Virus record (IMG/VR): IMGVR_UViG_3300045988_090087
Source of the DNA: a virus
Strand: one strand, 5' to 3'
Length of the DNA stretch: 64,000 nucleotides
The notes beneath the pieces were generated by a model. It saw only the letters and a list, made by a program, of their open reading frames with translations. It was not told where the DNA came from and did not search any database. Below are positions 1-64,000 of the stretch, piece by piece; position 1 is the stretch's first letter; each line of letters starts with the position of its first letter. A program made the translations under genes and the position numbers.

Positions 1-2
1 GT

Positions 3-356
3 TCTAGAAAAAGTCCTATATTAAATGCTATAGTAAATGGTAAATCAGTAAATAACAGACTAAATTTCTTAGCTAATAATAATAGAACTGATGAATATGG
101 TTCTATAGCTGGAGGAAGAATAATTATATAGGCGGGTAAAGAAGTTCGTTTAGTTTCCGGAAGTATAGATAATATTAGAGATGAGATAGAAGCTATGAAA
201 TCTAGAAACAATGTTAAAACAGTAGATTTATATACTTTAGATAATGGTACTTATCATTCAGGATTAAGAACTTTTGATAAAATATTTACTAGAGATGACT
301 TACTAAAATATGATGCTCAAAATACGGGCGGAGGAAATTTTTTATATATAAAATAA
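3..356 (+). CDS. 3' end of a gene starting upstream of the window (unknown function); open only if TAG at 129-131 is read through
   Basis: Frame 3 is open from the window edge to TAA 354-356 apart from one TAG. A hairpin terminator follows directly. Confidence 0.45.
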
Positions 357-367
357 TTAAAACCACA

Positions 368-409
368 ATAGCCGAAGTTTCTCAAATGAGAAGCCTCGGC
401 TATTTTTTT
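368..409. terminator. Hairpin terminator between convergent genes
   Basis: ATAGCCGA (368-375) pairs with TCGGCTAT (396-403), followed by T7. It lies between the + gene ending at 356 and the - gene ending at 441. Confidence 0.55.
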
Positions 410-440
410 AAATTAATAAATATCCATCCCCAAATATTTA

Positions 441-599
441 TTAATAAGTAACAGATAATTCATTTAACTTATCACAAAAATCAAGAGTTAATTGATTATC
501 TTGTAAATCATTATCTCCTATAGTATCAATAATCTACTGTACTTCATTAAGTACTTTGTTCATTTTAGACTTTAAGTCTTTTAATTCTTTGTTAGTCAT
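441..599 (-). CDS. Small hypothetical protein (52 codons) with in-frame TAG at 534-536
   Basis: ATG 597-599 overlaps the upstream stop (TAATG). MTNKELKDLKSKMNKVLNEVQ-[TAG]-IIDTIGDNDLQDNQLTLDFCDKLNELSVTY-TAA. Confidence 0.4.
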
Positions 600-880
600 T
601 AATCAATTTTTATATAACCATTAACATCTAGATTATCATATATAGAAGTTATTGTATATCCTGTAATTGGATTTCTATAATGATATTTTTTAATTTCTAT
701 ATCTTCTTCTGAATTAGAATTTATATTTTGGTTGTCTTTAATCCATTGGTCTAAATCAGCTTCTGTTCCATTCTCTAATTGAAATAGAATCTTAGGTTCT
801 GATTTTAATCGTTTTAATTTTTTAGTAAGATTAGTTGTTTTTAAAATCTTACCATTTAATTCATAAATTGCTGCTATCAT
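599..880 (-). CDS. Hypothetical protein
   Basis: ORF track 599..892. The first ATG is at 878-880 (MIAAIYELNG...), 1 nt after the tRNA 3' end. Confidence 0.5.
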   Translation of the reverse strand: MIAAIYELNGKILKTTNLTKKLKRLKSEPKILFQLENGTEADLDQWIKDNQNINSNSEEDIEIKKYHYRNPITGYTITSIYDNLDVNGYIKID

Positions 881-918
881 GTTCTCCCACAAGGATTCGA
901 ACCCTGGCTAAAAGATTT

Positions 919-1921
919 CATTTTAACACCTCTGTAGAGGATTAGACTATCACATCCAGTCCTAGGACCAGTCTCTTTATTTAGTCGTTCACGCTGTATT
1001 TAAACTTGCGCCCTGTCACTTTATACTAAGTATATACGCTTCCAAGTCGATTAAAAGAGATTCTACTTAAAGATTATGGATTATCCTTTAAGCATCCAAT
1101 ATTTCAAAGTAATAGTTTTTCCAAAGAATGCCAACATTTCTATTTAGAGTTGCTCTACAAGTTTTCATTAATTTAGTAGTTACTAAATTATTATCCATTA
1201 ACCATTGACAACATTCTGCTATACACCCAAATCTTCTTATTTCATTATGAGAAGAGTCATATTGTATAACATACTTTTGATTTTGTTTAGTTAATCCAGC
1301 TTCTGATAAAACTTGTTTTACTGCTTTAGGATTTAAATTATATCTATCAGCAACTTTCTTTTGATTTTTTAATTCTATATAAGAACTAATAATTAAATTC
1401 TTTAATTCATCAGAAAGTTCGTATTTAGATTCTACTTTTTGTTTATTTTTAGCACCATAAGTAGTGGTTTGACTATGACAATTAGGACACAAAAATCTTA
1501 GATTTTCTATTCTATTATCATTATTTACACCATTAATATGGTCTAATTCTAGAGATAAAGTCTTACCCTGCCATTCTGTAATTCCACATATTGCACATGT
1601 ATAAGGAAGTAATTTGTTTCTTAATATATAGCTTCTTAATATATTACGTGCGTGTTTTGAATTTTCACATAATAATTTAGAAGCATCTATTTCTTTCTTT
1701 TCATTACAGTCGACTATAGCTGATTTGCCTCTAAAATCTTTACCTGATAAATTTAAATCTTGCATTCTTTGTTTAACTTGTGAATATCCCCAACTGTTTC
1801 CAACAGTAGTATATCCAAGTTTAAATAAAACTTCTGAGATATTCAGACTTGACTTAACTAAGTCTGAAAACTCTTTATCCGTAAGTTTATAAATTTTATT
1901 TTCCATACTTTAAAATTTTTA
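919..1921 (-). mobile_element. Group I-type intron in the tRNA anticodon loop, carrying an HNH ORF
   Basis: The 5' exon ends in U and the intron ends in G (919). The 3' core has an R-like AAAGAGACTGG, an S-like GTGATAGTCTAA (AGACT/AGTCT can pair as P7) and a terminal CCTC-TACA-GAGG hairpin. Confidence 0.55.
1088..1906 (-). CDS. HNH homing endonuclease (intron-encoded), no in-frame TAG
   Basis: CAICG...LELDHINGVNNDNRIENLRFLCPNCH (HNH/zinc motif). It lies entirely inside the tRNA intron. Confidence 0.85.
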   Translation of the reverse strand: MENKIYKLTDKEFSDLVKSSLNISEVLFKLGYTTVGNSWGYSQVKQRMQDLNLSGKDFRGKSAIVDCNEKKEIDASKLLCENSKHARNILRSYILRNKLLPYTCAICGITEWQGKTLSLELDHINGVNNDNRIENLRFLCPNCHSQTTTYGAKNKQKVESKYELSDELKNLIISSYIELKNQKKVADRYNLNPKAVKQVLSEAGLTKQNQKYVIQYDSSHNEIRRFGCIAECCQWLMDNNLVTTKLMKTCRATLNRNVGILWKNYYFEILDA

Positions 1922-1965
1922 AGAGTCTTCTGTGCTAACCATTACACCATAGGAGAGTAATATCT

Positions 1966-2187
1966 TTACATATGACTACTAACACTAAAAGAATTTTCAG
2001 TAGAAGTAGTTTTATTATTATTAGTGTCTATTGAGATAAACCCATTATGTGGTATATCTTTTAAACCTTTTAAAACCATATTATCTATAGTTAATTTAGG
2101 TCCATTAATAATATTTACTAGTTCTATTAATTGAGATACTGTAAGATTAGGAACTATCTTATTAATTTTTTGTAATGTTTCTATCAT
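1966..2187 (-). CDS. Hypothetical protein
   Basis: ORF track; it ends 10 nt upstream of the tRNA 5' end and tiles with its minus-strand neighbours. Confidence 0.5.
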   Translation of the reverse strand: MIETLQKINKIVPNLTVSQLIELVNIINGPKLTIDNMVLKGLKDIPHNGFISIDTNNNKTTSTENSFSVSSHM

Positions 2188-2464
2188 TTAAAAAATCCAC
2201 TATGTGTTTAAATTCTTGTTTATATTTTTTATATTTAGAATTATCTAAATTAGAAGAAAAATCTTCTAAAGATATATCTGAGATAATTCCAAATATTAGA
2301 CAAGCATTGTTAAATGTTTCATCATCTAATTTACTACAATATTCTTCAAATTCATCTACCTTTTTAGTCATGGTTATATGAATTACATTATCAATAACCT
2401 ATAAATTTATATTATACTAATCAGGAAGGTCTTTAATACTTTGTATTAGTTGTTCTTTATTCAT
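2162..2464 (-). CDS. Hypothetical protein; possibly extended N-terminally through two in-frame TAGs (2399-2401, 2417-2419). The standard-code version is 2162..2371
   Basis: The frame stays open from ATG 2462-2464 (MNKEQLIQSIKDLPD-TAG-YNINL-TAG-VIDNVIHIT-MTKKVDEF...) with no TAA or TGA. Confidence 0.4.
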
Positions 2465-2581
2465 TTAATATTTCTTTTTGATTACACGAGTAATATAGTC
2501 GAGGAAGAGAATATTAAAAGTTAATTTTTGTAAAAGTTAATATTTTAAGAAATTAAAATTAAAATTTTAAAAATTCAATTA

Positions 2582-3061
2582 CTAAATAAACTTATACTCA
2601 ATTATATTTTTTATAATTTGAGTTCTATCAGATATTTTACCTTTAAAAAAGTATTCAGGATTTAAATAGTAAACAGCTTTATATCTAGAATCTTTTAATA
2701 ACATCTTTTTCTTTACTAAAGAAGTAATAGTATTACGTATAGTTCCAGCAGCTAAGTTAGTTTTAATTTTAATAGTATCTCTAAGTTCTTCATCTAAAGA
2801 AATCTTATTTCCTGGAAGTGCCCTATCTTTATCTTCATAATAATTAGAAGTATACCATAAAACAGCTAATACATTAGACTCTGCTTTAGATAACTTATAA
2901 AATTCTTCATTATCTCTTAAATATATCTGGCAGAATTGTTCAGCACTAACAGTTTTAATAGTTTTAACTTCAGCTGATAATATCTCTCCACCCACTCCAA
3001 CTTTAATTGACTCTATTTGTTTCATATTAACATTTGTTTTAATTAAAATTAATTTATTCAT
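2582..3061 (-). CDS. Putative winged-helix DNA-binding protein
   Basis: LAAGTIRNTITSLVKKKMLLKDSRYKAVYYLNP resembles a recognition helix plus wing. The stop is TAG (2582-2584), followed at once by in-frame TAA. Confidence 0.5.
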   Translation of the reverse strand: MNKLILIKTNVNMKQIESIKVGVGGEILSAEVKTIKTVSAEQFCQIYLRDNEEFYKLSKAESNVLAVLWYTSNYYEDKDRALPGNKISLDEELRDTIKIKTNLAAGTIRNTITSLVKKKMLLKDSRYKAVYYLNPEYFFKGKISDRTQIIKNIIEYKFI

Positions 3062-3466
3062 TTTTTATATGATTCAAAATAAATTCACAAAAATTATGTC
3101 ACAAAAATTATGAATAGAACAAATGTAGGAATGAATGAAGTGAATCCTCCAATGAATAAAATAAATCTGTGAGTGCATAAAAAATTTGTAAGTGTCTGAT
3201 AATCAAGGAGTTATGAAAATACTCTTCTTATCTTATACGTGAAAAATATTTTACATTTTTAAAATTTTAAAATTTTTAAGTTACTTTATATATTCCCCCC
3301 CCCGTTATTTTTTAGGAACTGTTACATTAATGGCTTTTATTGAAGTAGTTAATTTTTAAATTAAATTTAGTGATTTACACGGGTGTTCACTGCCCCTTAG
3401 AGCCCCCCACATATTTGGAGTAAAAACCAAATAAAAATTATTAACAAATTTAAAAAGTTAAAGATT

Positions 3467-3880
3467 ATGAGAATTACAGTAAAAGGTGGCGGAGCTTTGG
3501 CACTTCGCCAAGTATCAATGGGGGCTGCAGCCATTCAGGCTGCATTGAACGGCAAAGCCACAGGTATCAAATTTACATTCACTGATGACACTTCAGTGTC
3601 AGCTAGTGAACAACCAATGCCAGGTGATGTTATGAGAGGAATTGCTGCCTCAAAGGCAGTAGTTGCCACCATGGCTAACGTCACTATAGAGGGATTAGAT
3701 GGCGTTCGTACTATCAATTGTAACCGAGTGCTAGCTATGTTGGCACCTGGAGCGGCTGATGTTGATGACGCCGTTAAAATCATCAACGAGAAGGGTTTCA
3801 AAGGTTTCACAGCTGATATTGAAACTCTTGAAAACTATGGTGGAGCAAAACGTTTTAATAACGTAATTGGTACTAAGTAA
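3467..3880 (+). CDS. Hypothetical Ala/Gly-rich protein; clear GC-rich compositional outlier
   Basis: ORF track; first + gene after the divergent control region, with a strong terminator downstream. The antisense ORFs are artefacts of its GC content. Confidence 0.7.
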   Translation: MRITVKGGGALALRQVSMGAAAIQAALNGKATGIKFTFTDDTSVSASEQPMPGDVMRGIAASKAVVATMANVTIEGLDGVRTINCNRVLAMLAPGAADVDDAVKIINEKGFKGFTADIETLENYGGAKRFNNVIGTK

Positions 3881-3888
3881 AGAAAAGG

Positions 3889-3922
3889 GGAGAGAGTAAT
3901 CTCTCTCCTTTAAAATTTTTTT
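3889..3922 (+). terminator. Rho-independent terminator
   Basis: GGAGAGAG-TAAT-CTCTCTCC followed by a T-rich run. Confidence 0.6.
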
Positions 3923-4542
3923 ATAAATTTCTTTGTATTTTTTGTATATGTTCAAAACTATTAAGGGAGTTTATGGAAAAAATAAGCTTGTTGACTTAGA
4001 AACTTTGGAATTCTACAATGTTCAACTTCCTACACAAATTGTTGGAATTTTTATGTTACTCATTGAAAATGATAAAGTTATCGTGGTCAAGTATGCTGTT
4101 TGGAGAGATAGTTGGAATTGGTGGGGGATAAGTTGGGAATGGATAAGGAAGGTCAGTTATTTATATGGATTGGTATGAGTTTGTGTGCACACGAACTCCC
4201 ATCCACCAAACAAACCTTTCCCCAATTTCCCAATCTCTCTCACTAAAACCAACTTATATATCACATCCAAATCATCCTATCACATCAAATAAATTTTAAG
4301 GATATTATACAATAATATTTTTATTCTTTGTAAGATGTTTTACTAAAAATAACAAAACAAAACAAAACACAAACAAAAACAAAAGGTTTTTACCCAAAGG
4401 TTGAAATCCCTGTCTAAAGTTTACTTTAGACAAAATCCTATATCATAAAGCATACCTCAACGTGGTTTATAGGTCTTAAAACTAAAGTGCTTAATATTCA
4501 TTTAAAAACCTCGCGATAGTATAAGGTAAATCGTATAAAGTT

Positions 4543-4845
4543 ATGCAGTATTTTTATATTGTAGTATACACAATTGTTGGTGATGATTTGACAATGTGTA
4601 AAATAGGACTCAATCCTCATCAACTAACTAAATGGGGAAGAAGAGAGGCTACAAAATATCCTGAACGTAGTTATAAACTGTACAGACAGTCTATAACACA
4701 TACTGGTAAAATTACATTCTATAAACAACTTAAATCATATGCAACTGAAGTAGAGCATAGTTTAAAAGTTGCAAAAGAAGGTTTTGATTGGGGCGCGTTT
4801 GAAGCAAATCGAGGGGCTGATATGGATATTGATATTTGTAGATAA
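4543..4845 (+). CDS. Hypothetical protein (alternative start MCKIGL... at 4594)
   Basis: ORF track. Confidence 0.45.
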   Translation: MQYFYIVVYTIVGDDLTMCKIGLNPHQLTKWGRREATKYPERSYKLYRQSITHTGKITFYKQLKSYATEVEHSLKVAKEGFDWGAFEANRGADMDIDICR

Positions 4846-4912
4846 CTACAAACACCTGAGCATGTGTATAAACTGCTCTTAACTAGATTATTAACTCTTT
4901 AACATTAAAATT

Positions 4913-5134
4913 ATGGATAGAAATGTATTAAATGATATAGTAAATATCTTATGTGCAAATATTGAGAAAGTACATGGAGTTATTATCACTCATAACGGCG
5001 TTATAACTAATGCTTATGGAATGAATAAATATGAGTATCTTGATAGAATAGTATTTAGTAATGAATACATGAATAATATTATTCTTGAATATAAAGATAT
5101 TAAATCCATAACCATTGTTGGTAATGAACAATAA
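4913..5134 (+). CDS. Hypothetical protein
   Basis: ORF track; tiles with neighbours. Confidence 0.5.
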   Translation: MDRNVLNDIVNILCANIEKVHGVIITHNGVITNAYGMNKYEYLDRIVFSNEYMNNIILEYKDIKSITIVGNEQ

Positions 5135-5145
5135 TAACATTAAAT

Positions 5146-5328
5146 ATGAAAGCAATAATCGAAAAAGGAAAAGCAGATAATAATATTCAAAGCTGCTTTA
5201 TATCAGAATGTGGAATTGAAATAATATTTCATAATAATGACTTGGCAGATAAATTTGCTAAATCATTAGATCCATTTCATATCTCATATGTAAAGAATGG
5301 AAATAAAATAACTATATCACATAATTAA
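5146..5328 (+). CDS. Hypothetical protein
   Basis: ORF track; tiles with neighbours. Confidence 0.5.
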   Translation: MKAIIEKGKADNNIQSCFISECGIEIIFHNNDLADKFAKSLDPFHISYVKNGNKITISHN

Positions 5329-5346
5329 ATTTAACACATTAACAAT

Positions 5347-5856
5347 ATGGAAAAGAATATCGTAAAAAATGGAACTAAAGTAATCCTCTTTGCATTAGAT
5401 ACAGAGGATACAAGTGTGACTGGTGTTATTACTGGTCATTGGTCAACTATGTATGGCAAACTCATGTATAAGTGTCACTATAAAGAGCTTGATGGTATTG
5501 AAGGAGATCTTGATAACCTCATGAGAGAAAACTTTGAGGTTGTTCCTAATAAGTTCATTAACTTAACACCTCACACCATCACTCTCAATAATGGTACAGA
5601 ATACCATGCATCAGGTAAAGTTGCTCGTGTCACTAACAAGTTCAGCAATTTTTGCTGTGGTATTTCCACAGTGTTCTATGGTGAGATTGAGAATCTCCCA
5701 GAGCCTGAAGAAGGTACAATCTATATAGTATCAGCAATGGTACTAGCAGCTGCTAAAAACAAAGGCAGAACGGATGTAGTTGCTCCTGCAACAGGTCATC
5801 CAGATTGTATCCGAAAGGACGGATTTATCGTATCCGTTCCAGGATTCGTAAGATAA
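5347..5856 (+). CDS. Hypothetical protein (conserved-looking C-terminal half)
   Basis: ORF track; an AACACATTAAC motif lies 4 nt upstream; GC is above the local background. Confidence 0.65.
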   Translation: MEKNIVKNGTKVILFALDTEDTSVTGVITGHWSTMYGKLMYKCHYKELDGIEGDLDNLMRENFEVVPNKFINLTPHTITLNNGTEYHASGKVARVTNKFSNFCCGISTVFYGEIENLPEPEEGTIYIVSAMVLAAAKNKGRTDVVAPATGHPDCIRKDGFIVSVPGFVR

Positions 5857-5947
5857 TTATTCATTATAACTCCAGTAAATAAAAGCATTGTATCAGGGTT
5901 GTAACCTGACTGGAGTTCTATTGTTTAACACATTAACACATAAAAAA

Positions 5948-6322
5948 ATGATAAAAGTATTGTTTAAATCAGAGGAATTGCTCATAGCAGCAGACTCTGA
6001 GAGTGCGGTGGTTTACGGAAACACCACAAAAAATACCGTAATAGAGTACCTCAGCAATCTTACTCCAAAGAATGGTGAAGAAGCGATGAGCATTATTATG
6101 CTAATCATGTTACTCGCTACAAGTAAGTATGTGGTAGCTAAACACATTAAAGTTACCACTAAAACAGAAGTGGTTGTAAAAACAGCTAAATCTTCAGTAG
6201 TTAAAACTGCTGAGGATGCTATCCGCATTGCCTCTAAGTTCGGTCTTAAGGCAGAAGTGCAAAGAGAGCTTGATAATGGCGCTACACCACTAGAAGCTCT
6301 TAAAGAGTGGGATATCATTTGA
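5948..6322 (+). CDS. Hypothetical protein
   Basis: ORF track 5888..6322. The first ATG is at 5948 (MIKVLF...), preceded by AACACATTAAC. Confidence 0.6.
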   Translation: MIKVLFKSEELLIAADSESAVVYGNTTKNTVIEYLSNLTPKNGEEAMSIIMLIMLLATSKYVVAKHIKVTTKTEVVVKTAKSSVVKTAEDAIRIASKFGLKAEVQRELDNGATPLEALKEWDII

Positions 6323-6403
6323 TGATTGTTTTAGTCCGTTCGAGTCCTGAGCAAGACTTTAAACTGCTCACTTTTTATTAGTTAAAAATTTAAATAACAA
6401 TAA

Positions 6404-6510
6404 GGGATAGAGTTGTAAAATAAATATGGTTGCAGTATCACCCGATGTGGCAACTAGTAGTATTATGCAATGAAATACTAATTAAGGTAGTGGGTTATCA
6501 ACTCTATCCC
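6404..6510 (+). ncRNA. Candidate structured RNA or 5' leader (three-helix element)
   Basis: A 12-bp closing helix (GGGATAGAGTTG / CAACTCTATCCC) encloses GTTGC..GCAAC and TAGTATT..AATACTA hairpins. Confidence 0.3.
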
Positions 6511-6529
6511 AATTAAACACTTTACAGAA

Positions 6530-6781
6530 ATGAAAAAGAATATCTTTGTAATCTCTACTATTTTTTTAGGGATAGTAGTTGTAGCATTATTATTTACAAT
6601 AGCTACTCTTCAGTCAGAAAATTCTGACTTACGTAATGTAGTACGTAACCAAGCTAATCAAATTAGCGAAGCCGATAGATACTACAACAATGTTGTAGCT
6701 AGAGGTATGTATGCTGATGATTCTGTGTATAAAGCATTGGATAAAAGTAATACAAAAATCCAAGTAAATATGAATAAATAA
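6530..6781 (+). CDS. Small membrane-anchored protein
   Basis: The N-terminal hydrophobic segment IFVISTIFLGIVVVALLFTIATL. Confidence 0.6.
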   Translation: MKKNIFVISTIFLGIVVVALLFTIATLQSENSDLRNVVRNQANQISEADRYYNNVVARGMYADDSVYKALDKSNTKIQVNMNK

Positions 6782-6792
6782 TTCCATATAAT

Positions 6793-7092
6793 ATGTTAAC
6801 AGGTCGATCAAGTCTCTTGCAGGTACATCAATTGTATCTGCGAGAGATAAAAAGTAAAGAACACTTACATTGGCGTAAACAAGTCATTAAAACACATAAT
6901 ATGGCTGTAGCCAATCGTAAATCTCATAATTATGCAGTCCAACTCTTGGTAAAAGCTACTAATATTCCATATTCAGTAGAATTAGCTAAGTTGATGAATC
7001 TTATAATTAATGGGAAATTTACACAACGAAAAATGTATTATGTATCTATTGATACTGCAATATTTAAACTTATAAATAATTTAACTATTTAA
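6793..7092 (+). CDS. Hypothetical protein
   Basis: ORF track. Confidence 0.45.
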   Translation: MLTGRSSLLQVHQLYLREIKSKEHLHWRKQVIKTHNMAVANRKSHNYAVQLLVKATNIPYSVELAKLMNLIINGKFTQRKMYYVSIDTAIFKLINNLTI

Positions 7093-7097
7093 ATAAA

Positions 7098-7562
7098 ATG
7101 AAAAAATACAACATTTGGAATAAAATTTTCCATAAAAGGGAATTAAACAAGAATGTTGCGGATTATAAACTTCAACAAGGTCTTGTTAATAGCTATGAGT
7201 GTTGGCTTACTAAAATTGGTAATGCTAACACTCTAGCTGAGTGTATGATACTCCATAAAAGAATTTGGCGTAAAGGGTTTCGTAATGCTAATCTTGGTCC
7301 AGATAAATATGGAATGTTTAGAACTAAAGATATAAACCTTATGACAATAAATGAGGTTTATATTGGAGGAATCTATGGTCTTAATACTCGAACTATCGCA
7401 CAATGGGAAGATCGTAAAGAAGAACCATATGATTCTACACAGACATGCTATGACATTGTCTTATGTGCGTATAAAAGATTGTTAAAATCTAACATTATAG
7501 CACTTGCAGATAATGCTAAGTTATTAGTAGCAGAGTACCAACAAAATAATTATAAGTTATGA
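7098..7562 (+). CDS. Hypothetical protein
   Basis: ORF track; tiles with neighbours. Confidence 0.6.
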   Translation: MKKYNIWNKIFHKRELNKNVADYKLQQGLVNSYECWLTKIGNANTLAECMILHKRIWRKGFRNANLGPDKYGMFRTKDINLMTINEVYIGGIYGLNTRTIAQWEDRKEEPYDSTQTCYDIVLCAYKRLLKSNIIALADNAKLLVAEYQQNNYKL

Positions 7563-7644
7563 TATTCTTACAAAATATTATTTTAATTACTCTCCTTATA
7601 GGAATGGGTAAAATAGCATACGATGATTTTAAAGAAATGAATTT

Positions 7645-8106
7645 ATGATAAATGTATTTCAAAATGAGAAGGAATATACAATTTCTGTGACTATTCCTAT
7701 TAAAAAAGTAAATTTCTCTGAAACTCCATCAAAAAGAGATTTCAAAAAGTTTGCAGAAGAAGTATTTGAAGCTTATACTAATATTATAGTAGAAGCTTTG
7801 GAAGCTCGAATGAATGCTTGTGTTAATGGTCTTATTAAGCATTCAGATGATGTAAAGTATTGTGATAGTAAATATATTACATACACTAGAAAATCTGGTG
7901 GAGAACATACTTTCTCTTATAATGCTTATGATACTATGCAAAGATTAGTTAAAAAAATTCAGCAATATAAGTTGGGTGAATTAACTAAGTCTGAACTCAA
8001 ACAGATTGCTAAAGCTCTTTATTGGGTTGAAGATAAATCAGATATTGGAAAATATACATTCCAGGACTTAATTGATGTAATCGATGAATACCGAGAGTTT
8101 AAATAA
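7645..8106 (+). CDS. Hypothetical protein
   Basis: ORF track. Confidence 0.6.
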   Translation: MINVFQNEKEYTISVTIPIKKVNFSETPSKRDFKKFAEEVFEAYTNIIVEALEARMNACVNGLIKHSDDVKYCDSKYITYTRKSGGEHTFSYNAYDTMQRLVKKIQQYKLGELTKSELKQIAKALYWVEDKSDIGKYTFQDLIDVIDEYREFK

Positions 8107-8458
8107 AAAAATTGTATCAGGTTGTGAGAGTCTTGCCGGTAAAGCTCTCACAATAGATCATGATGCTAGAACTTATCACATTGGTGATAGAGTAATTCCA
8201 TTTTCTTCTTGTGTTATTAAAGAAGGTAAAATTTATTACTTGACACCAATGTGTAAAGTTCTTGTTGATATGGGTTTTAAAGGCGTAGCAGATTTTACCT
8301 CTAATACAGTTATTTGTACTAGTTTTGATAATTGTAATCGCAATATTAAAACTGTAGGACTTGTAACTATCGACGACAGAGTCTTTATTAAGATTACTCT
8401 TAATTCAGAATTTCCAATGTATGAAGGTTACGAATCTTTAAGAAGTGAAGTTTATTAA
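8084..8458 (+). CDS. Hypothetical protein
   Basis: ORF track; overlaps the upstream gene by 23 nt. Confidence 0.55.
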   Translation: MNTESLNKKIVSGCESLAGKALTIDHDARTYHIGDRVIPFSSCVIKEGKIYYLTPMCKVLVDMGFKGVADFTSNTVICTSFDNCNRNIKTVGLVTIDDRVFIKITLNSEFPMYEGYESLRSEVY

Positions 8459-8603
8459 GTAAAAGAATGAAGCTACACTCTAGTACTATAGAGTATAATG
8501 AATAGTTGACATCTTGGAAAGAAAATTGGTTAATCATAAGACAAGACTTATGTATTTTTAAAATAAAATAGTTATCAACAATATACAGTTTAGATCATTT
8601 TCG

Positions 8604-8632
8604 CTAGTTCGGTCTGTGATAGATAGGGCTAG
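8604..8632 (+). repeat. Conserved-loop hairpin, copy A
   Basis: Stem CTAGTT/GGCTAG (two G-U pairs); loop CGGTCTGTGATAGATAG. Confidence 0.5.
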
Positions 8633-8685
8633 TTACTTTAGTAATCTATTATGTCCATAAGCACAATAGATTACAAAGACAAATA

Positions 8686-8718
8686 TTAGAGTTCAGTCTG
8701 TGGTAGATAGAACTCTAA
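8686..8718 (+). repeat. Conserved-loop hairpin, copy B
   Basis: 9-bp stem TTAGAGTTC/GAACTCTAA; loop AGTCTGTGGTAGATA. Confidence 0.6.
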
Positions 8719-8807
8719 GTGTAAACCTACATCCTGCATATCCAAAGTAGCAGACTCTTAATGAGAAAGGTGATGGCACATTATTAATAATTAAATAGTT
8801 TAAAAAA

Positions 8808-8978
8808 ATGGAGACAAAAGACATTATTAAGATTACAGCATTAGTCTTTTCTAAAAAGAAAACTATTGCACAAGTAAGTAAGGAGTACAAAGCTATTCAT
8901 GGTAAAGAACTTCCAATCAAGAGTGACTTAGAAACATTACAAGCACAATTATCTTTGGGAGGAATTTATCAATGGTGA
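8808..8978 (+). CDS. Small hypothetical protein (56 aa)
   Basis: Hand-translated: METKDIIKITALVFSKKKTIAQVSKEYKAIHGKELPIK...GGIYQW. Its stop overlaps the next ATG. Confidence 0.4.
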   Translation: METKDIIKITALVFSKKKTIAQVSKEYKAIHGKELPIKSDLETLQAQLSLGGIYQW

Positions 8979-9331
8979 CAATGAATCACAATACTCTGGG
9001 AGAATTAGTAATAATGCTCTCAGCACAGATTGATGCAGAGTACAATATTTCTAAGACTACACATGCTAACTATGCTAATGCTTTCAATAAGAAGTATCAA
9101 TATCTTAATAATACATTAAGAATTATTTCTGGAGAAAGTATAAAGGGAGGAACATTTGCAGCATATATTAGAAATCCTTTGTTAGTATTATCAGGACTAA
9201 TTATGGATAAGTACAAGAAAATATTATTTACAGATATAAAAGGTAACACTTTTGTTGTAAATAATGTTAAATGGCTTTACCAATATATAAGTTCTAAAAA
9301 CATTAATACAGAACCAAGAATATATGGATAA
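8972..9331 (+). CDS. Hypothetical protein
   Basis: ORF track. Confidence 0.55.
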   Translation: MVTMNHNTLGELVIMLSAQIDAEYNISKTTHANYANAFNKKYQYLNNTLRIISGESIKGGTFAAYIRNPLLVLSGLIMDKYKKILFTDIKGNTFVVNNVKWLYQYISSKNINTEPRIYG

Positions 9332-9722
9332 AGGTTTGCTAGTAATTGTTATACTTGCTTTTATTCTATGTGTGATTTGGACTATTGCCAGTCATAATAA
9401 AGTAATAAAACAAGTAAAACTTAATCAGTTAAGAGATATAAGAAGCAACATAAACAATGCTTTAAGTCTCTACGATTGTTTGTATATACATATTAATATG
9501 TATAATAAAGGATTTACTAGGAGTAAATCTTTGACATCTGATGGAATAGTATTTCTATCAGATAACTTATCATCTAAAACTGTAATGTTCAAAGAGGGAA
9601 CTTTAGAATATATCGAAGGTCATTATGAAGCTGACTCTGAAACTTATAAAACAGCATTAGCTACATATAAATCTAGATTAATTTCTGAAGTTAATCTTGA
9701 ACTAGATAGATATAACTATTAA
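9324..9722 (+). CDS. Membrane-anchored hypothetical protein
   Basis: N-terminal TM segment LLVIVILAFILCVIWTIA. Confidence 0.6.
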   Translation: MDKGLLVIVILAFILCVIWTIASHNKVIKQVKLNQLRDIRSNINNALSLYDCLYIHINMYNKGFTRSKSLTSDGIVFLSDNLSSKTVMFKEGTLEYIEGHYEADSETYKTALATYKSRLISEVNLELDRYNY

Positions 9723-9733
9723 TTTTAAAAATT

Positions 9734-10129
9734 ATGGAATTATTATTTAATGTTAAACAGAAAAATGTTGTGGCTAAGATTGGTGAAGATTACTTCTTTC
9801 TTAGCAAGAAACCAAAGAAACTAGAGTTTGCTGATTCAGTGCATAAGACTTTAGTCTTAAAGCATTTTAAAGCTCTGAAACCAACTATTGAAGAACATTC
9901 AGTTATTGATGAGTCATTAACTGTAGATGAGTGGAAAGATTTTCCAGTATGGTTAGAGAATGAATCTAATGGCGCTGAAGGAAATCTTGAGATTACTAAA
10001 TTTACTTATGGTAATATTAAACTGTATGTAAATGGTGGATGCCTTTGTGGAAATGTTCCAGAATATGCTTTAAAAGGCATCATTAAATTGTTCAAACAAT
10101 TTAAAACGAAAGAAAATGCAGACAATTAA
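9734..10129 (+). CDS. Hypothetical protein
   Basis: ORF track. Confidence 0.6.
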   Translation: MELLFNVKQKNVVAKIGEDYFFLSKKPKKLEFADSVHKTLVLKHFKALKPTIEEHSVIDESLTVDEWKDFPVWLENESNGAEGNLEITKFTYGNIKLYVNGGCLCGNVPEYALKGIIKLFKQFKTKENADN

Positions 10130-10631
10130 GAAAGTAAAGTACAGCATTGAGAGAGTTGGTAACAGTACGTTTTGTACTATGTCTTGTGATTTAGAGTACA
10201 TAATGGATTACTTAGAAGGAGCTAATATAAAAGTTTCAAGTGCTGATACTTCTGTATTCCTTAAAATTGCGACTTCTAAAGAAAGAAAGATTTTCATTAA
10301 AAACCTTGCTTCTTGGGGACTTACTATTGATAATTCTACTGTAACAGTCGTTTCTAAAATTACTTTAAGTAAAAATGATAAGGACGACCAGGTAGTAGCT
10401 AATCGAATTGTAAGAGATAAAGCTATGCATACTATGTGTAAAGTTATTGCAAATGCTTTAAATCAGGCTTTGGATTCTACTTATAATAGATTAGCTAAAG
10501 TAAACAATATTATTAATAAGTTAGAGCACATTGCTTATCATTCAAAATATAATGAGGATGATACAACATGTGATATTGAAGATTATCCAGATCCAGGAGA
10601 TAATGATGTGGATATTGCAGACATACTATAA
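10116..10631 (+). CDS. Hypothetical protein with acidic C-terminus
   Basis: ORF track. Confidence 0.6.
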   Translation: MQTIKKVKYSIERVGNSTFCTMSCDLEYIMDYLEGANIKVSSADTSVFLKIATSKERKIFIKNLASWGLTIDNSTVTVVSKITLSKNDKDDQVVANRIVRDKAMHTMCKVIANALNQALDSTYNRLAKVNNIINKLEHIAYHSKYNEDDTTCDIEDYPDPGDNDVDIADIL

Positions 10632-10800
10632 AATTGTCTTTGTATTGTATTAAAGTTTAAAATTTGCAAAATATGATGATTTAAACTATAAAATTTGAAA
10701 TTAACAAATTTTTACTTTTACAATGGATATTTGAAACTATAGTAGAGTGTTGTTGAGAAACAATGCTCTATATGCTATTAACTTTATAAAAATTATAATT

Positions 10801-11010
10801 ATGAAAGTTTTAAGAAAGATATATAATGTTATTAACAATAGCATTCAGTCTCGTGTAGTCAATTCTAAAGAAGAGGCTAACAAATACATTATTTCGTTCA
10901 ATAGAACTTTAGAAAATAAAGTATCTCTTGAGACAGTAAACAATAAACAGGTAGAAGCCATTAAAATTAATGGTAAATGGTGTATATCTGAAACTGAAAT
11001 AATAGAGTAA
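10801..11010 (+). CDS. Hypothetical protein
   Basis: ORF track 10747..11010; the first ATG is at 10801. Confidence 0.45.
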   Translation: MKVLRKIYNVINNSIQSRVVNSKEEANKYIISFNRTLENKVSLETVNNKQVEAIKINGKWCISETEIIE

Positions 11011-11027
11011 TTCTGTAAAGTTCATAT

Positions 11028-11059
11028 ATATTGTTGGCAACTAGCAGATAATTAGTTGC
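11028..11059 (+). promoter_or_regulatory. 32-nt leader element (copy 1), 4 nt upstream of a tRNA
   Basis: ATATTGTTGGCAACTAGCAGATAATTAGTTGC is identical to 13643-13674. It contains the hairpin GCAACTA-N9-TAGTTGC. Confidence 0.4.
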
Positions 11060-11063
11060 ACTT

Positions 11064-11148
11064 GGAGGAATAGCACGTAATTGGAAGCGTCACAGTCTTC
11101 TAAACTGTTAGCATTATGCTCTTGAGGGTTCGAGTCCCTCTTCCTTCA
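11064..11148 (+). tRNA. tRNA, anticodon TCT (Arg by anticodon) on a long-variable-arm body
   Basis: Acceptor GGAGGAA/TTCCTTC; anticodon arm ACAGT-CTTCTAA-ACTGT; variable arm AGCA-TTA-TGCT; T arm GAGGG-TTCGAGT-CCCTC; discriminator A. Confidence 0.6.
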
Positions 11149-11155
11149 CGCATAT

Positions 11156-11236
11156 ACGGAGTTAGCTTAATGGCTAAAGCACCTCATTTTCACAATTCAT
11201 AGAGAGGTTATATTGGTTCGAATCCTTTACTCCGTA
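11156..11236 (+). tRNA. tRNA-like gene with about 7 extra nt next to the anticodon loop (TTTTCAC, Glu-type loop)
   Basis: Acceptor ACGGAGT/ACTCCGT; D arm GCTT-AATGGCTA-AAGC. The central region CCTCA-TTTTCAC-AATTCAT-AGAGG is too long, and the T stem has U-U mismatches. Confidence 0.45.
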
Positions 11237-11259
11237 CTAACATTAAAAGATTGAGTAAT

Positions 11260-11610
11260 ATGAAAAAGATTATTTTATTAATGAGTTTTATTGTATTAAC
11301 TACAATAGCTCATGCGTTTAATTATGGTTCTATCACTGTTTATCAAGATGGTGAATGGAGTGATCCATTTTACATTAAAACTTCAGTAGTATATAATGAA
11401 GCTAGAAAAACTATTACTTTTAGCAATAGTAAGTTTGGTAAAATGGTATTAAAAATATACTCTTCTGAAATGAAGGATGGAGTAGAAATCCATAACTGTG
11501 GAGAGGTTAATACAGGAAGACGCTTTGTTGTCTTTATTACAGTAAGAAATAAAATTCCTTACGTAACTCTTAGTACTTCCGCAGATACCATGTTTTCATT
11601 TGGCTTTTAA
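11260..11610 (+). CDS. Secreted small protein (signal peptide)
   Basis: MKKIILLMSFIVLTTIAHA-FNYG...; embedded in the tRNA cluster. Confidence 0.6.
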   Translation: MKKIILLMSFIVLTTIAHAFNYGSITVYQDGEWSDPFYIKTSVVYNEARKTITFSNSKFGKMVLKIYSSEMKDGVEIHNCGEVNTGRRFVVFITVRNKIPYVTLSTSADTMFSFGF

Positions 11611-11665
11611 GTTTCCATAATAATGTGTTAACGTTTTACTAGTTTTCCGATATAAACTAGTACTT

Positions 11666-11748
11666 ACGGTAGTAGCTCAGTGGCTAGAGCATCTCTTTTA
11701 TAATAGGTCATTTCGAGAAGGTCATTGGTTCGAATCCTTTCTACCGTA
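11666..11748 (+). tRNA. tRNA-like gene with about 10 extra nt next to the anticodon loop (TTTATAA, anticodon TAT / Ile-AUA type)
   Basis: Acceptor ACGGTAG/CTACCGT; D arm GCTC-AGTGGCTA-GAGC; then TCTCT-TTTATAA-TAGGTCATTT-CGAGA-AGGTC. Paralog of 11156..11236. A 7-bp leader hairpin sits at 11637-11661. Confidence 0.45.
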
Positions 11749-11856
11749 CAAATTTAATTTGATATATTGTTAGTGTGTTTGGATAAATCCTGACTAATAA
11801 ATTTATTAGTATAGGTAGGTGTTACCACTATTCTCCTTTATAGAAATGTGGGCTAT

Positions 11857-11926
11857 GGAGATATAGCTCAGAAGGTTAGAGCGCGGTGAAAATCCCGAGA
11901 TTGTGGTTCGATTCCACGTATCTCTA
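11857..11926 (+). tRNA. tRNA-like gene, 70 nt, shortened anticodon stem; loop contains GAA (Phe-type)
   Basis: Acceptor GGAGATA/TATCTCT; D arm GCTC-AGAAGGTTA-GAGC; T arm TGTGG-TTCGATT-CCACG. Only CGG/CCG pairs around TGAAAAT. Confidence 0.4.
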
Positions 11927-11971
11927 CTATATACAAGAATAAAATTCTATGCAAAATAAGATTATAAATTA

Positions 11972-12045
11972 GCTCTCTAAGCTTTAAGGTGAAGCACGAA
12001 ACTTTTAATTTCGGGAAGACAGGTCAGTACTGTCAGGGAGCACCA
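11972..12045 (+). tRNA. tRNA-Lys (TTT), CCA encoded, unusual T loop
   Basis: Acceptor GCTCTCT/AGGGAGC; CGAAA-CTTTTAA-TTTCG; T arm GACAG-GTCAGTA-CTGTC; 3' ACCA. Confidence 0.75.
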
Positions 12046-12086
12046 TTAATTTTTAATTTATTAAAAGTATTCATTTGTAATACACG

Positions 12087-12116
12087 AGATTCTCAGTCTG
12101 TGAAGATAGAGAATCT
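12087..12116 (+). repeat. Conserved-loop hairpin, copy C (4 nt upstream of a tRNA)
   Basis: Stem AGATTCTC/GAGAATCT; loop AGTCTGTGAAGATA. Confidence 0.6.
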
Positions 12117-12120
12117 ACTT

Positions 12121-12192
12121 GGCACTATCGTCTAGCTGGTTAGGACGTAACTTTTCAAAGTTAAAAGGCGATTTCGAGCATCGCTAGTGCTA
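12121..12192 (+). tRNA. tRNA-Glu-like (TTC) with irregular anticodon arm
   Basis: Glu-type D arm TCGTCTAGCTGGTTAGGAC. The anticodon arm is TAAC-TTTTCAAA-GTTA (4 bp with an 8-nt loop, or 5 bp with a 6-nt loop). T arm GCGAT-TTCGAGC-ATCGC. Confidence 0.6.
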
Positions 12193-12271
12193 CTCTTCCG
12201 TATTTAAAAAACTAATACGATTAATGTTTAAAATATAAAGTCAGCGGACTTTATAACGTTAAAGAGTTGTT

Positions 12272-12299
12272 AGCTTCTGGTCTGTGAAGATAGGGAGCT
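12272..12299 (+). repeat. Conserved-loop hairpin, copy D (5 nt upstream of a tRNA)
   Basis: Stem AGCTTC/GGAGCT (one G-U pair); loop TGGTCTGTGAAGATAG. Confidence 0.55.
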
Positions 12300-12304
12300 T
12301 TATT

Positions 12305-12392
12305 GGAGAAATGACTGAGTGGTCGAAAGTGGCACCCTGCTAAGGTGTTAGTCATATTACATGGCTCGAAGGTTCGAATCCTTCTTTCTCCG
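12305..12392 (+). tRNA. tRNA-Ser (GCT)
   Basis: Acceptor GGAGAAA/TTTCTCC; loop CTGCTAA; long variable arm; T arm GAAGG-TTCGAAT-CCTTC; discriminator G. Confidence 0.8.
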
Positions 12393-12446
12393 CTTTATTC
12401 ATACTTGTAATTATAAAATATGGTTCGTGAGAATAATATTTTATTC

Positions 12447-12519
12447 GGAGGATTAGTGTAACGGTTTCACACGAGGGACTTTGACTCCCTAATAGGCAGT
12501 TCAACTCTGTCATCCTCTA
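12447..12519 (+). tRNA. tRNA-Gln (TTG)
   Basis: D arm GTGT-AACGGTTTC-ACAC; AGGGA-CTTTGAC-TCCCT; T arm GGCAG-TTCAACT-CTGTC. The leader hairpin GAATAA-TATT-TTATTC abuts the 5' end. Confidence 0.75.
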
Positions 12520-12710
12520 CTAATTAATAAATAGGTACTAAACAACTCTCAGTGACTCTATTAAATAGCGTAATTACCTTAAAATTAATCATTTGGGTTA
12601 AAAAGAGAAAGAACGTTAGATAACTGAGGACAATGGAATAGTTTAAATATAACCAGTGAAAATCGCCTATTATTTAAATAGATTATTAACACATTAATTA
12701 TAGATAAATT

Positions 12711-13100
12711 ATGACAAGACAAGATTATTTTATTAGTAAAACCAATTTAATAGCACAAATAGAAAGTGCTAAGAAATTTGGTTGTAAACATGTACTCAAG
12801 TGTGCAAAGTTAAACTTAGCTGAACTTGAAAAGAAGTACAAAAAAGAACATCTTTCTAATCCCCTGTTCAGTTACATGGTAACTGATGAAGAAATGGACG
12901 AACTTATTAGAAATGATGAAAAACCTACATTTAAAATCAAAGTAACTTTTAAAAGTGGAGAAGCTTATGATTTGATGTTTTATCATGAACTTAAAAGTGG
13001 AGTTAAACATTCTGATGTTGTGAAATGGGCGATGATAGGATTAACTAAAACTATTCATCATCCTGAAAATATTGTAGATGCTCGTTTTATTATGGGTTAA
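12711..13100 (+). CDS. Hypothetical protein
   Basis: ORF track; AACACATTAAT motif upstream. Confidence 0.6.
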   Translation: MTRQDYFISKTNLIAQIESAKKFGCKHVLKCAKLNLAELEKKYKKEHLSNPLFSYMVTDEEMDELIRNDEKPTFKIKVTFKSGEAYDLMFYHELKSGVKHSDVVKWAMIGLTKTIHHPENIVDARFIMG

Positions 13101-13105
13101 AAGAT

Positions 13106-13465
13106 ATGGAAGTAAAAACAATACAGATTGACTCTGATACATTTTTAGTGTTTAAGGGACGAGAGTACAGACAGATAAACATAAATGACATTGTATGTAT
13201 AAAAACATCTGGTAAATATAGTACTATAATAGATGTTCATGGTAATAGTATTATTGTGTGTTGTTCATTAAAAAATATTTCACGTGTTTTATGTATTAAT
13301 TTTATTCTTGCAACACAAGGATTTTTAATAAATCATAAATACATATCTGAGATAACTAGAAAGAATGATGAAAACAATACATATATCTTAAAATTAAATG
13401 ATAATATTCATACAACTGTGGATATTTCATTATATGTAGCTACAAATATATTAAAACAACTGTAA
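13106..13465 (+). CDS. Stand-alone LytTR-type DNA-binding domain protein
   Basis: ININDIVCIKTSGKYSTIIDVHGNSIIVCCSLKNISRVL...FLINHKYISEI follows the LytTR pattern. Confidence 0.55.
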   Translation: MEVKTIQIDSDTFLVFKGREYRQININDIVCIKTSGKYSTIIDVHGNSIIVCCSLKNISRVLCINFILATQGFLINHKYISEITRKNDENNTYILKLNDNIHTTVDISLYVATNILKQL

Positions 13466-13466
13466 T

Positions 13467-13586
13467 ATGAAGAAAATAGTATTAAAAGTAACAGTAGAAG
13501 TTCCGGATGATTATATATTGGATGATCCATCTTGGTTATTAGAAAACATTGGTATTGGATATGATTATGATGTTGAACGTATTTAA
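13467..13586 (+). CDS. Small hypothetical protein (39 aa)
   Basis: Hand-translated; the ATG is 2 nt after the upstream stop, and a terminator hairpin lies at 13607-13637. Confidence 0.35.
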   Translation: MKKIVLKVTVEVPDDYILDDPSWLLENIGIGYDYDVERI

Positions 13587-13642
13587 TTTATTTGAAAAAT
13601 AAGAATACCAACCCCTATAAATTACATGTTGGTTTTTCCCAA

Positions 13643-13674
13643 ATATTGTTGGCAACTAGCAGATAATTAGTTGC
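13643..13674 (+). promoter_or_regulatory. 32-nt leader element (copy 2), 5 nt upstream of tRNA-Leu
   Basis: Identical to 11028-11059. Confidence 0.4.
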
Positions 13675-13679
13675 TTTAT

Positions 13680-14290
13680 CGCTTAGTGGTGAAACTGGGA
13701 TACACGAGGGACTTTTGGAACACCAGTAATGGTGAATTTGAGTGCTCTATTAGAAATAATAGAAGTAGAATCTCCCTAATTAAACAAGTTAATTACTAAT
13801 TGTAAAAAGGTTAGCATCTGTGTAAGAAGCAGAGTAATGATTATAGAAGCAGTATTCAGAAATCTAATTAACTTGCGACAGAAGCCTCACTTATGGTGAC
13901 ATAGGTTTTGGTGGTGACGAGCTAAATTGTGATAGAACGCTAATCTATCTTAAATGTAAATTGGAGTGTTACAGCATAAATGTGTAGAGACTATAGAGGA
14001 GATACCTAAGTTAATTAAAAGGAATGGTTTAGACTTCATCCTTAGTAATAAGGTTATAATAGTAATGCATTATGTAAAAAAGGAGACGCTCATTGAGAGA
14101 GGTAAAACCTAATTCCTTACTTCGAAGTTAATTGATAAGGTAATAAAATAGTCCAGACTACAATAACTTATAGAGGCAGAAATATTGGTGTAATTTAGCA
14201 TTGCTGTAAGTTAGCTTGTATAAAAGCAAGTGTGGTAGGAAAATCCCTTGACCAGGAATGGTCTTACGGGTTCGAATCCCGTCTAAGCGA
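13680..14290 (+). tRNA. tRNA-Leu (TAA) interrupted by a 525-nt intron
   Basis: Exon 1 (13680-13714) ends ...AGGGA-CTT. Exon 2 (14240-14290) is AAAA-TCCCT, a long variable arm, then ACGGG-TTCGAAT-CCCGT-CTAAGCG-A. Spliced length 86 nt with loop CT-TAA-AA. Confidence 0.7.
13715..14239 (+). mobile_element. ORF-less group I-type intron between anticodon positions 34 and 35 of tRNA-Leu(UAA)
   Basis: U precedes the 5' junction and the intron ends in G (14239). An R-like CAGACTACA lies at 14154-14162. The track shows no ORF of 60 aa or more. Confidence 0.55.
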
Positions 14291-14367
14291 CATATTAATG
14301 TATTAATTTGTGAAAATTGATGAATTTCTTGTAATTACCTATATTTAGTCGAGAGTGACTAAAAGCT

Positions 14368-14399
14368 AACTCACATTGCTTGTGAAAGTAGTATGAGTT
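14368..14399 (+). repeat. Conserved-loop hairpin, copy E (variant loop)
   Basis: Loop TTGCTTGTGAAAGTAG, identical to copy F; the stem sequence differs. Confidence 0.5.
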
Positions 14400-14434
14400 T
14401 TAAATAAAATTATATAACATACTAGTATAAATTG

Positions 14435-14506
14435 AAATGTGTAGCTCAATAGCTAGAGCGTCTATCGTAGAGTAGAAGGTTGGCAGTTCAAATCTGTCCG
14501 CATTTC
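14435..14506 (+). tRNA. tRNA-like gene, anticodon undetermined (irregular anticodon arm)
   Basis: Acceptor AAATGTG/CGCATTT; D arm GCTC-AATAGCTA-GAGC; T arm GGCAG-TTCAAAT-CTGTC. The central part folds only as TCTA-TCGTAGAG-TAGA. Confidence 0.5.
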
Positions 14507-14548
14507 CTTTTTCTATCATTATTTTAATTTTTAATTTATTAAAAATAA

Positions 14549-14578
14549 AAGAGCTTTGCTTGTGAAAGTAGAGCTCTT
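14549..14578 (+). repeat. Conserved-loop hairpin, copy F
   Basis: Stem AAGAGCT/AGCTCTT; loop TTGCTTGTGAAAGTAG. Confidence 0.55.
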
Positions 14579-14750
14579 ATCAAAATTATGCGAAAACTTT
14601 AATAAGTTAAGGCTTCTTAAAAAGCCTAAAGTACTTAGTGTCTTAGTGGCAAGTTGCACGTCCGGCTAGCAAGTAGGAAGGAGAGGAAGTAGCGACCCTC
14701 AGACACTTTTATAAATTGCTCAAGTATCCGCTCTGTCTTATACACTAATC

Positions 14751-14822
14751 CTTGAGGTCGGCTAATGGTTAGGCTCGATGTCTTATACACATCCAATCTG
14801 GGTTCAAGTCCCAGCCTCAAGA
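14751..14822 (+). tRNA. tRNA-Ile (TAT)
   Basis: Acceptor CTTGAGG/CCTCAAG; GATGT-CTTATAC-ACATC; T arm CTGGG-TTCAAGT-CCCAG. Confidence 0.7.
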
Positions 14823-14911
14823 CTACTTTTTATCATATTATTATTCTGAAGAGTCTAATTAGTTAATCTAGTTAGGCTCTTTTATTGTTTAATTAAATAA
14901 CACATTAACAT

Positions 14912-15208
14912 ATGAAGGATATAAATAAAATTATTGATTCACTAAGTCCAGTAGAACAAAACTTAATGTATAATGCATTACAAAAGAAGCTTAATAGAGG
15001 TCCAGAATACACTATTAGTTATGACAAAAGTGGATATTACGTTAAGTGCGATAGTCCTCAGTTAACTGCTTTTAGATTTGAAGAAGAGAAATATGCTGAA
15101 TTGGCTTATCATATTTATAATAGTGTTTATGGTACAGGCACTCCTCTTAGTGATATTATTAAATACACCTTTAGACTTCTTAATATTGATTCAGAATGGA
15201 CAAAGTAA
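14912..15208 (+). CDS. Hypothetical protein
   Basis: ORF track; AACACATTAAC motif 3 nt upstream. Confidence 0.6.
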   Translation: MKDINKIIDSLSPVEQNLMYNALQKKLNRGPEYTISYDKSGYYVKCDSPQLTAFRFEEEKYAELAYHIYNSVYGTGTPLSDIIKYTFRLLNIDSEWTK

Positions 15209-15414
15209 TGTTACAGGTAAATGACATCTTTTCCCAAGCGTGGAAAGGATGTCAGAAACCTATGTGGTTTAGAATTCTTAATATAGATAGAATTACTAAC
15301 AGCATAGAAGTGGAGTGTCATTCATTTGATGGTCTTAATGTATTTCCTGAAGTTTGGTCTTTAGATTCTACAGAAGCAGGATTTGAAATTGGTGATTATA
15401 AATTAGTTAAATAA
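15196..15414 (+). CDS. Hypothetical protein
   Basis: ORF track. Confidence 0.55.
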   Translation: MDKVMLQVNDIFSQAWKGCQKPMWFRILNIDRITNSIEVECHSFDGLNVFPEVWSLDSTEAGFEIGDYKLVK

Positions 15415-15416
15415 TT

Positions 15417-15860
15417 ATGTGTTGGATAGAAATTTTAAGAAATGTAAAATATCAAGTTGCAGATAAAGATATTGAAGTTTATAAAATAGTTACATTGGCT
15501 AATAAGCAATCGTGTGTATCTATCATTAAAAACTTTAATTATACTGCAAATATATTATATAAAATACCAACCCTTGAATGTAATGAGATAGCTAGAAGGT
15601 ATGGGACGCTTAAGATAGAAAAAGCTTATCATAGTTATACTGGAGTACAATTTGTATGTAATTCTGCTTTTCACAAAGTCAAGGGGATATATAGATGCAA
15701 ACGTATGATATTCGGAAATAGAAGAATGTTTATACCTTTTGAAAATGATAGTTATATAGCAACTTTTATAATTCCTAAAGGCGCTGTCTATACTATTAAT
15801 AGTTGTGGGGAAATTGTGTCTGATAAAATCATTTATACTGGTAAATATTTAAAATTATAA
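15417..15860 (+). CDS. 'MC' family paralog 1
   Basis: MCWIE...; shared motifs DI.VYK, YHSY, FIIPKG..Y..N..GE.VS..IIYTGKY. Confidence 0.7.
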   Translation: MCWIEILRNVKYQVADKDIEVYKIVTLANKQSCVSIIKNFNYTANILYKIPTLECNEIARRYGTLKIEKAYHSYTGVQFVCNSAFHKVKGIYRCKRMIFGNRRMFIPFENDSYIATFIIPKGAVYTINSCGEIVSDKIIYTGKYLKL

Positions 15861-15863
15861 ATT

Positions 15864-16301
15864 ATGTGTTGGATAGGTACAGGTCCTGCTAGAATAGCAG
15901 AAAGAGATATTATAGTATATAAACTTGGATATATAATTGAAACTACTAAAGAGTTTTTAAGTTTATACCAAAGTTATATGTATTGTCCAAAAGGATTAAA
16001 TAGAGTAACTACGTTAGTTCCTATAGTAGATGGGGTAAAATTACCCCAATTATTACCTTCTAATTTAGGAATAATTTACTCAGGTTATCATTCTTATAAA
16101 AGTATATCTTTACCTTTTAATGAGATAGGGATTGCTTCTAGGACAATTTTATTGGGTAATACTAAAGGATGTATAAATATGCGTAATAGGTATTACGTGG
16201 CAACTTTTATTATACCTAAAGGTTCTACATATTATGAAAATTGTGGTGAAGAATTAGTTTCTTCTAACATTATTTACACAGGTAAATATATAAAATTATG
16301 A
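15864..16301 (+). CDS. 'MC' family paralog 2
   Basis: MCWIG...DIIVYK...GYHSY...FIIPKGSTYYEN.GEELVSSNIIYTGKY. Confidence 0.7.
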   Translation: MCWIGTGPARIAERDIIVYKLGYIIETTKEFLSLYQSYMYCPKGLNRVTTLVPIVDGVKLPQLLPSNLGIIYSGYHSYKSISLPFNEIGIASRTILLGNTKGCINMRNRYYVATFIIPKGSTYYENCGEELVSSNIIYTGKYIKL

Positions 16302-16519
16302 AAAAAGCATTATTAATTATAGGATTATTATTAATTGTTACTTTAGTTAATAGTTATAACTATCCTGACACGTGGACAGGTAAGAGAAGCTGGGCTTATG
16401 AGAATAAAACATTAGAAATAATGTATGATTCTAAAAAAAGACCTCATAAAATAGTTATTTATTCTAAATTTAAAGAAGGAATGACAGCTATTGATTTGGA
16501 TGCCAATACATATAAATAA
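16298..16519 (+). CDS. Secreted small protein (signal peptide)
   Basis: MKKALLIIGLLLIVTLVNS-YNYP... Confidence 0.6.
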   Translation: MKKALLIIGLLLIVTLVNSYNYPDTWTGKRSWAYENKTLEIMYDSKKRPHKIVIYSKFKEGMTAIDLDANTYK

Positions 16520-16521
16520 TT

Positions 16522-16740
16522 ATGCCTTGGTTTATTCAATTAATAATGGCTATATTTATGATAATACTTTATATTGCTATATTTATGGAAATGTATACTA
16601 GTTCCAGTTATTCAGATAAACGAATATTGTATAGTTTTGGAATAGGAACGTATAGTACACTTTTATTGTTATTTTGGATATTACAATATAGTATTCATCA
16701 TACAATCATCTATTGGAGAATTATAGAATTATTTAAATAA
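16522..16740 (+). CDS. Small integral membrane protein
   Basis: Two hydrophobic segments. Confidence 0.55.
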   Translation: MPWFIQLIMAIFMIILYIAIFMEMYTSSSYSDKRILYSFGIGTYSTLLLLFWILQYSIHHTIIYWRIIELFK

Positions 16741-17054
16741 TGATTATACGTATATATGATTATAATGGTAAAGGTAAGTTAGTTAAAATACCAGATAACT
16801 GTGAATATATTGAATTTGATATACTTAATGGTGATATGGTATTGACTTATCCTATACAAGTTGATGCTTGTGATGAACCTCGCAAATGGATAGAGAATGA
16901 GGGTCACTATAAATTAACTAAAGATAAGTTTAATAAGTTATGGCATTTAAAAAGGGATGTTTTAACATTTCAAAGAGTCATCTGTTTAGCTAGAAACAGA
17001 ACTTTTAGAGAAGAAGATTATTCTCCTCTACTTAATTTATTTCTTAAATGGTAG
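16740..17054 (+). CDS. Hypothetical protein
   Basis: ORF track; the TAG stop has an in-frame TAA 3 codons later. Confidence 0.55.
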   Translation: MIIRIYDYNGKGKLVKIPDNCEYIEFDILNGDMVLTYPIQVDACDEPRKWIENEGHYKLTKDKFNKLWHLKRDVLTFQRVICLARNRTFREEDYSPLLNLFLKW

Positions 17055-17076
17055 AAAACAATTTAATAATTAAATT

Positions 17077-17472
17077 ATGTGTTGGTCAAATTATATGGCA
17101 ACTCCAATTGTATTGAAGAAGCCTTTAAGAGTTTATAAAGTAGGTAAATTAACAACTTTAGGTATCTTTATAAGTCAATATCAAAATTTTAGGTACTATA
17201 AATCTCAGATTATGCCTACAGTAAAGATAAGACCTAAATTTGAAAGGTATAGATCTGTTATGGGATGTGTGGGAGAACTTTGGAATTATGATCGTTTTTA
17301 TATACATGAAGGTTATCATTCATACTTAACTGAAGAAATGGCTAAGGGTAGAATGTGTTATGCTGAAATAGGAATATTTGAAATTCCAGTAGGTGCTACT
17401 GTATATATCAACTATGCATATAGAGAAGTAGTTAGTACTGATATTAAATATTTAGGATTATTAGAAGAATAA
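17077..17472 (+). CDS. 'MC' family paralog 3
   Basis: MCWSN...LRVYK...GYHSY...FEIPVGATVYIN...EVVSTDIKYLG. Confidence 0.7.
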   Translation: MCWSNYMATPIVLKKPLRVYKVGKLTTLGIFISQYQNFRYYKSQIMPTVKIRPKFERYRSVMGCVGELWNYDRFYIHEGYHSYLTEEMAKGRMCYAEIGIFEIPVGATVYINYAYREVVSTDIKYLGLLEE

Positions 17473-17479
17473 CCAATTT

Positions 17480-17615
17480 GGGGGATACCTATATAGTCGC
17501 GAATATTATAGGACAGATTGATAAGAAACGGAAACAATAAGCTGGGGTAATTCTAGTAACCCCCAGGAATTTGTAAACGAAAGTTTCAAAGTACGTTAGA
17601 TTCGTAAATCCCCCA
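17480..17615 (+). ncRNA. tRNA-like RNA element 1 (136 nt)
   Basis: A 7-bp terminal helix (GGGGGAT/ATCCCCC) abuts a T-arm-like TACG-TTAGATT-CGTA. Also a 6-bp hairpin CCTATA..TATAGG and the internal motif AGGACAGATTGATAAG..CGGAAAC. Confidence 0.4.
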
Positions 17616-17652
17616 CTGCGAAGTTTCAATCGTTGTACCTAATTAGGGAAAA

Positions 17653-17754
17653 GAGAAGTTACCTACATAATCCGGAGTATGTAGGACAGGTGATAAGGCG
17701 AAACATGATTATTATCTAAGTAGTCGAAGTACGTTCGATTCGTATTACTTCTCC
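17653..17754 (+). ncRNA. tRNA-like RNA element 2 (102 nt), paralog of element 1
   Basis: GAGAAGT/ACTTCTC terminal helix; GTACG-TTCGATT-CGTAT; hairpin CCTACA..TGTAGG; motif AGGACAGGTGATAAGGCGAAAC. Confidence 0.4.
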
Positions 17755-17788
17755 AAAGTCTTTGATGGACTGAAATGCCAGGTTTCAT

Positions 17789-17826
17789 AGGAGTATATTA
17801 GCTAATTAGTTAGTATACTCCTTTTT
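17789..17826 (+). terminator. Rho-independent terminator after the tRNA-like pair
   Basis: AGGAGTATA..TATACTCCT followed by TTTT. Confidence 0.6.
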
Positions 17827-17854
17827 ATGTTTAAGTATTTTAAAGATTAAGTTT

Positions 17855-18310
17855 ATGTGTTTTATTAAGACAAAAGAAAGTAAATTATTAATAGCAAAAA
17901 GAGATATTATAGTTTATAAAGTAGGAATATATGCAGATGTACAAATGTTTACACCATACTTTATGACTGATTATTGTTATAGAAGAAAAGCACTTGCTAA
18001 TCAAACTGTAACATTTAATAAAAACTATATTAACATAGGTTTACATAGTGTATTATCTTTAGAAGGTTGTTATGCATCATTAATTGGCTGTATACGTTTT
18101 TTCTCTAATGGAAGTCGTATTCCTTTTATTGTTGTAAATGTTTTATGTAATCATGTTTATATAGGAAAATTTATTATTCCAAGAGATAGTTTATATATGG
18201 TTAATTCTCATAATGAAGTAGTATCTAATAGGCTTATTTATACAGGTGAATTTAAATACATTAATAAGAATGAAAATTTTAATATTAAAGATTTATGGAA
18301 AGAAAAATAG
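17855..18310 (+). CDS. 'MC' family paralog 4
   Basis: MCFIK...DIIVYK...GLHSV...FIIPRDSLYMVNSHNEVVSNRLIYTGEF. Confidence 0.7.
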   Translation: MCFIKTKESKLLIAKRDIIVYKVGIYADVQMFTPYFMTDYCYRRKALANQTVTFNKNYINIGLHSVLSLEGCYASLIGCIRFFSNGSRIPFIVVNVLCNHVYIGKFIIPRDSLYMVNSHNEVVSNRLIYTGEFKYINKNENFNIKDLWKEK

Positions 18311-18906
18311 GTGAAATATTTACTTATAATGGTAAAATTTATCAGGTAGTAAAATCTGATATATGTGCGAATTGTGCATTTAGAGAGAACGATTGTAGTA
18401 TTCTTAGATCACGTATAGGTCTATGCGTCTCTAGTATAAGATTTGATAAAACTAATGTAGTATTTAAAGAAATAAAAATGGAAATAAAGAATAATCAATT
18501 AACTATTGATATTCCTGAAGGAATGGAGATAGATACAGAGAATAGTAGTTTAGCTGAAGGAATAATTAAGTTTAAATCTAAGTATATCACTTATAGTAAG
18601 ATAATTAATTCCTTTAATTCCATGACTAATACTAATGTTTATATACATAGTAGTGATACAAAGGCACTTAAAGCTATAGCACGATTAATGAATATTGCTA
18701 AATATTACAATGGAGATTGGAATCCAGACTGGAGTGATCCAAGTGAATATAAATATTTTATTGTGTATAACAGTAATATCTATAAAGTAGATTATAATTG
18801 GACATCTATTTATGATAGAATCTATTTTAAAAATAAAAAAGATGCTCAAGCAGTAATAGATAATCCTAATTTTAGAGATATTCTTGATGCCATTTATAAA
18901 AATTGA
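18295..18906 (+). CDS. Hypothetical protein
   Basis: ORF track. Confidence 0.6.
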   Translation: MERKIGEIFTYNGKIYQVVKSDICANCAFRENDCSILRSRIGLCVSSIRFDKTNVVFKEIKMEIKNNQLTIDIPEGMEIDTENSSLAEGIIKFKSKYITYSKIINSFNSMTNTNVYIHSSDTKALKAIARLMNIAKYYNGDWNPDWSDPSEYKYFIVYNSNIYKVDYNWTSIYDRIYFKNKKDAQAVIDNPNFRDILDAIYKN

Positions 18907-18908
18907 TT

Positions 18909-19301
18909 ATGGAAACATTAGAAGAACTAAAAAATACATATAAGAAATTACAAGAAGAAAGTAATAATCTTTATAGTAAAATTAAAGCACTAGAAAAGAG
19001 AAATGCAATTTCTAAGTTTACTGTTGGTGATTGTTACTTAAATACAAAATGGGATGATTTAATAAAAATTGTTTCGATAAAAGATAATTACATATATTAT
19101 ATATGTTTAGATAAGGATTGTATCACTAGAGACTATTCTTATATATATGATATTGAAGATTGGGAAAAGATTACTCCTCACCAATTTAAAGATGCTTATC
19201 TTGCTGTAATGAAGGATTTTCAAGATCCAGATTTTGAAGAAAGACCAGAATCTAATTGGAATACAGTTTATAACTCTATTGTAACTAGTGTTAATAGCTA
19301 A
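18909..19301 (+). CDS. Hypothetical protein
   Basis: ORF track 18903..19301; the first ATG is at 18909. Confidence 0.6.
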   Translation: METLEELKNTYKKLQEESNNLYSKIKALEKRNAISKFTVGDCYLNTKWDDLIKIVSIKDNYIYYICLDKDCITRDYSYIYDIEDWEKITPHQFKDAYLAVMKDFQDPDFEERPESNWNTVYNSIVTSVNS

Positions 19302-19303
19302 TT

Positions 19304-19447
19304 ATGAATACTAGATTATCAGATTTAGAGCAACTAGTTTCTGAGATAAAAAAATTTAGACCTGATTGTAAAGTGGCTATCGATTACTTGAATAAAGTAA
19401 TAGATAAACTTAAATATGAAGATATAATATACAATATGTTTTATTAA
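19304..19447 (+). CDS. Small hypothetical protein (47 aa)
   Basis: Hand-translated; the ATG is 2 nt after the upstream stop. Confidence 0.35.
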   Translation: MNTRLSDLEQLVSEIKKFRPDCKVAIDYLNKVIDKLKYEDIIYNMFY

Positions 19448-19460
19448 AATTAAGTAGATT

Positions 19461-20447
19461 ATGGAACAGAAACTTAATATAGCAGAAATCTTGAAGAATA
19501 AACCAAGGGGTACTAAATTGTATTCTATGATTCATGGTAAATGTAGTTCTGAAGCAGTAACAGATGAAATTTTTAAAATAAACTTCTGTACTTCAAAATT
19601 TGGTTTAACACAATCTGGAGAATGTACCTTAATTAAATTTGGTAATATGTATGATGGCGGAGAATGTATTATCTTCCCATCTAAGGAAATGCGTGATTGG
19701 TCTAAGTTCCAATGGGAAAAAGGTGATGTACTGATAAGTAATGATGGTGGCACAGAGGTTATCTTTGACGAATGGTACGATGATACTTATACAAGTTTTT
19801 ATTGTAAGCATTACCTTAACAGTGAAGATAAGAATAAAATCGTATATTACGAAGAATTCTTATGCACAACTGAAAGATATTCCCTTGAAGATAAGGATAT
19901 TGCTCAGACCTACATTAACACCATAGAGAAGCGTTTGGATGGCAAGCTCAATCTTGAAACTTTGGAGATTGAAAAGCAACCAAAGTTCAAGGATGGAGAT
20001 ATACTTAGTTGTGATGAAAACTCATTTACAAAACATACAACTTTAATACTTCATAAGGATGAAAATATAACAGAATCAATAGTTTCTTTGATTAGACATA
20101 AGAAACTTGTTGAAACTAATGTACCTATAGATAATTTTCTTCTTTCAAGACTTTATCCTGCTAGAGAAGATGAAAAGAAAGAACTTTTTGATGCCCTTGC
20201 AAAGGAAGGAAAAGCTTGGGATGCTGAGAAGAAAATAATTGTTAACTTGAAGCATAAGTGCGAGTTTAAGCCATTCGATAAAGTATTGGGACGAAATGAG
20301 AAAGATGATGTATGGGAAGCTGACCTCTTTTCTCATTATAGAGAAGAATCACAATATCCTTTTCGGTGTATCGGATGTAGTCGTAAGTATTGTATTCCTT
20401 ACGAAGGTAATGAACATCTTCTAGGCATAAGAAATAATCCTGAATAG
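19461..20447 (+). CDS. Hypothetical protein (328 aa)
   Basis: ORF track; TAG stop. Confidence 0.65.
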   Translation: MEQKLNIAEILKNKPRGTKLYSMIHGKCSSEAVTDEIFKINFCTSKFGLTQSGECTLIKFGNMYDGGECIIFPSKEMRDWSKFQWEKGDVLISNDGGTEVIFDEWYDDTYTSFYCKHYLNSEDKNKIVYYEEFLCTTERYSLEDKDIAQTYINTIEKRLDGKLNLETLEIEKQPKFKDGDILSCDENSFTKHTTLILHKDENITESIVSLIRHKKLVETNVPIDNFLLSRLYPAREDEKKELFDALAKEGKAWDAEKKIIVNLKHKCEFKPFDKVLGRNEKDDVWEADLFSHYREESQYPFRCIGCSRKYCIPYEGNEHLLGIRNNPE

Positions 20448-20451
20448 TACA

Positions 20452-20539
20452 ACCTCCACGACACAGAATGAGCGAAAGTAAGTTAAGGCTTTATGCCCAT
20501 ATACCTTCTTAGCTCCCGCACAATACTGGTCGTGGAGGT
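20452..20539 (+). ncRNA. Candidate structured intergenic element
   Basis: An 11-bp perfect closing helix (ACCTCCACGAC / GTCGTGGAGGT) encloses a 66-nt GC-richer core. Confidence 0.3.
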
Positions 20540-20559
20540 CATTATAAAACTTAAAAAAT

Positions 20560-20922
20560 ATGATAGATAAGAAAATAGAAGAAGCTGCACGACGCAATGC
20601 TGATAAATACAGAAATTATCCAACTCTGTCCGATGAAGATAGAGATAAAGTTAGCATAGGCTCTTTTATGGATTGCGCTAAGTGGATGCGAGAAGAGTTC
20701 TTGAAGGACTTGTGGCATCATGCTAGCGAAAAGCCAAACATTAAGCAAGGAGAATGTTGTGTTACATGTTTGGTTAAGTTTAAAAATGAAAGTACGGAAT
20801 TATGTGTATATTTCCGTAATCCAGAAGGATGGGTATGTGATGATATGAGTCCTAAAGATTTTAAAAGAAATTTTAAGGGATGGCTTTATATTGATGATTT
20901 ACTTCCAAAGAAAGGAGATTAA
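20560..20922 (+). CDS. Hypothetical protein
   Basis: ORF track. Confidence 0.6.
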   Translation: MIDKKIEEAARRNADKYRNYPTLSDEDRDKVSIGSFMDCAKWMREEFLKDLWHHASEKPNIKQGECCVTCLVKFKNESTELCVYFRNPEGWVCDDMSPKDFKRNFKGWLYIDDLLPKKGD

Positions 20923-20923
20923 T

Positions 20924-21154
20924 ATGAGTGGATTATTATCAATGATTGGCATGCAAACTGAATTGAACTATCTGATAGGCGATTTCCCTGCATGCTTTGG
21001 AAGTACACCATTAGCTATTCCGAAAGGCAACATTCCCTCTGACAATCAGAAGTGTCAGTCAAAGGCACAGCATGAGTTCACCATCAAGGGGATAAAAGTT
21101 ATGGCTGCTTCTAAGAAGAATGCTATAAAGAAGTATAATCATCATAAAAAGTAA
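20924..21154 (+). CDS. Hypothetical protein
   Basis: ORF track 20891..21154; ATG at 20924 right after the upstream stop. Confidence 0.5.
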   Translation: MSGLLSMIGMQTELNYLIGDFPACFGSTPLAIPKGNIPSDNQKCQSKAQHEFTIKGIKVMAASKKNAIKKYNHHKK

Positions 21155-21159
21155 AGCAT

Positions 21160-21348
21160 ATGAAACATAAATTGAGAATGATATGGCGAATCCTCCGTGA
21201 CAGACAGGTTGTAGTAATAACTGAAAGTTACGGAAAGATGTACTATGCTTGGGACACAAGAAGTCTTGAAGATGTTTGTCAAATGTGCCACAAAGTACAC
21301 GATCTGGCTTATATGATGTATAAAAAAAGTATAATGTACATATGCTAA
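21160..21348 (+). CDS. Hypothetical protein
   Basis: ORF track. Confidence 0.5.
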   Translation: MKHKLRMIWRILRDRQVVVITESYGKMYYAWDTRSLEDVCQMCHKVHDLAYMMYKKSIMYIC

Positions 21349-21515
21349 GAGAAGATGTTAGAGGAATCTGTCACAGACCATGTATCTATAATGATAAAGG
21401 TAGGTGTGATATGTGGGATGAATTATCTGTTCCTGATGAATCAGAAAAGTGTGATAATCAAATAGATGTTTAACTCCTTCGGTCTAGGAATTAATCACTA
21501 AATGAAGATGTAGAT

Positions 21516-21848
21516 ATGAATATAATTACATTTGGCAAATATAAAGGTATGCCAGTTACAAGAGTTCTTAGAATTGACCCAAGTTACTTTGGATGGTGCA
21601 AGAACAATGTACGTTGGTTCAAATTTTCTAAAAGAGACTACGAAATATACTTGGAATGGTTATCTTTACAACAAAATCATTTGCAATTCACAGGATATTC
21701 TGATGATATGGGTAATATTAGATTCCTTTTTAGAAAAGTGGAAGAAGGCAAGTTTAATGCTTACTCTGATATGGAATATCTTACTAAAGAGACGTGTGGT
21801 GAATATCTAAAAAGTACAAAAGAACATTATTTTAGCAAACATGTTTAA
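21516..21848 (+). CDS. DUF3820-like small protein
   Basis: FGKYKGMPVTRVLRIDPSYFGWC matches the FGKYKG...DP.Y..W signature as I recall it. Confidence 0.5.
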   Translation: MNIITFGKYKGMPVTRVLRIDPSYFGWCKNNVRWFKFSKRDYEIYLEWLSLQQNHLQFTGYSDDMGNIRFLFRKVEEGKFNAYSDMEYLTKETCGEYLKSTKEHYFSKHV

Positions 21849-21875
21849 CCGTTATTTGGCATAAATAGAAGTAAT

Positions 21876-22121
21876 ATGAATAAAAAAGTAATTGAGATTG
21901 TACGTAAGTATGTTGAGGAGTACTTAGATAAGAGTGATCCCAAACAAGAGTATGATGTGTATGTAGTATGGCAGTGCTACATTCTTGGTAATGCAAAGTG
22001 GTTGCTCTCAACAACACTACCTGATGGTATGTACTACGAGGTGACATACAATAAGATTAAGGATGAGTTCTACCTAGATGCTTACAAGAAGTTTGAGAAT
22101 CGTTGTATTCCAAACAAGTAA
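21876..22121 (+). CDS. Hypothetical protein
   Basis: ORF track. Confidence 0.55.
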   Translation: MNKKVIEIVRKYVEEYLDKSDPKQEYDVYVVWQCYILGNAKWLLSTTLPDGMYYEVTYNKIKDEFYLDAYKKFENRCIPNK

Positions 22122-22143
22122 TTAATAATAATTTAATAATAGT

Positions 22144-22440
22144 GTGATTAAGAAATTTAGAAAAAAGCCAGTTACTATTGAAGCTATTAGATTATTAAAT
22201 AACGATGATTCAATAGAAGAATGTATCGAGTGGGTTTTTAAAATAGGAATGGAAACATCTTTAATTGGAAAATCAGCAACCATTGATGATGTTAAAGATA
22301 AAGGTGGGTTTTATATTCCAACATTAGAAGGTAATATGAAAGCTAATATTGGTGATTACATCATCAAAGGTATAAACGGAGAGTTCTATCCTTGTAAGCC
22401 TGATATTTTTGATAAGACTTATGAGAAAGTAACAGAGTAA
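22144..22440 (+). CDS. Hypothetical protein (GTG start)
   Basis: ORF track. Confidence 0.55.
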   Translation: MIKKFRKKPVTIEAIRLLNNDDSIEECIEWVFKIGMETSLIGKSATIDDVKDKGGFYIPTLEGNMKANIGDYIIKGINGEFYPCKPDIFDKTYEKVTE

Positions 22441-22452
22441 TATATAAATAAT

Positions 22453-22716
22453 ATGAAAATACAAGAAATGATTGAAGCCATTAAAAATGGCAAAAAAGTA
22501 AGACGTGAATGTTGGAGTGGAGATAAATTTCTTTATTATGTTCCATCGGCAAGCTATCCAGCTAGGACAGGTATAGAAACCTCTATTGCTGATAAAGATG
22601 GAAAAGTTCTGTATAAGGAATACATTGCTATTCGCTGCAAAGATGGTGATGTTGGATTCTATACTCCAACTCAGTGTGATATCTTAGCAGAAGATTGGAA
22701 AGTTATAGTTGAGTAA
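22453..22716 (+). CDS. DUF2829 / Tad2-like protein (candidate anti-Thoeris sponge)
   Basis: MIEAIKNGKKVRRECW...YIAIRCKDGDVGFYTPTQCDILAEDWKVI matches the DUF2829 N- and C-terminal signatures. Confidence 0.6.
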   Translation: MKIQEMIEAIKNGKKVRRECWSGDKFLYYVPSASYPARTGIETSIADKDGKVLYKEYIAIRCKDGDVGFYTPTQCDILAEDWKVIVE

Positions 22717-22761
22717 TTAACTACTCTTTCCTATAAAAGGAAAAAGATAAAATAAAAGAAT

Positions 22762-23016
22762 ATGGTAATTTGGTTAATATTAGGAATTCTTCTTGTGATT
22801 CTTGCTATCTGTTTAGAAATAGCAATCATACATGAATCTGATGAAAAAATAGGTATTATAATATCTTATGTCGGATTTATAACTGGTTTATTACTTATTA
22901 TTGGATACATAAATAGTAGACCACGAGCAATCGATGTATATAAAGGTAAAACTGAATTACGTATCACATATGAAGGGAATATACCAGTAGATTCTGCGGT
23001 AGTTTTTAAAAAATAA
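22762..23016 (+). CDS. Small membrane protein
   Basis: Two hydrophobic segments. Confidence 0.55.
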   Translation: MVIWLILGILLVILAICLEIAIIHESDEKIGIIISYVGFITGLLLIIGYINSRPRAIDVYKGKTELRITYEGNIPVDSAVVFKK

Positions 23017-23022
23017 AATAAT

Positions 23023-23181
23023 ATGGCACAAGAAGGATGGATATGTCCTAGGTGTGGTAAGGTAAATGCACCTTGGGTAATGCAATGTTCCTGTAATAGG
23101 AACACTCAGATATTACCTAAAGTCGGTGCTCCTTACTATGAAGGAGACCAAGCAACATGTAATACAAAGGAGAGAAAGTAA
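23023..23181 (+). CDS. Small zinc-ribbon-like protein (52 aa)
   Basis: Hand-translated: WICPRCGKVNAPWVMQCSC. Its stop overlaps the next ATG (TAATG). Confidence 0.45.
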   Translation: MAQEGWICPRCGKVNAPWVMQCSCNRNTQILPKVGAPYYEGDQATCNTKERK

Positions 23182-23321
23182 TGAGCAAAATTAAGGAATT
23201 ATTAAGTCAAGCATTCAGTCAGCTTGGTGAATACAATAAAGGCGGTGCTACTCAGCATAATCTCCTTTGGAAGGCTATGGGCAATATTGAGGATGCACTT
23301 AAAGAGTTGGAGGATGAATAA
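23181..23321 (+). CDS. Small hypothetical protein (46 aa)
   Basis: Hand-translated; TAATG overlaps at both ends. Confidence 0.4.
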   Translation: MSKIKELLSQAFSQLGEYNKGGATQHNLLWKAMGNIEDALKELEDE

Positions 23322-23659
23322 TGGGTAAAATAAATGTTAAAAAGTCAATTCTAGAAATTGTCGAAAAGAATAATCTAGAAATACTCAAAATAGACCTATA
23401 TAATGATGAAGAATCTTTTGCTAGGTCTTATAACAGAGAAAGAGACGAGTATTGTAAAACTTATACTACTCTAAAGGACTTAGATTTTGAGGTAGAATTT
23501 ATCTTTGTGTATGATGTGGTTCGTGGTATGGTTTATTGTCAAGATAAAGATACTAAAGAACCTGTATGGATAGTGTCTTGTGGTGATGAAGGAGGTTCTT
23601 GGTGGGAAGTAAATAGAGTTCCAGAGTTTTACAAAAATCAATCTAAAACTAAAGAATGA
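23321..23659 (+). CDS. Hypothetical protein
   Basis: ORF track. Confidence 0.6.
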   Translation: MGKINVKKSILEIVEKNNLEILKIDLYNDEESFARSYNRERDEYCKTYTTLKDLDFEVEFIFVYDVVRGMVYCQDKDTKEPVWIVSCGDEGGSWWEVNRVPEFYKNQSKTKE

Positions 23660-23769
23660 AGCACTCCTACGAAATTAAAACTGTCTATGTTGGTCATAGA
23701 GTGTATAAAATAGGTAATGGATTCTCAATCCGTGTTAATATTACTATAAAAGAAATAAATAGAATATGA
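23656..23769 (+). CDS. Small hypothetical protein (37 aa)
   Basis: Hand-translated; ATGA overlaps at both ends. Confidence 0.35.
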   Translation: MKHSYEIKTVYVGHRVYKIGNGFSIRVNITIKEINRI

Positions 23770-24110
23770 CTAAAGAAGAAGTAGAAAGGAATGCAGAAAG
23801 ATGGCTAGAAATTATTAGATCTTTTATAGATAAAAGGGACAAATTAAATGTAAGACGCGATGAGCTACTTCAAGAAATGAAACAATTTCAAGAAGACTAT
23901 ATTAAAGCCTTGCCTGTTAAAATTGGAGATAAGATTATGGATGAGGATGGACGTGTAGGTCAGCTTTCCAGAATAGTTCCATATCGTTCACCATCGGAAA
24001 GGTTTATGTGTGCGACATTGAGTTTGACCCTTTTCTTCCATATGGAGAAAAAAGATGGTACTTATGACAATCGTGAAGTTTATGTTCATGGTTTTCCAAT
24101 CAAATTATAA
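23766..24110 (+). CDS. Hypothetical protein
   Basis: ORF track. Confidence 0.6.
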   Translation: MTKEEVERNAERWLEIIRSFIDKRDKLNVRRDELLQEMKQFQEDYIKALPVKIGDKIMDEDGRVGQLSRIVPYRSPSERFMCATLSLTLFFHMEKKDGTYDNREVYVHGFPIKL

Positions 24111-24115
24111 TTAAT

Positions 24116-24496
24116 ATGAACAGAAATCAAGCTAAAAAATTTTATCCTATTCTGCAAGCTTTTGCAGAAGGAGAGGCAATTGAGTGTAGAACCAAACCAA
24201 GTGCATTAAGCAAAAGTTGGCAAGATATGAATGATTGGACGGAAATGAAAGAGATTGAGTTTTGGAATAATACAGAATATCGCATCAAGCCAGAACCAAA
24301 GTATCGTCCATTCAAGAATGCAGAAGAGTGTTGGGCAGAAATGCAAAAGCATCAACCATTTGGATGGACTAAACTAATAGGAGAAATCGAGTATAGTCTT
24401 ATAACAGATGTTGATGATACTATTAATTATTCAGATGCTATTAAAGAATATACATTTGCAGATGGAACTCCATTTGGTGTAAAAGAAGAGGAATAG
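24116..24496 (+). CDS. Hypothetical protein
   Basis: ORF track; TAG stop. Confidence 0.6.
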   Translation: MNRNQAKKFYPILQAFAEGEAIECRTKPSALSKSWQDMNDWTEMKEIEFWNNTEYRIKPEPKYRPFKNAEECWAEMQKHQPFGWTKLIGEIEYSLITDVDDTINYSDAIKEYTFADGTPFGVKEEE

Positions 24497-24498
24497 CT

Positions 24499-24765
24499 AT
24501 GGCAACATATAGAATAGTAGATATGTATCGTAAAAGCAAGGCTGTTAAAGGCATACATTACGATTCTTGGGATGAACCTATTCTTGCTTATCGGGTAGAT
24601 AAAAGACATTCATTACTCTTTGGACTTATTCATTATTGGGAATATGGTGCAAATAATCTTTTCCCAGTGTGCTCGTTTTATTCGGTTAATGAAGCTGAGG
24701 AAGCTATCTTAAAAGCAGAGAATTTTCCAATAAAGAGTAAAAAAGTAACAATTTTATATAAATAA
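24499..24765 (+). CDS. Hypothetical protein
   Basis: ORF track. Confidence 0.55.
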   Translation: MATYRIVDMYRKSKAVKGIHYDSWDEPILAYRVDKRHSLLFGLIHYWEYGANNLFPVCSFYSVNEAEEAILKAENFPIKSKKVTILYK

Positions 24766-24768
24766 TTC

Positions 24769-25119
24769 ATGAATAAAACAGATTTACATTCATCATTGCT
24801 TTTTCTAATGATTAAATTGGAAGAGGCTAAAAACAATTCAATGTCTGATAAAAACTTTGTCGCTGCATTGACCGATGTTCTCAGATATTTTCGTGATAAT
24901 GGAGAATTAAAGAAAGCTTATGAAATCCAAAAGGATTCATTAACAAATATGGCTAATAGTCCTTGGGCGAAATTAGTAATTGGTATGTTCACTTCAAAAG
25001 TACAAGAAGATAAAGTTGATGTAGAGTTGCCTGACATTGATGCTCTAATAAAAGAAAATACTTCTGATGAGTTCATTGAAAAGAAAATCAACGATATTCT
25101 AGGTATTAAAGAAAAATGA
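24769..25119 (+). CDS. Hypothetical protein
   Basis: ORF track. Confidence 0.6.
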   Translation: MNKTDLHSSLLFLMIKLEEAKNNSMSDKNFVAALTDVLRYFRDNGELKKAYEIQKDSLTNMANSPWAKLVIGMFTSKVQEDKVDVELPDIDALIKENTSDEFIEKKINDILGIKEK

Positions 25120-25250
25120 ACATGAATAATAACGATAATAACTTAGAAATCTTAGAAGAATTTACATACTCCATTCTCAAAGACCTAAAAAGTTTAGAAC
25201 CAGATATATCTCAACTAGTAGATGGATATTTTTGGCATTTAGTAGTATAG
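25116..25250 (+). CDS. Small hypothetical protein (44 aa), TAG stop
   Basis: Hand-translated; ATGA overlap with the upstream gene. Confidence 0.3.
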   Translation: MNMNNNDNNLEILEEFTYSILKDLKSLEPDISQLVDGYFWHLVV

Positions 25251-25265
25251 AACTTAAAAAAATAA

Positions 25266-25565
25266 ATGATATTCTATAGATTTGGTGAAATTCCAGAAGA
25301 TGAATATTCATCCATATGGAACAATAATAATGAAGTAATAGGTAAAGAAAAGGGTGTGTCTGTTTATGAAGCTCATAAAAATATAAATGGAACATACTCT
25401 CCCGTTCTTCCATTTCCAACAAATGAGATGACATTTAATGATTTTATATATAATGTAAAATACTTTACTGGCAATAAATATTTAGTAACCGGTGATTTGT
25501 TAGATGAAACTGGTACTGATGGCGAACCATTAATTAAGAATGTAAAAATATTAAAGAAATTATAG
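25266..25565 (+). CDS. Hypothetical protein
   Basis: ORF track; TAG stop. Confidence 0.55.
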   Translation: MIFYRFGEIPEDEYSSIWNNNNEVIGKEKGVSVYEAHKNINGTYSPVLPFPTNEMTFNDFIYNVKYFTGNKYLVTGDLLDETGTDGEPLIKNVKILKKL

Positions 25566-25567
25566 TT

Positions 25568-25972
25568 ATGGAAACAGAAAATATAAATAACTATTCGGAA
25601 ATGTCTATTGAGGACTTGGAAAAACTTAAAATAAAGTTTCTAAGTCAAAGAGATAATATAGAGAATATTATAGGAGAAATAATAAATAATATAAGAGCTA
25701 AAAAACTGCAAGTTAGTAATCACGCTCTTAGAGAACATCCTTACTATAAAGATAACACATCTTATCTAAAAGTAGTTATCAATGATGGTACTGGATATAC
25801 TGTAACTAAAATCACTCCTGGTGGTAAATGTATAGGTATATACCAATTTAATGCAGATAATACTAACTTTTTAAAATATTATAAAATCTGCTCTCAATCT
25901 GAATGGGAAAGTGCCATAGATAGACTTAATATATGGTTTAAAGATGCTAGTTTAAAAATTAAAAAGTTATGA
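25568..25972 (+). CDS. Hypothetical protein
   Basis: ORF track. Confidence 0.6.
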   Translation: METENINNYSEMSIEDLEKLKIKFLSQRDNIENIIGEIINNIRAKKLQVSNHALREHPYYKDNTSYLKVVINDGTGYTVTKITPGGKCIGIYQFNADNTNFLKYYKICSQSEWESAIDRLNIWFKDASLKIKKL

Positions 25973-26208
25973 TTAAAGCAACAGAAGCAAAGACTATATC
26001 TAGATCTGCTGTATTAGACCCGCATATATTAGATCAAATAAACTTTGCTATAATTAAAGAAGCTAGTAAAGGTAATTATGCAGCTTGGATTGGTTCTATA
26101 CTTCCGCCAACTAATGTTGACAAATATTATAATTACCTTAAAGAGTTAGGATTTGAGATTAGTCTTCGTTATAAGGGTGAACATGGAGTTTATGTAATTT
26201 GGGGTTAA
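25969..26208 (+). CDS. Hypothetical protein
   Basis: ORF track; ATGA overlap. Confidence 0.6.
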   Translation: MIKATEAKTISRSAVLDPHILDQINFAIIKEASKGNYAAWIGSILPPTNVDKYYNYLKELGFEISLRYKGEHGVYVIWG

Positions 26209-26230
26209 AAATAAAAAAAAATAAAAAAAT

Positions 26231-26440
26231 ATGAATAAACTTTGGATATTACCAACAATTTGTTTTATAATTGTTTTAGCTTGGTCAGTTCCTAGCTACT
26301 ATTATCAGAAAGCAAAAATTCTGGAATTGCAAATAATTGTAGATAGACAGTCAAATGCTATTCAGCAACTTGAAAAAGAGAAGAATAATACTGAAGTAAC
26401 TATTCCACAGTATTTAGATAGCCTGCCTGGAGGTGATTAA
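26231..26440 (+). CDS. Membrane-anchored small protein
   Basis: N-terminal TM segment LWILPTICFIIVLAWSV. Confidence 0.55.
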   Translation: MNKLWILPTICFIIVLAWSVPSYYYQKAKILELQIIVDRQSNAIQQLEKEKNNTEVTIPQYLDSLPGGD

Positions 26441-26451
26441 GTATTTATAAT

Positions 26452-26544
26452 ATGAATACAGATATTCAATTTGTAATTCTATTCTTTATTATGATAGGAA
26501 TATTAATTGTTTCTATGACTTTTTTATTGTATTATATAAGTTAA
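26452..26544 (+). CDS. Tiny hydrophobic peptide (30 aa)
   Basis: Hand-translated: MNTDIQFVILFFIMIGILIVSMTFLLYYIS. Confidence 0.3.
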   Translation: MNTDIQFVILFFIMIGILIVSMTFLLYYIS

Positions 26545-26549
26545 TTGCT

Positions 26550-27176
26550 ATGTATTTAGAAGGAGATAAATGGAAAAATTGGCACACTAGATGTTCTGAT
26601 ACTGCCATTAAAGAGAACAAAAGTGAAGAAGATACTAAACTAAGTACTATATCAGTGTCTAAATTACTTGAGTATGCACATACTGCATTGCATCATTGTG
26701 AGATTAATAATTTAGACCCTTATAAAGTTCCAGTATTTCTTACATTAGAGCGTGATAATAATTTGTATTCTAATATTGGTTTAGGTATATGTTGTAGTAG
26801 TCAGTTAGGTACTTATGTAACTTTAGGGTCTTCAGACTATTATAAAATGTCCTATGTTGCTCCGGATTCTAAACCTGAAGTTGGTGAATATTGGAGAAGT
26901 AGAGGTGTAGGTTATGATTTATCTGGTTTTGTAGTATCTAAACTAGCTGGAGAACGTTTAACTAGGCTAGTTAAATATGTACTAAATACAGATGAACCTC
27001 GGTCTCATCTAGATTACAGAGAATTTGAACCTAATTGGATTCAATTCAAGTTTCAAAAAGAAGAATTTAATCTAGAATTACTAGATAAACTCTCAAGAGC
27101 AAATGATAATATAGTTAATGAAGCTATATTAAGACAATGTATGATTAATGATTCCGAAAAAGAAACAGATTTATAA
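26550..27176 (+). CDS. Hypothetical protein
   Basis: ORF track. Confidence 0.65.
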   Translation: MYLEGDKWKNWHTRCSDTAIKENKSEEDTKLSTISVSKLLEYAHTALHHCEINNLDPYKVPVFLTLERDNNLYSNIGLGICCSSQLGTYVTLGSSDYYKMSYVAPDSKPEVGEYWRSRGVGYDLSGFVVSKLAGERLTRLVKYVLNTDEPRSHLDYREFEPNWIQFKFQKEEFNLELLDKLSRANDNIVNEAILRQCMINDSEKETDL

Positions 27177-27477
27177 TTTCTTTGATGACGGTAAATGTTC
27201 ACCAGGTAGATTATATAAAGCTTATGTAAAAAAAGTAATTCCTTTTAATAAGGCTGATATACATCTAAAGATACATTTAGTTAATAGTGCTCTTGATTGT
27301 AGTTGGATATGGAATGGAAATACTGACTATTTTATAGGCTGTTACATTCCTAAGTACGACAATCATCTTGTTTGGTTTGCTAGAACTAAATATGGTACAT
27401 GGTTTAGTATGGATATTCAATCTAATTGGCAAGGAGGATTGTTAGATGTAAATAGAGATATTCAATTTAGTTTTTAA
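27148..27477 (+). CDS. Hypothetical protein
   Basis: ORF track. Confidence 0.55.
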   Translation: MIPKKKQIYNFFDDGKCSPGRLYKAYVKKVIPFNKADIHLKIHLVNSALDCSWIWNGNTDYFIGCYIPKYDNHLVWFARTKYGTWFSMDIQSNWQGGLLDVNRDIQFSF

Positions 27478-27497
27478 CATTAATTAAGTTTTAAATT

Positions 27498-27578
27498 ATG
27501 GGTAATGAAGATAGAATAGATCCAGATGATTGGTACGATATGGGTTTTCCATATAGCCGAAGAATCAGAAGATATTAA
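27498..27578 (+). CDS. Tiny ORF (26 aa)
   Basis: Hand-translated; followed by the terminator hairpin at 27579-27602. Confidence 0.25.
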   Translation: MGNEDRIDPDDWYDMGFPYSRRIRRY

Positions 27579-27602
27579 AGAGTTCTAAATTAGAACTCTT
27601 TT
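27579..27602 (+). terminator. Hairpin terminator
   Basis: AGAGTTCTA-AAT-TAGAACTCT followed by TTT. Confidence 0.5.
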
Positions 27603-27608
27603 AAGTAT

Positions 27609-27940
27609 GGGGCTAAACTAGTATTTGATTGTCTAGGAGATAAAAAACACAGCAAGACAGTTGGAGAGACAACAAAACAATAATCGCTAGAGTTATCAAT
27701 ATGACTTCTGTTTCTTACGCTATTGCAGCCTAAGAAACCGAGCAGCACTTGCTTAGGAACAGAAAGGTGCACTATTTTCCATTTCTTATAAGTTCTCTGT
27801 ATACTTTAGGAACAGAGTGGTGGAAGTTGGCAATGTTAATCTTGTCAACCCTAACAGACAAGGATAGTCTTTAAAACCTATGCTGTAAGAACGTTTTGAT
27901 GCAAATAGGCAAGACGACGGGGCAGTACCGTCTAGCTCCA
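27609..27940 (+). ncRNA. ssrA: tmRNA-like gene (ssrA-type), tag reading frame ...SVSYAIAA-TAA
   Basis: 5' GGGGCTA pairs with 3' TAGCTCC, giving G3-U70 and discriminator A. A T arm GACGG-GGCAGTA-CCGTC is directly adjacent. An internal start-less frame GCT..GCAGCC-TAA (27686-27733) begins about 78 nt from the 5' end, and its stop lies in the CCTAAG..CTTAGG helix. Confidence 0.6.
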
Positions 27941-27977
27941 CTAGTTCATAGAACTGTTTTTATTATTATTTGTTTTT

Positions 27978-28013
27978 AATCCCTGGGCTATTATTATAGT
28001 TCAGGGATTTTTG
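27978..28013 (+). terminator. Rho-independent terminator after the tmRNA-like gene
   Basis: AATCCCTG..CAGGGATT followed by TTTT. Confidence 0.6.
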
Positions 28014-28033
28014 TTTAATTTTAACTGTTAATT

Positions 28034-28117
28034 ATGGAAGAATATATTAATAACTCTATTAAAATAATTGATGATATGTTATACAACATAGACATTCTTA
28101 TAAATTTATTAAAGTAA
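28034..28117 (+). CDS. Tiny ORF (27 aa)
   Basis: Hand-translated. Confidence 0.25.
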   Translation: MEEYINNSIKIIDDMLYNIDILINLLK

Positions 28118-28136
28118 TTATTAAACATTTATCAAA

Positions 28137-28403
28137 ATGGGTAAACAAATTTGGTTGCAAGATGGCAACGTTTTTAGCCAGGGTAGTGCGACAACAGTAT
28201 CTCATCCTGAAGGATTACCGAAAGGTATTTATGAAGTAAAAGTCTCAATGACTGGATTTTACTTAAGTAAAATCGCTGAGTCTTTTACGTTTGATTACAA
28301 ACTGTATGGTCTAAACCAAAAATTTATTGATTATGTCTTAAAGACATATGAGAACACTACAGGAAATTTAGGTGTTCTGCTAGATGGAATCAAAGGAACT
28401 GGT
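28137..28403 (+). CDS. AAA+ ATPase, exon 1 (ends inside Walker A: ...GIKGTG)
   Basis: The ORF stops 3 codons after GTGK. The Walker A continuation (KTVTAKEL...), Walker B and sensor motifs are in-frame at 29715. Confidence 0.7.
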
Positions 28404-29714
28404 AAAATTTAAGCAAATTCAGTAAGCTTAAATTTTTAAAAATTTTATATTTATTTGGATTTAATAAAATTTCATATATATTATAGTAATATTAATTTTA
28501 ACTATATGAATATGAAATTTGTAATTAATGAAGAATTAGGAGAAAAAATTAAGACTTTGTACTTAATAGATGGATTAAGTTGTACTAAGATTGGTAAAGA
28601 GGTTGGAATTTCTACTTCTACTATAAGTTCATTTCTAAAAAGAAATGGAATTGAAGTAGTTAATAAACAAAACAAATTATTATTTGATCTAGATAAAGAT
28701 ATTATTCCTAAATATAAGCAAGGGATAAGTTTATCTAAATTAGCTAAAGAGTATCATACTTCTATCCAAACTTTGTCTAGAAAATTAAAAGCTAAAGGGA
28801 TTGAAATAATCAATCATCAAAATGAAACTAAATTTAATGAGCATATCTTCGATGTTATAGATACTGAAGAAAAAGCTTATTGGTTAGGGTTTATATTTGC
28901 TGATGGTTATATTTCATCAAGAGATAACGGTTTTGAACTATCTTTAAAAGGCTCTGATATTGAACACTTACATAAATTTAATAAGTTTATGGAGCATAAT
29001 AAAGATAATGTCAAATTAGGGGAAGTTAAAAATAAAGATAAAACTTTTTTAAGGTGTCGCTGGGGAATAGTCAATAAGCACTTATGGAATACTCTAAATA
29101 ATTTAGGATGTACTCCAAGAAAAAGTTTAACTCTTCAATTTCCTAATATTTCTGAAGAATTAGAAATTCCTTTTATTAGAGGATACTTTGACGGTGATGG
29201 TTGTTTAAGTTACTATTAGAAGACAAAAATTTTACCAAAAGCTTCATTTTTAGGAACTAGACAATTTTTAGTAAAGATACAAGCAATATTAAATAATTTT
29301 AATATAAAAAGTTCTTTAGTAAAAGATACACGAATGGAAAATACTCTAGTATTAAATGTATCTTCAACAAATTCTTCAGATTTTTTAGACTTAGTATATA
29401 ATAATAGTTCCATTTATTTAGACAGAAAATATAAAAGATATAAAATTTTTAAAACTTGCCGTTCTAAACAGGAATGTTTAGAATTATTAGCGGGTGAAAA
29501 CGGGGAAGGCTGTGATGCTAATCCCGTGGTAAATGAAGATAGTAACGAATCTTCATCACTGTAACGCGTAGAAGTTGAAACTCTTATAAGAGAATATAAT
29601 ACTTCCAAGAGCGCCCGCTCTCCCAATCATTTGAATGGAGAAAAAGGTACGCTGAGCTATAACAAATAAGAAGTTATAGAAATATAGATAAAAAGCTATA
29701 TGATAACAATACTG
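28404..29714 (+). mobile_element. Group I-type intron (1311 nt) with a LAGLIDADG ORF, inserted in the Walker A codons
   Basis: The exon ends GGT (U) and the intron ends CTG (G). Joining restores GGT-AAA-ACA-GTT (G-K-T-V). The 3' ~120 nt is homologous to the helicase intron. Confidence 0.65.
28506..29564 (+). CDS. LAGLIDADG homing endonuclease with two N-terminal HTH modules; one in-frame TAG (29217-29219)
   Basis: YWLGFIFADGYI and IRGYFDGDGCL motifs. ORFs 28455..29219 and 29334..29564 share a frame that is open across the TAG, and the C-terminal part continues the LAGLIDADG fold pattern. Confidence 0.7.
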
Positions 29715-30602
29715 AAAACAGTTACCGCAAAGGAACTTTGTAATCGTTTACAGCTTCCTGTAATCTTAGTGCAATCAATGGGTGTTGATACTAATAGTAA
29801 ATTAATAAAATATTTATCTACATCTATTGATTTTGACTGTATCTTCTTCTTTGATGAATATGAGAAAGAATTTAAAAATTCTTCTGATGTTCTTTCTTTC
29901 ATGGATGGTACTTATAACTCTATTTATCGTAAGGTATTTTTACTTACTACTAATGAGTTAAATGTAGACCCAAATCTTCTTGGTAGACCTTCTAGAATAA
30001 GATATAAAAAGTCTTTCAGTAATCTTTCTGAGGAAGTTACTAGAGAGATTCTTAACGATATCTTGGAAGATAAAACTGCTATAGAAAAGGTTATAGAGTT
30101 AACTCATTCTATGAATATTATTACTATAGACTTAATTAAAGCTATAGCAACTGAAATTAATATTCATGGAGTAGAAGCTCTTCCTAATATTAAAGAAACC
30201 TTTAATATTGAATTCTCTAGATTTACTTATTTGTATAGAGAAGTACAAATCAGACATTGTGACTTGAAATTTACTCCTGAAAATATAAAGAATATATTAA
30301 AAGCTTTTTATAAGTTTAAAGAAATTAAAAAGAAAGATTGGGAGAAATATACTCAGGAAGAAATAAAATTCTATAACGAATGGTCTACTAAGTTCAATGA
30401 GGATTATGGTTCCACTACTGAGGATAAAGAGTTAAAATATCTGGAACCTGGAGATTATTTTGAGGATGATCGTATATTGATGGTAAGTATTAAAGAAAAA
30501 TATGTAGTAACTATGACTGATTATGGGAATATTAGAATATATATAATTAATAGTTGCTATTCTACAAGTAAAGCTACAGGTCTTGTAAATTACGAATTAT
30601 AA
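29715..30602 (+). CDS. AAA+ ATPase, exon 2
   Basis: KTVTAKELCNRL...; Walker B CIFFFDEYE; LLTTN; GRPSRI arginine. Confidence 0.7.
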   Translation, partial: KTVTAKELCNRLQLPVILVQSMGVDTNSKLIKYLSTSIDFDCIFFFDEYEKEFKNSSDVLSFMDGTYNSIYRKVFLLTTNELNVDPNLLGRPSRIRYKKSFSNLSEEVTREILNDILEDKTAIEKVIELTHSMNIITIDLIKAIATEINIHGVEALPNIKETFNIEFSRFTYLYREVQIRHCDLKFTPENIKNILKAFYKFKEIKKKDWEKYTQEEIKFYNEWSTKFNEDYGSTTEDKELKYLEPGDYFEDDRILMVSIKEKYVVTMTDYGNIRIYIINSCYSTSKATGLVNYEL

Positions 30603-30680
30603 AAAATAAATGCCCCCTTGGAATTAACATCAGTTAGTTCTTAGATATTTAATTTTTATTATTTAAACATTTACAAATTT

Positions 30681-32234
30681 ATGGAACATTTAGTTCTTAT
30701 TGGTGTTATCGCAGTCGTTATTATTGTACTGCTTGTTATTATTGCTACAATGTATGTTAAAGCTCCTCCTTCGATGGCGTACATTCTTTCAGGTTTTCGT
30801 AAGGAGCCACGAGTACTTATCGGTGGTGGTGGAGTAAAAATTCCTGTACTTGAACGATTAGATAAAGTATATCTTGGTCAAGTAACAGTTGATGTTAAGA
30901 CTTCACAACCAGTTCCTACTCATGATTTCTTGGATGTAATGGTAGATGCCGTATGTAAAGTTAGGGTAAAACCTGATACAGAAGGCACTAGACTTGCAGC
31001 TAAGAACTTCTTGAATATGAATTCTGTGCAGATTGCTGCTCAGGTGAAAGATTCTTTGGAGGGTAATATGCGTGAAGTAGTAGGTTCTCTTGACTTAATT
31101 AAGATTAACACTGATAGAGATGCATTCTCTGATGAAATTCAGAAGAAAGCAGCTCCTGATATGGCTAAGTTAGGTCTTGAGATTTTGTCTTGCAATATTC
31201 AGAATATTACTGATGAGAAAGGCTTGATCCGTGATTTGGGAGCTGATAATACAGCAGCTATTCAGAAAAATGCTAAGATTACTCGTGCTAATGCTGATAG
31301 AGACGTAGCTAAGGCTCAAGCTGAGGCTGACAATGAAGCTAATGAAGCACGAGTAAAGGCTGACACCATTATTGCTGAACGTAATAATGAATTAGCTATT
31401 AAGAAAGCTGAACTGAAGAGATTATCTGATATTAAGAAGGCTGAATCTGATGCTGCGTATAAGATTCAGCAGCAGGAGCAGCAGAAAACTATTAATATCA
31501 AGACTGTAGATGCTGATATTGAGAAGACTCGTAAAGAACAGACCTTGTCTGAGGAGAAGATTAAAATTAAGCAGAATGAGTATCTTGCAGATGTAAATGC
31601 TAAGGCTGATGCTGATAAGTATCAGACAGAGATTGATGCTCAGGCTGCTCTGGAGAAGCAGAAGCGTGAGGCTGAGGCTGAAGCTTATAAGGCAGAGCAA
31701 ACTGCTAAGGCTATAAAAGCTAAGGCTGAAGCTAGTCGTTATTCTCAAGAGCAGGAAGCAGCAGGTATTCGTGCTAAGGGTGAAGCTGAAGCATATGCTA
31801 CTCAGCAGACTTTGACTGCTGAAGCTGAAGGTACTAAGGCTAAACTTTTGGCAGAAGCTGAAGGTGTGAAGGCTAAGGGTCTTGCAGAAGCTGAGGCTAT
31901 GCAGAAGAAGGCTGAAGCATACAGTAAATATGGCTCTATTGCTGTAATTGACATGCTTTCTAAACTTAATGAGAAAGTTCTTCCTGATATGGCTAAGTAT
32001 ATTGCTGAGCCTATGAGTAAGATTGGCAATATGACAGTTTATGGAACTAATGGTTCTGAGGCTTCTGGTATTTCTGGTAATGTGCCTGCTATTATTAAGC
32101 AAACCCGTGACATTGTAAAAGATGCCACAGGTGTAGATATGGCAGACATTATGAAGGCTAACACCATTGATGCTAAGGTTAACAAGAATGTTAACGTTAA
32201 TGGCGACGTAGAAAACACCAATGTAAATGTATAA
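30681..32234 (+). CDS. SPFH/flotillin-like membrane protein
   Basis: An N-terminal TM segment, an SPFH core (GGGVKIPVLERLDKVYLGQVTVDV...), then a long A/E/K-rich coiled coil. Confidence 0.75.
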   Translation: MEHLVLIGVIAVVIIVLLVIIATMYVKAPPSMAYILSGFRKEPRVLIGGGGVKIPVLERLDKVYLGQVTVDVKTSQPVPTHDFLDVMVDAVCKVRVKPDTEGTRLAAKNFLNMNSVQIAAQVKDSLEGNMREVVGSLDLIKINTDRDAFSDEIQKKAAPDMAKLGLEILSCNIQNITDEKGLIRDLGADNTAAIQKNAKITRANADRDVAKAQAEADNEANEARVKADTIIAERNNELAIKKAELKRLSDIKKAESDAAYKIQQQEQQKTINIKTVDADIEKTRKEQTLSEEKIKIKQNEYLADVNAKADADKYQTEIDAQAALEKQKREAEAEAYKAEQTAKAIKAKAEASRYSQEQEAAGIRAKGEAEAYATQQTLTAEAEGTKAKLLAEAEGVKAKGLAEAEAMQKKAEAYSKYGSIAVIDMLSKLNEKVLPDMAKYIAEPMSKIGNMTVYGTNGSEASGISGNVPAIIKQTRDIVKDATGVDMADIMKANTIDAKVNKNVNVNGDVENTNVNV

Positions 32235-32248
32235 ACATTAAGTATCAC

Positions 32249-32278
32249 AGAGGAAGAGTTATTCTCTTCCTCTTTTTC
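32249..32278 (+). terminator. Rho-independent terminator
   Basis: AGAGGAAGAG-TTATT-CTCTTCCTCT followed by TTTTT. Confidence 0.65.
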
Positions 32279-32295
32279 TAACTTTTAAAAATTTT

Positions 32296-34329
32296 ATGGA
32301 ATACTTAGATTTTAGAAATCTTGTTACAAAAGCATGTAATAAGATGATTAAAGAGAATAAACATCTCTTTATTCTTGACACTCAAAAAGAGTTTTTATGG
32401 ATGGCTTATATGGAATCTTTCCCTGAAGGAGCCGTACGTCAAGAATTTAACTGTGTAAATTGTAAACATTTCATTACTCGCTATGGAGCATTAGTCTCTG
32501 TAGATGAGAATTATAAAATACATTCTTACTGGGAGGATGTTCACGCTGAAGGAATGTTTGCTAAAGTTGTAGACAATATGTTACAAGTGCTTAAAAATAC
32601 TAAAATTAGAAATGCATTTGTTACAGAAGAGACTACAATGGGTTGTAAATGTAATCAGCAGATACTACCTTCTAAAGAAATAATTACTTGGAACCATTTT
32701 TATGCTACTCCTACAAGTAATTTAATTATGGATAAGTCTCAGACTCCAACATTCCGTGCAGGTGCTAAATCTTCACATGATGTATGGATAAGAACTTTAT
32801 CTGAAATTAACTATAATTCTGTACAAACAGTATTAGACTTAATTGCAGATGATAACCTCTATAGAGGTGACACTTATCTACGTCAAGTGAATGCTTTAAA
32901 GACTGCTCTTGATACAATAGAGAATAAGCACTTGGAAGGTTTTGAGTTAGATAATTATGCTTGGATATCTTCTTGTGTACTTCCTGATGCTGTAACACAT
33001 ATACTTAATAGTGCTATAGGTCAGCTTCTTAAAGACATAACTGATACTAACAATGTTGAAAGTTCAGTTAAGAAGTTTGAAGCTATGGTTGCTCCTTATA
33101 ATTATAAGAGACCTAAAGGTATTATCACTAAAACTCAGGTAGAAAATGCTTATAAAACTGTAGTAGAACTTGGCTATGAAGATTCTTTAGAGCGTCGTCA
33201 TGCTAAAGTAGAAGATATATCTATTGAAGATGTTATCTTTGTAAATAGAGAAACTCGTAAGAGAATGTTAGGAGGATTTGATTCTCTTATGAATGAAACT
33301 TCTAATACTAGCAAAACTGCTACAGACTTTGAGAAGACTGCGATTCCAACAACTATGGAAGAGTTCCTTAATAATATTGTTTCTAAGGCTAGTAAGCTTG
33401 AATTATTCTTTGACAATAAGTTAAATAATAATTTAGTAACTCTTACTGCCCCAGTTAATAAAGAAGCTCCTTCTATGTTTAAATGGAATAATGGGTTTGC
33501 TTGGGCATATAATGGTAATATCTCTGATGCTATTAAACAACGTGTTAAAGAAGTAGGAGGTAAGGTAGATGGCTATATGAGAATCTCTCTTCATTGGTAT
33601 AATTACGATGATTTGGATTTACATATGAATAGTCCTTATGGACACATTTATTATGGTAATAAAGTAGACCTTCTCGATGTAGATATGAATGCCTGTGGAG
33701 GTAGTGCTTTTGAAGAACGTAATAATCCTAAGAAATTCTCTCGCAATGCTGTAGAAAATATCATTTTCTCAGGAATTCCTAAAGCAGGTACTTATAAAGT
33801 ATTTGTTAACAACTTTGCTAAAGTTGAAAATATTGATTTAGGATTTGAAGTAGAAGTAGAACTTAATGGAGTTGTTCATACTTATGTGTATGATAAAGAC
33901 GTCCCTCATGAGAGCGATGTTCCAGTATTAGACTTTACTTCTAATGGATGTGAAGTTATCTTTACTAAAGAACATTTAAGTAGTACTACAGCATCTAAAG
34001 AAATTTGGGGAGTAAAGACTCAGAACTTCATTGAAGTATCTGCTATATGCTTATCTCCAAATTACTGGGGAAATAATAAGGTAGGTGCTAAGCACTATTT
34101 CTTTATGCTGAAGGATTGTAAGAATCCAGATGCTGTTCGTGGATATTTTAATGAGTATCTTAAAGACGAACTCACTAAAAATCATAAGAGAGTATTTGAA
34201 GTATTAGCATCTAAAGCTTTGACTCCTTATGATGATAATCAGATGAGTGGTTTAGGATTTATAGCTACTTCTCGTAATTCACTTATGGTTAGAGTAGATT
34301 CAGGTAAAATTTATAAAGTAAACATTTAA
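32296..34329 (+). CDS. Large hypothetical protein (677 aa)
   Basis: ORF track; N-terminal CxxC (NCVNCKHF). I do not recognise any domain with confidence. Confidence 0.7.
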   Translation: MEYLDFRNLVTKACNKMIKENKHLFILDTQKEFLWMAYMESFPEGAVRQEFNCVNCKHFITRYGALVSVDENYKIHSYWEDVHAEGMFAKVVDNMLQVLKNTKIRNAFVTEETTMGCKCNQQILPSKEIITWNHFYATPTSNLIMDKSQTPTFRAGAKSSHDVWIRTLSEINYNSVQTVLDLIADDNLYRGDTYLRQVNALKTALDTIENKHLEGFELDNYAWISSCVLPDAVTHILNSAIGQLLKDITDTNNVESSVKKFEAMVAPYNYKRPKGIITKTQVENAYKTVVELGYEDSLERRHAKVEDISIEDVIFVNRETRKRMLGGFDSLMNETSNTSKTATDFEKTAIPTTMEEFLNNIVSKASKLELFFDNKLNNNLVTLTAPVNKEAPSMFKWNNGFAWAYNGNISDAIKQRVKEVGGKVDGYMRISLHWYNYDDLDLHMNSPYGHIYYGNKVDLLDVDMNACGGSAFEERNNPKKFSRNAVENIIFSGIPKAGTYKVFVNNFAKVENIDLGFEVEVELNGVVHTYVYDKDVPHESDVPVLDFTSNGCEVIFTKEHLSSTTASKEIWGVKTQNFIEVSAICLSPNYWGNNKVGAKHYFFMLKDCKNPDAVRGYFNEYLKDELTKNHKRVFEVLASKALTPYDDNQMSGLGFIATSRNSLMVRVDSGKIYKVNI

Positions 34330-34341
34330 TAATTAACAACA

Positions 34342-34710
34342 ATGTACAAAGAAGCATTACAAAAGAAATTACGTTTTAAGACAAACAAGGGTATGATTAC
34401 TACAGAAGATTTGTTCGACTTATCTCTGCAGAATCTTAACACTTTAGCTATTATGCTGGATAAGAAAATTAGTGAGGCTCCTAAGAAGTCTTTCATTGAA
34501 GAGCTTCCAGCTGAAGAAAATGATGATGAACTTCGTTTCAGCATCGTAAAAGATGTAATTAATATTAAATTAAAGGCTCGTAAAGACAATATTAATAGAG
34601 CACAGATTGATGCTCGTAACAAACGTATTGCTGAGCTTATCGCAAAGAAAGAGGACGAAGCTCTTGAGAATAAATCTATTGAAGAGCTTCGTGCTATGAT
34701 TCAGAATTAA
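34342..34710 (+). CDS. Hypothetical charged/helical protein
   Basis: ORF track; directly follows the 677-aa gene. Confidence 0.6.
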   Translation: MYKEALQKKLRFKTNKGMITTEDLFDLSLQNLNTLAIMLDKKISEAPKKSFIEELPAEENDDELRFSIVKDVINIKLKARKDNINRAQIDARNKRIAELIAKKEDEALENKSIEELRAMIQN

Positions 34711-34875
34711 AATTTTTAAGATTTTATTTTTAGAAAAAAAATTCACAACTATAATAGCATCAGTAATAAGGAATACTTATTGAACGTTGTGAAACGTGAA
34801 TTATAGTCGTGATAATTAAAAGGAAACTCAATCTTTTGAGGGGACTCTATTTAGAGTTCCCTCTTTTGGTTTATT

Positions 34876-35097
34876 ATGACTAGCAAATTTAAATTGTATG
34901 AAAGTATTGTTTTAGACAATATCAAATTTACAGTTATTAATATTAGTGTAATTCCACAATGTGCTCAATATATAGATAATAAATTTGTCTATTTATTTGA
35001 TTTTAATTATTCTTTAAGTTATGGGGATTACAAGATAGAACTCACAGAGACAGAAATAAATAATTTAATTAAAAATAATAAAGTAAACAAAAATTAA
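34876..35097 (+). CDS. Hypothetical protein
   Basis: ORF track. Confidence 0.45.
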   Translation: MTSKFKLYESIVLDNIKFTVINISVIPQCAQYIDNKFVYLFDFNYSLSYGDYKIELTETEINNLIKNNKVNKN

Positions 35098-35268
35098 CTT
35101 TTATAATTTTTATAGTTAAATTATATTTATATCACAAACGGGTTAGGACTGTTATAGTTACGAATTTCACGATTAACCTGATTCCCAGATGTATATATCT
35201 ATAAATATACTGACTTTTTTGAAGATTTCAACATGAAATTGGAAGGGTCGTACTTACCTTAGTACACA

Positions 35269-35302
35269 GAACCGAGAATTGGGAAGTTCTCGGTTCATTT
35301 TT
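35269..35302 (+). terminator. Rho-independent terminator
   Basis: GAACCGAGAA..TTCTCGGTTC followed by ATTTTT. Confidence 0.55.
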
Positions 35303-35377
35303 AAATTTTATTAAAATTATATTTTGAATAATAAAATTTAGATTTATAATAGTCAATACGATAAAAAAGAATAAAAA

Positions 35378-35533
35378 ATGAAGAAATTACTTGTATTTAG
35401 TGTGTTATTTACACTCTTGAGTTGTTCTACTGGTTCAAATAATTCAGTAAATTCAACTTCAAATGATTCTATTAATGTTGATACTACAGTAGTTGATACT
35501 ACTGCTATTGATTCAACTGTATGTCCTGATTAA
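35378..35533 (+). CDS. Small lipoprotein (51 aa)
   Basis: MKKLLVFSVLFTLLS-C (lipobox), then a Ser/Asn/Thr-rich tail; hairpin GTCCTGA-TTAA-TCAGGAC at its end. Confidence 0.5.
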   Translation: MKKLLVFSVLFTLLSCSTGSNNSVNSTSNDSINVDTTVVDTTAIDSTVCPD

Positions 35534-35544
35534 TCAGGACTTTC

Positions 35545-35625
35545 GTCTAGATAGCCAAGTGGTCAACGGCAGCAAGCTGTTAACTTGCCCCGAAAGGTTC
35601 CTAGGTTCGAATCCTAGTCTAGGCG
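35545..35625 (+). tRNA. tRNA, anticodon GTT (Asn by anticodon) on an extended-variable-arm body
   Basis: Acceptor GTCTAGA/TCTAGGC; D GCC-AAGTGGTCAAC-GGC; GCAAG-CTGTTAA-CTTGC; 12-nt variable region; T arm CTAGG-TTCGAAT-CCTAG; discriminator G. Confidence 0.6.
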
Positions 35626-35636
35626 CAAAGACACAT

Positions 35637-35713
35637 GGAGTATTAAGCCCTGTTGGTAAGGGAACTAGACTGTCACTCTAGTAAAACTAAGGGTTCGAGT
35701 CCCTTATATTCCG
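35637..35713 (+). tRNA. tRNA-Asp (GTC)
   Basis: Acceptor GGAGTAT/ATATTCC; CTAGA-CTGTCAC-TCTAG; T arm AAGGG-TTCGAGT-CCCTT. Confidence 0.7.
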
Positions 35714-35858
35714 CAAATAATGGAGAGGACCTAGCATTTAACTAGGCGGTTGTTAGAGGTAGCGGTGGCGATCCACGAGTATGCCTGATAGCTCAATGTA
35801 TTATTAGAATATGGTCACGATAGTTCGCCCGTCTAATGCCATATTCGCCTTTATTTAA

Positions 35859-35931
35859 GCTTCAATAGCACAATTGATAGTGCAGCACTCTTGTAAAGTG
35901 CAGGTTATTGGTTTGAGTCCAATTAGAAGCT
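35859..35931 (+). tRNA. tRNA-Thr (TGT)
   Basis: D GCAC-AATTGATA-GTGC; GCACT-CTTGTAA-AGTGC; T arm ATTGG-TTTGAGT-CCAAT. Confidence 0.75.
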
Positions 35932-35943
35932 CTTTATTTATAT

Positions 35944-36016
35944 TTGAGGTGAGTGAAACGGCTTACACGTCTGTCTCATAAGCAGAAAACAGTGGGTTCA
36001 ACTCCCACACCTCGAA
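35944..36016 (+). tRNA. tRNA with CAT anticodon (Met or Ile2)
   Basis: TCTGT-CTCATAA-GCAGA; T arm GTGGG-TTCAACT-CCCAC; acceptor TTGAGGT/ACCTCGA. Confidence 0.65.
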
Positions 36017-36020
36017 CTAA

Positions 36021-36053
36021 ACGGTTATTGGTCTGAGTCCAATACCTACAACT
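36021..36053 (+). pseudogene. tRNA 3'-half fragment (duplicate of the tRNA-Thr T arm)
   Basis: ACGGTTATTGGTCTGAGTCCAATACC resembles AGGTTATTGGTTTGAGTCCAATTAG of 35859..35931. There is no 5' half. Confidence 0.45.
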
Positions 36054-36072
36054 AATTAATAAAATAAATAAT

Positions 36073-36549
36073 ATGAAAAAAACTTTTAATTATCAATCTG
36101 ACGCAAACTTTTATGATAAAAAGGATTTTATTATAGCTGTTTTAAAAAGCAAAATAAATAGGTTTAAAGAGTATGATGCTGAAAGAAAAAAGCATTATGC
36201 TGGATTAGAACAAAAAATCGGAGAATTAGAATCCTATATAGATGAATTAGAAAATGGACTTGGTATAGAATCTTTAAATAATAAGATTCAGTCTTTAGAA
36301 AATGAGATTGAGAAACAGAATCTTAAAATTAGAGAGTTAAGAGCTAAAGTTAATATATCTTTATTTGATAATACTAAGTCTTTTAGAGAATTAGAATCTA
36401 TGGCAAATAATTTGAAAGACTTTAATAGCATGAAATTAGCTATTAAAGGTCTCAAAAAACAGCTTAGAGATAATAAAAAAACTATATCTGATTTAGTATA
36501 TGAATTAACACAAGCTAAACTTAAAATAAAACAATTAACTGGAGAGTAA
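36073..36549 (+). CDS. Coiled-coil protein
   Basis: Heptad-like E/L/K-rich sequence throughout. Confidence 0.6.
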   Translation: MKKTFNYQSDANFYDKKDFIIAVLKSKINRFKEYDAERKKHYAGLEQKIGELESYIDELENGLGIESLNNKIQSLENEIEKQNLKIRELRAKVNISLFDNTKSFRELESMANNLKDFNSMKLAIKGLKKQLRDNKKTISDLVYELTQAKLKIKQLTGE

Positions 36550-36559
36550 TCTCCAATTT

Positions 36560-36633
36560 GGGGCGTCGGCTCAAGTGGTCAGCACCTGCTTTGCACGCAG
36601 ACATTCTTAGGAGTTCGAATCTCCTACGCTCCA
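36560..36633 (+). tRNA. tRNA-Ala (TGC)
   Basis: GGGGCGT/ACGCTCC with G3-U70; loop TTTGCAC; T arm AGGAG-TTCGAAT-CTCCT. Confidence 0.75.
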
Positions 36634-36648
36634 CTAAAAAATATAAGT

Positions 36649-37392
36649 ATGAACATTAAAGAACTTACAAATAAAGAATTAATAAAATTATATAAGGAGC
36701 ATAAATGTTCTTTATAGGCTATAGAAAAAGATTTAGGATTAACTAAAAATTAGGCAGGAAGATTATTCAGAGCAAGAAATATTGATTATAAAAGTTTGAA
36801 AAATCAATATTTAATAGATTTAGAAATGGATTATTATAACCATCCAAATGTTTGTAAATATTGTGGAAATCCTTTACCTTACAAATATAAGGGAAGTTTT
36901 TGTAATCAATCTTGTGCGGCTTCCTATAATAACATTTAGAGAAGGACTTCAGAACATAAAAATAAAGGACCCCAAAAAAATTATCATTGTTTAAACTGTG
37001 GTAAAGAACTCAAATATGTTTCTGGAAATTATATGAAATATTGTTCTGCAAAATGTCAGACTGAATATCAACATAAAGAGTATATTAAACGATGGAAAAA
37101 TGGTGAAGAGACAGGTGTTACTGGTAAAACTGATATATCTACCCATATACGTAAATATTTAAAAGAAAAATTTAATAATTCTTGCCAAAAATGTGGGTGG
37201 AATTAGATAAATTATTTCACAGGTTTAGTACCATTACAAATCCATCATATTGATGGAGATTGTTTAAATAATAAAGAAAAAAATCTTTAGTTACTATGTC
37301 CTAATTGTCACGCTTTAACCGAGAATTATGGCAGTAGAAACAAAAATTCAAAGAGAACTTCTAGAAGAATACATTATGAAAATAACTATTGA
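36649..37392 (+). CDS. Free-standing HNH homing endonuclease with five in-frame TAG codons
   Basis: A 247-codon frame whose only interruptions are TAGs at 36715, 36751, 36937, 37204 and 37288. Paralog of 1088..1906: CQKCGW..LQIHHIDGDCLNNKEKNL-TAG-LLCPNCHA. Confidence 0.65.
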
Positions 37393-37714
37393 TACAGACA
37401 ATTTAGAAACATTAAAGTATAAAACTGAAGATGTTCCTATTTTAATGAAGACTTTCCAACAATTAATAAATAAATTAATGTATGAAGTAATAGGGAATTA
37501 TTATTCTGTAGACAATGTTCCTGAAGATACTCCAAAATGGGTAAAAGAAGAACTACTTAATGTAGGAAAAATCTGTTATATGGATGGGCATATGAATAAA
37601 GAATATGTCTTTAAAGGTATTCAAGAAACATTTGAGGATTATTATTATATATTAGAAGATAATAATAAAAAAATTTCTTATTCTTCATGCGTTGGAAAGA
37701 TATCTTATAAATAA
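37376..37714 (+). CDS. Hypothetical protein
   Basis: ORF track 37328..37714. The internal ATG at 37376 avoids a long overlap with the HNH gene. Confidence 0.55.
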   Translation: MKITIDTDNLETLKYKTEDVPILMKTFQQLINKLMYEVIGNYYSVDNVPEDTPKWVKEELLNVGKICYMDGHMNKEYVFKGIQETFEDYYYILEDNNKKISYSSCVGKISYK

Positions 37715-37716
37715 AT

Positions 37717-37794
37717 GCAAGATTAGTGTAGCTGAAGGCGCATATCTGGCTTCCAACCAGAAGGCTTGCGTGGGTTTGATTCCCACATCTTGCA
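37717..37794 (+). tRNA. tRNA-Gly (TCC)
   Basis: Acceptor GCAAGAT/ATCTTGC; TCTGG-CTTCCAA-CCAGA; T arm GTGGG-TTTGATT-CCCAC. Confidence 0.7.
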
Positions 37795-38049
37795 CTATGA
37801 TAAAGCTCTAGAATACTAGTTACAGGAGCAACGTAACTTATAGGGTGCCTCTCAACGATGCATACTCGCCTATTAGGTGTCGTAGAACCTACGAACTGGA
37901 ATGATTCGATGGTTTTTTGCATTCCTATAGAATCCTAAATAATAAAAATAGAGACCATGTCTCTAACAGGGGTGATTTACCTGGGATTCTTAATTTTTTA
38001 AACTCTCCTCCTAGATATTTTATAAGTTAAACTTTAAATTTGATTTATT

Positions 38050-38148
38050 ATGATGAAAATTTTAAAAAGAACTTTAAAAGCATTTAAGAAGGGTTGGACT
38101 TGGTATGCTAATCAGTATTGTAGATTATACATGCCTCCAATTATTTAA
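38050..38148 (+). CDS. Tiny basic ORF (32 aa)
   Basis: Hand-translated; terminator hairpins follow (38196-38222). Confidence 0.25.
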   Translation: MMKILKRTLKAFKKGWTWYANQYCRLYMPPII

Positions 38149-38253
38149 TCTTATTATTTAATTTGTAAGTACCAAAGGGGTACTTACTGATGTTGAGTCG
38201 GGCAATAAGCTCGACTTTTTTTGTTTGTATACATTTTAAAAATTTTATATATT

Positions 38254-38622
38254 ATGGGAATAATTAACACAATTAAAACAACATTAAATGGTATTAATGG
38301 TGCTACTTGGATTAACAATGTTAAAATAGAAGGAGCACAATCTATTAGTATTAATAATGGCAAAGTTTATGTAAATGGAAATTTAAGAGAAGATCTTAAA
38401 AGTCCATCTATAGAAGTGAAAATAGAGGGTAATGTAACTAGTGTACGTACTGATAGTGGGAATGTCTCAATTACAGGGGATGTTTCAACTGTTAATACAG
38501 CTAGTGGTGATGTATCCTGTAAAGACGTTAAAGGTGGGGTATTAACAATGAGTGGCGATGTTACTTGTGGTAATGTTGGCGGAAATGTTAGTACTATGAG
38601 TGGTGATATATGCCATAACTAA
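38254..38622 (+). CDS. Beta-helix-like repeat protein (SGDV/GNV repeats)
   Basis: Repeats: SGNVSITGDVSTVNTASGDVSCKDVKGGVLTMSGDVTCGNVGGNVSTMSGDI. Confidence 0.55.
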   Translation: MGIINTIKTTLNGINGATWINNVKIEGAQSISINNGKVYVNGNLREDLKSPSIEVKIEGNVTSVRTDSGNVSITGDVSTVNTASGDVSCKDVKGGVLTMSGDVTCGNVGGNVSTMSGDICHN

Positions 38623-38636
38623 AAAGATTATTTATA

Positions 38637-39020
38637 ATGAGAAGATTTAAATTTATATTAATATTATTATGTTTCTTATGCGCTAAAAGTGTTGCTCAAA
38701 CTGTAACTCATGTAACTCTTACTTGTTATCAACCAGTAAAGAGTCAGTGTGATAATAAACCATTAGTTACAGCTGATGGTTCTAAAATTAATTTACATCA
38801 TTTAAAACATAATAAAATCAAGTGGTGTGCTATATCTCGTGATTTACTTTATTTATTTCCAAAGAATAAACCTAAAAAAGTGTTTATAGAAGGATTTGGA
38901 ATATATGAAGTTAGGGATGTCATGAATAAAAGACATAAACATCGTATTGATATATTAATACACCCCAAAAATTCTAAACGAATCAGTATCAAACATGTAA
39001 AAGTTAAAATTCTTAAATAA
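38637..39020 (+). CDS. Secreted 3D-domain (RlpA/MltA-like) protein
   Basis: A signal peptide, then LTCYQPVKSQCDNKPLVTADGSKI...WCAISRDL...GFGIYEVRDVM...RIDILI. Confidence 0.55.
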   Translation: MRRFKFILILLCFLCAKSVAQTVTHVTLTCYQPVKSQCDNKPLVTADGSKINLHHLKHNKIKWCAISRDLLYLFPKNKPKKVFIEGFGIYEVRDVMNKRHKHRIDILIHPKNSKRISIKHVKVKILK

Positions 39021-39448
39021 TGTGTTTATATTTGCGATATAAAGAAGAATGTGTAGCTACTTCTAACATATATGTATGGAAAGCTCTAATAAATTATGGT
39101 AGGTTAGGTTATTATTCACCAATATTTAATTATAGATATAATATAGGAGAAACTTATACATCATACTTAGACAGAAATAAGAATAGTGTATCTGTAGATA
39201 TAGGACTACATTCTTTTGGATATAATATAAAGATAGTAAGTCCTTATGCTGGAAGATATGAATGTCGTGGAGATACACATAATAGTTTTGATATTGATGA
39301 ATCTATTGATACTATAGGTTTATTTATAATTCCTGAAGGAAGTCACTATTATACTGATGGATATTTCTACGCAAGTGATACTTTAAAATTATTAAGAACT
39401 CTTCCAAAAAATAAATTTTTTAATTATATGATGAACAGACGACATTAA
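39020..39448 (+). CDS. 'MC' family paralog 5 (distant locus)
   Basis: MCLYL...IYVWK...GLHSF...FIIPEGSHYY. Confidence 0.6.
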   Translation: MCLYLRYKEECVATSNIYVWKALINYGRLGYYSPIFNYRYNIGETYTSYLDRNKNSVSVDIGLHSFGYNIKIVSPYAGRYECRGDTHNSFDIDESIDTIGLFIIPEGSHYYTDGYFYASDTLKLLRTLPKNKFFNYMMNRRH

Positions 39449-39550
39449 AAGAAATTGTAGAAGCCTTTGATGGCAAAAAGAAAGGGACTAGTAAGTTTAT
39501 CTTATTAGTCCCTATTTTTGTATTAGCATTACTAATATTTATTAATTTAA

Positions 39551-39751
39551 ATGGTTAAGTATAAAAAGTGTGGGGCATTACGAATTAGAATAGATGGTAA
39601 TAAATGTATTGTAGTAAATCTTAGATTACCTTCTATTACTAGTCGTAGTACTTCATATTTAGGGTTTTTAAGAGAAACTATTTTAGATAGTAATAAGCAA
39701 GAGTTTAATAATGCTGTAGAAACGATCTGTACTAGGATTAAATCTTTATAG
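39551..39751 (+). CDS. Hypothetical protein
   Basis: ORF track; TAG stop. Confidence 0.5.
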   Translation: MVKYKKCGALRIRIDGNKCIVVNLRLPSITSRSTSYLGFLRETILDSNKQEFNNAVETICTRIKSL

Positions 39752-39817
39752 TATTATATTATTTTACTTATCATAACGCAGATGATTATTAGTAGAAAAT
39801 TATTAATATGATTAAAT

Positions 39818-40000
39818 GTGTTTATTGATTTAACATTAGACAGCAATAGTATTAATAGAAGATATTTAATAGCCGTAGATGATATTTCCGTAGTAGAAGA
39901 AGCTGGAGAAAGCTCTTATGTAATGTTAAAGAGTGGTGACTATCTTTCTGTGAAGGAATCTATTGATTATATAAAGTCTTTATTAAATGTTGTCAAATGA
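39818..40000 (+). CDS. Hypothetical protein (GTG start)
   Basis: ORF track. Confidence 0.45.
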   Translation: MFIDLTLDSNSINRRYLIAVDDISVVEEAGESSYVMLKSGDYLSVKESIDYIKSLLNVVK

Positions 40001-40214
40001 AAAAGTAAATGTAAATTTAGGATGTGGAGGATGGGTTATTCCAGTAACTTTTATTATTTTATTAGTTGCTAAAGTTATTCTACATTCAGATATTTCATGG
40101 TTAGTTGTTTTTAGCCCATTCTTAATAGGAATAGGACTCATAATTATACTCTGTATCATATTGCTAATTTTATATTGTATACCTGATGGAAGATCTAACA
40201 GACATTATAGATGA
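39987..40214 (+). CDS. Small membrane protein
   Basis: Two TM segments. Confidence 0.55.
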   Translation: MLSNEKVNVNLGCGGWVIPVTFIILLVAKVILHSDISWLVVFSPFLIGIGLIIILCIILLILYCIPDGRSNRHYR

Positions 40215-40281
40215 CCTAGATGATTATTGGAATGATCTAGAAGCAGACTATTGGAATTCCTTAGAAAAAGAAGGATTATGA
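40186..40281 (+). CDS. Tiny acidic ORF (31 aa)
   Basis: Hand-translated: MEDLTDIIDDLDDYWNDLEADYWNSLEKEGL. Its stop overlaps the next ATG (ATGA). Confidence 0.3.
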   Translation: MEDLTDIIDDLDDYWNDLEADYWNSLEKEGL

Positions 40282-40436
40282 ATTCAGATACTCTTGTAAT
40301 AAAAGTAAATAAAGCTTGGAAAACATTAATTGCAGAGTCTCCTATATATCTATTAATGTTTAATAGAGAGTTAGGAAAGTGTAAAGACTTTTTTATTCTA
40401 GGATATTATACAGCAATTAGGGATTCTCACTTATGA
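40278..40436 (+). CDS. Hypothetical protein
   Basis: ORF track 40251..40436; the first ATG is at 40278. Confidence 0.45.
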   Translation: MNSDTLVIKVNKAWKTLIAESPIYLLMFNRELGKCKDFFILGYYTAIRDSHL

Positions 40437-40660
40437 ATTATCAAAAAGCTAGTCAAGTATCTCTATTAGTAGAATTAATTAAATCTTCTGAAATAATGTC
40501 TAAAGAATATTCTGAAGCACATATACCAGAAGATTTAATTTCTAATATAAAGATATTGTGTATGAAAGATAATAGTTTTAGAAGAAGTTTCTATAGTATA
40601 ATGCAGAAACTTGGAAAGAAATATTCAGATATTTATATAAATAAATTATCAGCATTATGA
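40433..40660 (+). CDS. Hypothetical protein
   Basis: ORF track; ATGA overlap. Confidence 0.55.
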   Translation: MNYQKASQVSLLVELIKSSEIMSKEYSEAHIPEDLISNIKILCMKDNSFRRSFYSIMQKLGKKYSDIYINKLSAL

Positions 40661-41160
40661 ACTTAGTTTGGTTAAAGTTAATAAAACGAATTTTAACTCA
40701 TAAGTATTATGTTGCTAAATATTGCTTTCAAATAGGATTATATTGGCAAGGTATTACTCATGATTTATCTAAATTTAGTTTTATAGAATTTTCAAGAGCT
40801 ATTAAGTATTGGGATGATAAAATGAGCTCTTTAGCGAATGAGTGCAGAATATTAGGATATAGTCAAACATTCCTTCACCATAGAGGAAGAAATCCTCATC
40901 ATTATGAATATTGGATACATTCCTTAGATAATGGAGGAATTCCTGCTAAAATGCCTAAAAAATATGTTCTAGAACTTATATGTGATTATTTAGCAGCAGC
41001 TAAAACATATGGAGCTGACCCTAGAAGAGAATATACATGGTGGCTTAAACAACAACCTCATATGAAAATCCACAAAAAAACTAAGAGTTATATAACTGAA
41101 GTGTTTTATAAATATAGTATAGGTTTAACATTAAAAGAATCAATTAATGGAAATTATTAA
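40657..41160 (+). CDS. Hypothetical His-rich protein (HHRGRNPHHYEYW motif)
   Basis: ORF track; immediately upstream of the NAD cluster. Confidence 0.6.
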   Translation: MNLVWLKLIKRILTHKYYVAKYCFQIGLYWQGITHDLSKFSFIEFSRAIKYWDDKMSSLANECRILGYSQTFLHHRGRNPHHYEYWIHSLDNGGIPAKMPKKYVLELICDYLAAAKTYGADPRREYTWWLKQQPHMKIHKKTKSYITEVFYKYSIGLTLKESINGNY

Positions 41161-42700
41161 TGCAACTGATGGCTATAAGCTTGGTCATCATCGTATGTAC
41201 CCAGAGGGTACACAAATGGTCTATAGTAACTGGACTCCTAGAAGTAATCGTTACTTCCCAGAAGCTACAGAAGGTTCTGTAGTATTTGGTATTCAGTACT
41301 TTGTAAAGAAGTATTTGATAGAGGAATTTAACAAATGGTTTGCTCTTCCTAAGGAAGAAGCTATTAAGCAATTTGCTTATCGTGTAGGTAACTTTGTAGA
41401 CCTTAATCAGGTTGGGACAAAGCATATTGAAGAACTTTATGATTTAGGATATCTTCCTATTGAAATTAAAGCTCTTCCTGAAGGTTCTATCTGTCCTATA
41501 AGAGTACCTATGATGACTATTAAGAACACTCTTCCTGATTTCTTCTGGTTGACTAATTACTTGGAAACTTTAATTAGTTGTACTCTATGGCTTCCTTGTA
41601 CTTCTGCAACAAGTGCTCGTCTCTATAAAAAGAGACTTATGGAACATGCTAGAAAGACTGGATTCCCAGAAGATGTAAATCTAGGTTTCTCTTGTCACGA
41701 TTTCTCAATGAGAGGTATGGCAGGACTTGATGCTGCTATTATTTCAGGTATGGCTCATATGACTTCATTCTGTGGTAGTGAAACAATTCCTGCTATTGAA
41801 GCAGTAGAGCATTATTACGATGCAGATGTTACTGAAGAACTTGTAGCTGCAACTGTCCCGGCTTCGGAACATTCAGTAATGTGCGCAGGAGGTGAGGATG
41901 GTGAGATTGAAACATACCGCCGTCTTATTAATGACTTATATCCAACAGGTATTATCTCAATAGTATCTGATACTTGGGATTTTTGGCAGGTAGTTGAGAA
42001 ATTCTTGCCTAAGCTTAAGGCAGATATTATGAAACGTGTTGGTCGAGTAGTAATTCGTCCTGATAGTGGTGACCCAGTGGATATTATTTGTGGTCTTCGT
42101 ACAAATCCTCACTATCATACTGCTATGAAAGAGGGTAAGTACTACTGTGATTTCAATCCATTTATGGATGATGATGAGAGTCATTATGTAGAAGTATCTG
42201 AAGGTCAGTATTATGGAGCATATTATATGCTAGGTAAAATCTTTGGATGGAATACTACTGTAAATGATTATCGTTATCCAAGTACTAAAGTAGGTTTGCT
42301 CTATGGAGATTCTATCACTCTGGAGCGTCAGCGTGATATCTATGCTAGATTGGAAAACGCTCATATGGCAGCTTGTAATCTTGTTCTAGGTATTGGATCT
42401 TATACTTATCAGTTTAAGAGTAGAGATTCTTTGGGTTTCGCAGTTAAAGCGACCGCATGCACCATTAATGGTAAACTTATAGAAATCTATAAGCACCCAA
42501 AGACTGATGATGGAACAAAGAACTCTCTTAAAGGTCTTATAAGAGTTGAAAAAGAGGATGGTAAGTATGTTGCTTATGACCAGCAGACTAAGGATGCAGA
42601 ACTACAAGGTTGTCTTAAAACAGTCTTTGTAGATGGAGAATTAGTAAGAGAATATTCTCTTTCTGAAATTCGTGAACGTGTAAATTCAACATTAGTATGA
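41147..42700 (+). CDS. Nicotinamide phosphoribosyltransferase-family enzyme (NAMPT/NadV, or Namat of NARP1)
   Basis: N-terminal NATDGYKLGHHRMYP...VVFGIQYFVKKYL is the NAMPT signature; length is about 517 aa. Confidence 0.8.
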   Translation: MEIINATDGYKLGHHRMYPEGTQMVYSNWTPRSNRYFPEATEGSVVFGIQYFVKKYLIEEFNKWFALPKEEAIKQFAYRVGNFVDLNQVGTKHIEELYDLGYLPIEIKALPEGSICPIRVPMMTIKNTLPDFFWLTNYLETLISCTLWLPCTSATSARLYKKRLMEHARKTGFPEDVNLGFSCHDFSMRGMAGLDAAIISGMAHMTSFCGSETIPAIEAVEHYYDADVTEELVAATVPASEHSVMCAGGEDGEIETYRRLINDLYPTGIISIVSDTWDFWQVVEKFLPKLKADIMKRVGRVVIRPDSGDPVDIICGLRTNPHYHTAMKEGKYYCDFNPFMDDDESHYVEVSEGQYYGAYYMLGKIFGWNTTVNDYRYPSTKVGLLYGDSITLERQRDIYARLENAHMAACNLVLGIGSYTYQFKSRDSLGFAVKATACTINGKLIEIYKHPKTDDGTKNSLKGLIRVEKEDGKYVAYDQQTKDAELQGCLKTVFVDGELVREYSLSEIRERVNSTLV

Positions 42701-43191
42701 TAAAAATTGTTAGTGGAGATTTACTCCAATCAAATTTACCTCTTATAGCCCATCAAACTAATTGTTTAGGAGTAATGGGGGCTGGTATAGCTAAAGCTAT
42801 TAAAAATAAATGGAATAGCGTATATACACAATATGCTAATTATTGTAAAAATTTTGAATACTCTAAAAATTTATTAGGGAAATGTCAAATATGTGTAACT
42901 GGAGAATTTCCTATTAAATTTGTAGCTAATTTATTTGGAGAATATTCTTTTACTGAATCAGTAGCTCCTTTTGAAAATAGACATACTGATTATAATGCTC
43001 TTAAAAAAGCTTTGTTAAATTTAAAAGCTTTTTGTGAAGACGAAGAAGTAACAGAAGTAGGTATTCCTTATAAATTAGGATGTGGATTAGCAGGAGGAGA
43101 TTGGGATGGAGTAGTTTATCCTATGCTTCAAGAACTTTTTGCTAATGATTCAACAATAACTCTTTATATTTATAAATTATGCAACAATTAA
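42697..43191 (+). CDS. Macro-domain protein (ADP-ribose binding or hydrolase)
   Basis: SGDLL...IAHQTNCLGVMGAGIAKAI...GIPYKLGCGLAGGDW. Confidence 0.7.
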   Translation: MIKIVSGDLLQSNLPLIAHQTNCLGVMGAGIAKAIKNKWNSVYTQYANYCKNFEYSKNLLGKCQICVTGEFPIKFVANLFGEYSFTESVAPFENRHTDYNALKKALLNLKAFCEDEEVTEVGIPYKLGCGLAGGDWDGVVYPMLQELFANDSTITLYIYKLCNN

Positions 43192-43988
43192 ATTTAGTAT
43201 ATCTAGAAGATAGTGATATTAAATATTCTATCTCTAGATTTCCTGATGGGGAAGTCCAAATTTCATTAGAAGAATTTAGTCATAAGGAACAAGTATTAGT
43301 AAAATGTAGAATTACTAATGCTGAAGACTTATTTATACTTATGCAAGTTTTAGATATCCTTGATAGACATGAAGTTCTATATAAAATAAATATCTATTAC
43401 TTAATGAGTATGAGAATGGATCGAGTAATGGTTTTCAATAGACCATTTACTTTAAAAATAGTCTTAAATGTATTAAAAAATTGTAATGCAGAGACTATTG
43501 AAATTTTAGAACCTCATTCTGATGTTTATTATGATCCTAGATTCGGAGTTAAATTCATGCCTCTTTACGCTGAAAAGAATCCATCTAATAATACTTGGAA
43601 AGAATTTCAATTAGTTTTCCCAGATGCTGGAGCTGAGAAGAGAAATGAATTCAGATATAATCGTAAAGCAATTACTTGTAGTAAAGTTCGAGATTTAACT
43701 ACTGGAAGAATCTTAGAGATTAAAATAGACAATCCTGAAATAATTAGTGATAAACCATTATTAATTCTTGATGATTTATGTGATGGTGGAGGCACTTTTT
43801 GTGGTATTGCTAAAGCATTTAATATTTTAGGTGTTCCTAAGGAACGTTTGAATATCGCAGTTACTCATATGGTAAATCCTAAGGGTATAAAGAATCTATC
43901 AGAAAACTTTAATCACGTATGGTTTACTAATTCTTATAAAGACTGGGACAATCTTCCTGAGAATGTTACAATGTTTAAGGTTATCTAA
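43179..43988 (+). CDS. Ribose-phosphate pyrophosphokinase-like enzyme (Prs, or Adps of NARP1)
   Basis: FPDGEVQISLEE...DLFILMQVLDIL...LILDDLCDGGGT (PRTase loop). Confidence 0.7.
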   Translation: MQQLNLVYLEDSDIKYSISRFPDGEVQISLEEFSHKEQVLVKCRITNAEDLFILMQVLDILDRHEVLYKINIYYLMSMRMDRVMVFNRPFTLKIVLNVLKNCNAETIEILEPHSDVYYDPRFGVKFMPLYAEKNPSNNTWKEFQLVFPDAGAEKRNEFRYNRKAITCSKVRDLTTGRILEIKIDNPEIISDKPLLILDDLCDGGGTFCGIAKAFNILGVPKERLNIAVTHMVNPKGIKNLSENFNHVWFTNSYKDWDNLPENVTMFKVI

Positions 43989-44146
43989 TGTATATTTTGG
44001 GACTTATTATAACTATTATTTTGGTAATAATTATAATTGATCCAAGATTAGATATTACAGATAACCAATGTATATTGTGGTATTCAAATTTAGAAGGAGA
44101 ACGTTGTTATTTAATACTTTGGAATAAAAATGATCATTATAAATAA
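43988..44146 (+). CDS. Small membrane protein (52 aa)
   Basis: Hand-translated; TAATG overlap; N-terminal TM segment. Confidence 0.35.
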   Translation: MYILGLIITIILVIIIIDPRLDITDNQCILWYSNLEGERCYLILWNKNDHYK

Positions 44147-44456
44147 AAATGAATTAGACCCTGACTTAATTCATGACATTAATTTAGAGTTAGAAGCATT
44201 ATTTACAAATAATAGAACTTGGGAAATTAGTTCTAGTACTGGAGATTTAGATGATGCTTCAGATATACGAATTGTTATTAAAGGTGAGGGACATTGCTAT
44301 ATTTCCACAATAAGTGATACTGAAGAATACGTCAGAGATTTATTAAATGGTTATAGAAAAGCTCATAGTTTTGATACTTTTTGTATGTCTACAACGTATT
44401 TTGATCCTGAAAAGAACGGAATAGTATTTGAATATGCAGATTACATATCTTTATAA
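44130..44456 (+). CDS. Hypothetical protein
   Basis: ORF track. Confidence 0.55.
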   Translation: MIIINKNELDPDLIHDINLELEALFTNNRTWEISSSTGDLDDASDIRIVIKGEGHCYISTISDTEEYVRDLLNGYRKAHSFDTFCMSTTYFDPEKNGIVFEYADYISL

Positions 44457-44458
44457 CT

Positions 44459-44872
44459 ATGTTACAGATTTATACTGATGGTGCTTATAAATCTTCTATT
44501 GACCAGGGAGGTATTGGAATAGTATGGATGAAGGATGATGAAGTATTTAAAAAATACTCTAAAGGCTTTAAACATACTACTAATAATAAAATGGAATTAA
44601 TTGCTATGCTATGTGCTTTTAAGTCCATTAAAACTCCAATAGATGAAGTAGAATTTATAAGTGACAGTCAATATGTATTAGGATGTCTTACTAAAGGATG
44701 GAAGAAAAAAAAGAATGTAGAGCTCTGGAATATTTTAGATAAAGAATATGAAAGAGTTAAATCTTTAATAAAAAATATTAAATTTACCCATGTTAGGGGA
44801 CATCAAGATTGTTTTGGTAATAATCTAGCGGATGAATTAGCTAGTAATGCTAGTTTAGAATTATTAGAATAA
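44459..44872 (+). CDS. rnhA: Ribonuclease HI
   Basis: YTDGA...NNKMELIA...DSQYV...HVRGHQD..GNNLADELA. Confidence 0.8.
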   Translation: MLQIYTDGAYKSSIDQGGIGIVWMKDDEVFKKYSKGFKHTTNNKMELIAMLCAFKSIKTPIDEVEFISDSQYVLGCLTKGWKKKKNVELWNILDKEYERVKSLIKNIKFTHVRGHQDCFGNNLADELASNASLELLE

Positions 44873-45087
44873 TGTATTTAGTTATATTAATAATAATTGT
44901 TGCAGGTATAACTATTTATATTGGATCTGCATTTGCTGTTATAGACAGATGGACTGAAATTAATGTTCCTACTAATATAATAACAATATTAATATTAGTA
45001 TGTCCAATTATAAATACGTTATTAGCACTGTATTACCTGTATCCTGAATTAACAGAAACTTTAAGTAAAATTTTTAAAAATAATTAA
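44872..45087 (+). CDS. Small membrane protein
   Basis: Two TM segments. Confidence 0.55.
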   Translation: MYLVILIIIVAGITIYIGSAFAVIDRWTEINVPTNIITILILVCPIINTLLALYYLYPELTETLSKIFKNN

Positions 45088-45089
45088 TT

Positions 45090-45269
45090 ATGGCTAAAGA
45101 AATTGTAAAAGCAACAGTGGACACTATTACTATTTATCGTACTACTGGTGGTAAAATTGCGGTAAAACGTAGTGACCGATTAAAACCAAGTAGATATTTC
45201 GATGATATCAAAGATGCTCGTAAGTATGCTGATGAGCACTTTGAAGGTAATGTCTCAGAGTCTCTCTAA
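45090..45269 (+). CDS. Small hypothetical protein (59 aa)
   Basis: Hand-translated; the ATG is 2 nt after the upstream stop. Confidence 0.45.
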   Translation: MAKEIVKATVDTITIYRTTGGKIAVKRSDRLKPSRYFDDIKDARKYADEHFEGNVSESL

Positions 45270-45429
45270 GACATTTTCATTTCTAGAGTGATAAATTGTT
45301 CATGATTCTAAATTTAGAAGTTTGTAGGCTATTCTAGATGTGTCTATGACTAAATTATGGTATTTTACCTAGATAATTTTAATATTACACAGATGATTAA
45401 TTTTCTTTTAATTTTCAATTCTAGTTAAA

Positions 45430-45543
45430 ATGAAGTATAAGGCAAAGCTTGAAAGACTTCGTCAGAAGCAGGTATGGTGGGATAAGCTCCCTCAAACAGT
45501 AAAGAATGCAACAACAAGACCTGGTGGTATTGGATCAAAATAA
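45430..45543 (+). CDS. Small basic protein (37 aa)
   Basis: Hand-translated. Confidence 0.35.
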   Translation: MKYKAKLERLRQKQVWWDKLPQTVKNATTRPGGIGSK

Positions 45544-45546
45544 TCT

Positions 45547-45864
45547 ATGATAATTAAAGAGTCTGATTTTGAATTAAGATCTTCAACAAATGATGAAAGT
45601 TGTCCTCATTGGGATTTATATATTATGAAGACCATTAATGCCAAATCTAAAACTAGAGAGGCTAGAGAGGAACTTACTTTAGCAGGATATGGATTAACCT
45701 TATCTGGAGCTATGGCATCAATTGCTAGATATAGAGTAGCTAAAGCTAATTCTGAAAAGGCTTTTACTATGCAACAATATTTAGATTCCTATACAAAAGA
45801 ACTTCATAGATTATATGATATTGTGGGAGAAACTCCTAACAATACTACTTTGATGGAGGAATGA
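45547..45864 (+). CDS. Hypothetical protein
   Basis: ORF track. Confidence 0.6.
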   Translation: MIIKESDFELRSSTNDESCPHWDLYIMKTINAKSKTREAREELTLAGYGLTLSGAMASIARYRVAKANSEKAFTMQQYLDSYTKELHRLYDIVGETPNNTTLMEE

Positions 45865-46130
45865 TTAAGTCCATTCCTATAACTACTTGGAGAGACGAAC
45901 ATCATAGAGACATTACAGTTTCTAAGATGTTCGTCTATGAACTTACAGCATATGCTCATTATAAAGATAGAGAGGAATTGCTAGGTAGCAAGTTTATATC
46001 TTCAAGTAAACCTCTTAAAGAGAGGGTACAAGTTACTAAAAAAATTGGATACAGAATTATAAAATCCATTGACTTAGTATCAGCTCCTCTAGATTATATT
46101 ATTAATAATTCCAAATTTAAAAAATTATGA
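45861..46130 (+). CDS. Hypothetical protein
   Basis: ORF track; ATGA overlap. Confidence 0.6.
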   Translation: MIKSIPITTWRDEHHRDITVSKMFVYELTAYAHYKDREELLGSKFISSSKPLKERVQVTKKIGYRIIKSIDLVSAPLDYIINNSKFKKL

Positions 46131-46561
46131 CAAACACTAAGCAGAAACTCGTAGATTACAGAGAAGGTAGTTTTGTAGACTTCGAAGGTAAAGATCATTA
46201 TTTTGTAGTATGTGCTGTTCTTAGAGAAAGTACTATATCTGAAAATCCTACTAGAATTCTTAGTTTTGGAGTATCTTTCTGTAATCCGGTAGATAAACAC
46301 AACAATGAACTTGGTAAGAAAATTGCTTATGGTAAAAGTATTAGTGATAGAAATATCAACGTACTATTAGGTAGAGCAGGACTTCTTAATATTGAGACTG
46401 TAAAATATATACTTGATAATGAAGTTAATCACGTAAAACAATATCCTGAGCAGTATAGTGTGGCATATGCTAAAGCTAAAGATAAATATGAAAAAGCTAA
46501 AGAAAAAACTAAAGCTTTAGCTCAAAAAGCAGCTTTATATAATAAGGCAGTAGCAGATTAA
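46127..46561 (+). CDS. Hypothetical protein
   Basis: ORF track. Confidence 0.6.
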   Translation: MTNTKQKLVDYREGSFVDFEGKDHYFVVCAVLRESTISENPTRILSFGVSFCNPVDKHNNELGKKIAYGKSISDRNINVLLGRAGLLNIETVKYILDNEVNHVKQYPEQYSVAYAKAKDKYEKAKEKTKALAQKAALYNKAVAD

Positions 46562-46893
46562 TGAAACTTTTAGATAGATTAATTTTAATATTAATTTTTA
46601 TTACTATTATAGGAGCTACTATCTTTTTATATAAAGGGTTTAAATCTACTACTGTAATGCCTACAGATACCTTAGAAAGAAAAATAGACTCATTAAATAG
46701 TAAGAAAAATTCTATTAAAGTTGATATCAATAAGTGTGATACTGCTATCTACTATAATAAAACTATCTATGTTAAAGAGAAGGACAATATTATTAAGCAG
46801 TCTCCTGATAGCGACATGCAGTTTTTCACAAACTACATTCAAGAAGTCGGGAGAAAACTTCTTATTGACACCGTATCAATTAAAAATAACTAA
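46561..46893 (+). CDS. N-terminally membrane-anchored protein (i-spanin-like topology)
   Basis: TM segment LILILIFITIIGATIFL followed by a soluble domain. Confidence 0.55.
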   Translation: MKLLDRLILILIFITIIGATIFLYKGFKSTTVMPTDTLERKIDSLNSKKNSIKVDINKCDTAIYYNKTIYVKEKDNIIKQSPDSDMQFFTNYIQEVGRKLLIDTVSIKNN

Positions 46894-47134
46894 TCTTATT
46901 TTTAATGAGCATAAATATTTACTAGTAAATGATAGTCTACAAAAAATTCAAATAAATAACTACAAATCTTTAGTAAATACGCTGGATAGTACGCTAACAT
47001 ATAAAAATTATCAAATAAAGATTCAATCTGATAAAAATAATGAATTGTATATACAAAATAAAAAATTATCAAAATTGAATTATTTATTTGGAGGTATAAG
47101 TATATTATCTATAATATGTGCTCTAATACATTAG
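46769..47134 (+). CDS. Lipoprotein encoded in an overlapping frame (o-spanin-like arrangement)
   Basis: MLKRRTILLSSLLIAT-C lipobox; it starts inside 46561..46893 in another frame; C-terminal hydrophobic segment; TAG stop. Confidence 0.45.
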   Translation: MLKRRTILLSSLLIATCSFSQTTFKKSGENFLLTPYQLKITNLIFNEHKYLLVNDSLQKIQINNYKSLVNTLDSTLTYKNYQIKIQSDKNNELYIQNKKLSKLNYLFGGISILSIICALIH

Positions 47135-47283
47135 ATACTTACATAAAGGATACTGACGGTAAGAAATTTAAATTTCCAGATAGAGATTGTAAGAATTGTA
47201 AAAGATATAAATGCTTAGTAAATATGGACATGCTTAAATGTAATTTTGCTAAGTATGGATGCAGAAATTATAATCCTAGATAA
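47116..47283 (+). CDS. Small Cys-rich protein (55 aa)
   Basis: Hand-translated: CKNCKRYKC...CNFAKYGC. Confidence 0.35.
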   Translation: MCSNTLDTYIKDTDGKKFKFPDRDCKNCKRYKCLVNMDMLKCNFAKYGCRNYNPR

Positions 47284-47342
47284 CTAAAATTACTAAAAAT
47301 TGATAAATAATATTTACGCCTTGAAAAAGGATTACCATATTA

Positions 47343-47681
47343 TTGCGGAAATTTATTTATCAATTAATGGTTGTTTATAGTAAATTACTTGAGAAATTTA
47401 ATGATAGCTTAGGCTATGTGATATATGTATTCGAATTGTTAGATAATGAGGATAAGCTTAGAGAAAAGACTAAATACCTTATGTGTACCCAACCTCCTAA
47501 TTGGAGTGCTGCTACTATAAATTATGGTGATATTGGTTATCTCGAAGTGAAGCCTGTAATAGCAGGGATAGATGAATGGTACGATGGAGACACACAACAG
47601 AAATACAGATATAATAATGTCTGGTTTATTAAGTTTGTCCCTCAGAGACCTAAAAACGTAGATGATATAATAATACAATAA
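47343..47681 (+). CDS. Hypothetical protein (non-ATG start; first ATG at 47367)
   Basis: ORF track. Confidence 0.5.
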   Translation: MRKFIYQLMVVYSKLLEKFNDSLGYVIYVFELLDNEDKLREKTKYLMCTQPPNWSAATINYGDIGYLEVKPVIAGIDEWYDGDTQQKYRYNNVWFIKFVPQRPKNVDDIIIQ

Positions 47682-47697
47682 ATAATCTTTAAGATTT

Positions 47698-48684
47698 ATG
47701 ACAACAGTTTTAGGTGATAAACTCAATCAAGCTTTTGAAGCTAAGAATAATGATGTAGAAACATTTCTCTGGAAAGGTTCCAGAAAAATTGTAGATGGTG
47801 AACGCATTCAGTCTTCCATGAAAATGGTAGATATGACTGAAGAAGAATTACGTAAAGCATATAAACATTGTGAATCAATGCTTTATAGTGACAACTATGA
47901 AAATCCTGGACGACGAGTTTTGTTGGAACAGATTGAAGATCAAAGAACTCGCTGTAATGCTGAGTTGTTCTTAATTTGGCTATTGTACCCAGGTGAAGGT
48001 AGTACTAGACAAGGTATTGTAAGAACTAGTTTCTTTAATATGCTCAATCAGCAGATTACTGCTCAGGCAGAACAGTTTGCTAAAGAGAATGCAGAAAGTG
48101 GTGAGGGCGAGACAAATGTTAGTGCTATTGCAGAGACTCTCTTTAAAGAGTGGACTCTTAATGATATTATGAATAGTGATGAAGATTCATTTACCATGTT
48201 TGCTTCATTACCATTGTATATCGTTAGAGAAGCTTGTTTATCTGCTTTAGGTAAATGTGTCCGTAAACACATTACTCTTACATTTATTACTGAGCTTGGA
48301 TTGTGGTTTACACGTTCTGAGTTATTAGAATTAAATAAAAAAGACGAGAATGGTCGTTTAGTAGATAGAATTAAGCAAGTTGCTGAACTTCTAAATATTA
48401 AATTGAGAGACCCTAAGAATCCTGAAGACAGAAAAGGTCTTGTTTTAAAAATTGATGATAGAAAAGGCTTAACTCTAAAAGAGTTTAGCGCAATGCTTAC
48501 CTTCCGTAAGGATAAATATGATAAGCGTTATAATGATCTGACTAAAGTACAATTGGAAACCTTAAGAGATAAAGTTTTACTGCATCTCGAAAATAAGGTT
48601 AGATGGCAAGCTTCAGAGTGGGAGAAGCGTATTAAACAAATCAAAGCAGTAGCTGATTATAATGGCTACAAACTCTCTGATTGA
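47698..48684 (+). CDS. Hypothetical protein (328 aa), upstream of the helicase
   Basis: ORF track. Confidence 0.65.
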   Translation: MTTVLGDKLNQAFEAKNNDVETFLWKGSRKIVDGERIQSSMKMVDMTEEELRKAYKHCESMLYSDNYENPGRRVLLEQIEDQRTRCNAELFLIWLLYPGEGSTRQGIVRTSFFNMLNQQITAQAEQFAKENAESGEGETNVSAIAETLFKEWTLNDIMNSDEDSFTMFASLPLYIVREACLSALGKCVRKHITLTFITELGLWFTRSELLELNKKDENGRLVDRIKQVAELLNIKLRDPKNPEDRKGLVLKIDDRKGLTLKEFSAMLTFRKDKYDKRYNDLTKVQLETLRDKVLLHLENKVRWQASEWEKRIKQIKAVADYNGYKLSD

Positions 48685-48793
48685 AGGAGAACTATTTCAT
48701 AAAATCACTAGAGATGAACGACAAGAAGAGTGTCGTAAAAAATGGATAAAAAATCGTTGTGTGGGGACAATAGTTGCGTCTACTGGCTTTGGT
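48662..48793 (+). CDS. SF2 (DEAH) helicase, exon 1 (ends ...ASTGFG, inside motif I)
   Basis: Motif I is broken after GFG. The rest of the ORF (to 48967) does not resemble a helicase. Confidence 0.6.
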
Positions 48794-49142
48794 ACTGTAA
48801 AAGCGGGTCATATACCTGTTAATTACGATGCCGTTCCGATAGAGGAATCTTCGGAATTATCATCGAGCAAAATCGGTAGAAGCCCTATAGAGGGTAATAC
48901 CGAGGTAATAGAAGAAATTAAAGAATCTTCTACACCGTACAGCATAGAGAATGAAACTAATAAATAGTCTAGTTAATAGCTAGACTATTTTTATTAGAAT
49001 ATAATTTCTCCACGAGTGTTCGATACCCCAACTGAAATAAGTGGGTAAAAATTTATGCGGGACTTACTAGTAATAGTAAGAAGTATAGATAAAAAACTAT
49101 ACGATAACAAAATCGAAATCCAGAATAGGACTAAACTGTATT
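48794..49142 (+). mobile_element. ORF-less intron-like insertion (~349 nt) in the Walker A codons of the helicase; boundaries approximate
   Basis: Removing it restores GGT-AAA-ACA-GTG (GFGKTVLKHF...LIIVPT). Blocks 48996-49005 and 49084-49110 match the AAA+ intron. No G precedes the inferred 3' junction. Confidence 0.5.
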
Positions 49143-50273
49143 AAAACAGTGTTAAAACACTTTCCACAATATCGAGTACTAATAATTGTGCCAACAGAAA
49201 CTTTACAAAAACAATGGTGTGGTCATATAGATTCTAATGGGCTAGGATTAAGTTGTGATGTACAAATAATAAACACTGTAATAAAACATCCTGCCAAATA
49301 TGATCTTTTAGTACTGGATGAAGCGCATAGATATGCAGCTGAGACTTTTGTAAGATTATTTGAAGTAGTAAAATACCAATTTATCTTAGGTCTTACAGCT
49401 ACTTTCGAGCGTCTTGATGGTAGGGATAAAATATTAGCAAAATACTGCCCAGTAATTGATACTATTGATATTAATACTTGTCTTGCAAATGGTTGGGTTA
49501 GTCCATATAAAGAATATCTAGTCTTAGTAAATGTTGATGATTTAGAAGAATATGAAAAAATAAATAAAGAATTCATTTCTCATTTTGAATTCTTCGGATT
49601 CTCTTGGGAGTTAGTTAATAAATTAGCTGGTCCTATGGGTTGGCGAAATAAGCTACTCCTAAGAGATTCTATGTGTAGTGATCCTAATAAAAAGTCTGAA
49701 GTATTACAAAGTATAAATTATCATGCTATCAGATTTTGGTCTACTATGCATGAGAAAAAAGCTTTCATAAATAATCATCCAAAGAAAATTGAAATAGTAA
49801 AGAAAATTATAGAAGCTAGAAAGGATAAAAAAATAATAACTTTTGCTAATAATATTAAAATGGCAGAAAAAATTCCTAATGCTACTGTATATTCTAGTAG
49901 AACTTCTAAGAAAAGAAGTGCTACAGCTATTGAAGATTTTAACTCTGGAAAGGTAACTCTATTATCTACAGTAAAAAAAGCTGATGAAGGACTTGATGTA
50001 AAAGGTCTTTCTGTAGCTATTATATTTGGATTAGATAGTTCAACTACTAGAGCTTGTCAACGGAGAGGAAGATCAATCCGCTTTGAAAAAGGTAAGACAG
50101 CAGAAATATTCAATATAGTATTAAATAGAACTCAAGAAACTAAGTGGTTTTATGATTCTCATAAGGGAGATTCTTTTATAACTATAGACGAATCAGAATT
50201 GGATAAAGTATTACAAGGTAAAGACTTTACCCCAGGTGAAAAGATAGTTCCTAAATTTGATTTTAGATTCTGA
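49143..50273 (+). CDS. SF2 (DEAH) helicase, exon 2
   Basis: LIIVPT (Ia), LVLDEAHRY (II), GLTATFER (III), QRRGRSIR (VI). Confidence 0.75.
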   Translation, partial: KTVLKHFPQYRVLIIVPTETLQKQWCGHIDSNGLGLSCDVQIINTVIKHPAKYDLLVLDEAHRYAAETFVRLFEVVKYQFILGLTATFERLDGRDKILAKYCPVIDTIDINTCLANGWVSPYKEYLVLVNVDDLEEYEKINKEFISHFEFFGFSWELVNKLAGPMGWRNKLLLRDSMCSDPNKKSEVLQSINYHAIRFWSTMHEKKAFINNHPKKIEIVKKIIEARKDKKIITFANNIKMAEKIPNATVYSSRTSKKRSATAIEDFNSGKVTLLSTVKKADEGLDVKGLSVAIIFGLDSSTTRACQRRGRSIRFEKGKTAEIFNIVLNRTQETKWFYDSHKGDSFITIDESELDKVLQGKDFTPGEKIVPKFDFRF

Positions 50274-50351
50274 ATCTATGTATTAATATCGCTCTGAGAA
50301 GAGATTAACTTAATTACAGTATGGAAGACTTTTAATTATCCGAATTACTGT

Positions 50352-50963
50352 ATGTTTGATTTAAACATTGATGAAGAAATAACAATTTTAGAAAAATATA
50401 ATATTACTCCTACTGAATTATTTGTTATTAAAGCTATTAATGCTTATATAGAAGATTATTCAGAAGATTATCTTCGTAGGTATTTGGCTATTGATAAAAA
50501 GTATGTAGGAAGTTTTATAGATATACTTAAATCTTTACAAGATAAAAGTCTTATCCTTAAAAGTTATAAAATTATTCCAGGAATGAAATTAGTTCCTGAA
50601 GAGATACCATTTAATAAAAACTTCCTAAAATGTTTAGCTAAGAGTTCCTTTGAAATGGGAAAAGAACTTAGAGAACATTATCCTAGATTTAGAAATATTA
50701 ATGGATGCTTAACTAGTATGCTAGGTGTTTCTAAAAAGTTTAATAGTCTTGAAGATGCTTATAGAACTTATGGAAAGAAAATCCATTGGAATGAAGAACT
50801 TCATAAAAAGATTATTGATTTACTAGATTGGGAAGCTAATACTGATAATGGTATTATTAATTATAGCTTAGCTACATTTATTGTAGATGAAAAATGGGAA
50901 GACCTTGAAGCTTTAAAGAATGGAGATTCAGGTATGAATTATAATTCAATCACCACTCTGTGA
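50352..50963 (+). CDS. Hypothetical protein (replication module)
   Basis: ORF track. Confidence 0.6.
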   Translation: MFDLNIDEEITILEKYNITPTELFVIKAINAYIEDYSEDYLRRYLAIDKKYVGSFIDILKSLQDKSLILKSYKIIPGMKLVPEEIPFNKNFLKCLAKSSFEMGKELREHYPRFRNINGCLTSMLGVSKKFNSLEDAYRTYGKKIHWNEELHKKIIDLLDWEANTDNGIINYSLATFIVDEKWEDLEALKNGDSGMNYNSITTL

Positions 50964-52042
50964 GTTTAGAAAGTTTTAAACGTTCGATAGAGCTTGGTAG
51001 ACAAGGATTTAATCAAGGATTTAGTATGGGTCTTCCTAAATTGGAAGAATTAATAGGAGGTATTACTAAAAGTACCATGACTCTTTTATTTGCGAGTTCA
51101 GGACAAGGTAAAAGTTCATGTGTATTATATTCTTACATATATGCTCCTTTAAAAGAACATTTAGAAGATAATAAATTAAAAATTATTTTCTTTGCTCTTG
51201 AAATGAAAGAAGACTTTATTATAGCTAAATTATTAAGTACCTATTTATATGATACCTATCATATTGTTGTAACTGCTAAACAAATATTATCTATAGGTAA
51301 AGATTATATTTTACCTGATGATTTATATGAGTATGTACAACTAGGATATGATTGGCTAGAAAAAGTATATAAAGTACTAACTATATACGAAGGCTCTTTT
51401 AATTCTGATAAGCTCATAAAAGTTACAATGGAAGAGCTTAAAAAAGAAGGAGAATTTACAGAGAATAAATATATTCCGAAAGACCCTGAAAAAGTAATAC
51501 TTTCAGTAACTGACCATGTTGGATTGATCCAACCATCCAATGGAAGGAACAGAAAAGGAGAAATTGATGATTATACTAATAAATTAGTTATCATTAGAAA
51601 TAAAACAGGATTATCTCCAATTATTGTTATGCAATCCAATAGAGCAGTGGCTAACATGGAAAGAAAAAAGAATGAAGCTTTCATGGAGCCAATGGTGGAG
51701 GATATTAAGGAAACATCCACTGTTTCAGAGAATTCTGAAATTATTTTAGCTGTATATAATCCTCAAGTTGATAAAAGAACAACTTATAGAGGTTACCAAG
51801 TTAAAGAAATGGGTTATAGATTTCGAAGTATTCTTGTACTAAAGTCAAGATATGGAGAAAACCAAGTAGCTGATTGCTGTTTCTTTGACGGAGCAGTAAA
51901 TAAGTGGATGGAAATGCCTAAGCCAGAAGAAATCTTTGATTATTCTAGATATCGAGCTACAAATAACAGTTCAACAGATAATACAATAAAGAATGAAGAT
52001 AAAGATGAAAAAGTGAAAAGTAAATTAGACTATAGTTTATGA
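50960..52042 (+). CDS. DnaB-like replicative helicase (RecA-fold domain)
   Basis: Walker A LLFASSGQGKSS; Walker B-like ILSVTDHVGLI; typical length. Confidence 0.65.
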   Translation: MSLESFKRSIELGRQGFNQGFSMGLPKLEELIGGITKSTMTLLFASSGQGKSSCVLYSYIYAPLKEHLEDNKLKIIFFALEMKEDFIIAKLLSTYLYDTYHIVVTAKQILSIGKDYILPDDLYEYVQLGYDWLEKVYKVLTIYEGSFNSDKLIKVTMEELKKEGEFTENKYIPKDPEKVILSVTDHVGLIQPSNGRNRKGEIDDYTNKLVIIRNKTGLSPIIVMQSNRAVANMERKKNEAFMEPMVEDIKETSTVSENSEIILAVYNPQVDKRTTYRGYQVKEMGYRFRSILVLKSRYGENQVADCCFFDGAVNKWMEMPKPEEIFDYSRYRATNNSSTDNTIKNEDKDEKVKSKLDYSL

Positions 52043-52794
52043 TTATTGGTTTAGCAGGTTTGAGTGGTACCGGAAAAAGCACTTCTTTGCGTTATTTAGA
52101 TTATAAATCAACATTTATCATTAGTTGTACTAACAAGCAACTTCAAATTCCTGGATTTAGACGTAAGTACAAGAAAGCTGAAGTTGTAAATAAGAAGCCA
52201 GTTGGAAATTGGCTTGTGTCTAATGATTATACTACTATTGGTAAGTGGTTAAAGATTATTGATAAATTACGTTCTGATATTAAGACAGTAGTCGTAGATG
52301 ATGCTAACTATTGTCTTTCAAATAATATAATGGATTCTGCCCTTGAAAAAGGTTGGGATAAGCACGTTGTGTTTGCTAAAAATTACTATGATTTAATCAT
52401 GGAAGCTAGTGAACTGCGTGAAGATCTTAATGTAGTATTCATTAGTCATATTATTAATGCTGGTACTGACCTCGATGAACATTGGCAGTTATATTCTAGT
52501 GGTAAAATGTTGGATAGAACTGTAAATATTGATGGTTTATTTTCTTATATTTTATATACTGAACGTCAGGTTGATGATGAGGGCAATATTAGTTATTTCT
52601 TTAGAACCAAAACCAATGGTAACGATACTTGTCGTAGTGTTGATGGATGTTTTAAAGATAAACTGATTGAACCTAATATGCAGAAGGTTTTAGATACTAT
52701 CCATAATTTTGAATATGGTGAGGAAGAAGAAGAAATCGCAGATGACCATAATGAAACCAATAATGATGACAATATTTTAAATGAAGCTAATTAA
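52039..52794 (+). CDS. P-loop NTPase (RecA/Sak4-like)
   Basis: MIIGLAGLSGTGKST...VVVDDANY...VFISH. Confidence 0.55.
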   Translation: MIIGLAGLSGTGKSTSLRYLDYKSTFIISCTNKQLQIPGFRRKYKKAEVVNKKPVGNWLVSNDYTTIGKWLKIIDKLRSDIKTVVVDDANYCLSNNIMDSALEKGWDKHVVFAKNYYDLIMEASELREDLNVVFISHIINAGTDLDEHWQLYSSGKMLDRTVNIDGLFSYILYTERQVDDEGNISYFFRTKTNGNDTCRSVDGCFKDKLIEPNMQKVLDTIHNFEYGEEEEEIADDHNETNNDDNILNEAN

Positions 52795-53386
52795 AATGAC
52801 AATTAAGTCCGAGTGGCTTAATGAAGAAACTGGAGAAATTTTTACTGATACACGTGAATTGAAGGATGATTCTGTAAAGAAGCCATCTACTCGTAAGTCT
52901 TCTTCTAAAAAGAAAGATTCAGAAGTAGATGATACAAATCCTAATCCACTATTAATTCTTGAGGAGAATAAGTATATTCTTAATAAGGCTGCTGTTGAGG
53001 CTCTTGGTGTAGAACCAGGAGATAAGGTAGATATTAAACAGCAGAAACTTAATAAGAAGGAGTGCTTAGTTATCGGAGCTGCTGAAACATTTGGTACGCA
53101 GTCAGGTAATAAATTAACTCAGAAGAATGCAGTCTCATATAGAGGAAAGAATAACCAGAACCTTGCTGAGCATGGTAATGAGTTTACTTTCACTCCACAT
53201 CCTAAAATTGATGGATTGTTTATATTAACAGGTAATCGAGAGCCTGAGATTAAAGAAGATGTAGTTCCTGAAGCAGAGGATATTGCATCAGAAGATGAAT
53301 TAGATGACGAAATGGCTAGTCTTATTGACGGCAACGCAGATGATACAGAAATCTCAGATAATGATTTTAATTTCGATAATCTTTAA
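52781..53386 (+). CDS. Hypothetical acidic protein (alternative ATG at 52796)
   Basis: ORF track. Confidence 0.55.
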   Translation: MKLIKMTIKSEWLNEETGEIFTDTRELKDDSVKKPSTRKSSSKKKDSEVDDTNPNPLLILEENKYILNKAAVEALGVEPGDKVDIKQQKLNKKECLVIGAAETFGTQSGNKLTQKNAVSYRGKNNQNLAEHGNEFTFTPHPKIDGLFILTGNREPEIKEDVVPEAEDIASEDELDDEMASLIDGNADDTEISDNDFNFDNL

Positions 53387-53398
53387 TAATATAGCAAT

Positions 53399-54169
53399 AT
53401 GAATTTAAATTTTGGTGGTCTTGGTGATATTAATCCTACAAGTAAGAAAGGTCTTCGTCCTTATGGAATTTATCTCGTTCAGTTAAAAAGTGTAGAAACT
53501 AAGGAAGGTCAAGGTAAACAAGACCCTAGTACAACTTGGAAATCTCTGGTACTTCATTTTGAAGGAGAACAAGGAACTTATCAAGAATCATTGTTTTATC
53601 CTAATGAAAGTTCTGCTAAAAGATATGAGGGTAAGAGAAAGGATTCTAAGGGTGTAGAATTCCCATATGTACTTCCTTCAGCATTTGAACAGCTTAAAGG
53701 TTTTATGCTGCATATTATAACAGTAGTAGGTGGTGATAAAGCTAAAGAATTGTTTGTAACTAAAGCTCCTACTTGTAAGAGTACTGACCAATTCATGCAG
53801 CTTTTCCAGGCAGTATTGACTAAGTATTGTATGAATAAAAACTTTTATTTAAAGCTTAGCGGTCGTAAGGAAAAGAAAAAGGATGAAAAGGGAATCTCAA
53901 AGGAAACTGGCAATGTATTTGCTAAGATTCCTGATATTGGAGCTATTAATAGTGATGGACAGTTCTATATCCGTGATAATTTTGCTAGCTTAGAGGAAGA
54001 TAAATTGTCATTCTCTAGTTATGAGATTAAGCAGAAAGAGGATATGGAGAAGCGTAAGCCTACTGCTCCCATGCCAGCAGCTGATTCAGAAGAGGCTAAA
54101 TCTATCGACTCTACTGAAGGCAAGGAGGCTCAAGATGAAGACTTCGATGCTATGCTGGCAGATATGTAG
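53399..54169 (+). CDS. Putative single-stranded DNA-binding protein
   Basis: Position in the replication module and an acidic C-terminal tail (EAQDEDFDAMLADM). Stop is TAG-TAA in tandem. Confidence 0.45.
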   Translation: MNLNFGGLGDINPTSKKGLRPYGIYLVQLKSVETKEGQGKQDPSTTWKSLVLHFEGEQGTYQESLFYPNESSAKRYEGKRKDSKGVEFPYVLPSAFEQLKGFMLHIITVVGGDKAKELFVTKAPTCKSTDQFMQLFQAVLTKYCMNKNFYLKLSGRKEKKKDEKGISKETGNVFAKIPDIGAINSDGQFYIRDNFASLEEDKLSFSSYEIKQKEDMEKRKPTAPMPAADSEEAKSIDSTEGKEAQDEDFDAMLADM

Positions 54170-54192
54170 TAATTATAAAGTAAGTAGTTTTT

Positions 54193-55203
54193 ATGGAATT
54201 AGATTTTTCTTATAAACCAGATATTACTAAGGACTGCTTACTTAAATATAACACAGAGGAAGCCTATATGGAGTATTATCTTGGCGTAAAAGTTTCAAAA
54301 AAATTAATTTGTAATCCTTTACGTAAAGATAAAAATCCTACGGCTTCCTTTTTTCGTAACTCTAAAGGAGAACTTATATTCCATGATTTTAATGGGAGCT
54401 TTTATGGAAACTTTATATCAGTAGTTATGACTAAATATGCTTGTAAATACCATCAAGCATTAGACATTATAGCTAAAGATTTTGGCTTATTAAAAGGACA
54501 AAATAATTATCATTCTGTAATACAATCAAGCACTTCTTTTGTTAAAACAAATGAGCCAGCAGATATACGAGTAGAAATAAAAGATTTCTCAGAAGATGAA
54601 TTAAAATGGTGGGGTAAACAAGGAGTTTCTTTAGAATTACTAAATAAATATAAAGTATATTCTTGTCGTACTGTATTTTTAAATGGTAATATTCAAACTA
54701 TAAAGACCAAAGATAACTTTATCTTCGGATATTATGGAGGAACAATGCAAGGTAAAGAATTGTGGAGAATTTATTATCCTAAACGTAAGGAATATAGATT
54801 TCTAACAAATTGGCCCTCTAAAAAGGTTCAAGGTTATAGTCAGTTACCTAAAAAAGGTACTTTATTAGTTATAACTAAAAGTATGAAGGATACTATGTGT
54901 TTAAGAGGTTTAGGTGTAACAGCCTGTGCTCCAAATAGTGAAACACAATGGTTATCTGAAAATATGTTAAATGATCTAAAAGAAAGATTTACTTATATAG
55001 TAACTTTTTATGATAATGATAGACCTGGAATGTTTAATATGGCTAAGATAAGAAGGAATCATCCAGAATTACTTTATTTCTTTATACCTCATAAATTCAA
55101 AGTAAAAGATATAAGTGATTTTTATAAAAAATATGGTCGACAGAATACTTTAAAATTTATAAAGTATTATATAAAAAAAATAAGTAACTATGTCAAAAAG
55201 TAA
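54193..55203 (+). CDS. DNA primase (Toprim type)
   Basis: LLVITKSMKDTMCL...TFYDNDRPG (Toprim DxD motif). Confidence 0.6.
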   Translation: MELDFSYKPDITKDCLLKYNTEEAYMEYYLGVKVSKKLICNPLRKDKNPTASFFRNSKGELIFHDFNGSFYGNFISVVMTKYACKYHQALDIIAKDFGLLKGQNNYHSVIQSSTSFVKTNEPADIRVEIKDFSEDELKWWGKQGVSLELLNKYKVYSCRTVFLNGNIQTIKTKDNFIFGYYGGTMQGKELWRIYYPKRKEYRFLTNWPSKKVQGYSQLPKKGTLLVITKSMKDTMCLRGLGVTACAPNSETQWLSENMLNDLKERFTYIVTFYDNDRPGMFNMAKIRRNHPELLYFFIPHKFKVKDISDFYKKYGRQNTLKFIKYYIKKISNYVKK

Positions 55204-55759
55204 TTAGAATCTGAATACTGCTATTAGAATAACATATAAAAACGGCGATGTGCACGATTATACATCTATAGAGGAATGCTCTGAGAAAACTAAAATAAGT
55301 CAAGCAGCTCTTAAAATTAGATGTAATAAATCTGGAAAAATGGCTGATGGCACTTTATATGAATGGATAGATAGCCATACTAAGAAGAGTTATCAAGCTA
55401 AAAAATCTAGAAATAAAGGAAGTGCATGGGAAGCAGATATAATTCATCATCTTAGAGATATGGGGTATACTGAGTGTGTAAGTGCTAGAGGAGAGAGTAA
55501 GTTTACAGATAATAATAAAGTTGATATAATTGATAGGTCTGGAAAATTACCTATAAATATTCAAGCAAAACATACTGCTAATACTCCAGCATATTTTAAG
55601 ATAGAAAATTCTTGCCCTTATAAGGACAAGTCATTCGTACTATGCTGGAAGAAGGCTCCAACAGAAGGTAGTGTTAGTCCAGGAGCAATAGCAATGATTC
55701 CTATGGATTTCTTTTATACTTTATTAGAATGTTATTCTAAAAGTAATAATTTAATATGA
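55190..55759 (+). CDS. PD-(D/E)XK-type nuclease with N-terminal HTH-like module; in-frame TAG at 55205-55207
   Basis: ATG 55190 (MSKSN-TAG-NLNTAIRITYKNGDVHDY...) is in frame with ORF 55250..55759, which otherwise starts at GTG. VDIIDRSGKLPINIQAKH is a nuclease-core-like motif. Confidence 0.5.
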
Positions 55760-55944
55760 GAGAACTATTAGCCTTAGGAGTAATAGATTTTATAATAAGT
55801 ACAATATTAATTTTACTTAAGATTTTTGGAATATTGTTATGGAGTTGGATAACATTAGCAGTGGTAATATTTTTATCACTCCCAATTACCATAATGATAT
55901 TATTTATTTTTATAATGATAATTATATATAACAATACCAAATGA
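55756..55944 (+). CDS. Small membrane protein
   Basis: Strongly hydrophobic; ATGA overlap. Confidence 0.5.
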   Translation: MRELLALGVIDFIISTILILLKIFGILLWSWITLAVVIFLSLPITIMILFIFIMIIIYNNTK

Positions 55945-56186
55945 ATAATTATATTTTTGCAATTTGTCAGAGTAATAAAAATAAACTTCATAAGTTAACA
56001 GCATCTTCATATGAGGAAGCTGTTGAAAAGGCTAAAGAAGAAGTTGATAAGTACTTAAATTTAGACGATGATACATATGCTATTCTTGATAACAATGATA
56101 GCTGGATAAATATCAGAGCTGAATTGGCTAAGAAAGGTATTGGGGTAACATATATAAGAGATATTGAGGAATTATTTAATCTATGA
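55941..56186 (+). CDS. Hypothetical protein
   Basis: ORF track. Confidence 0.55.
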   Translation: MNNYIFAICQSNKNKLHKLTASSYEEAVEKAKEEVDKYLNLDDDTYAILDNNDSWINIRAELAKKGIGVTYIRDIEELFNL

Positions 56187-56719
56187 AATTAAGAATTGGT
56201 TTAGATTTAGATGATACATTAAATGAGTTTATGAATCCATATTTAAAAAGATTTGGATATCCTAAGTCTGATGGAGAAATAACAAAAAATGTACAACAAG
56301 TTTTAATAAAAGACAGAGAATGGTGGATAAATCTTCCAATAAAAAATAAAATAAACTTTATACCTGAATTATATTGTACTAAAAGAGTATGCAATAAAGA
56401 CTATAGTAAAACATGGCTAAAGAATAATGGTTATCCTAGTAAACCTGTTTATCAAGTCTTGTGCCAGCGTGCTAATAAAGCTCGGTATATAAAAGGTAGA
56501 GTTGATATTTTCATTGATGATTCTATTAGTAATTTTATTCAGATGAATCTAGCAGGATTGCCTTGCTTATTAATAGCTTCTGAATCTAATGAAAAATGGG
56601 GTCCTTATGGTAAGATTTATAGTTTAGATAAAGAAGAGATAGAATATGGGTATGAATGTATAAAAGAGTCGGAAGACTTTAACAATTACTTACGTGAAAT
56701 TAAGTCAAATTTCTATTAA
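56183..56719 (+). CDS. HAD-family 5'(3')-deoxyribonucleotidase-like protein
   Basis: GLDLDDTLNEF (DxDxT motif I)...FIDDS. Confidence 0.6.
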   Translation: MKLRIGLDLDDTLNEFMNPYLKRFGYPKSDGEITKNVQQVLIKDREWWINLPIKNKINFIPELYCTKRVCNKDYSKTWLKNNGYPSKPVYQVLCQRANKARYIKGRVDIFIDDSISNFIQMNLAGLPCLLIASESNEKWGPYGKIYSLDKEEIEYGYECIKESEDFNNYLREIKSNFY

Positions 56720-57740
56720 ACCTCTGATAGAGACTTTAAGAGTTGAAGATATTGATGATAATACTTATTTCTCAGAAAAGTATAATAATTATATCTCAAA
56801 CTCTAGATTATCTAAGATAAATCCAGATCAAGATGGTTCTCCAACAGAGTTCTTTGATAATTGGGGTAAGACTAAGTTAAATACAACTAGCTTGGAATTT
56901 GGTAGTTGGTTGCATACTTTAGTTTTACAACCTGATGACTTCTTTCTAACAGATGTTAACAGACCTACTGCTAAAATGGGAGCAATGGCAGATTATATTT
57001 ATAAGAAAACACAAGGTATCAATGTTACTAATGATATTATATTAGAAGCATCTGATAAGTGTGATTATTATAAAGATAAAATGTCAGATAAAAAAATAGA
57101 AAAAGTGTTAACAGACTGTGCTCAATACTGGTGTGATAGAAAAGCTTTTGAAAAAGAAAATAATGATGCTAGAACACCAATATTTACAGACCCTAAAAAT
57201 CATGCTAAACTGAAAGTCTGTCTAGAGTCTCTAGATAGTGATACACAAATTCAATCTTTACTAAACCCTGAAGGATTACTAGAACAACCAATTATTGGTA
57301 ATGAGATAGCTTTCCTTATAGATGTTTTAGTAGAGGCTCCAGAGCATAAACCTTTTATACTAAAAATTAAGTCTAAACTTGATAATTATAGTATAGATAA
57401 AGAAGAAGGAATAATCACTGTAAATGATTTAAAAACCACAGGAGATTTAATAAATAACTTTGCTAAAGGAGCTCTTATTAAATATCACTATTATAGAGAG
57501 ATGGCTTTATATAGTTGGTTATTAACTATGACTGCTAAGAAGAATTATAACATTGAGAATCCTAAAATTAGAAGTAATTTCTTAGTAGTAGAAACTATTC
57601 CAAATTTTAATACTAAAGTAGTTCCTATGACTAGAGAACTTTTTAATAAAGGATTTAAAGAGTTTACTCACCTTCTTAAATTAGTAGCATTCTATTGTAT
57701 GCATGGTTATGAGGGATTCGGAATTACTCAAGAGACCTGA
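56694..57740 (+). CDS. PD-(D/E)XK exonuclease (RecB/YqaJ-like)
   Basis: VNDLKTTGD...YHYYREMALYSW. Confidence 0.55.
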   Translation: MKLSQISIKPLIETLRVEDIDDNTYFSEKYNNYISNSRLSKINPDQDGSPTEFFDNWGKTKLNTTSLEFGSWLHTLVLQPDDFFLTDVNRPTAKMGAMADYIYKKTQGINVTNDIILEASDKCDYYKDKMSDKKIEKVLTDCAQYWCDRKAFEKENNDARTPIFTDPKNHAKLKVCLESLDSDTQIQSLLNPEGLLEQPIIGNEIAFLIDVLVEAPEHKPFILKIKSKLDNYSIDKEEGIITVNDLKTTGDLINNFAKGALIKYHYYREMALYSWLLTMTAKKNYNIENPKIRSNFLVVETIPNFNTKVVPMTRELFNKGFKEFTHLLKLVAFYCMHGYEGFGITQET

Positions 57741-58062
57741 TTATACTAAACTTTCCGATTTATATCGTAAATACTTTAGTTTAGGGTCTTTAGGGGAAAG
57801 TATAAATTTAAAATTTGCACTTATATCGTTACTTGGATATATGGTAAATTCTATGAAGAAGAAAAAACCTGGAGTTACTTATTATGAAGTAACTGCTAAA
57901 TTAGCAGAAAAAACAGGTCTTGATGAAGATACAATACAAGCTATTGCTATCATCACTGAGGATTTTTCATATGGATGTACCGATTTTCCAACATTTGGCG
58001 TGCAACCAAAAGATATGCCAACAAAAATAAGAGAATTAATGGGAAAATTTCTTCCATTCTAA
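57703..58062 (+). CDS. Hypothetical protein
   Basis: ORF track. Confidence 0.5.
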   Translation: MVMRDSELLKRPDYTKLSDLYRKYFSLGSLGESINLKFALISLLGYMVNSMKKKKPGVTYYEVTAKLAEKTGLDEDTIQAIAIITEDFSYGCTDFPTFGVQPKDMPTKIRELMGKFLPF

Positions 58063-58190
58063 AAAAATTAATTTTTTTATAATTTTCTTTTTGGAGGCAA
58101 AAAATATAGATTATATTAGCATTACAAAGATAAAGAAAAAACATCGCAGATGATTTGATAATAAGAATTAATGTTAATATATTTTTGAAA

Positions 58191-58835
58191 ATGAGTGAAA
58201 TTTTTAATTTTAAGAGTTTTGAAGTAAGTGCAGAAACAAAGGAAGCAGCAGTAGCACAGGTAGAGAAAGAGAATTTTCATATTAATGGTGATGCAACACA
58301 GGCATGGAAGAAGTTCCATGAGAAGAATGCTAAAGTAACTTCTAATGATGAGAAGGAATTTAAGCTGGAGTATTTGAAGAAAAAGACTAAGAATGCTCCT
58401 GGTAGTGGTTTCATTGTAACTCTTTCTAGTGCTGTTGTAAGTACACGTGAGCGTCCTTGGAAGGTTGTTGATATTAAGACTGAGGGTAAGCGTGATACTC
58501 AGAAGAAGTTTGATTTGGTAGACCACGATACAAAGGAAGTGCTGAAGACTTTGAAGTCTGAGCGTGTAAAGAACGAGAAGGCTGGCGAGCCAATTCTTGA
58601 TAAGGATGGTAACGATACTGGTCGTGTTGAACCAGATACAAAGGTTATTCGTCCTACTAAGACCGCAGCTAAGGAAATGGCTAAGGAACTTATTAAGAAG
58701 GGCTTTAAGGGTCAGATCGATATCGTTCAGGGTAAGGAGTCTATTGGCTCTGACCCAGTAGTAGCTACTGTAACTTATACTCCATCTAAGAGTACTAAGA
58801 ATGGTCGCTATATGTTCTTTGGTTTGGAATTTTAA
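58191..58835 (+). CDS. Hypothetical Lys/Glu-rich protein with a GC-richer codon profile
   Basis: ORF track 58155..58835; ATG at 58191; a strong terminator follows. Confidence 0.65.
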   Translation: MSEIFNFKSFEVSAETKEAAVAQVEKENFHINGDATQAWKKFHEKNAKVTSNDEKEFKLEYLKKKTKNAPGSGFIVTLSSAVVSTRERPWKVVDIKTEGKRDTQKKFDLVDHDTKEVLKTLKSERVKNEKAGEPILDKDGNDTGRVEPDTKVIRPTKTAAKEMAKELIKKGFKGQIDIVQGKESIGSDPVVATVTYTPSKSTKNGRYMFFGLEF

Positions 58836-58857
58836 TTTTATTCATAATTTTTAAAGT

Positions 58858-58891
58858 AAGGCAGGTGCTCGCGAGAGTATCTGCCTTTTTT
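58858..58891 (+). terminator. Rho-independent terminator
   Basis: AAGGCAG..CTGCCTT followed by TTTT. Confidence 0.65.
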
Positions 58892-58965
58892 AATTTAGAT
58901 ACCTTTTATTTTACTAGATACTTTTATTTATAAAGGCGTAACAGCTATCTAATTTTTAAAAAAGT

Positions 58966-60492
58966 ATGAAACAAGCAACAAAATCTTCTTATATTAAGTT
59001 CTTTAATGATGCAATTAATAATAATCGTTCTTTAAAAGCTCAGTGTACTATATCAGGAAAAAATATAAATACTGTATATATTACAATGAGAAATCTTAGA
59101 AAGAAAGAAAATAAAGATGAAGATGATAAGAAGATATTGGAATTATATGATAGACTAAAGAATACTAAGAAAAAAGAAGTAAAGAAAGATACGGATGATG
59201 CTTCTAATACTTGGGAAATAAGAGACGAGGAGACTGGTAAAATTACTGGATATAAGTTTGAGATTTTCAGAAGAAATAAGCCCGCAATCACAGGAGTCTT
59301 TACTAGAAACGAAATGAATAGTGTATATAGAATGTATACTTATTACGGTTCTGGTTTAACCCAGCAGATTGTCAGCAGATATTTCCCAGATTATTCTCTT
59401 ATTGACTTTAAAAGAATTTTACGAGCTTTTAATATTACTAAAGCATCCTCTCCATTTGCCCCTCATATGTATGAAGAATATACTGAGGATGAATTAAAAG
59501 AAATGCATCTTAGGGAAAAAGAGAATGATTTCTTAAAAAGAATAGAGAAAGATGAGGTAAAGGATTTAAGAGCTTTAGTTACTAAGTTAACTAAGGAAAC
59601 CTCTAAGTCTTTAAATAGGGAACTTATAGAAGATACTATTAAAAATACAGTAAAGGATTATAAAGAACTTCCAGTAAATATTAATAATAAAGAAGCAAAA
59701 TATCCTGATTTAATTATATGGTTATCTGATTTACATATCGGAGCTTATAATGCTAAATATAGTAGTTTTGTACAGTTACCTTCTTATGATGTTCCAGAAA
59801 TTAAATCTAGATTATCTAGAATTGTGGAATCTTTTGTGGGACAAGAATATCATTCTGTATATGTAGTTAATCTTGGAGATTCTATTGATGGGTTCAATAA
59901 AGAAACTACTAGAGGGGGTCATGAGCTTCCTGAGATTCTTGATAATAAAGAAATTAGTGAAGCATTTATAGAGTGTATGATGGAGTTCTTTGCTACTCTT
60001 ACAGTAAAAGTAAAAAGTAAAGATTTTAATTATCTCTCTATAGGAGAATCTAATCATGGTGGTGATTTTGAATGGTTAAATCAGAAACTTTTAGCTGCAT
60101 ATTTAACTAAATATAATATTAAGAGTTATATTAGTAACTATCCTATTGATAACTTTATCATTGGAGATCATCAGTTCCTATATGCTCATGGTAAAGATAA
60201 TAATTCTCAGACTAGACAATTTCCTCTTACTTTAAATCCTCAGACTGAATTATTCTTTGCTAATTATATAGCAGAAAAAGGTATATGTAGTCCTCATATT
60301 TATGTAGTAAAAGGTGATTTACATAATTATGCTTATACTACTGGTAAACGATTTGATTATATATCAGTAGGTAGTATGTATGGTAGTAGTAATTATATTA
60401 CAGCTAATTTTGGACATACTAAATGGAGTATTAATTATACTATTGTAAAAGATAAAGATATTTTGATGGGAACTATTAAAGGAAATAATTAA
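58966..60492 (+). CDS. Calcineurin-like metallophosphoesterase (Mre11/SbcD-like nuclease)
   Basis: LSDLHIG, NLGDSIDG, GESNHGG, YAHGKD motifs in the canonical order. Confidence 0.65.
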   Translation: MKQATKSSYIKFFNDAINNNRSLKAQCTISGKNINTVYITMRNLRKKENKDEDDKKILELYDRLKNTKKKEVKKDTDDASNTWEIRDEETGKITGYKFEIFRRNKPAITGVFTRNEMNSVYRMYTYYGSGLTQQIVSRYFPDYSLIDFKRILRAFNITKASSPFAPHMYEEYTEDELKEMHLREKENDFLKRIEKDEVKDLRALVTKLTKETSKSLNRELIEDTIKNTVKDYKELPVNINNKEAKYPDLIIWLSDLHIGAYNAKYSSFVQLPSYDVPEIKSRLSRIVESFVGQEYHSVYVVNLGDSIDGFNKETTRGGHELPEILDNKEISEAFIECMMEFFATLTVKVKSKDFNYLSIGESNHGGDFEWLNQKLLAAYLTKYNIKSYISNYPIDNFIIGDHQFLYAHGKDNNSQTRQFPLTLNPQTELFFANYIAEKGICSPHIYVVKGDLHNYAYTTGKRFDYISVGSMYGSSNYITANFGHTKWSINYTIVKDKDILMGTIKGNN

Positions 60493-60758
60493 TGAAGGAC
60501 ATAAGACTTCCAGAAATATCCGATAAATTTATAGATATTTCTGATATAAATGAGAATACTTCGGGTATTATTTTAGCATACAAATGTAATAAACCAGTTG
60601 GATTCATTGGCTATAACAATGAAGATATTACATGGGAATATTTCGATGATATTACTATAGATTGTAGTTTTAAACGTAATGAAAATTTGCTAGCATTACT
60701 AAAAGCTATAATGTCAAATAATTACGCCGATAGTTTTAAATTAATTGATTTTAAATAA
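60492..60758 (+). CDS. Small protein, paralog family member 1
   Basis: GIILAYKCNKPVGFIGY...SFKLIDF resembles 60758..61042. Confidence 0.55.
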   Translation: MKDIRLPEISDKFIDISDINENTSGIILAYKCNKPVGFIGYNNEDITWEYFDDITIDCSFKRNENLLALLKAIMSNNYADSFKLIDFK

Positions 60759-61042
60759 TGAAATATATTACTATTCCTAAAAGTAGTGATACTACTATAG
60801 ATTTAGCAGCTATTACTAATAATTATAAAGGTATAATTATCGCTTATAAAGAAGGTATGGCTGTAGGAAGCATTTCATATTGTTCAGATACCGATCTGTG
60901 GTATTTTTGTGACAATATAGATAATGGTCAATTTGATACATGTAAAGGTACATTATTAGAATTAGTCAATGACTTAATAGATACTAAACATATAGCAGAT
61001 AATTTTAGATTATTAGAATTTTATACTAACAACGATGATTAG
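60758..61042 (+). CDS. Small protein, paralog family member 2
   Basis: GIIIAYKEGMAVGSISY...NFRLLEF. Confidence 0.55.
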   Translation: MKYITIPKSSDTTIDLAAITNNYKGIIIAYKEGMAVGSISYCSDTDLWYFCDNIDNGQFDTCKGTLLELVNDLIDTKHIADNFRLLEFYTNNDD

Positions 61043-61655
61043 CAGAGAAGACATTTTACAGGAAGCTTTACATAAGTGTTTTGTAGAAATGTATAGATGG
61101 GCTCAGCCTTCTATAGATTTGGATGAGCTTATTAAGAATGGATTTAAAGATAGTGAAAAAGATCCTTTATATGCTAGACATTATTTATCTCAAGATAATT
61201 TTAATTATATAAGAGATACTTATATGTATGCATATGGTATTAAGGATACTTGGGATGATACTTTTGAAATATTAATTAAACAACTCTTAGAAGGAGGTAT
61301 AGAAGATGATTATAAAGAAGCTACTCCTGATAAACCTGCTTATAGAGATTATAAAAAAGTTCTCCCACTAAAAGAAGTTATTACTTGCCCAGAAGAAGTT
61401 AATACTATTATTGACTATATAAAGAAATGTCAAAACTTTTATAAAGGACATTGCTATGAAACTAATAAATTTTCTTGTAGTATTGCATTAGGTCCTAGTC
61501 CCAATTGTAATGCAAAACATGTTACAGAATATTGGCATAGTCATGGCAAACCAGAGTTTAAAATAGTAGAATATAATATCTCAGATGTTATTTACGGAGA
61601 TGGAGATTTTGAAGAAGTATCTGATGAAGAATTCCTCGCTACATTAAAATGGTAA
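61035..61655 (+). CDS. Hypothetical protein
   Basis: ORF track. Confidence 0.6.
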   Translation: MISREDILQEALHKCFVEMYRWAQPSIDLDELIKNGFKDSEKDPLYARHYLSQDNFNYIRDTYMYAYGIKDTWDDTFEILIKQLLEGGIEDDYKEATPDKPAYRDYKKVLPLKEVITCPEEVNTIIDYIKKCQNFYKGHCYETNKFSCSIALGPSPNCNAKHVTEYWHSHGKPEFKIVEYNISDVIYGDGDFEEVSDEEFLATLKW

Positions 61656-61885
61656 CTAATGAAATTACTAAAGATAACAAGACACTACTTATCTGCTATA
61701 AAAATTCATATCCCTATGGGCAAATATTATACAACGGGAGTAAGTGGATATATATTACTAGTGTAGATATAAATAAAGTTAATTATGCGGAAGATACTCC
61801 TCATAATTTAGTACAAAAATTATTAGATAAAGAAATTATTGATAACATAATGTTTTTCACATATAATGGAGAGAATGCCAACTGA
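61649..61885 (+). CDS. Small protein, probable third paralog
   Basis: LLICYKNSYPYGQILY... Confidence 0.5.
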   Translation: MVTNEITKDNKTLLICYKNSYPYGQILYNGSKWIYITSVDINKVNYAEDTPHNLVQKLLDKEIIDNIMFFTYNGENAN

Positions 61886-62660
61886 ATTTACTTTAGAAGA
61901 AGTATTAAAAGGAAAAGCTACTAGTATTAAGGGTAAAGATTATCTTCCTACTAGAGGATATATTGAGCCTTTTCTGGAAAGAGTTCAAAAATTAACTTCT
62001 GATATTAGAGTACATGTAAAATTACCTGATCAAATCACTTATAATAAAAATGGTGATATAGATACTGCTGATTTAACTTTTAATAGAGTATGGTTAGAAG
62101 CAGTATTACCAAATGAATATCAATATGCTAATCATCAGCAGGTAATTGGTATGGTATATGGTCTAGACACTAGAAAAGCTGTTGTAAAAATGTATTCAGG
62201 TGCTCTGAATTCTGCATGTACGAATCTTTGTGTATTTAATCCAGATAGTTTAGTAGTTAATGAAATAGAACCAGAGACTCCAATTAATTTTAAACCAATT
62301 ACAAGACTTGTAGAGCAAACTACAGAGATAGGAGTTACTCTCAGACGTTTTGCAGATACAGATTTTGACTATACTAATAAAAGTTTTGTAAATGAACATT
62401 TGGGTAGATGGATTCGTAACTGTATGTCTGAATCTGTTGATAATGGTTTTGGTAAAGTAAAATTAGCTACATCAACTCCTATTGATGCTTATAAATTATT
62501 ATTTGATAAAAAAGATAGTCCATATCTTATATCAGATGATAACGCAAATATGTTTACTGTATATAATGCATTCACTCAAATTATAACTGATTCTATGAAA
62601 AAGGATATTATGAATCAGGTTGAGAAAACTTTACTAGTAAACAGCATTTTAACTTTGTAA
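61866..62660 (+). CDS. Hypothetical protein (possibly DUF932-like)
   Basis: ORF track; the SGALNSACTNLCVFN motif is only weakly reminiscent of that family. Confidence 0.55.
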   Translation: MERMPTEFTLEEVLKGKATSIKGKDYLPTRGYIEPFLERVQKLTSDIRVHVKLPDQITYNKNGDIDTADLTFNRVWLEAVLPNEYQYANHQQVIGMVYGLDTRKAVVKMYSGALNSACTNLCVFNPDSLVVNEIEPETPINFKPITRLVEQTTEIGVTLRRFADTDFDYTNKSFVNEHLGRWIRNCMSESVDNGFGKVKLATSTPIDAYKLLFDKKDSPYLISDDNANMFTVYNAFTQIITDSMKKDIMNQVEKTLLVNSILTL

Positions 62661-62681
62661 ATAATATTTTGAAATAACTAT

Positions 62682-62728
62682 ATAAGCACTATATTATTAG
62701 TTCAGTACTAGTATTATAGTGCTTATTT
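62682..62728 (+). terminator. Rho-independent terminator
   Basis: A 12-bp stem (ATAAGCACTATA / TATAGTGCTTAT) followed by TT. Confidence 0.6.
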
Positions 62729-62766
62729 CGTAGATGATTTAAAATGTTAATTTATAAATGTTATTT

Positions 62767-64000
62767 ATGGTAATAAAGAGAGACGGAATTAAAGAAGAGT
62801 TTAACAGAAACAAAATTAGAGATGCTGTACTAAAGGCTTTTGGAATTACCCAAAATTCTAGTAAGACAATGGACGAAGATATTTACAGAGCAGTTACTGA
62901 GATAACTAATTCTGTAGTAGAAACTGAAGATCAATCCATTGAGGATATTCAAGACCAAATTGAAGAACTCTTAATGGATTTAGGATATTACAACGTAGCT
63001 AAAAAATATATTCTATATCGTAAAGAACGTGAAGATATTAGAAATCATGCTACTAGGGATATTAAATTTATTCATAATTTTGTAAAGTCTGATAATACTG
63101 CTAATGCTACTATTGATGATAATAGTAATGTTGGAACTAAAGGTATTGGAGTATTAAACGCTGAAATACATAAAGTCGATAATAAACTTACTAATACAGA
63201 ATGGTGGGAAAGTTTTGTAAAGAAGAGAGACCCTAACTTTAATATAAAAGTTATGAGGAATGACTTTAAAACTATTTTGTATCCTCATGACTCATCTTCT
63301 CAAGTAGGAGAACCATATTGTATGGCAGCTTCTATGTATCCTTTCTTGTTGTTTGGATTAGAGAAATTAGGAGGTAAATCAGCTGTTCCAAAGAACCTTG
63401 ATTCATTCTGTGGTATTTATGTAAATTTAAACTTTGCATTAGCCTCTGAAATTAAAGGAGCAGTAGCTACTCCTGAGTTTCTGATGTATATGGATTATTT
63501 CTGTAGAAAAGAATGGGGAAATAATTATTATCTCAAACCAAGTGTAAAAATAACTACAGATTATTGTATAAAACAGAAAACTATTGGCAGTCAAATTGAT
63601 CAATATTTCCAACAGGTAACTTATTCCATTAATCAAATAGCAGGAGCTAGAGGAATGCAGTCCCCATTTACAAATTTTTCATTCTTCGATAAATATTTCT
63701 TTGAAGGTATGTTTGGAGAATTTGTATTTCCAGATGGAACAAAGCCAGAATGGAATTCTACTAATTGGTTACAAAGACGTTATTTACATTGGTTAAATCA
63801 AGAAAGATTAAAATGTATCTTAACATTTCCTGTGTGTAGTTATGCTTGCTTAACAGATAAGGAAGGTAATTTTAAAGATTTAGATACTTTCCATTTTATA
63901 TGCAATGAATATGCTCAAGGAAATTCTTTCTTTACTTATTTGTCTCGTAGTGTAGATAGTTTAAGTTCATGTTGCTTTTCTAAAGATACTAAGTTTTTAT
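62767..64000 (+). CDS. nrdD: Anaerobic ribonucleoside-triphosphate reductase (NrdD), 5' part, runs off the window
   Basis: Hand-translated open frame from ATG 62767 to the window end. ATP-cone start MVIKRDGIKEEFNRNKIRDAV; ...GARGMQSPFTNFSFFD...SLSSCC. It is absent from the ORF track, presumably because it has no stop in the window. Confidence 0.75.
   Translation, partial: MVIKRDGIKEEFNRNKIRDAVLKAFGITQNSSKTMDEDIYRAVTEITNSVVETEDQSIEDIQDQIEELLMDLGYYNVAKKYILYRKEREDIRNHATRDIKFIHNFVKSDNTANATIDDNSNVGTKGIGVLNAEIHKVDNKLTNTEWWESFVKKRDPNFNIKVMRNDFKTILYPHDSSSQVGEPYCMAASMYPFLLFGLEKLGGKSAVPKNLDSFCGIYVNLNFALASEIKGAVATPEFLMYMDYFCRKEWGNNYYLKPSVKITTDYCIKQKTIGSQIDQYFQQVTYSINQIAGARGMQSPFTNFSFFDKYFFEGMFGEFVFPDGTKPEWNSTNWLQRRYLHWLNQERLKCILTFPVCSYACLTDKEGNFKDLDTFHFICNEYAQGNSFFTYLSRSVDSLSSCCFSKDTKFL

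Follow-up and report, generated by a model that had tools for sequence, protein, structure and literature searches.

An HNH gene with five in-frame TAG codons, probably read as glutamine, in the tRNA gene array of a human-gut phage

Within the window (the whole 64-kb stretch of phage DNA analysed here), the frame at 36649..37392 is very probably an intact, selected gene for a free-standing HNH homing endonuclease, written in the alternative code of its phage, in which TAG stands for Gln. The host is a large human-gut phage with a crAss-like two-block layout, for which related contigs measure about 173-185 kb; the gene sits in a tRNA gene array of an otherwise standard-code (early/middle) block. 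Standard pipelines would label such a gene a pseudogene or fragment it, and the case serves as a worked example, from sequence alone, that stop-interrupted gut-phage genes can be fully functional.

Reading frame, fold and integrity of the HNH gene

36649..37392, + strand: free-standing HNH homing-endonuclease gene (putative), ATG start, 247 sense codons, TGA stop at 37390-37392
37183..37314, + strand: HNH nuclease core, residues 179-222, CxxC ... HH ... N ... N ... CxxCH (PF01844)

The 247-codon frame carries five TAG codons, at 36715, 36751, 36937, 37204 and 37288, coordinates that the initial annotation had given exactly, and translation bore out its further claim that in-frame TAA, in-frame TGA and frameshifts are all absent (five TAG, 0 TAA, 0 TGA, 0 frameshift). 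The same five TAGs recur in Logan contig L004 (5 base differences) and in IMG/VR contig L017 (96% identical). The protein opens with a helical region; two zinc-ribbon/treble-clef modules come next, and the HNH nuclease lies at the C-terminus. The Cys pairs (CQKC, 179-182; CPNC, 217-220) and the HH...N...H motif are kept, as had been claimed, and both Pfam HNH (PF01844, residues 179-222, 23.6 bits, cut-off 21.4) and the DUF2116 treble clef (29.3 bits, cut-off 26.8) score above their cut-offs. Several PHROG families named 'HNH endonuclease' match the protein (best E = 4e-27), and 1398 homologues were found. In a 61-sequence alignment of homologues C179, C182, H199, H200, N208, C217, C220 and H221 are invariant, and N212 is kept in at least 90%. 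The AlphaFold2 model (mean pLDDT 89.7) shows a beta-beta-alpha element, with strands at 197-200 and 213-216 and a helix at 218-222. Its top Foldseek matches are HNH domains, EcoKMcrA (probability 0.99) followed by Cap5 and the Cas9 HNH, none with an E-value below 0.001, and a sequence search of the PDB turned up no close relative of known structure; McrA HNH domains came first, at E = 0.16. Homology to a second HNH gene of the window (1088-1906, minus strand), which the initial annotation had asserted for the gene as a whole, holds for a 56-residue HNH core (41% identity, E = 2e-10) and does not extend beyond it; the motif comparison drawn there between ENLRFLCPNCH and ENL-[TAG]-LLCPNCH is correct.

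Homing endonuclease genes frequently degenerate once fixed. Five stops under code 11, together with a search for a suppressor tRNA that came up empty (below), might be read as a decaying homing-endonuclease pseudogene in which the TAGs are nonsense mutations. We consider this scarcely credible and already contradicted. Random decay should not yield TAG only: single-base nonsense changes of the gene's own codons would be expected to give TAA in 51%, TGA in 30% and TAG in 19% of cases, under which expectation five stops of five being TAG has P ~2.5e-4, as the initial annotation had argued in outline. For a frame of 247 codons to lack both TAA and TGA by chance in this sequence, P is ~6e-8. There are zero frameshifts, the zinc and catalytic residues are all intact, and dN/dS is 0.11 (dS ~1) against the 80%-identical orthologue on contig L005. 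Also against decay, TAG and CAA/CAG exchange at invariant Gln columns across six lineages, and essential genes of the lineage use TAG as sense. Judged by these comparisons, the HNH gene is intact and under purifying selection, and is not a pseudogene.

Meaning of TAG in the gene and in its lineage

36715..36717, + strand: TAG codon 23 (SL-TAG-AIE); TAG also in L005 and L016; Q second commonest among 120 homologues
36751..36753, + strand: TAG codon 35 (KN-TAG-AG); CAA (Gln) in L005
36937..36939, + strand: TAG codon 97 (NNI-TAG-RR); AAA in L005, Q in P0003
37204..37206, + strand: TAG codon 186 (CGWN-TAG-IN); CAA in L005, TAG in L014
37288..37290, + strand: TAG codon 214, inside the HNH motif (NL-TAG-LLCPNCH); Q in 118/120 homologues

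Aligning the TAG sites against HNH homologues, a check that the initial annotation had proposed, points to Gln, most clearly at codon 214, with Q in 118/120 homologues and CAG, CAA, CAA, TAG and CAA in the orthologues. In-frame stops in six HNH orthologues of different phages number 26 TAG, 0 TAA and 0 TGA, at varying positions; the mixed stop types that a pseudogene family might have shown in related phages are not the case, the orthologues of the five other phages having TAG only. Between orthologues, TAG interchanges with CAA/CAG in the conserved SCQxCGW and NLQLLCPNCH columns. Over all sites the commonest residue opposite a TAG is Q (19/85 vs a 4.2% background, five-fold, p = 2e-9), and these data strongly support Gln as the amino acid that TAG encodes in the HNH gene and its lineage. 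That TAG is sense but specifies some other residue (e.g. Lys, Glu, Tyr or pyrrolysine) we regard as very improbable. K does rank second opposite TAG (16/85), and at three of the five TAG sites of the window Q is not the majority among distant homologues (opposite codon 186 the counts are K 52, Q 32, E 24). Against this, the two most conserved TAG-bearing columns alternate always with CAA or CAG, Q is the residue enriched opposite TAG, and publications on such phages find TAG to Gln only, with proteomic support. Under the Gln model one would expect Gln-inserted peptides that span TAG sites, e.g. NLQLLCPNCHALTENYGSR and CGWNQINYFTGLVPLQIHHIDGDCLNNK, and in the peptide NL-X-LLCPNCHALTENYGSR X would be the inserted residue.

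A TAG-rich late block was seen in relatives of the phage, not within the 64-kb window itself. One of these, MT835492 (96% identical, 121 kb), is a GenBank record without annotation. The comparison of gene calling under code 11 and under a TAG-sense code, which the initial annotation had put forward, gave a late block in MT835492 that is readable with TAG as sense only: in 5-kb bins, ORF coverage under code 11 is mostly 0-0.3 (up to 0.54 near the contig end), with TAG as sense it is 0.95-1.0 (0.79 in the last 1.6 kb), and with TGA as sense there is hardly any gain. The large ORFs of this block contain 551 TAG vs 359 CAA/CAG codons; among their products, a capsid protein has 4 TAGs in its gene and a protein of 3401 codons has 128. 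Contig L012, 97-99% identical to the left end of the window, has genes just outside the window with 3-9 TAGs each, one product of this cluster having an SLT lysozyme-type domain. The structural genes of the lineage and the cluster left of the window are seen in these alignments and gene calls to use TAG as a frequent codon for Gln. Taken together, the Q column, the exchange of TAG with CAA and CAG, the low dN/dS and the late block of MT835492 sustain the sense decoding of TAG that had been proposed from the window.

Taxonomic placement of the phage is less direct. The capsid protein has one weak PHROG match ('major head protein', E = 2e-8), and its tblastn search returned two unclassified gut records only. 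Crassvirales signature proteins (capsid, terminase, portal, giant polymerase) gave no match, while the layout, the giant late proteins and the sizes resemble the Zeta group; a widespread 677-residue early protein gave no taxonomic placement. MT835470 (62% capsid identity), the only other relative in the phage collection, was uninformative, being a standard-code phage that lacks tRNAs.

28506..29564, + strand: LAGLIDADG homing endonuclease, 352 codons, one TAG at 29217-29219 (Pfam LAGLIDADG_3)
1..356, + strand: 3' end of a gene truncated at the left edge of the window, TAG at 129; full-length in L012

The initial annotation had held that most neighbouring early genes need no recoding. This is so for the 94 + strand ORFs, none of which other than the HNH gene needs it, and fails for the two genes listed above, with one TAG each. 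The LAGLIDADG gene shows up in the 94-ORF set as a TAG-terminated ORF; its Pfam match (residues 222-280) spans the TAG, at codon 238, and the MT835492 orthologue has the same TAG. The full-length L012 copy of the left-edge gene has 378 codons and 9 TAGs. Ten of the 94 + strand ORFs terminate in TAG, so TAG must still be a stop at some stage. Three further frames were considered and rejected as recoded: 24077-24712 is an ordinary TAG-ending gene with junk after it, TAG-TAG included; 41957-42640 (-) runs antisense to the NAMPT gene; and 8661-8978 is not a single called gene in relatives.

Insertion site, mobility and the tRNA-array family

36560..36633, + strand: tRNA-Ala(UGC) with G3:U70 and an atypical 7-nt variable loop (Rfam tRNA, 37.5 bits)
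36562..37769, + strand: variable 1.2-kb stretch holding the tRNA-Ala variant, the HNH gene, ORF112 and most of tRNA-Gly (BLAST vs MT835492)
37376..37714, + strand: ORF of 112 codons (ORF112), its first 17 nt overlapping the HNH 3' end
37717..37795, + strand: tRNA-Gly(UCC), end of the variable cassette (ARAGORN; Rfam 30.9 bits)

The tRNA-Ala(UGC), which ARAGORN missed in the window and called in contig L015, ends 15 nt upstream of the HNH start; ORF112 had no match in a PHROG search. In place of 36562..37769, MT835492 has one different tRNA-Ala, so that relative to it the HNH-bearing alleles have another tRNA-Ala version plus ORF112 and tRNA-Gly. In L015 the HNH ORF (about 36651-37373) is precisely missing between flanks that are 94-95% identical, and ORF112 comes directly after the tRNA-Ala. 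The HNH ORF behaves in these comparisons as a mobile, ORF-sized presence/absence insertion between tRNA-Ala(UGC) and ORF112.

A mobile insertion missing in close relatives, in a window where no tRNA(CUA) was found, might suggest a cassette recently imported from another TAG-recoded phage and silent because the resident cannot read TAG. We hold this to be highly unlikely: the resident lineage is itself TAG-recoded, sense TAGs also occur in the LAGLIDADG gene and the truncated left-edge gene, and the allele with the identical five TAGs occurs in independent samples.

Family members in IMG/VR lie almost exclusively in phage tRNA arrays, apparently the family's home, with a tRNA gene within 1.5 kb at 78 of the 80 loci. 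The nearest upstream tRNA varies, Ala being the most frequent (10/57). A tie of the family to one tRNA-Ala variant was considered and dropped, since the nearest tRNA varies and the tRNA-Ala sequences adjoining family members share no common pattern, being too diverse for this to be said. Among the 80 members, 15 have in-frame TAG only, 5 have TGA only and 54 have no in-frame stop at all. The TGAs sit at the conserved Trp of the RWK and CGW motifs (W184 is invariant in the family, and W149 invariant or nearly so). Members are seen to follow the stop codon that the resident phage has reassigned, as would fit TAG=Gln in some phages and TGA=Trp in others.

At six loci the HNH genes contain 26 TAGs in 1467 codons vs 24 in 18871 for their neighbours (odds ratio 14, p = 4e-17).

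Timing, the decoder and known systems

Under standard host decoding, ribosomes would stop at codon 23 of the HNH gene, and full-length nuclease would appear only after TAG has become a sense codon in the infected cell, late in infection. At that stage many genome copies would be present as repair templates, along with targets in co-infecting endonuclease-free relatives; the nuclease would cut the allele that lacks the endonuclease, probably within the tRNA region or close to it, and the HNH gene would be copied in through recombinational repair of the cut allele. We infer on these grounds that translation of the HNH gene is confined to late infection; the initial annotation had likewise proposed that it must await the suppressor tRNA.

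Such timing need not be what the TAGs are for. TAG positions turn over fast between HNH orthologues, and neutral synonymous drift therefore fits as well as a selected translational lock. The TAGs may be a neutral by-product in a functional gene that reads TAG as Gln, with no selection for translation before the code switch, while selection keeps the truly early genes TAG-free; we give this a fair hearing and lean somewhat against it. It would accord with TAG positions that differ among orthologues (one of five common to the window and L005), with a TAG share of Gln codons of 42% here vs 60% in late genes, with the 54 of 80 family members that lack an in-frame stop, and with the HNH paralog at 1088-1906, which has zero TAGs. 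It accords less well with the HNH gene having the most TAGs at each of the six loci, in different phages, and with all three internal-TAG + strand genes of the window falling outside the ordinary early set, two of them being homing endonucleases; related preferential recoding has been found statistically for an intron endonuclease (10.1101/2021.08.26.457843). The neutral reading overlaps our main explanation, as both predict late-only translation.

Going further than the main explanation, and with an expectation that it will rather prove wrong, we suggest that the tRNA-array HNH family may be selected for the resident reassigned stop (TAG=Gln or TGA=Trp), the code acting as a translational lock under which a selfish nuclease would be made late in infection only, and only in phages of the same code; in the present phage TAG would then be read without a canonical CUA-anticodon tRNA, with aberrant tRNAs at 11.0-14.8 kb as candidate decoders.

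A search by ARAGORN (with and without introns) and Rfam (at gathering and E-value thresholds), with a custom scan of the window and MT835492 for xU-CUA-xx loops closed by 5-bp stems, found no CUA-anticodon tRNA in the window (15 tRNA-like genes), in MT835492 (121 kb) or in ~30 kb of further flanks, a coverage of all but about 10-25 kb of the genome. The flanks left of the window (L009-L012) contained no tRNA(CUA), and two IMG/VR walking steps past the ends of MT835492 and L012 met zero tRNAs of any kind. A phage-encoded suppressor tRNA is known from 40% of TAG-recoded genomes (10.1101/2021.08.26.457843). In other phages (L056 and L058), canonical tRNA(CUA) genes lie close to family members; the window has no counterpart of these tRNA(CUA) genes. 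Aberrant tRNAs are present in the array at 11.0-14.8 kb, one with a UUA anticodon in close relatives. An ochre-type decoder with a UUA anticodon predicts extra tandem stops after late genes and was not supported: backup stops within <=3 codons are not commoner there (56% of late genes vs 35-51% of early genes, p = 0.1).

Both TAG to Gln recoding and a recoded homing endonuclease in an early gene are already published, and the timing argument, too, is that of Borges et al. (10.1101/2021.08.26.457843), who described, for 'Agate' phages that recode TGA, an early gene whose group I intron carries a recoded endonuclease, and who concluded that this endonuclease is not made before late infection. 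The two cases are alike in placing a homing endonuclease with in-frame reassigned stops in early standard-code territory. They differ in that the Agate endonuclease is intron-encoded, with TGA=Trp, in another phage clade, whereas here TAG=Gln is proposed for a free-standing HNH gene in a tRNA array; here, too, there is orthologue-level exchange of TAG with CAA and CAG, and a family that uses either code according to the resident phage. The published idea of early-region selfish endonucleases held back by recoding would thus be extended to a large free-standing HNH family of tRNA arrays, which could serve as a natural reporter for when, and through which molecule, the code switch occurs.

TAG to Gln in late genes was described for crAss-like phages by Yutin et al. 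2021 (PMC7886860), and Peters et al. 2022 (PMC9523058) report metaproteomic validation of recoding in such phages; phAss-1 (PMC10607447) is among the gut phages with code 15 (TAG to Gln) late genes. Our phage resembles these code 15 phages in its two-block genome, in sense TAGs that are mostly late, in a Gln assignment drawn from alignments and in a suppressor tRNA that is sometimes undetectable. The recoded gene here is not structural but a selfish element of the early block, in a phage whose capsid protein matched only two unclassified records.

In T4, free-standing SegB (in the tRNA gene region) and mob HNH genes and the delayed expression of I-TevI have been reviewed (PMC2988022). T4 likewise has free-standing endonuclease genes in intergenic spacers, and SegB, which sits between tRNA genes, has the tRNA region as its target, but it is of the GIY-YIG family, not HNH. 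Endonuclease-specific promoters of T4 are middle or late, never early, and translation from early transcripts is held back (PMC2988022); the delay there comes from late promoters and RBS-hiding hairpins, not from the genetic code. Cleavage and homing are demonstrated for T4, whereas for the HNH gene here both are predicted.

Presence/absence of homing endonucleases has been described between the Zeta crAss-like genomes Lera and ct1yV3 (PMC12386605), in a paper that carries no report of recoded stops inside endonuclease genes or of a link to tRNA genes. Zeta phages share with ours TAG or TGA suppression and genomes of ~150-190 kb, with a forward block in which tRNA arrays occur alongside several endonuclease genes; these genes vary from genome to genome at ~91% identity.

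TAG as glutamine in an intact HNH gene

The initial annotation had described an HNH endonuclease frame with five TAG codons read as sense, and translation reproduced its extent, its TAGs and its lack of in-frame TAA or TGA (none before the terminal TGA) exactly:

36649-37392 (+), HNH gene: one frame, ATG start, TGA stop at 37390-37392, 247 sense positions
36715, 36751, 36937, 37204 and 37288 (+), in-frame TAGs of the HNH gene: codons 23, 35, 97, 186 and 214
First part of the product (TAG translated as Q): N-terminal helical region
After the helical region: treble-clef module (Pfam DUF2116, 29.3 bits vs. a cut-off of 26.8)
Between treble clef and nuclease: second zinc ribbon
C-terminal: HNH nuclease (PF01844, 23.6 bits vs. 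a cut-off of 21.4)

The CQKC, HH, N and CPNCH motifs all lie in the nuclease part, PHROG families labelled HNH endonuclease match the product (best E = 4e-27), and an AlphaFold2 model (61 homologues as input, mean pLDDT 89.7) has a visible beta-beta-alpha element; its top Foldseek matches are the HNH domains of McrA, Cap5 and Cas9, all at E > 0.001. At 30% G+C, 247 consecutive codons would lack both TAA and TGA with a probability of ~6e-8. Among stop-creating single-base changes of the gene's own sense codons, 51% give TAA, 30% TGA and just 19% TAG; five nonsense changes would all be TAG with P ~2.5e-4, in agreement with the earlier claim that random decay does not explain the TAG-only pattern. 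The same five TAGs occur in an independent Logan assembly of the same allele (L004, five base differences) and in an IMG/VR contig (L017, 96% identical), and are therefore not assembly errors.

Databases hold 1398 homologues of the product, and one entry of a public protein collection (P0001) is the product itself with Q already at all five TAG sites. Alignment of homologues, proposed earlier as a way to find the inserted amino acid, gave Gln: Q is the residue most often opposite a TAG (19/85 vs. a background of 4.2%, p = 2e-9), and at codon 214 (NL-x-LLCPNCH), where a polar residue had been pointed out in relatives, 118 of 120 homologues have Q. We also compared the DNA of the HNH gene with that of five other genes of the family, taken from different phages: L013, L014, L015, L016 and L005 (baboon sample, 80% identical). 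These six genes contain 26 TAG, 0 TAA and 0 TGA in frame, with TAG in every one and at varying positions. The conserved SCQxCGW column reads CAA, TAG, CAA, TAG, CAA, TAG and the NLQLLCPNCH column TAG, CAG, CAA, CAA, TAG, CAA, while dN/dS between the window gene and L005 is 0.11 (dS ~1). A decaying pseudogene cannot yield this combination of TAG-only stops, TAG/CAA/CAG exchange and low dN/dS; mixed stop types in relatives had been named as its sign, and the five genes from other phages hold only TAG. That reading is contradicted by several independent results (chance figures, orthologue codons, lineage code), as is any non-Gln reading of TAG. At the level of sequence comparison, these data show a gene that is intact and under selection, with TAG read as Gln.

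Recoding in the lineage and among neighbouring genes

The close relative MT835492.1, a 121.6-kb human faecal scaffold that carries no annotation, is ~96% identical to window 24115-64000. Across its minus-strand late block (65-121 kb), ORF coverage under code 11 is 0-0.3 in most 5-kb bins, climbing to ~0.5 towards the contig end; reading TAG as sense lifts it to 0.95-1.0 (0.79 in the last 1.6 kb), and with TGA as sense it is almost unimproved. Large ORFs of this block, among them those of a capsid protein and of proteins as long as 3401 codons, use 551 TAG vs. 359 CAA/CAG. Three stretches (L010-L012; source contigs 79-185 kb) are 97-99% identical to the first 12 kb of the window, and their genes directly left of it carry 3-9 TAGs each, one encoding an SLT lysozyme-type domain. 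In the window's + orientation, L012 11551-17009 is a cluster of heavily TAG-recoded genes that contains an SLT lysozyme-domain protein and two tandem 378-codon paralogs (9 TAGs each vs. 1-3 CAA/CAG). The cluster is on the early-block strand, which means that recoding extends beyond the minus-strand late block. A silent recent import of the HNH gene is contradicted by several independent results, including this TAG use by the lineage itself. In MT835470, which is more distantly related, the code is the standard one, in line with published switches of code across short phylogenetic distances (PMC7886860). Also left of the window, L012 17856-19787 encodes a 643-codon protein with no TAG and an apparent intein-like insert bearing LAGLIDADG motifs (LGAWLGDGS ... 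LMDTDGY).

That most neighbours need no recoding was borne out: past position 3400, code 11 yields 94 non-overlapping + strand ORFs that take up the greater part of the window (stops: TAA 63, TGA 21, TAG 10), and 8 of the 10 that end in TAG have TAA or TGA within the next 13 codons. The last 1.3 kb (62661-64000) has no + strand ORF of at least 60 codons under this code. Internal sense TAGs on the + strand are limited to the HNH gene (five) and the first two genes listed here:

1-356 (+), truncated edge gene: end of one TAG-rich gene left of the window, TAG at 129
28506-29564 (+), LAGLIDADG homing endonuclease gene: two HTH repeats and two LAGLIDADG motifs, one in-frame TAG at 29217
1088-1906 (-), second HNH endonuclease gene: 272 codons, no TAG, in a minus-strand island (~420-3000) within + strand territory

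A Pfam domain spans the TAG at 29217, which the MT835492 orthologue shares. Over six loci, with neighbours called by a gene caller treating TAG as sense, TAG density is 26/1467 codons in HNH genes vs. 24/18871 in neighbours (odds ratio 14, p = 4e-17). The homology claimed for 1088-1906 stood for the 56-residue nuclease core (41% identity, E = 2e-10) and failed beyond it. Proteins identical to the 1088-1906 product occur in 78 blocks of a public collection, on contigs of up to 275 kb. MT835492 has a TAG-free paralog of the LAGLIDADG gene at another site (23.0-24.0 kb). L004 lacks the LAGLIDADG gene at the corresponding position; in the replacing segment, ARAGORN calls a tmRNA (2314-2643, tag ARVINMTPAYQAAA), perhaps a false positive, perhaps some structured RNA.

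Mobility of the HNH gene and the proposed timing of its expression

The HNH gene stands among these features:

36560-36633 (+), tRNA-Ala(UGC), upstream of the HNH gene
37376-37714 (+), 112-codon ORF, overlapping the HNH gene end by 17 nt
37717-37795 (+), tRNA-Gly(UCC), after the 112-codon ORF

Where the window has 36562-37769, MT835492 carries just one tRNA-Ala, and a different one. In L015 (flanks 94-95% identical) the HNH ORF is exactly what is missing: 25 nt separate tRNA-Ala from the 112-codon ORF, and another family member (50% identical) follows that ORF in place of tRNA-Gly. IMG/VR contains 241 stretches encoding relatives of the product; among the best 80, a tRNA gene lies within 1.5 kb in 78 (chance p ~1e-51, at a chance rate of 20% or less taken from the window's own arrays), and the nearest upstream tRNA differs, Ala being most frequent. 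Genome comparison shows a mobile, free-standing gene resident in a tRNA array. In-frame stops in these best 80 loci are TAG only in 15, TGA only in 5, none in 54, and mixed or with TAA in 6, which may be decayed copies or alignments running past the gene end. The TGAs fall where the RWK and CGW motifs have their conserved Trp; the family therefore follows the reassigned stop of its resident phage. Another indel between close relatives covers window 40752-42605 (+), which L004 and L015 share and MT835492 lacks; it takes in the greater part of a 517-codon NAMPT-like gene (41147-42700).

Under standard decoding, HNH translation would stop after 22 residues, and the nuclease would be made only once the infected cell reads TAG, i.e., late in infection. 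With repair templates and co-infecting targets abundant by then, that stage would suit a homing endonuclease. Neutral drift, with TAGs piling up because early translation is not needed, is a plausible account, though somewhat less likely than not; it predicts the same late-only expression as a selected lock, and present data do not separate the two. Phage T4 offers the closest functional parallel: SegB, located between tRNA genes, has the tRNA region as its target; promoters specific to the endonucleases belong to the middle or late class, with no early ones; and RNA structure blocks endonuclease translation from early transcripts (PMC2988022). Borges et al. (bioRxiv 10.1101/2021.08.26.457843) published the idea that recoding delays endonuclease production, arguing likewise on timing for an intron endonuclease that is TGA-recoded and lies in an early gene. 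That late genes of gut phages recode TAG to Gln is established (PMC7886860, PMC10607447, PMC9523058); recoded stops inside intron endonuclease ORFs (PMC7886860) and presence/absence differences in endonuclease genes between near-identical large crAss-like genomes (PMC12386605) have also been published. The initial annotation was essentially right in observation and interpretation, and the HNH gene belongs to an already known phenomenon: the finding is real, well explained and mildly novel. Its modest additions are a free-standing HNH family tied to tRNA arrays, the use of either reassigned codon by that family, and a gene that is consistently the most recoded among early-block neighbours.

The TAG decoder and aberrant tRNA genes

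No CUA-anticodon tRNA was found among the 15 tRNA-like genes of the window, in MT835492 or in the flanks reached, a search that covered all but an estimated 10-25 kb of the genome; in published surveys, a TAG suppressor turns up in just 40% of the genomes recoded at TAG (Borges et al., bioRxiv 10.1101/2021.08.26.457843). In two other phages (L056, L058), canonical tRNA(CUA) genes lie ~2 kb from family members. Within a tRNA array at 11064-14823 (+), several genes have aberrant anticodon arms:

12121-12193 and 14435-14507 (+), 6-nt anticodon loops
11156-11237 and 11666-11749 (+), 18-20-nt anticodon loops
11857-11926 (+), shortened anticodon arm
11064-11149 (+), tRNA-Arg with a 10-12-nt insertion

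ARAGORN in intron mode also gives a well-paired tRNA-Phe(GAA) at 13680-14291 (+), with a 525-nt ORF-less insertion between anticodon-loop positions 33 and 34 that has no Rfam group I intron match. Counterparts of the aberrant genes in 97-98% identical relatives are canonical Glu(UUC), Phe(GAA) and Arg(UCU), and the homologue of the tRNA at 11666 has one extra T there and is called 'Stop(UUA)' by ARAGORN.
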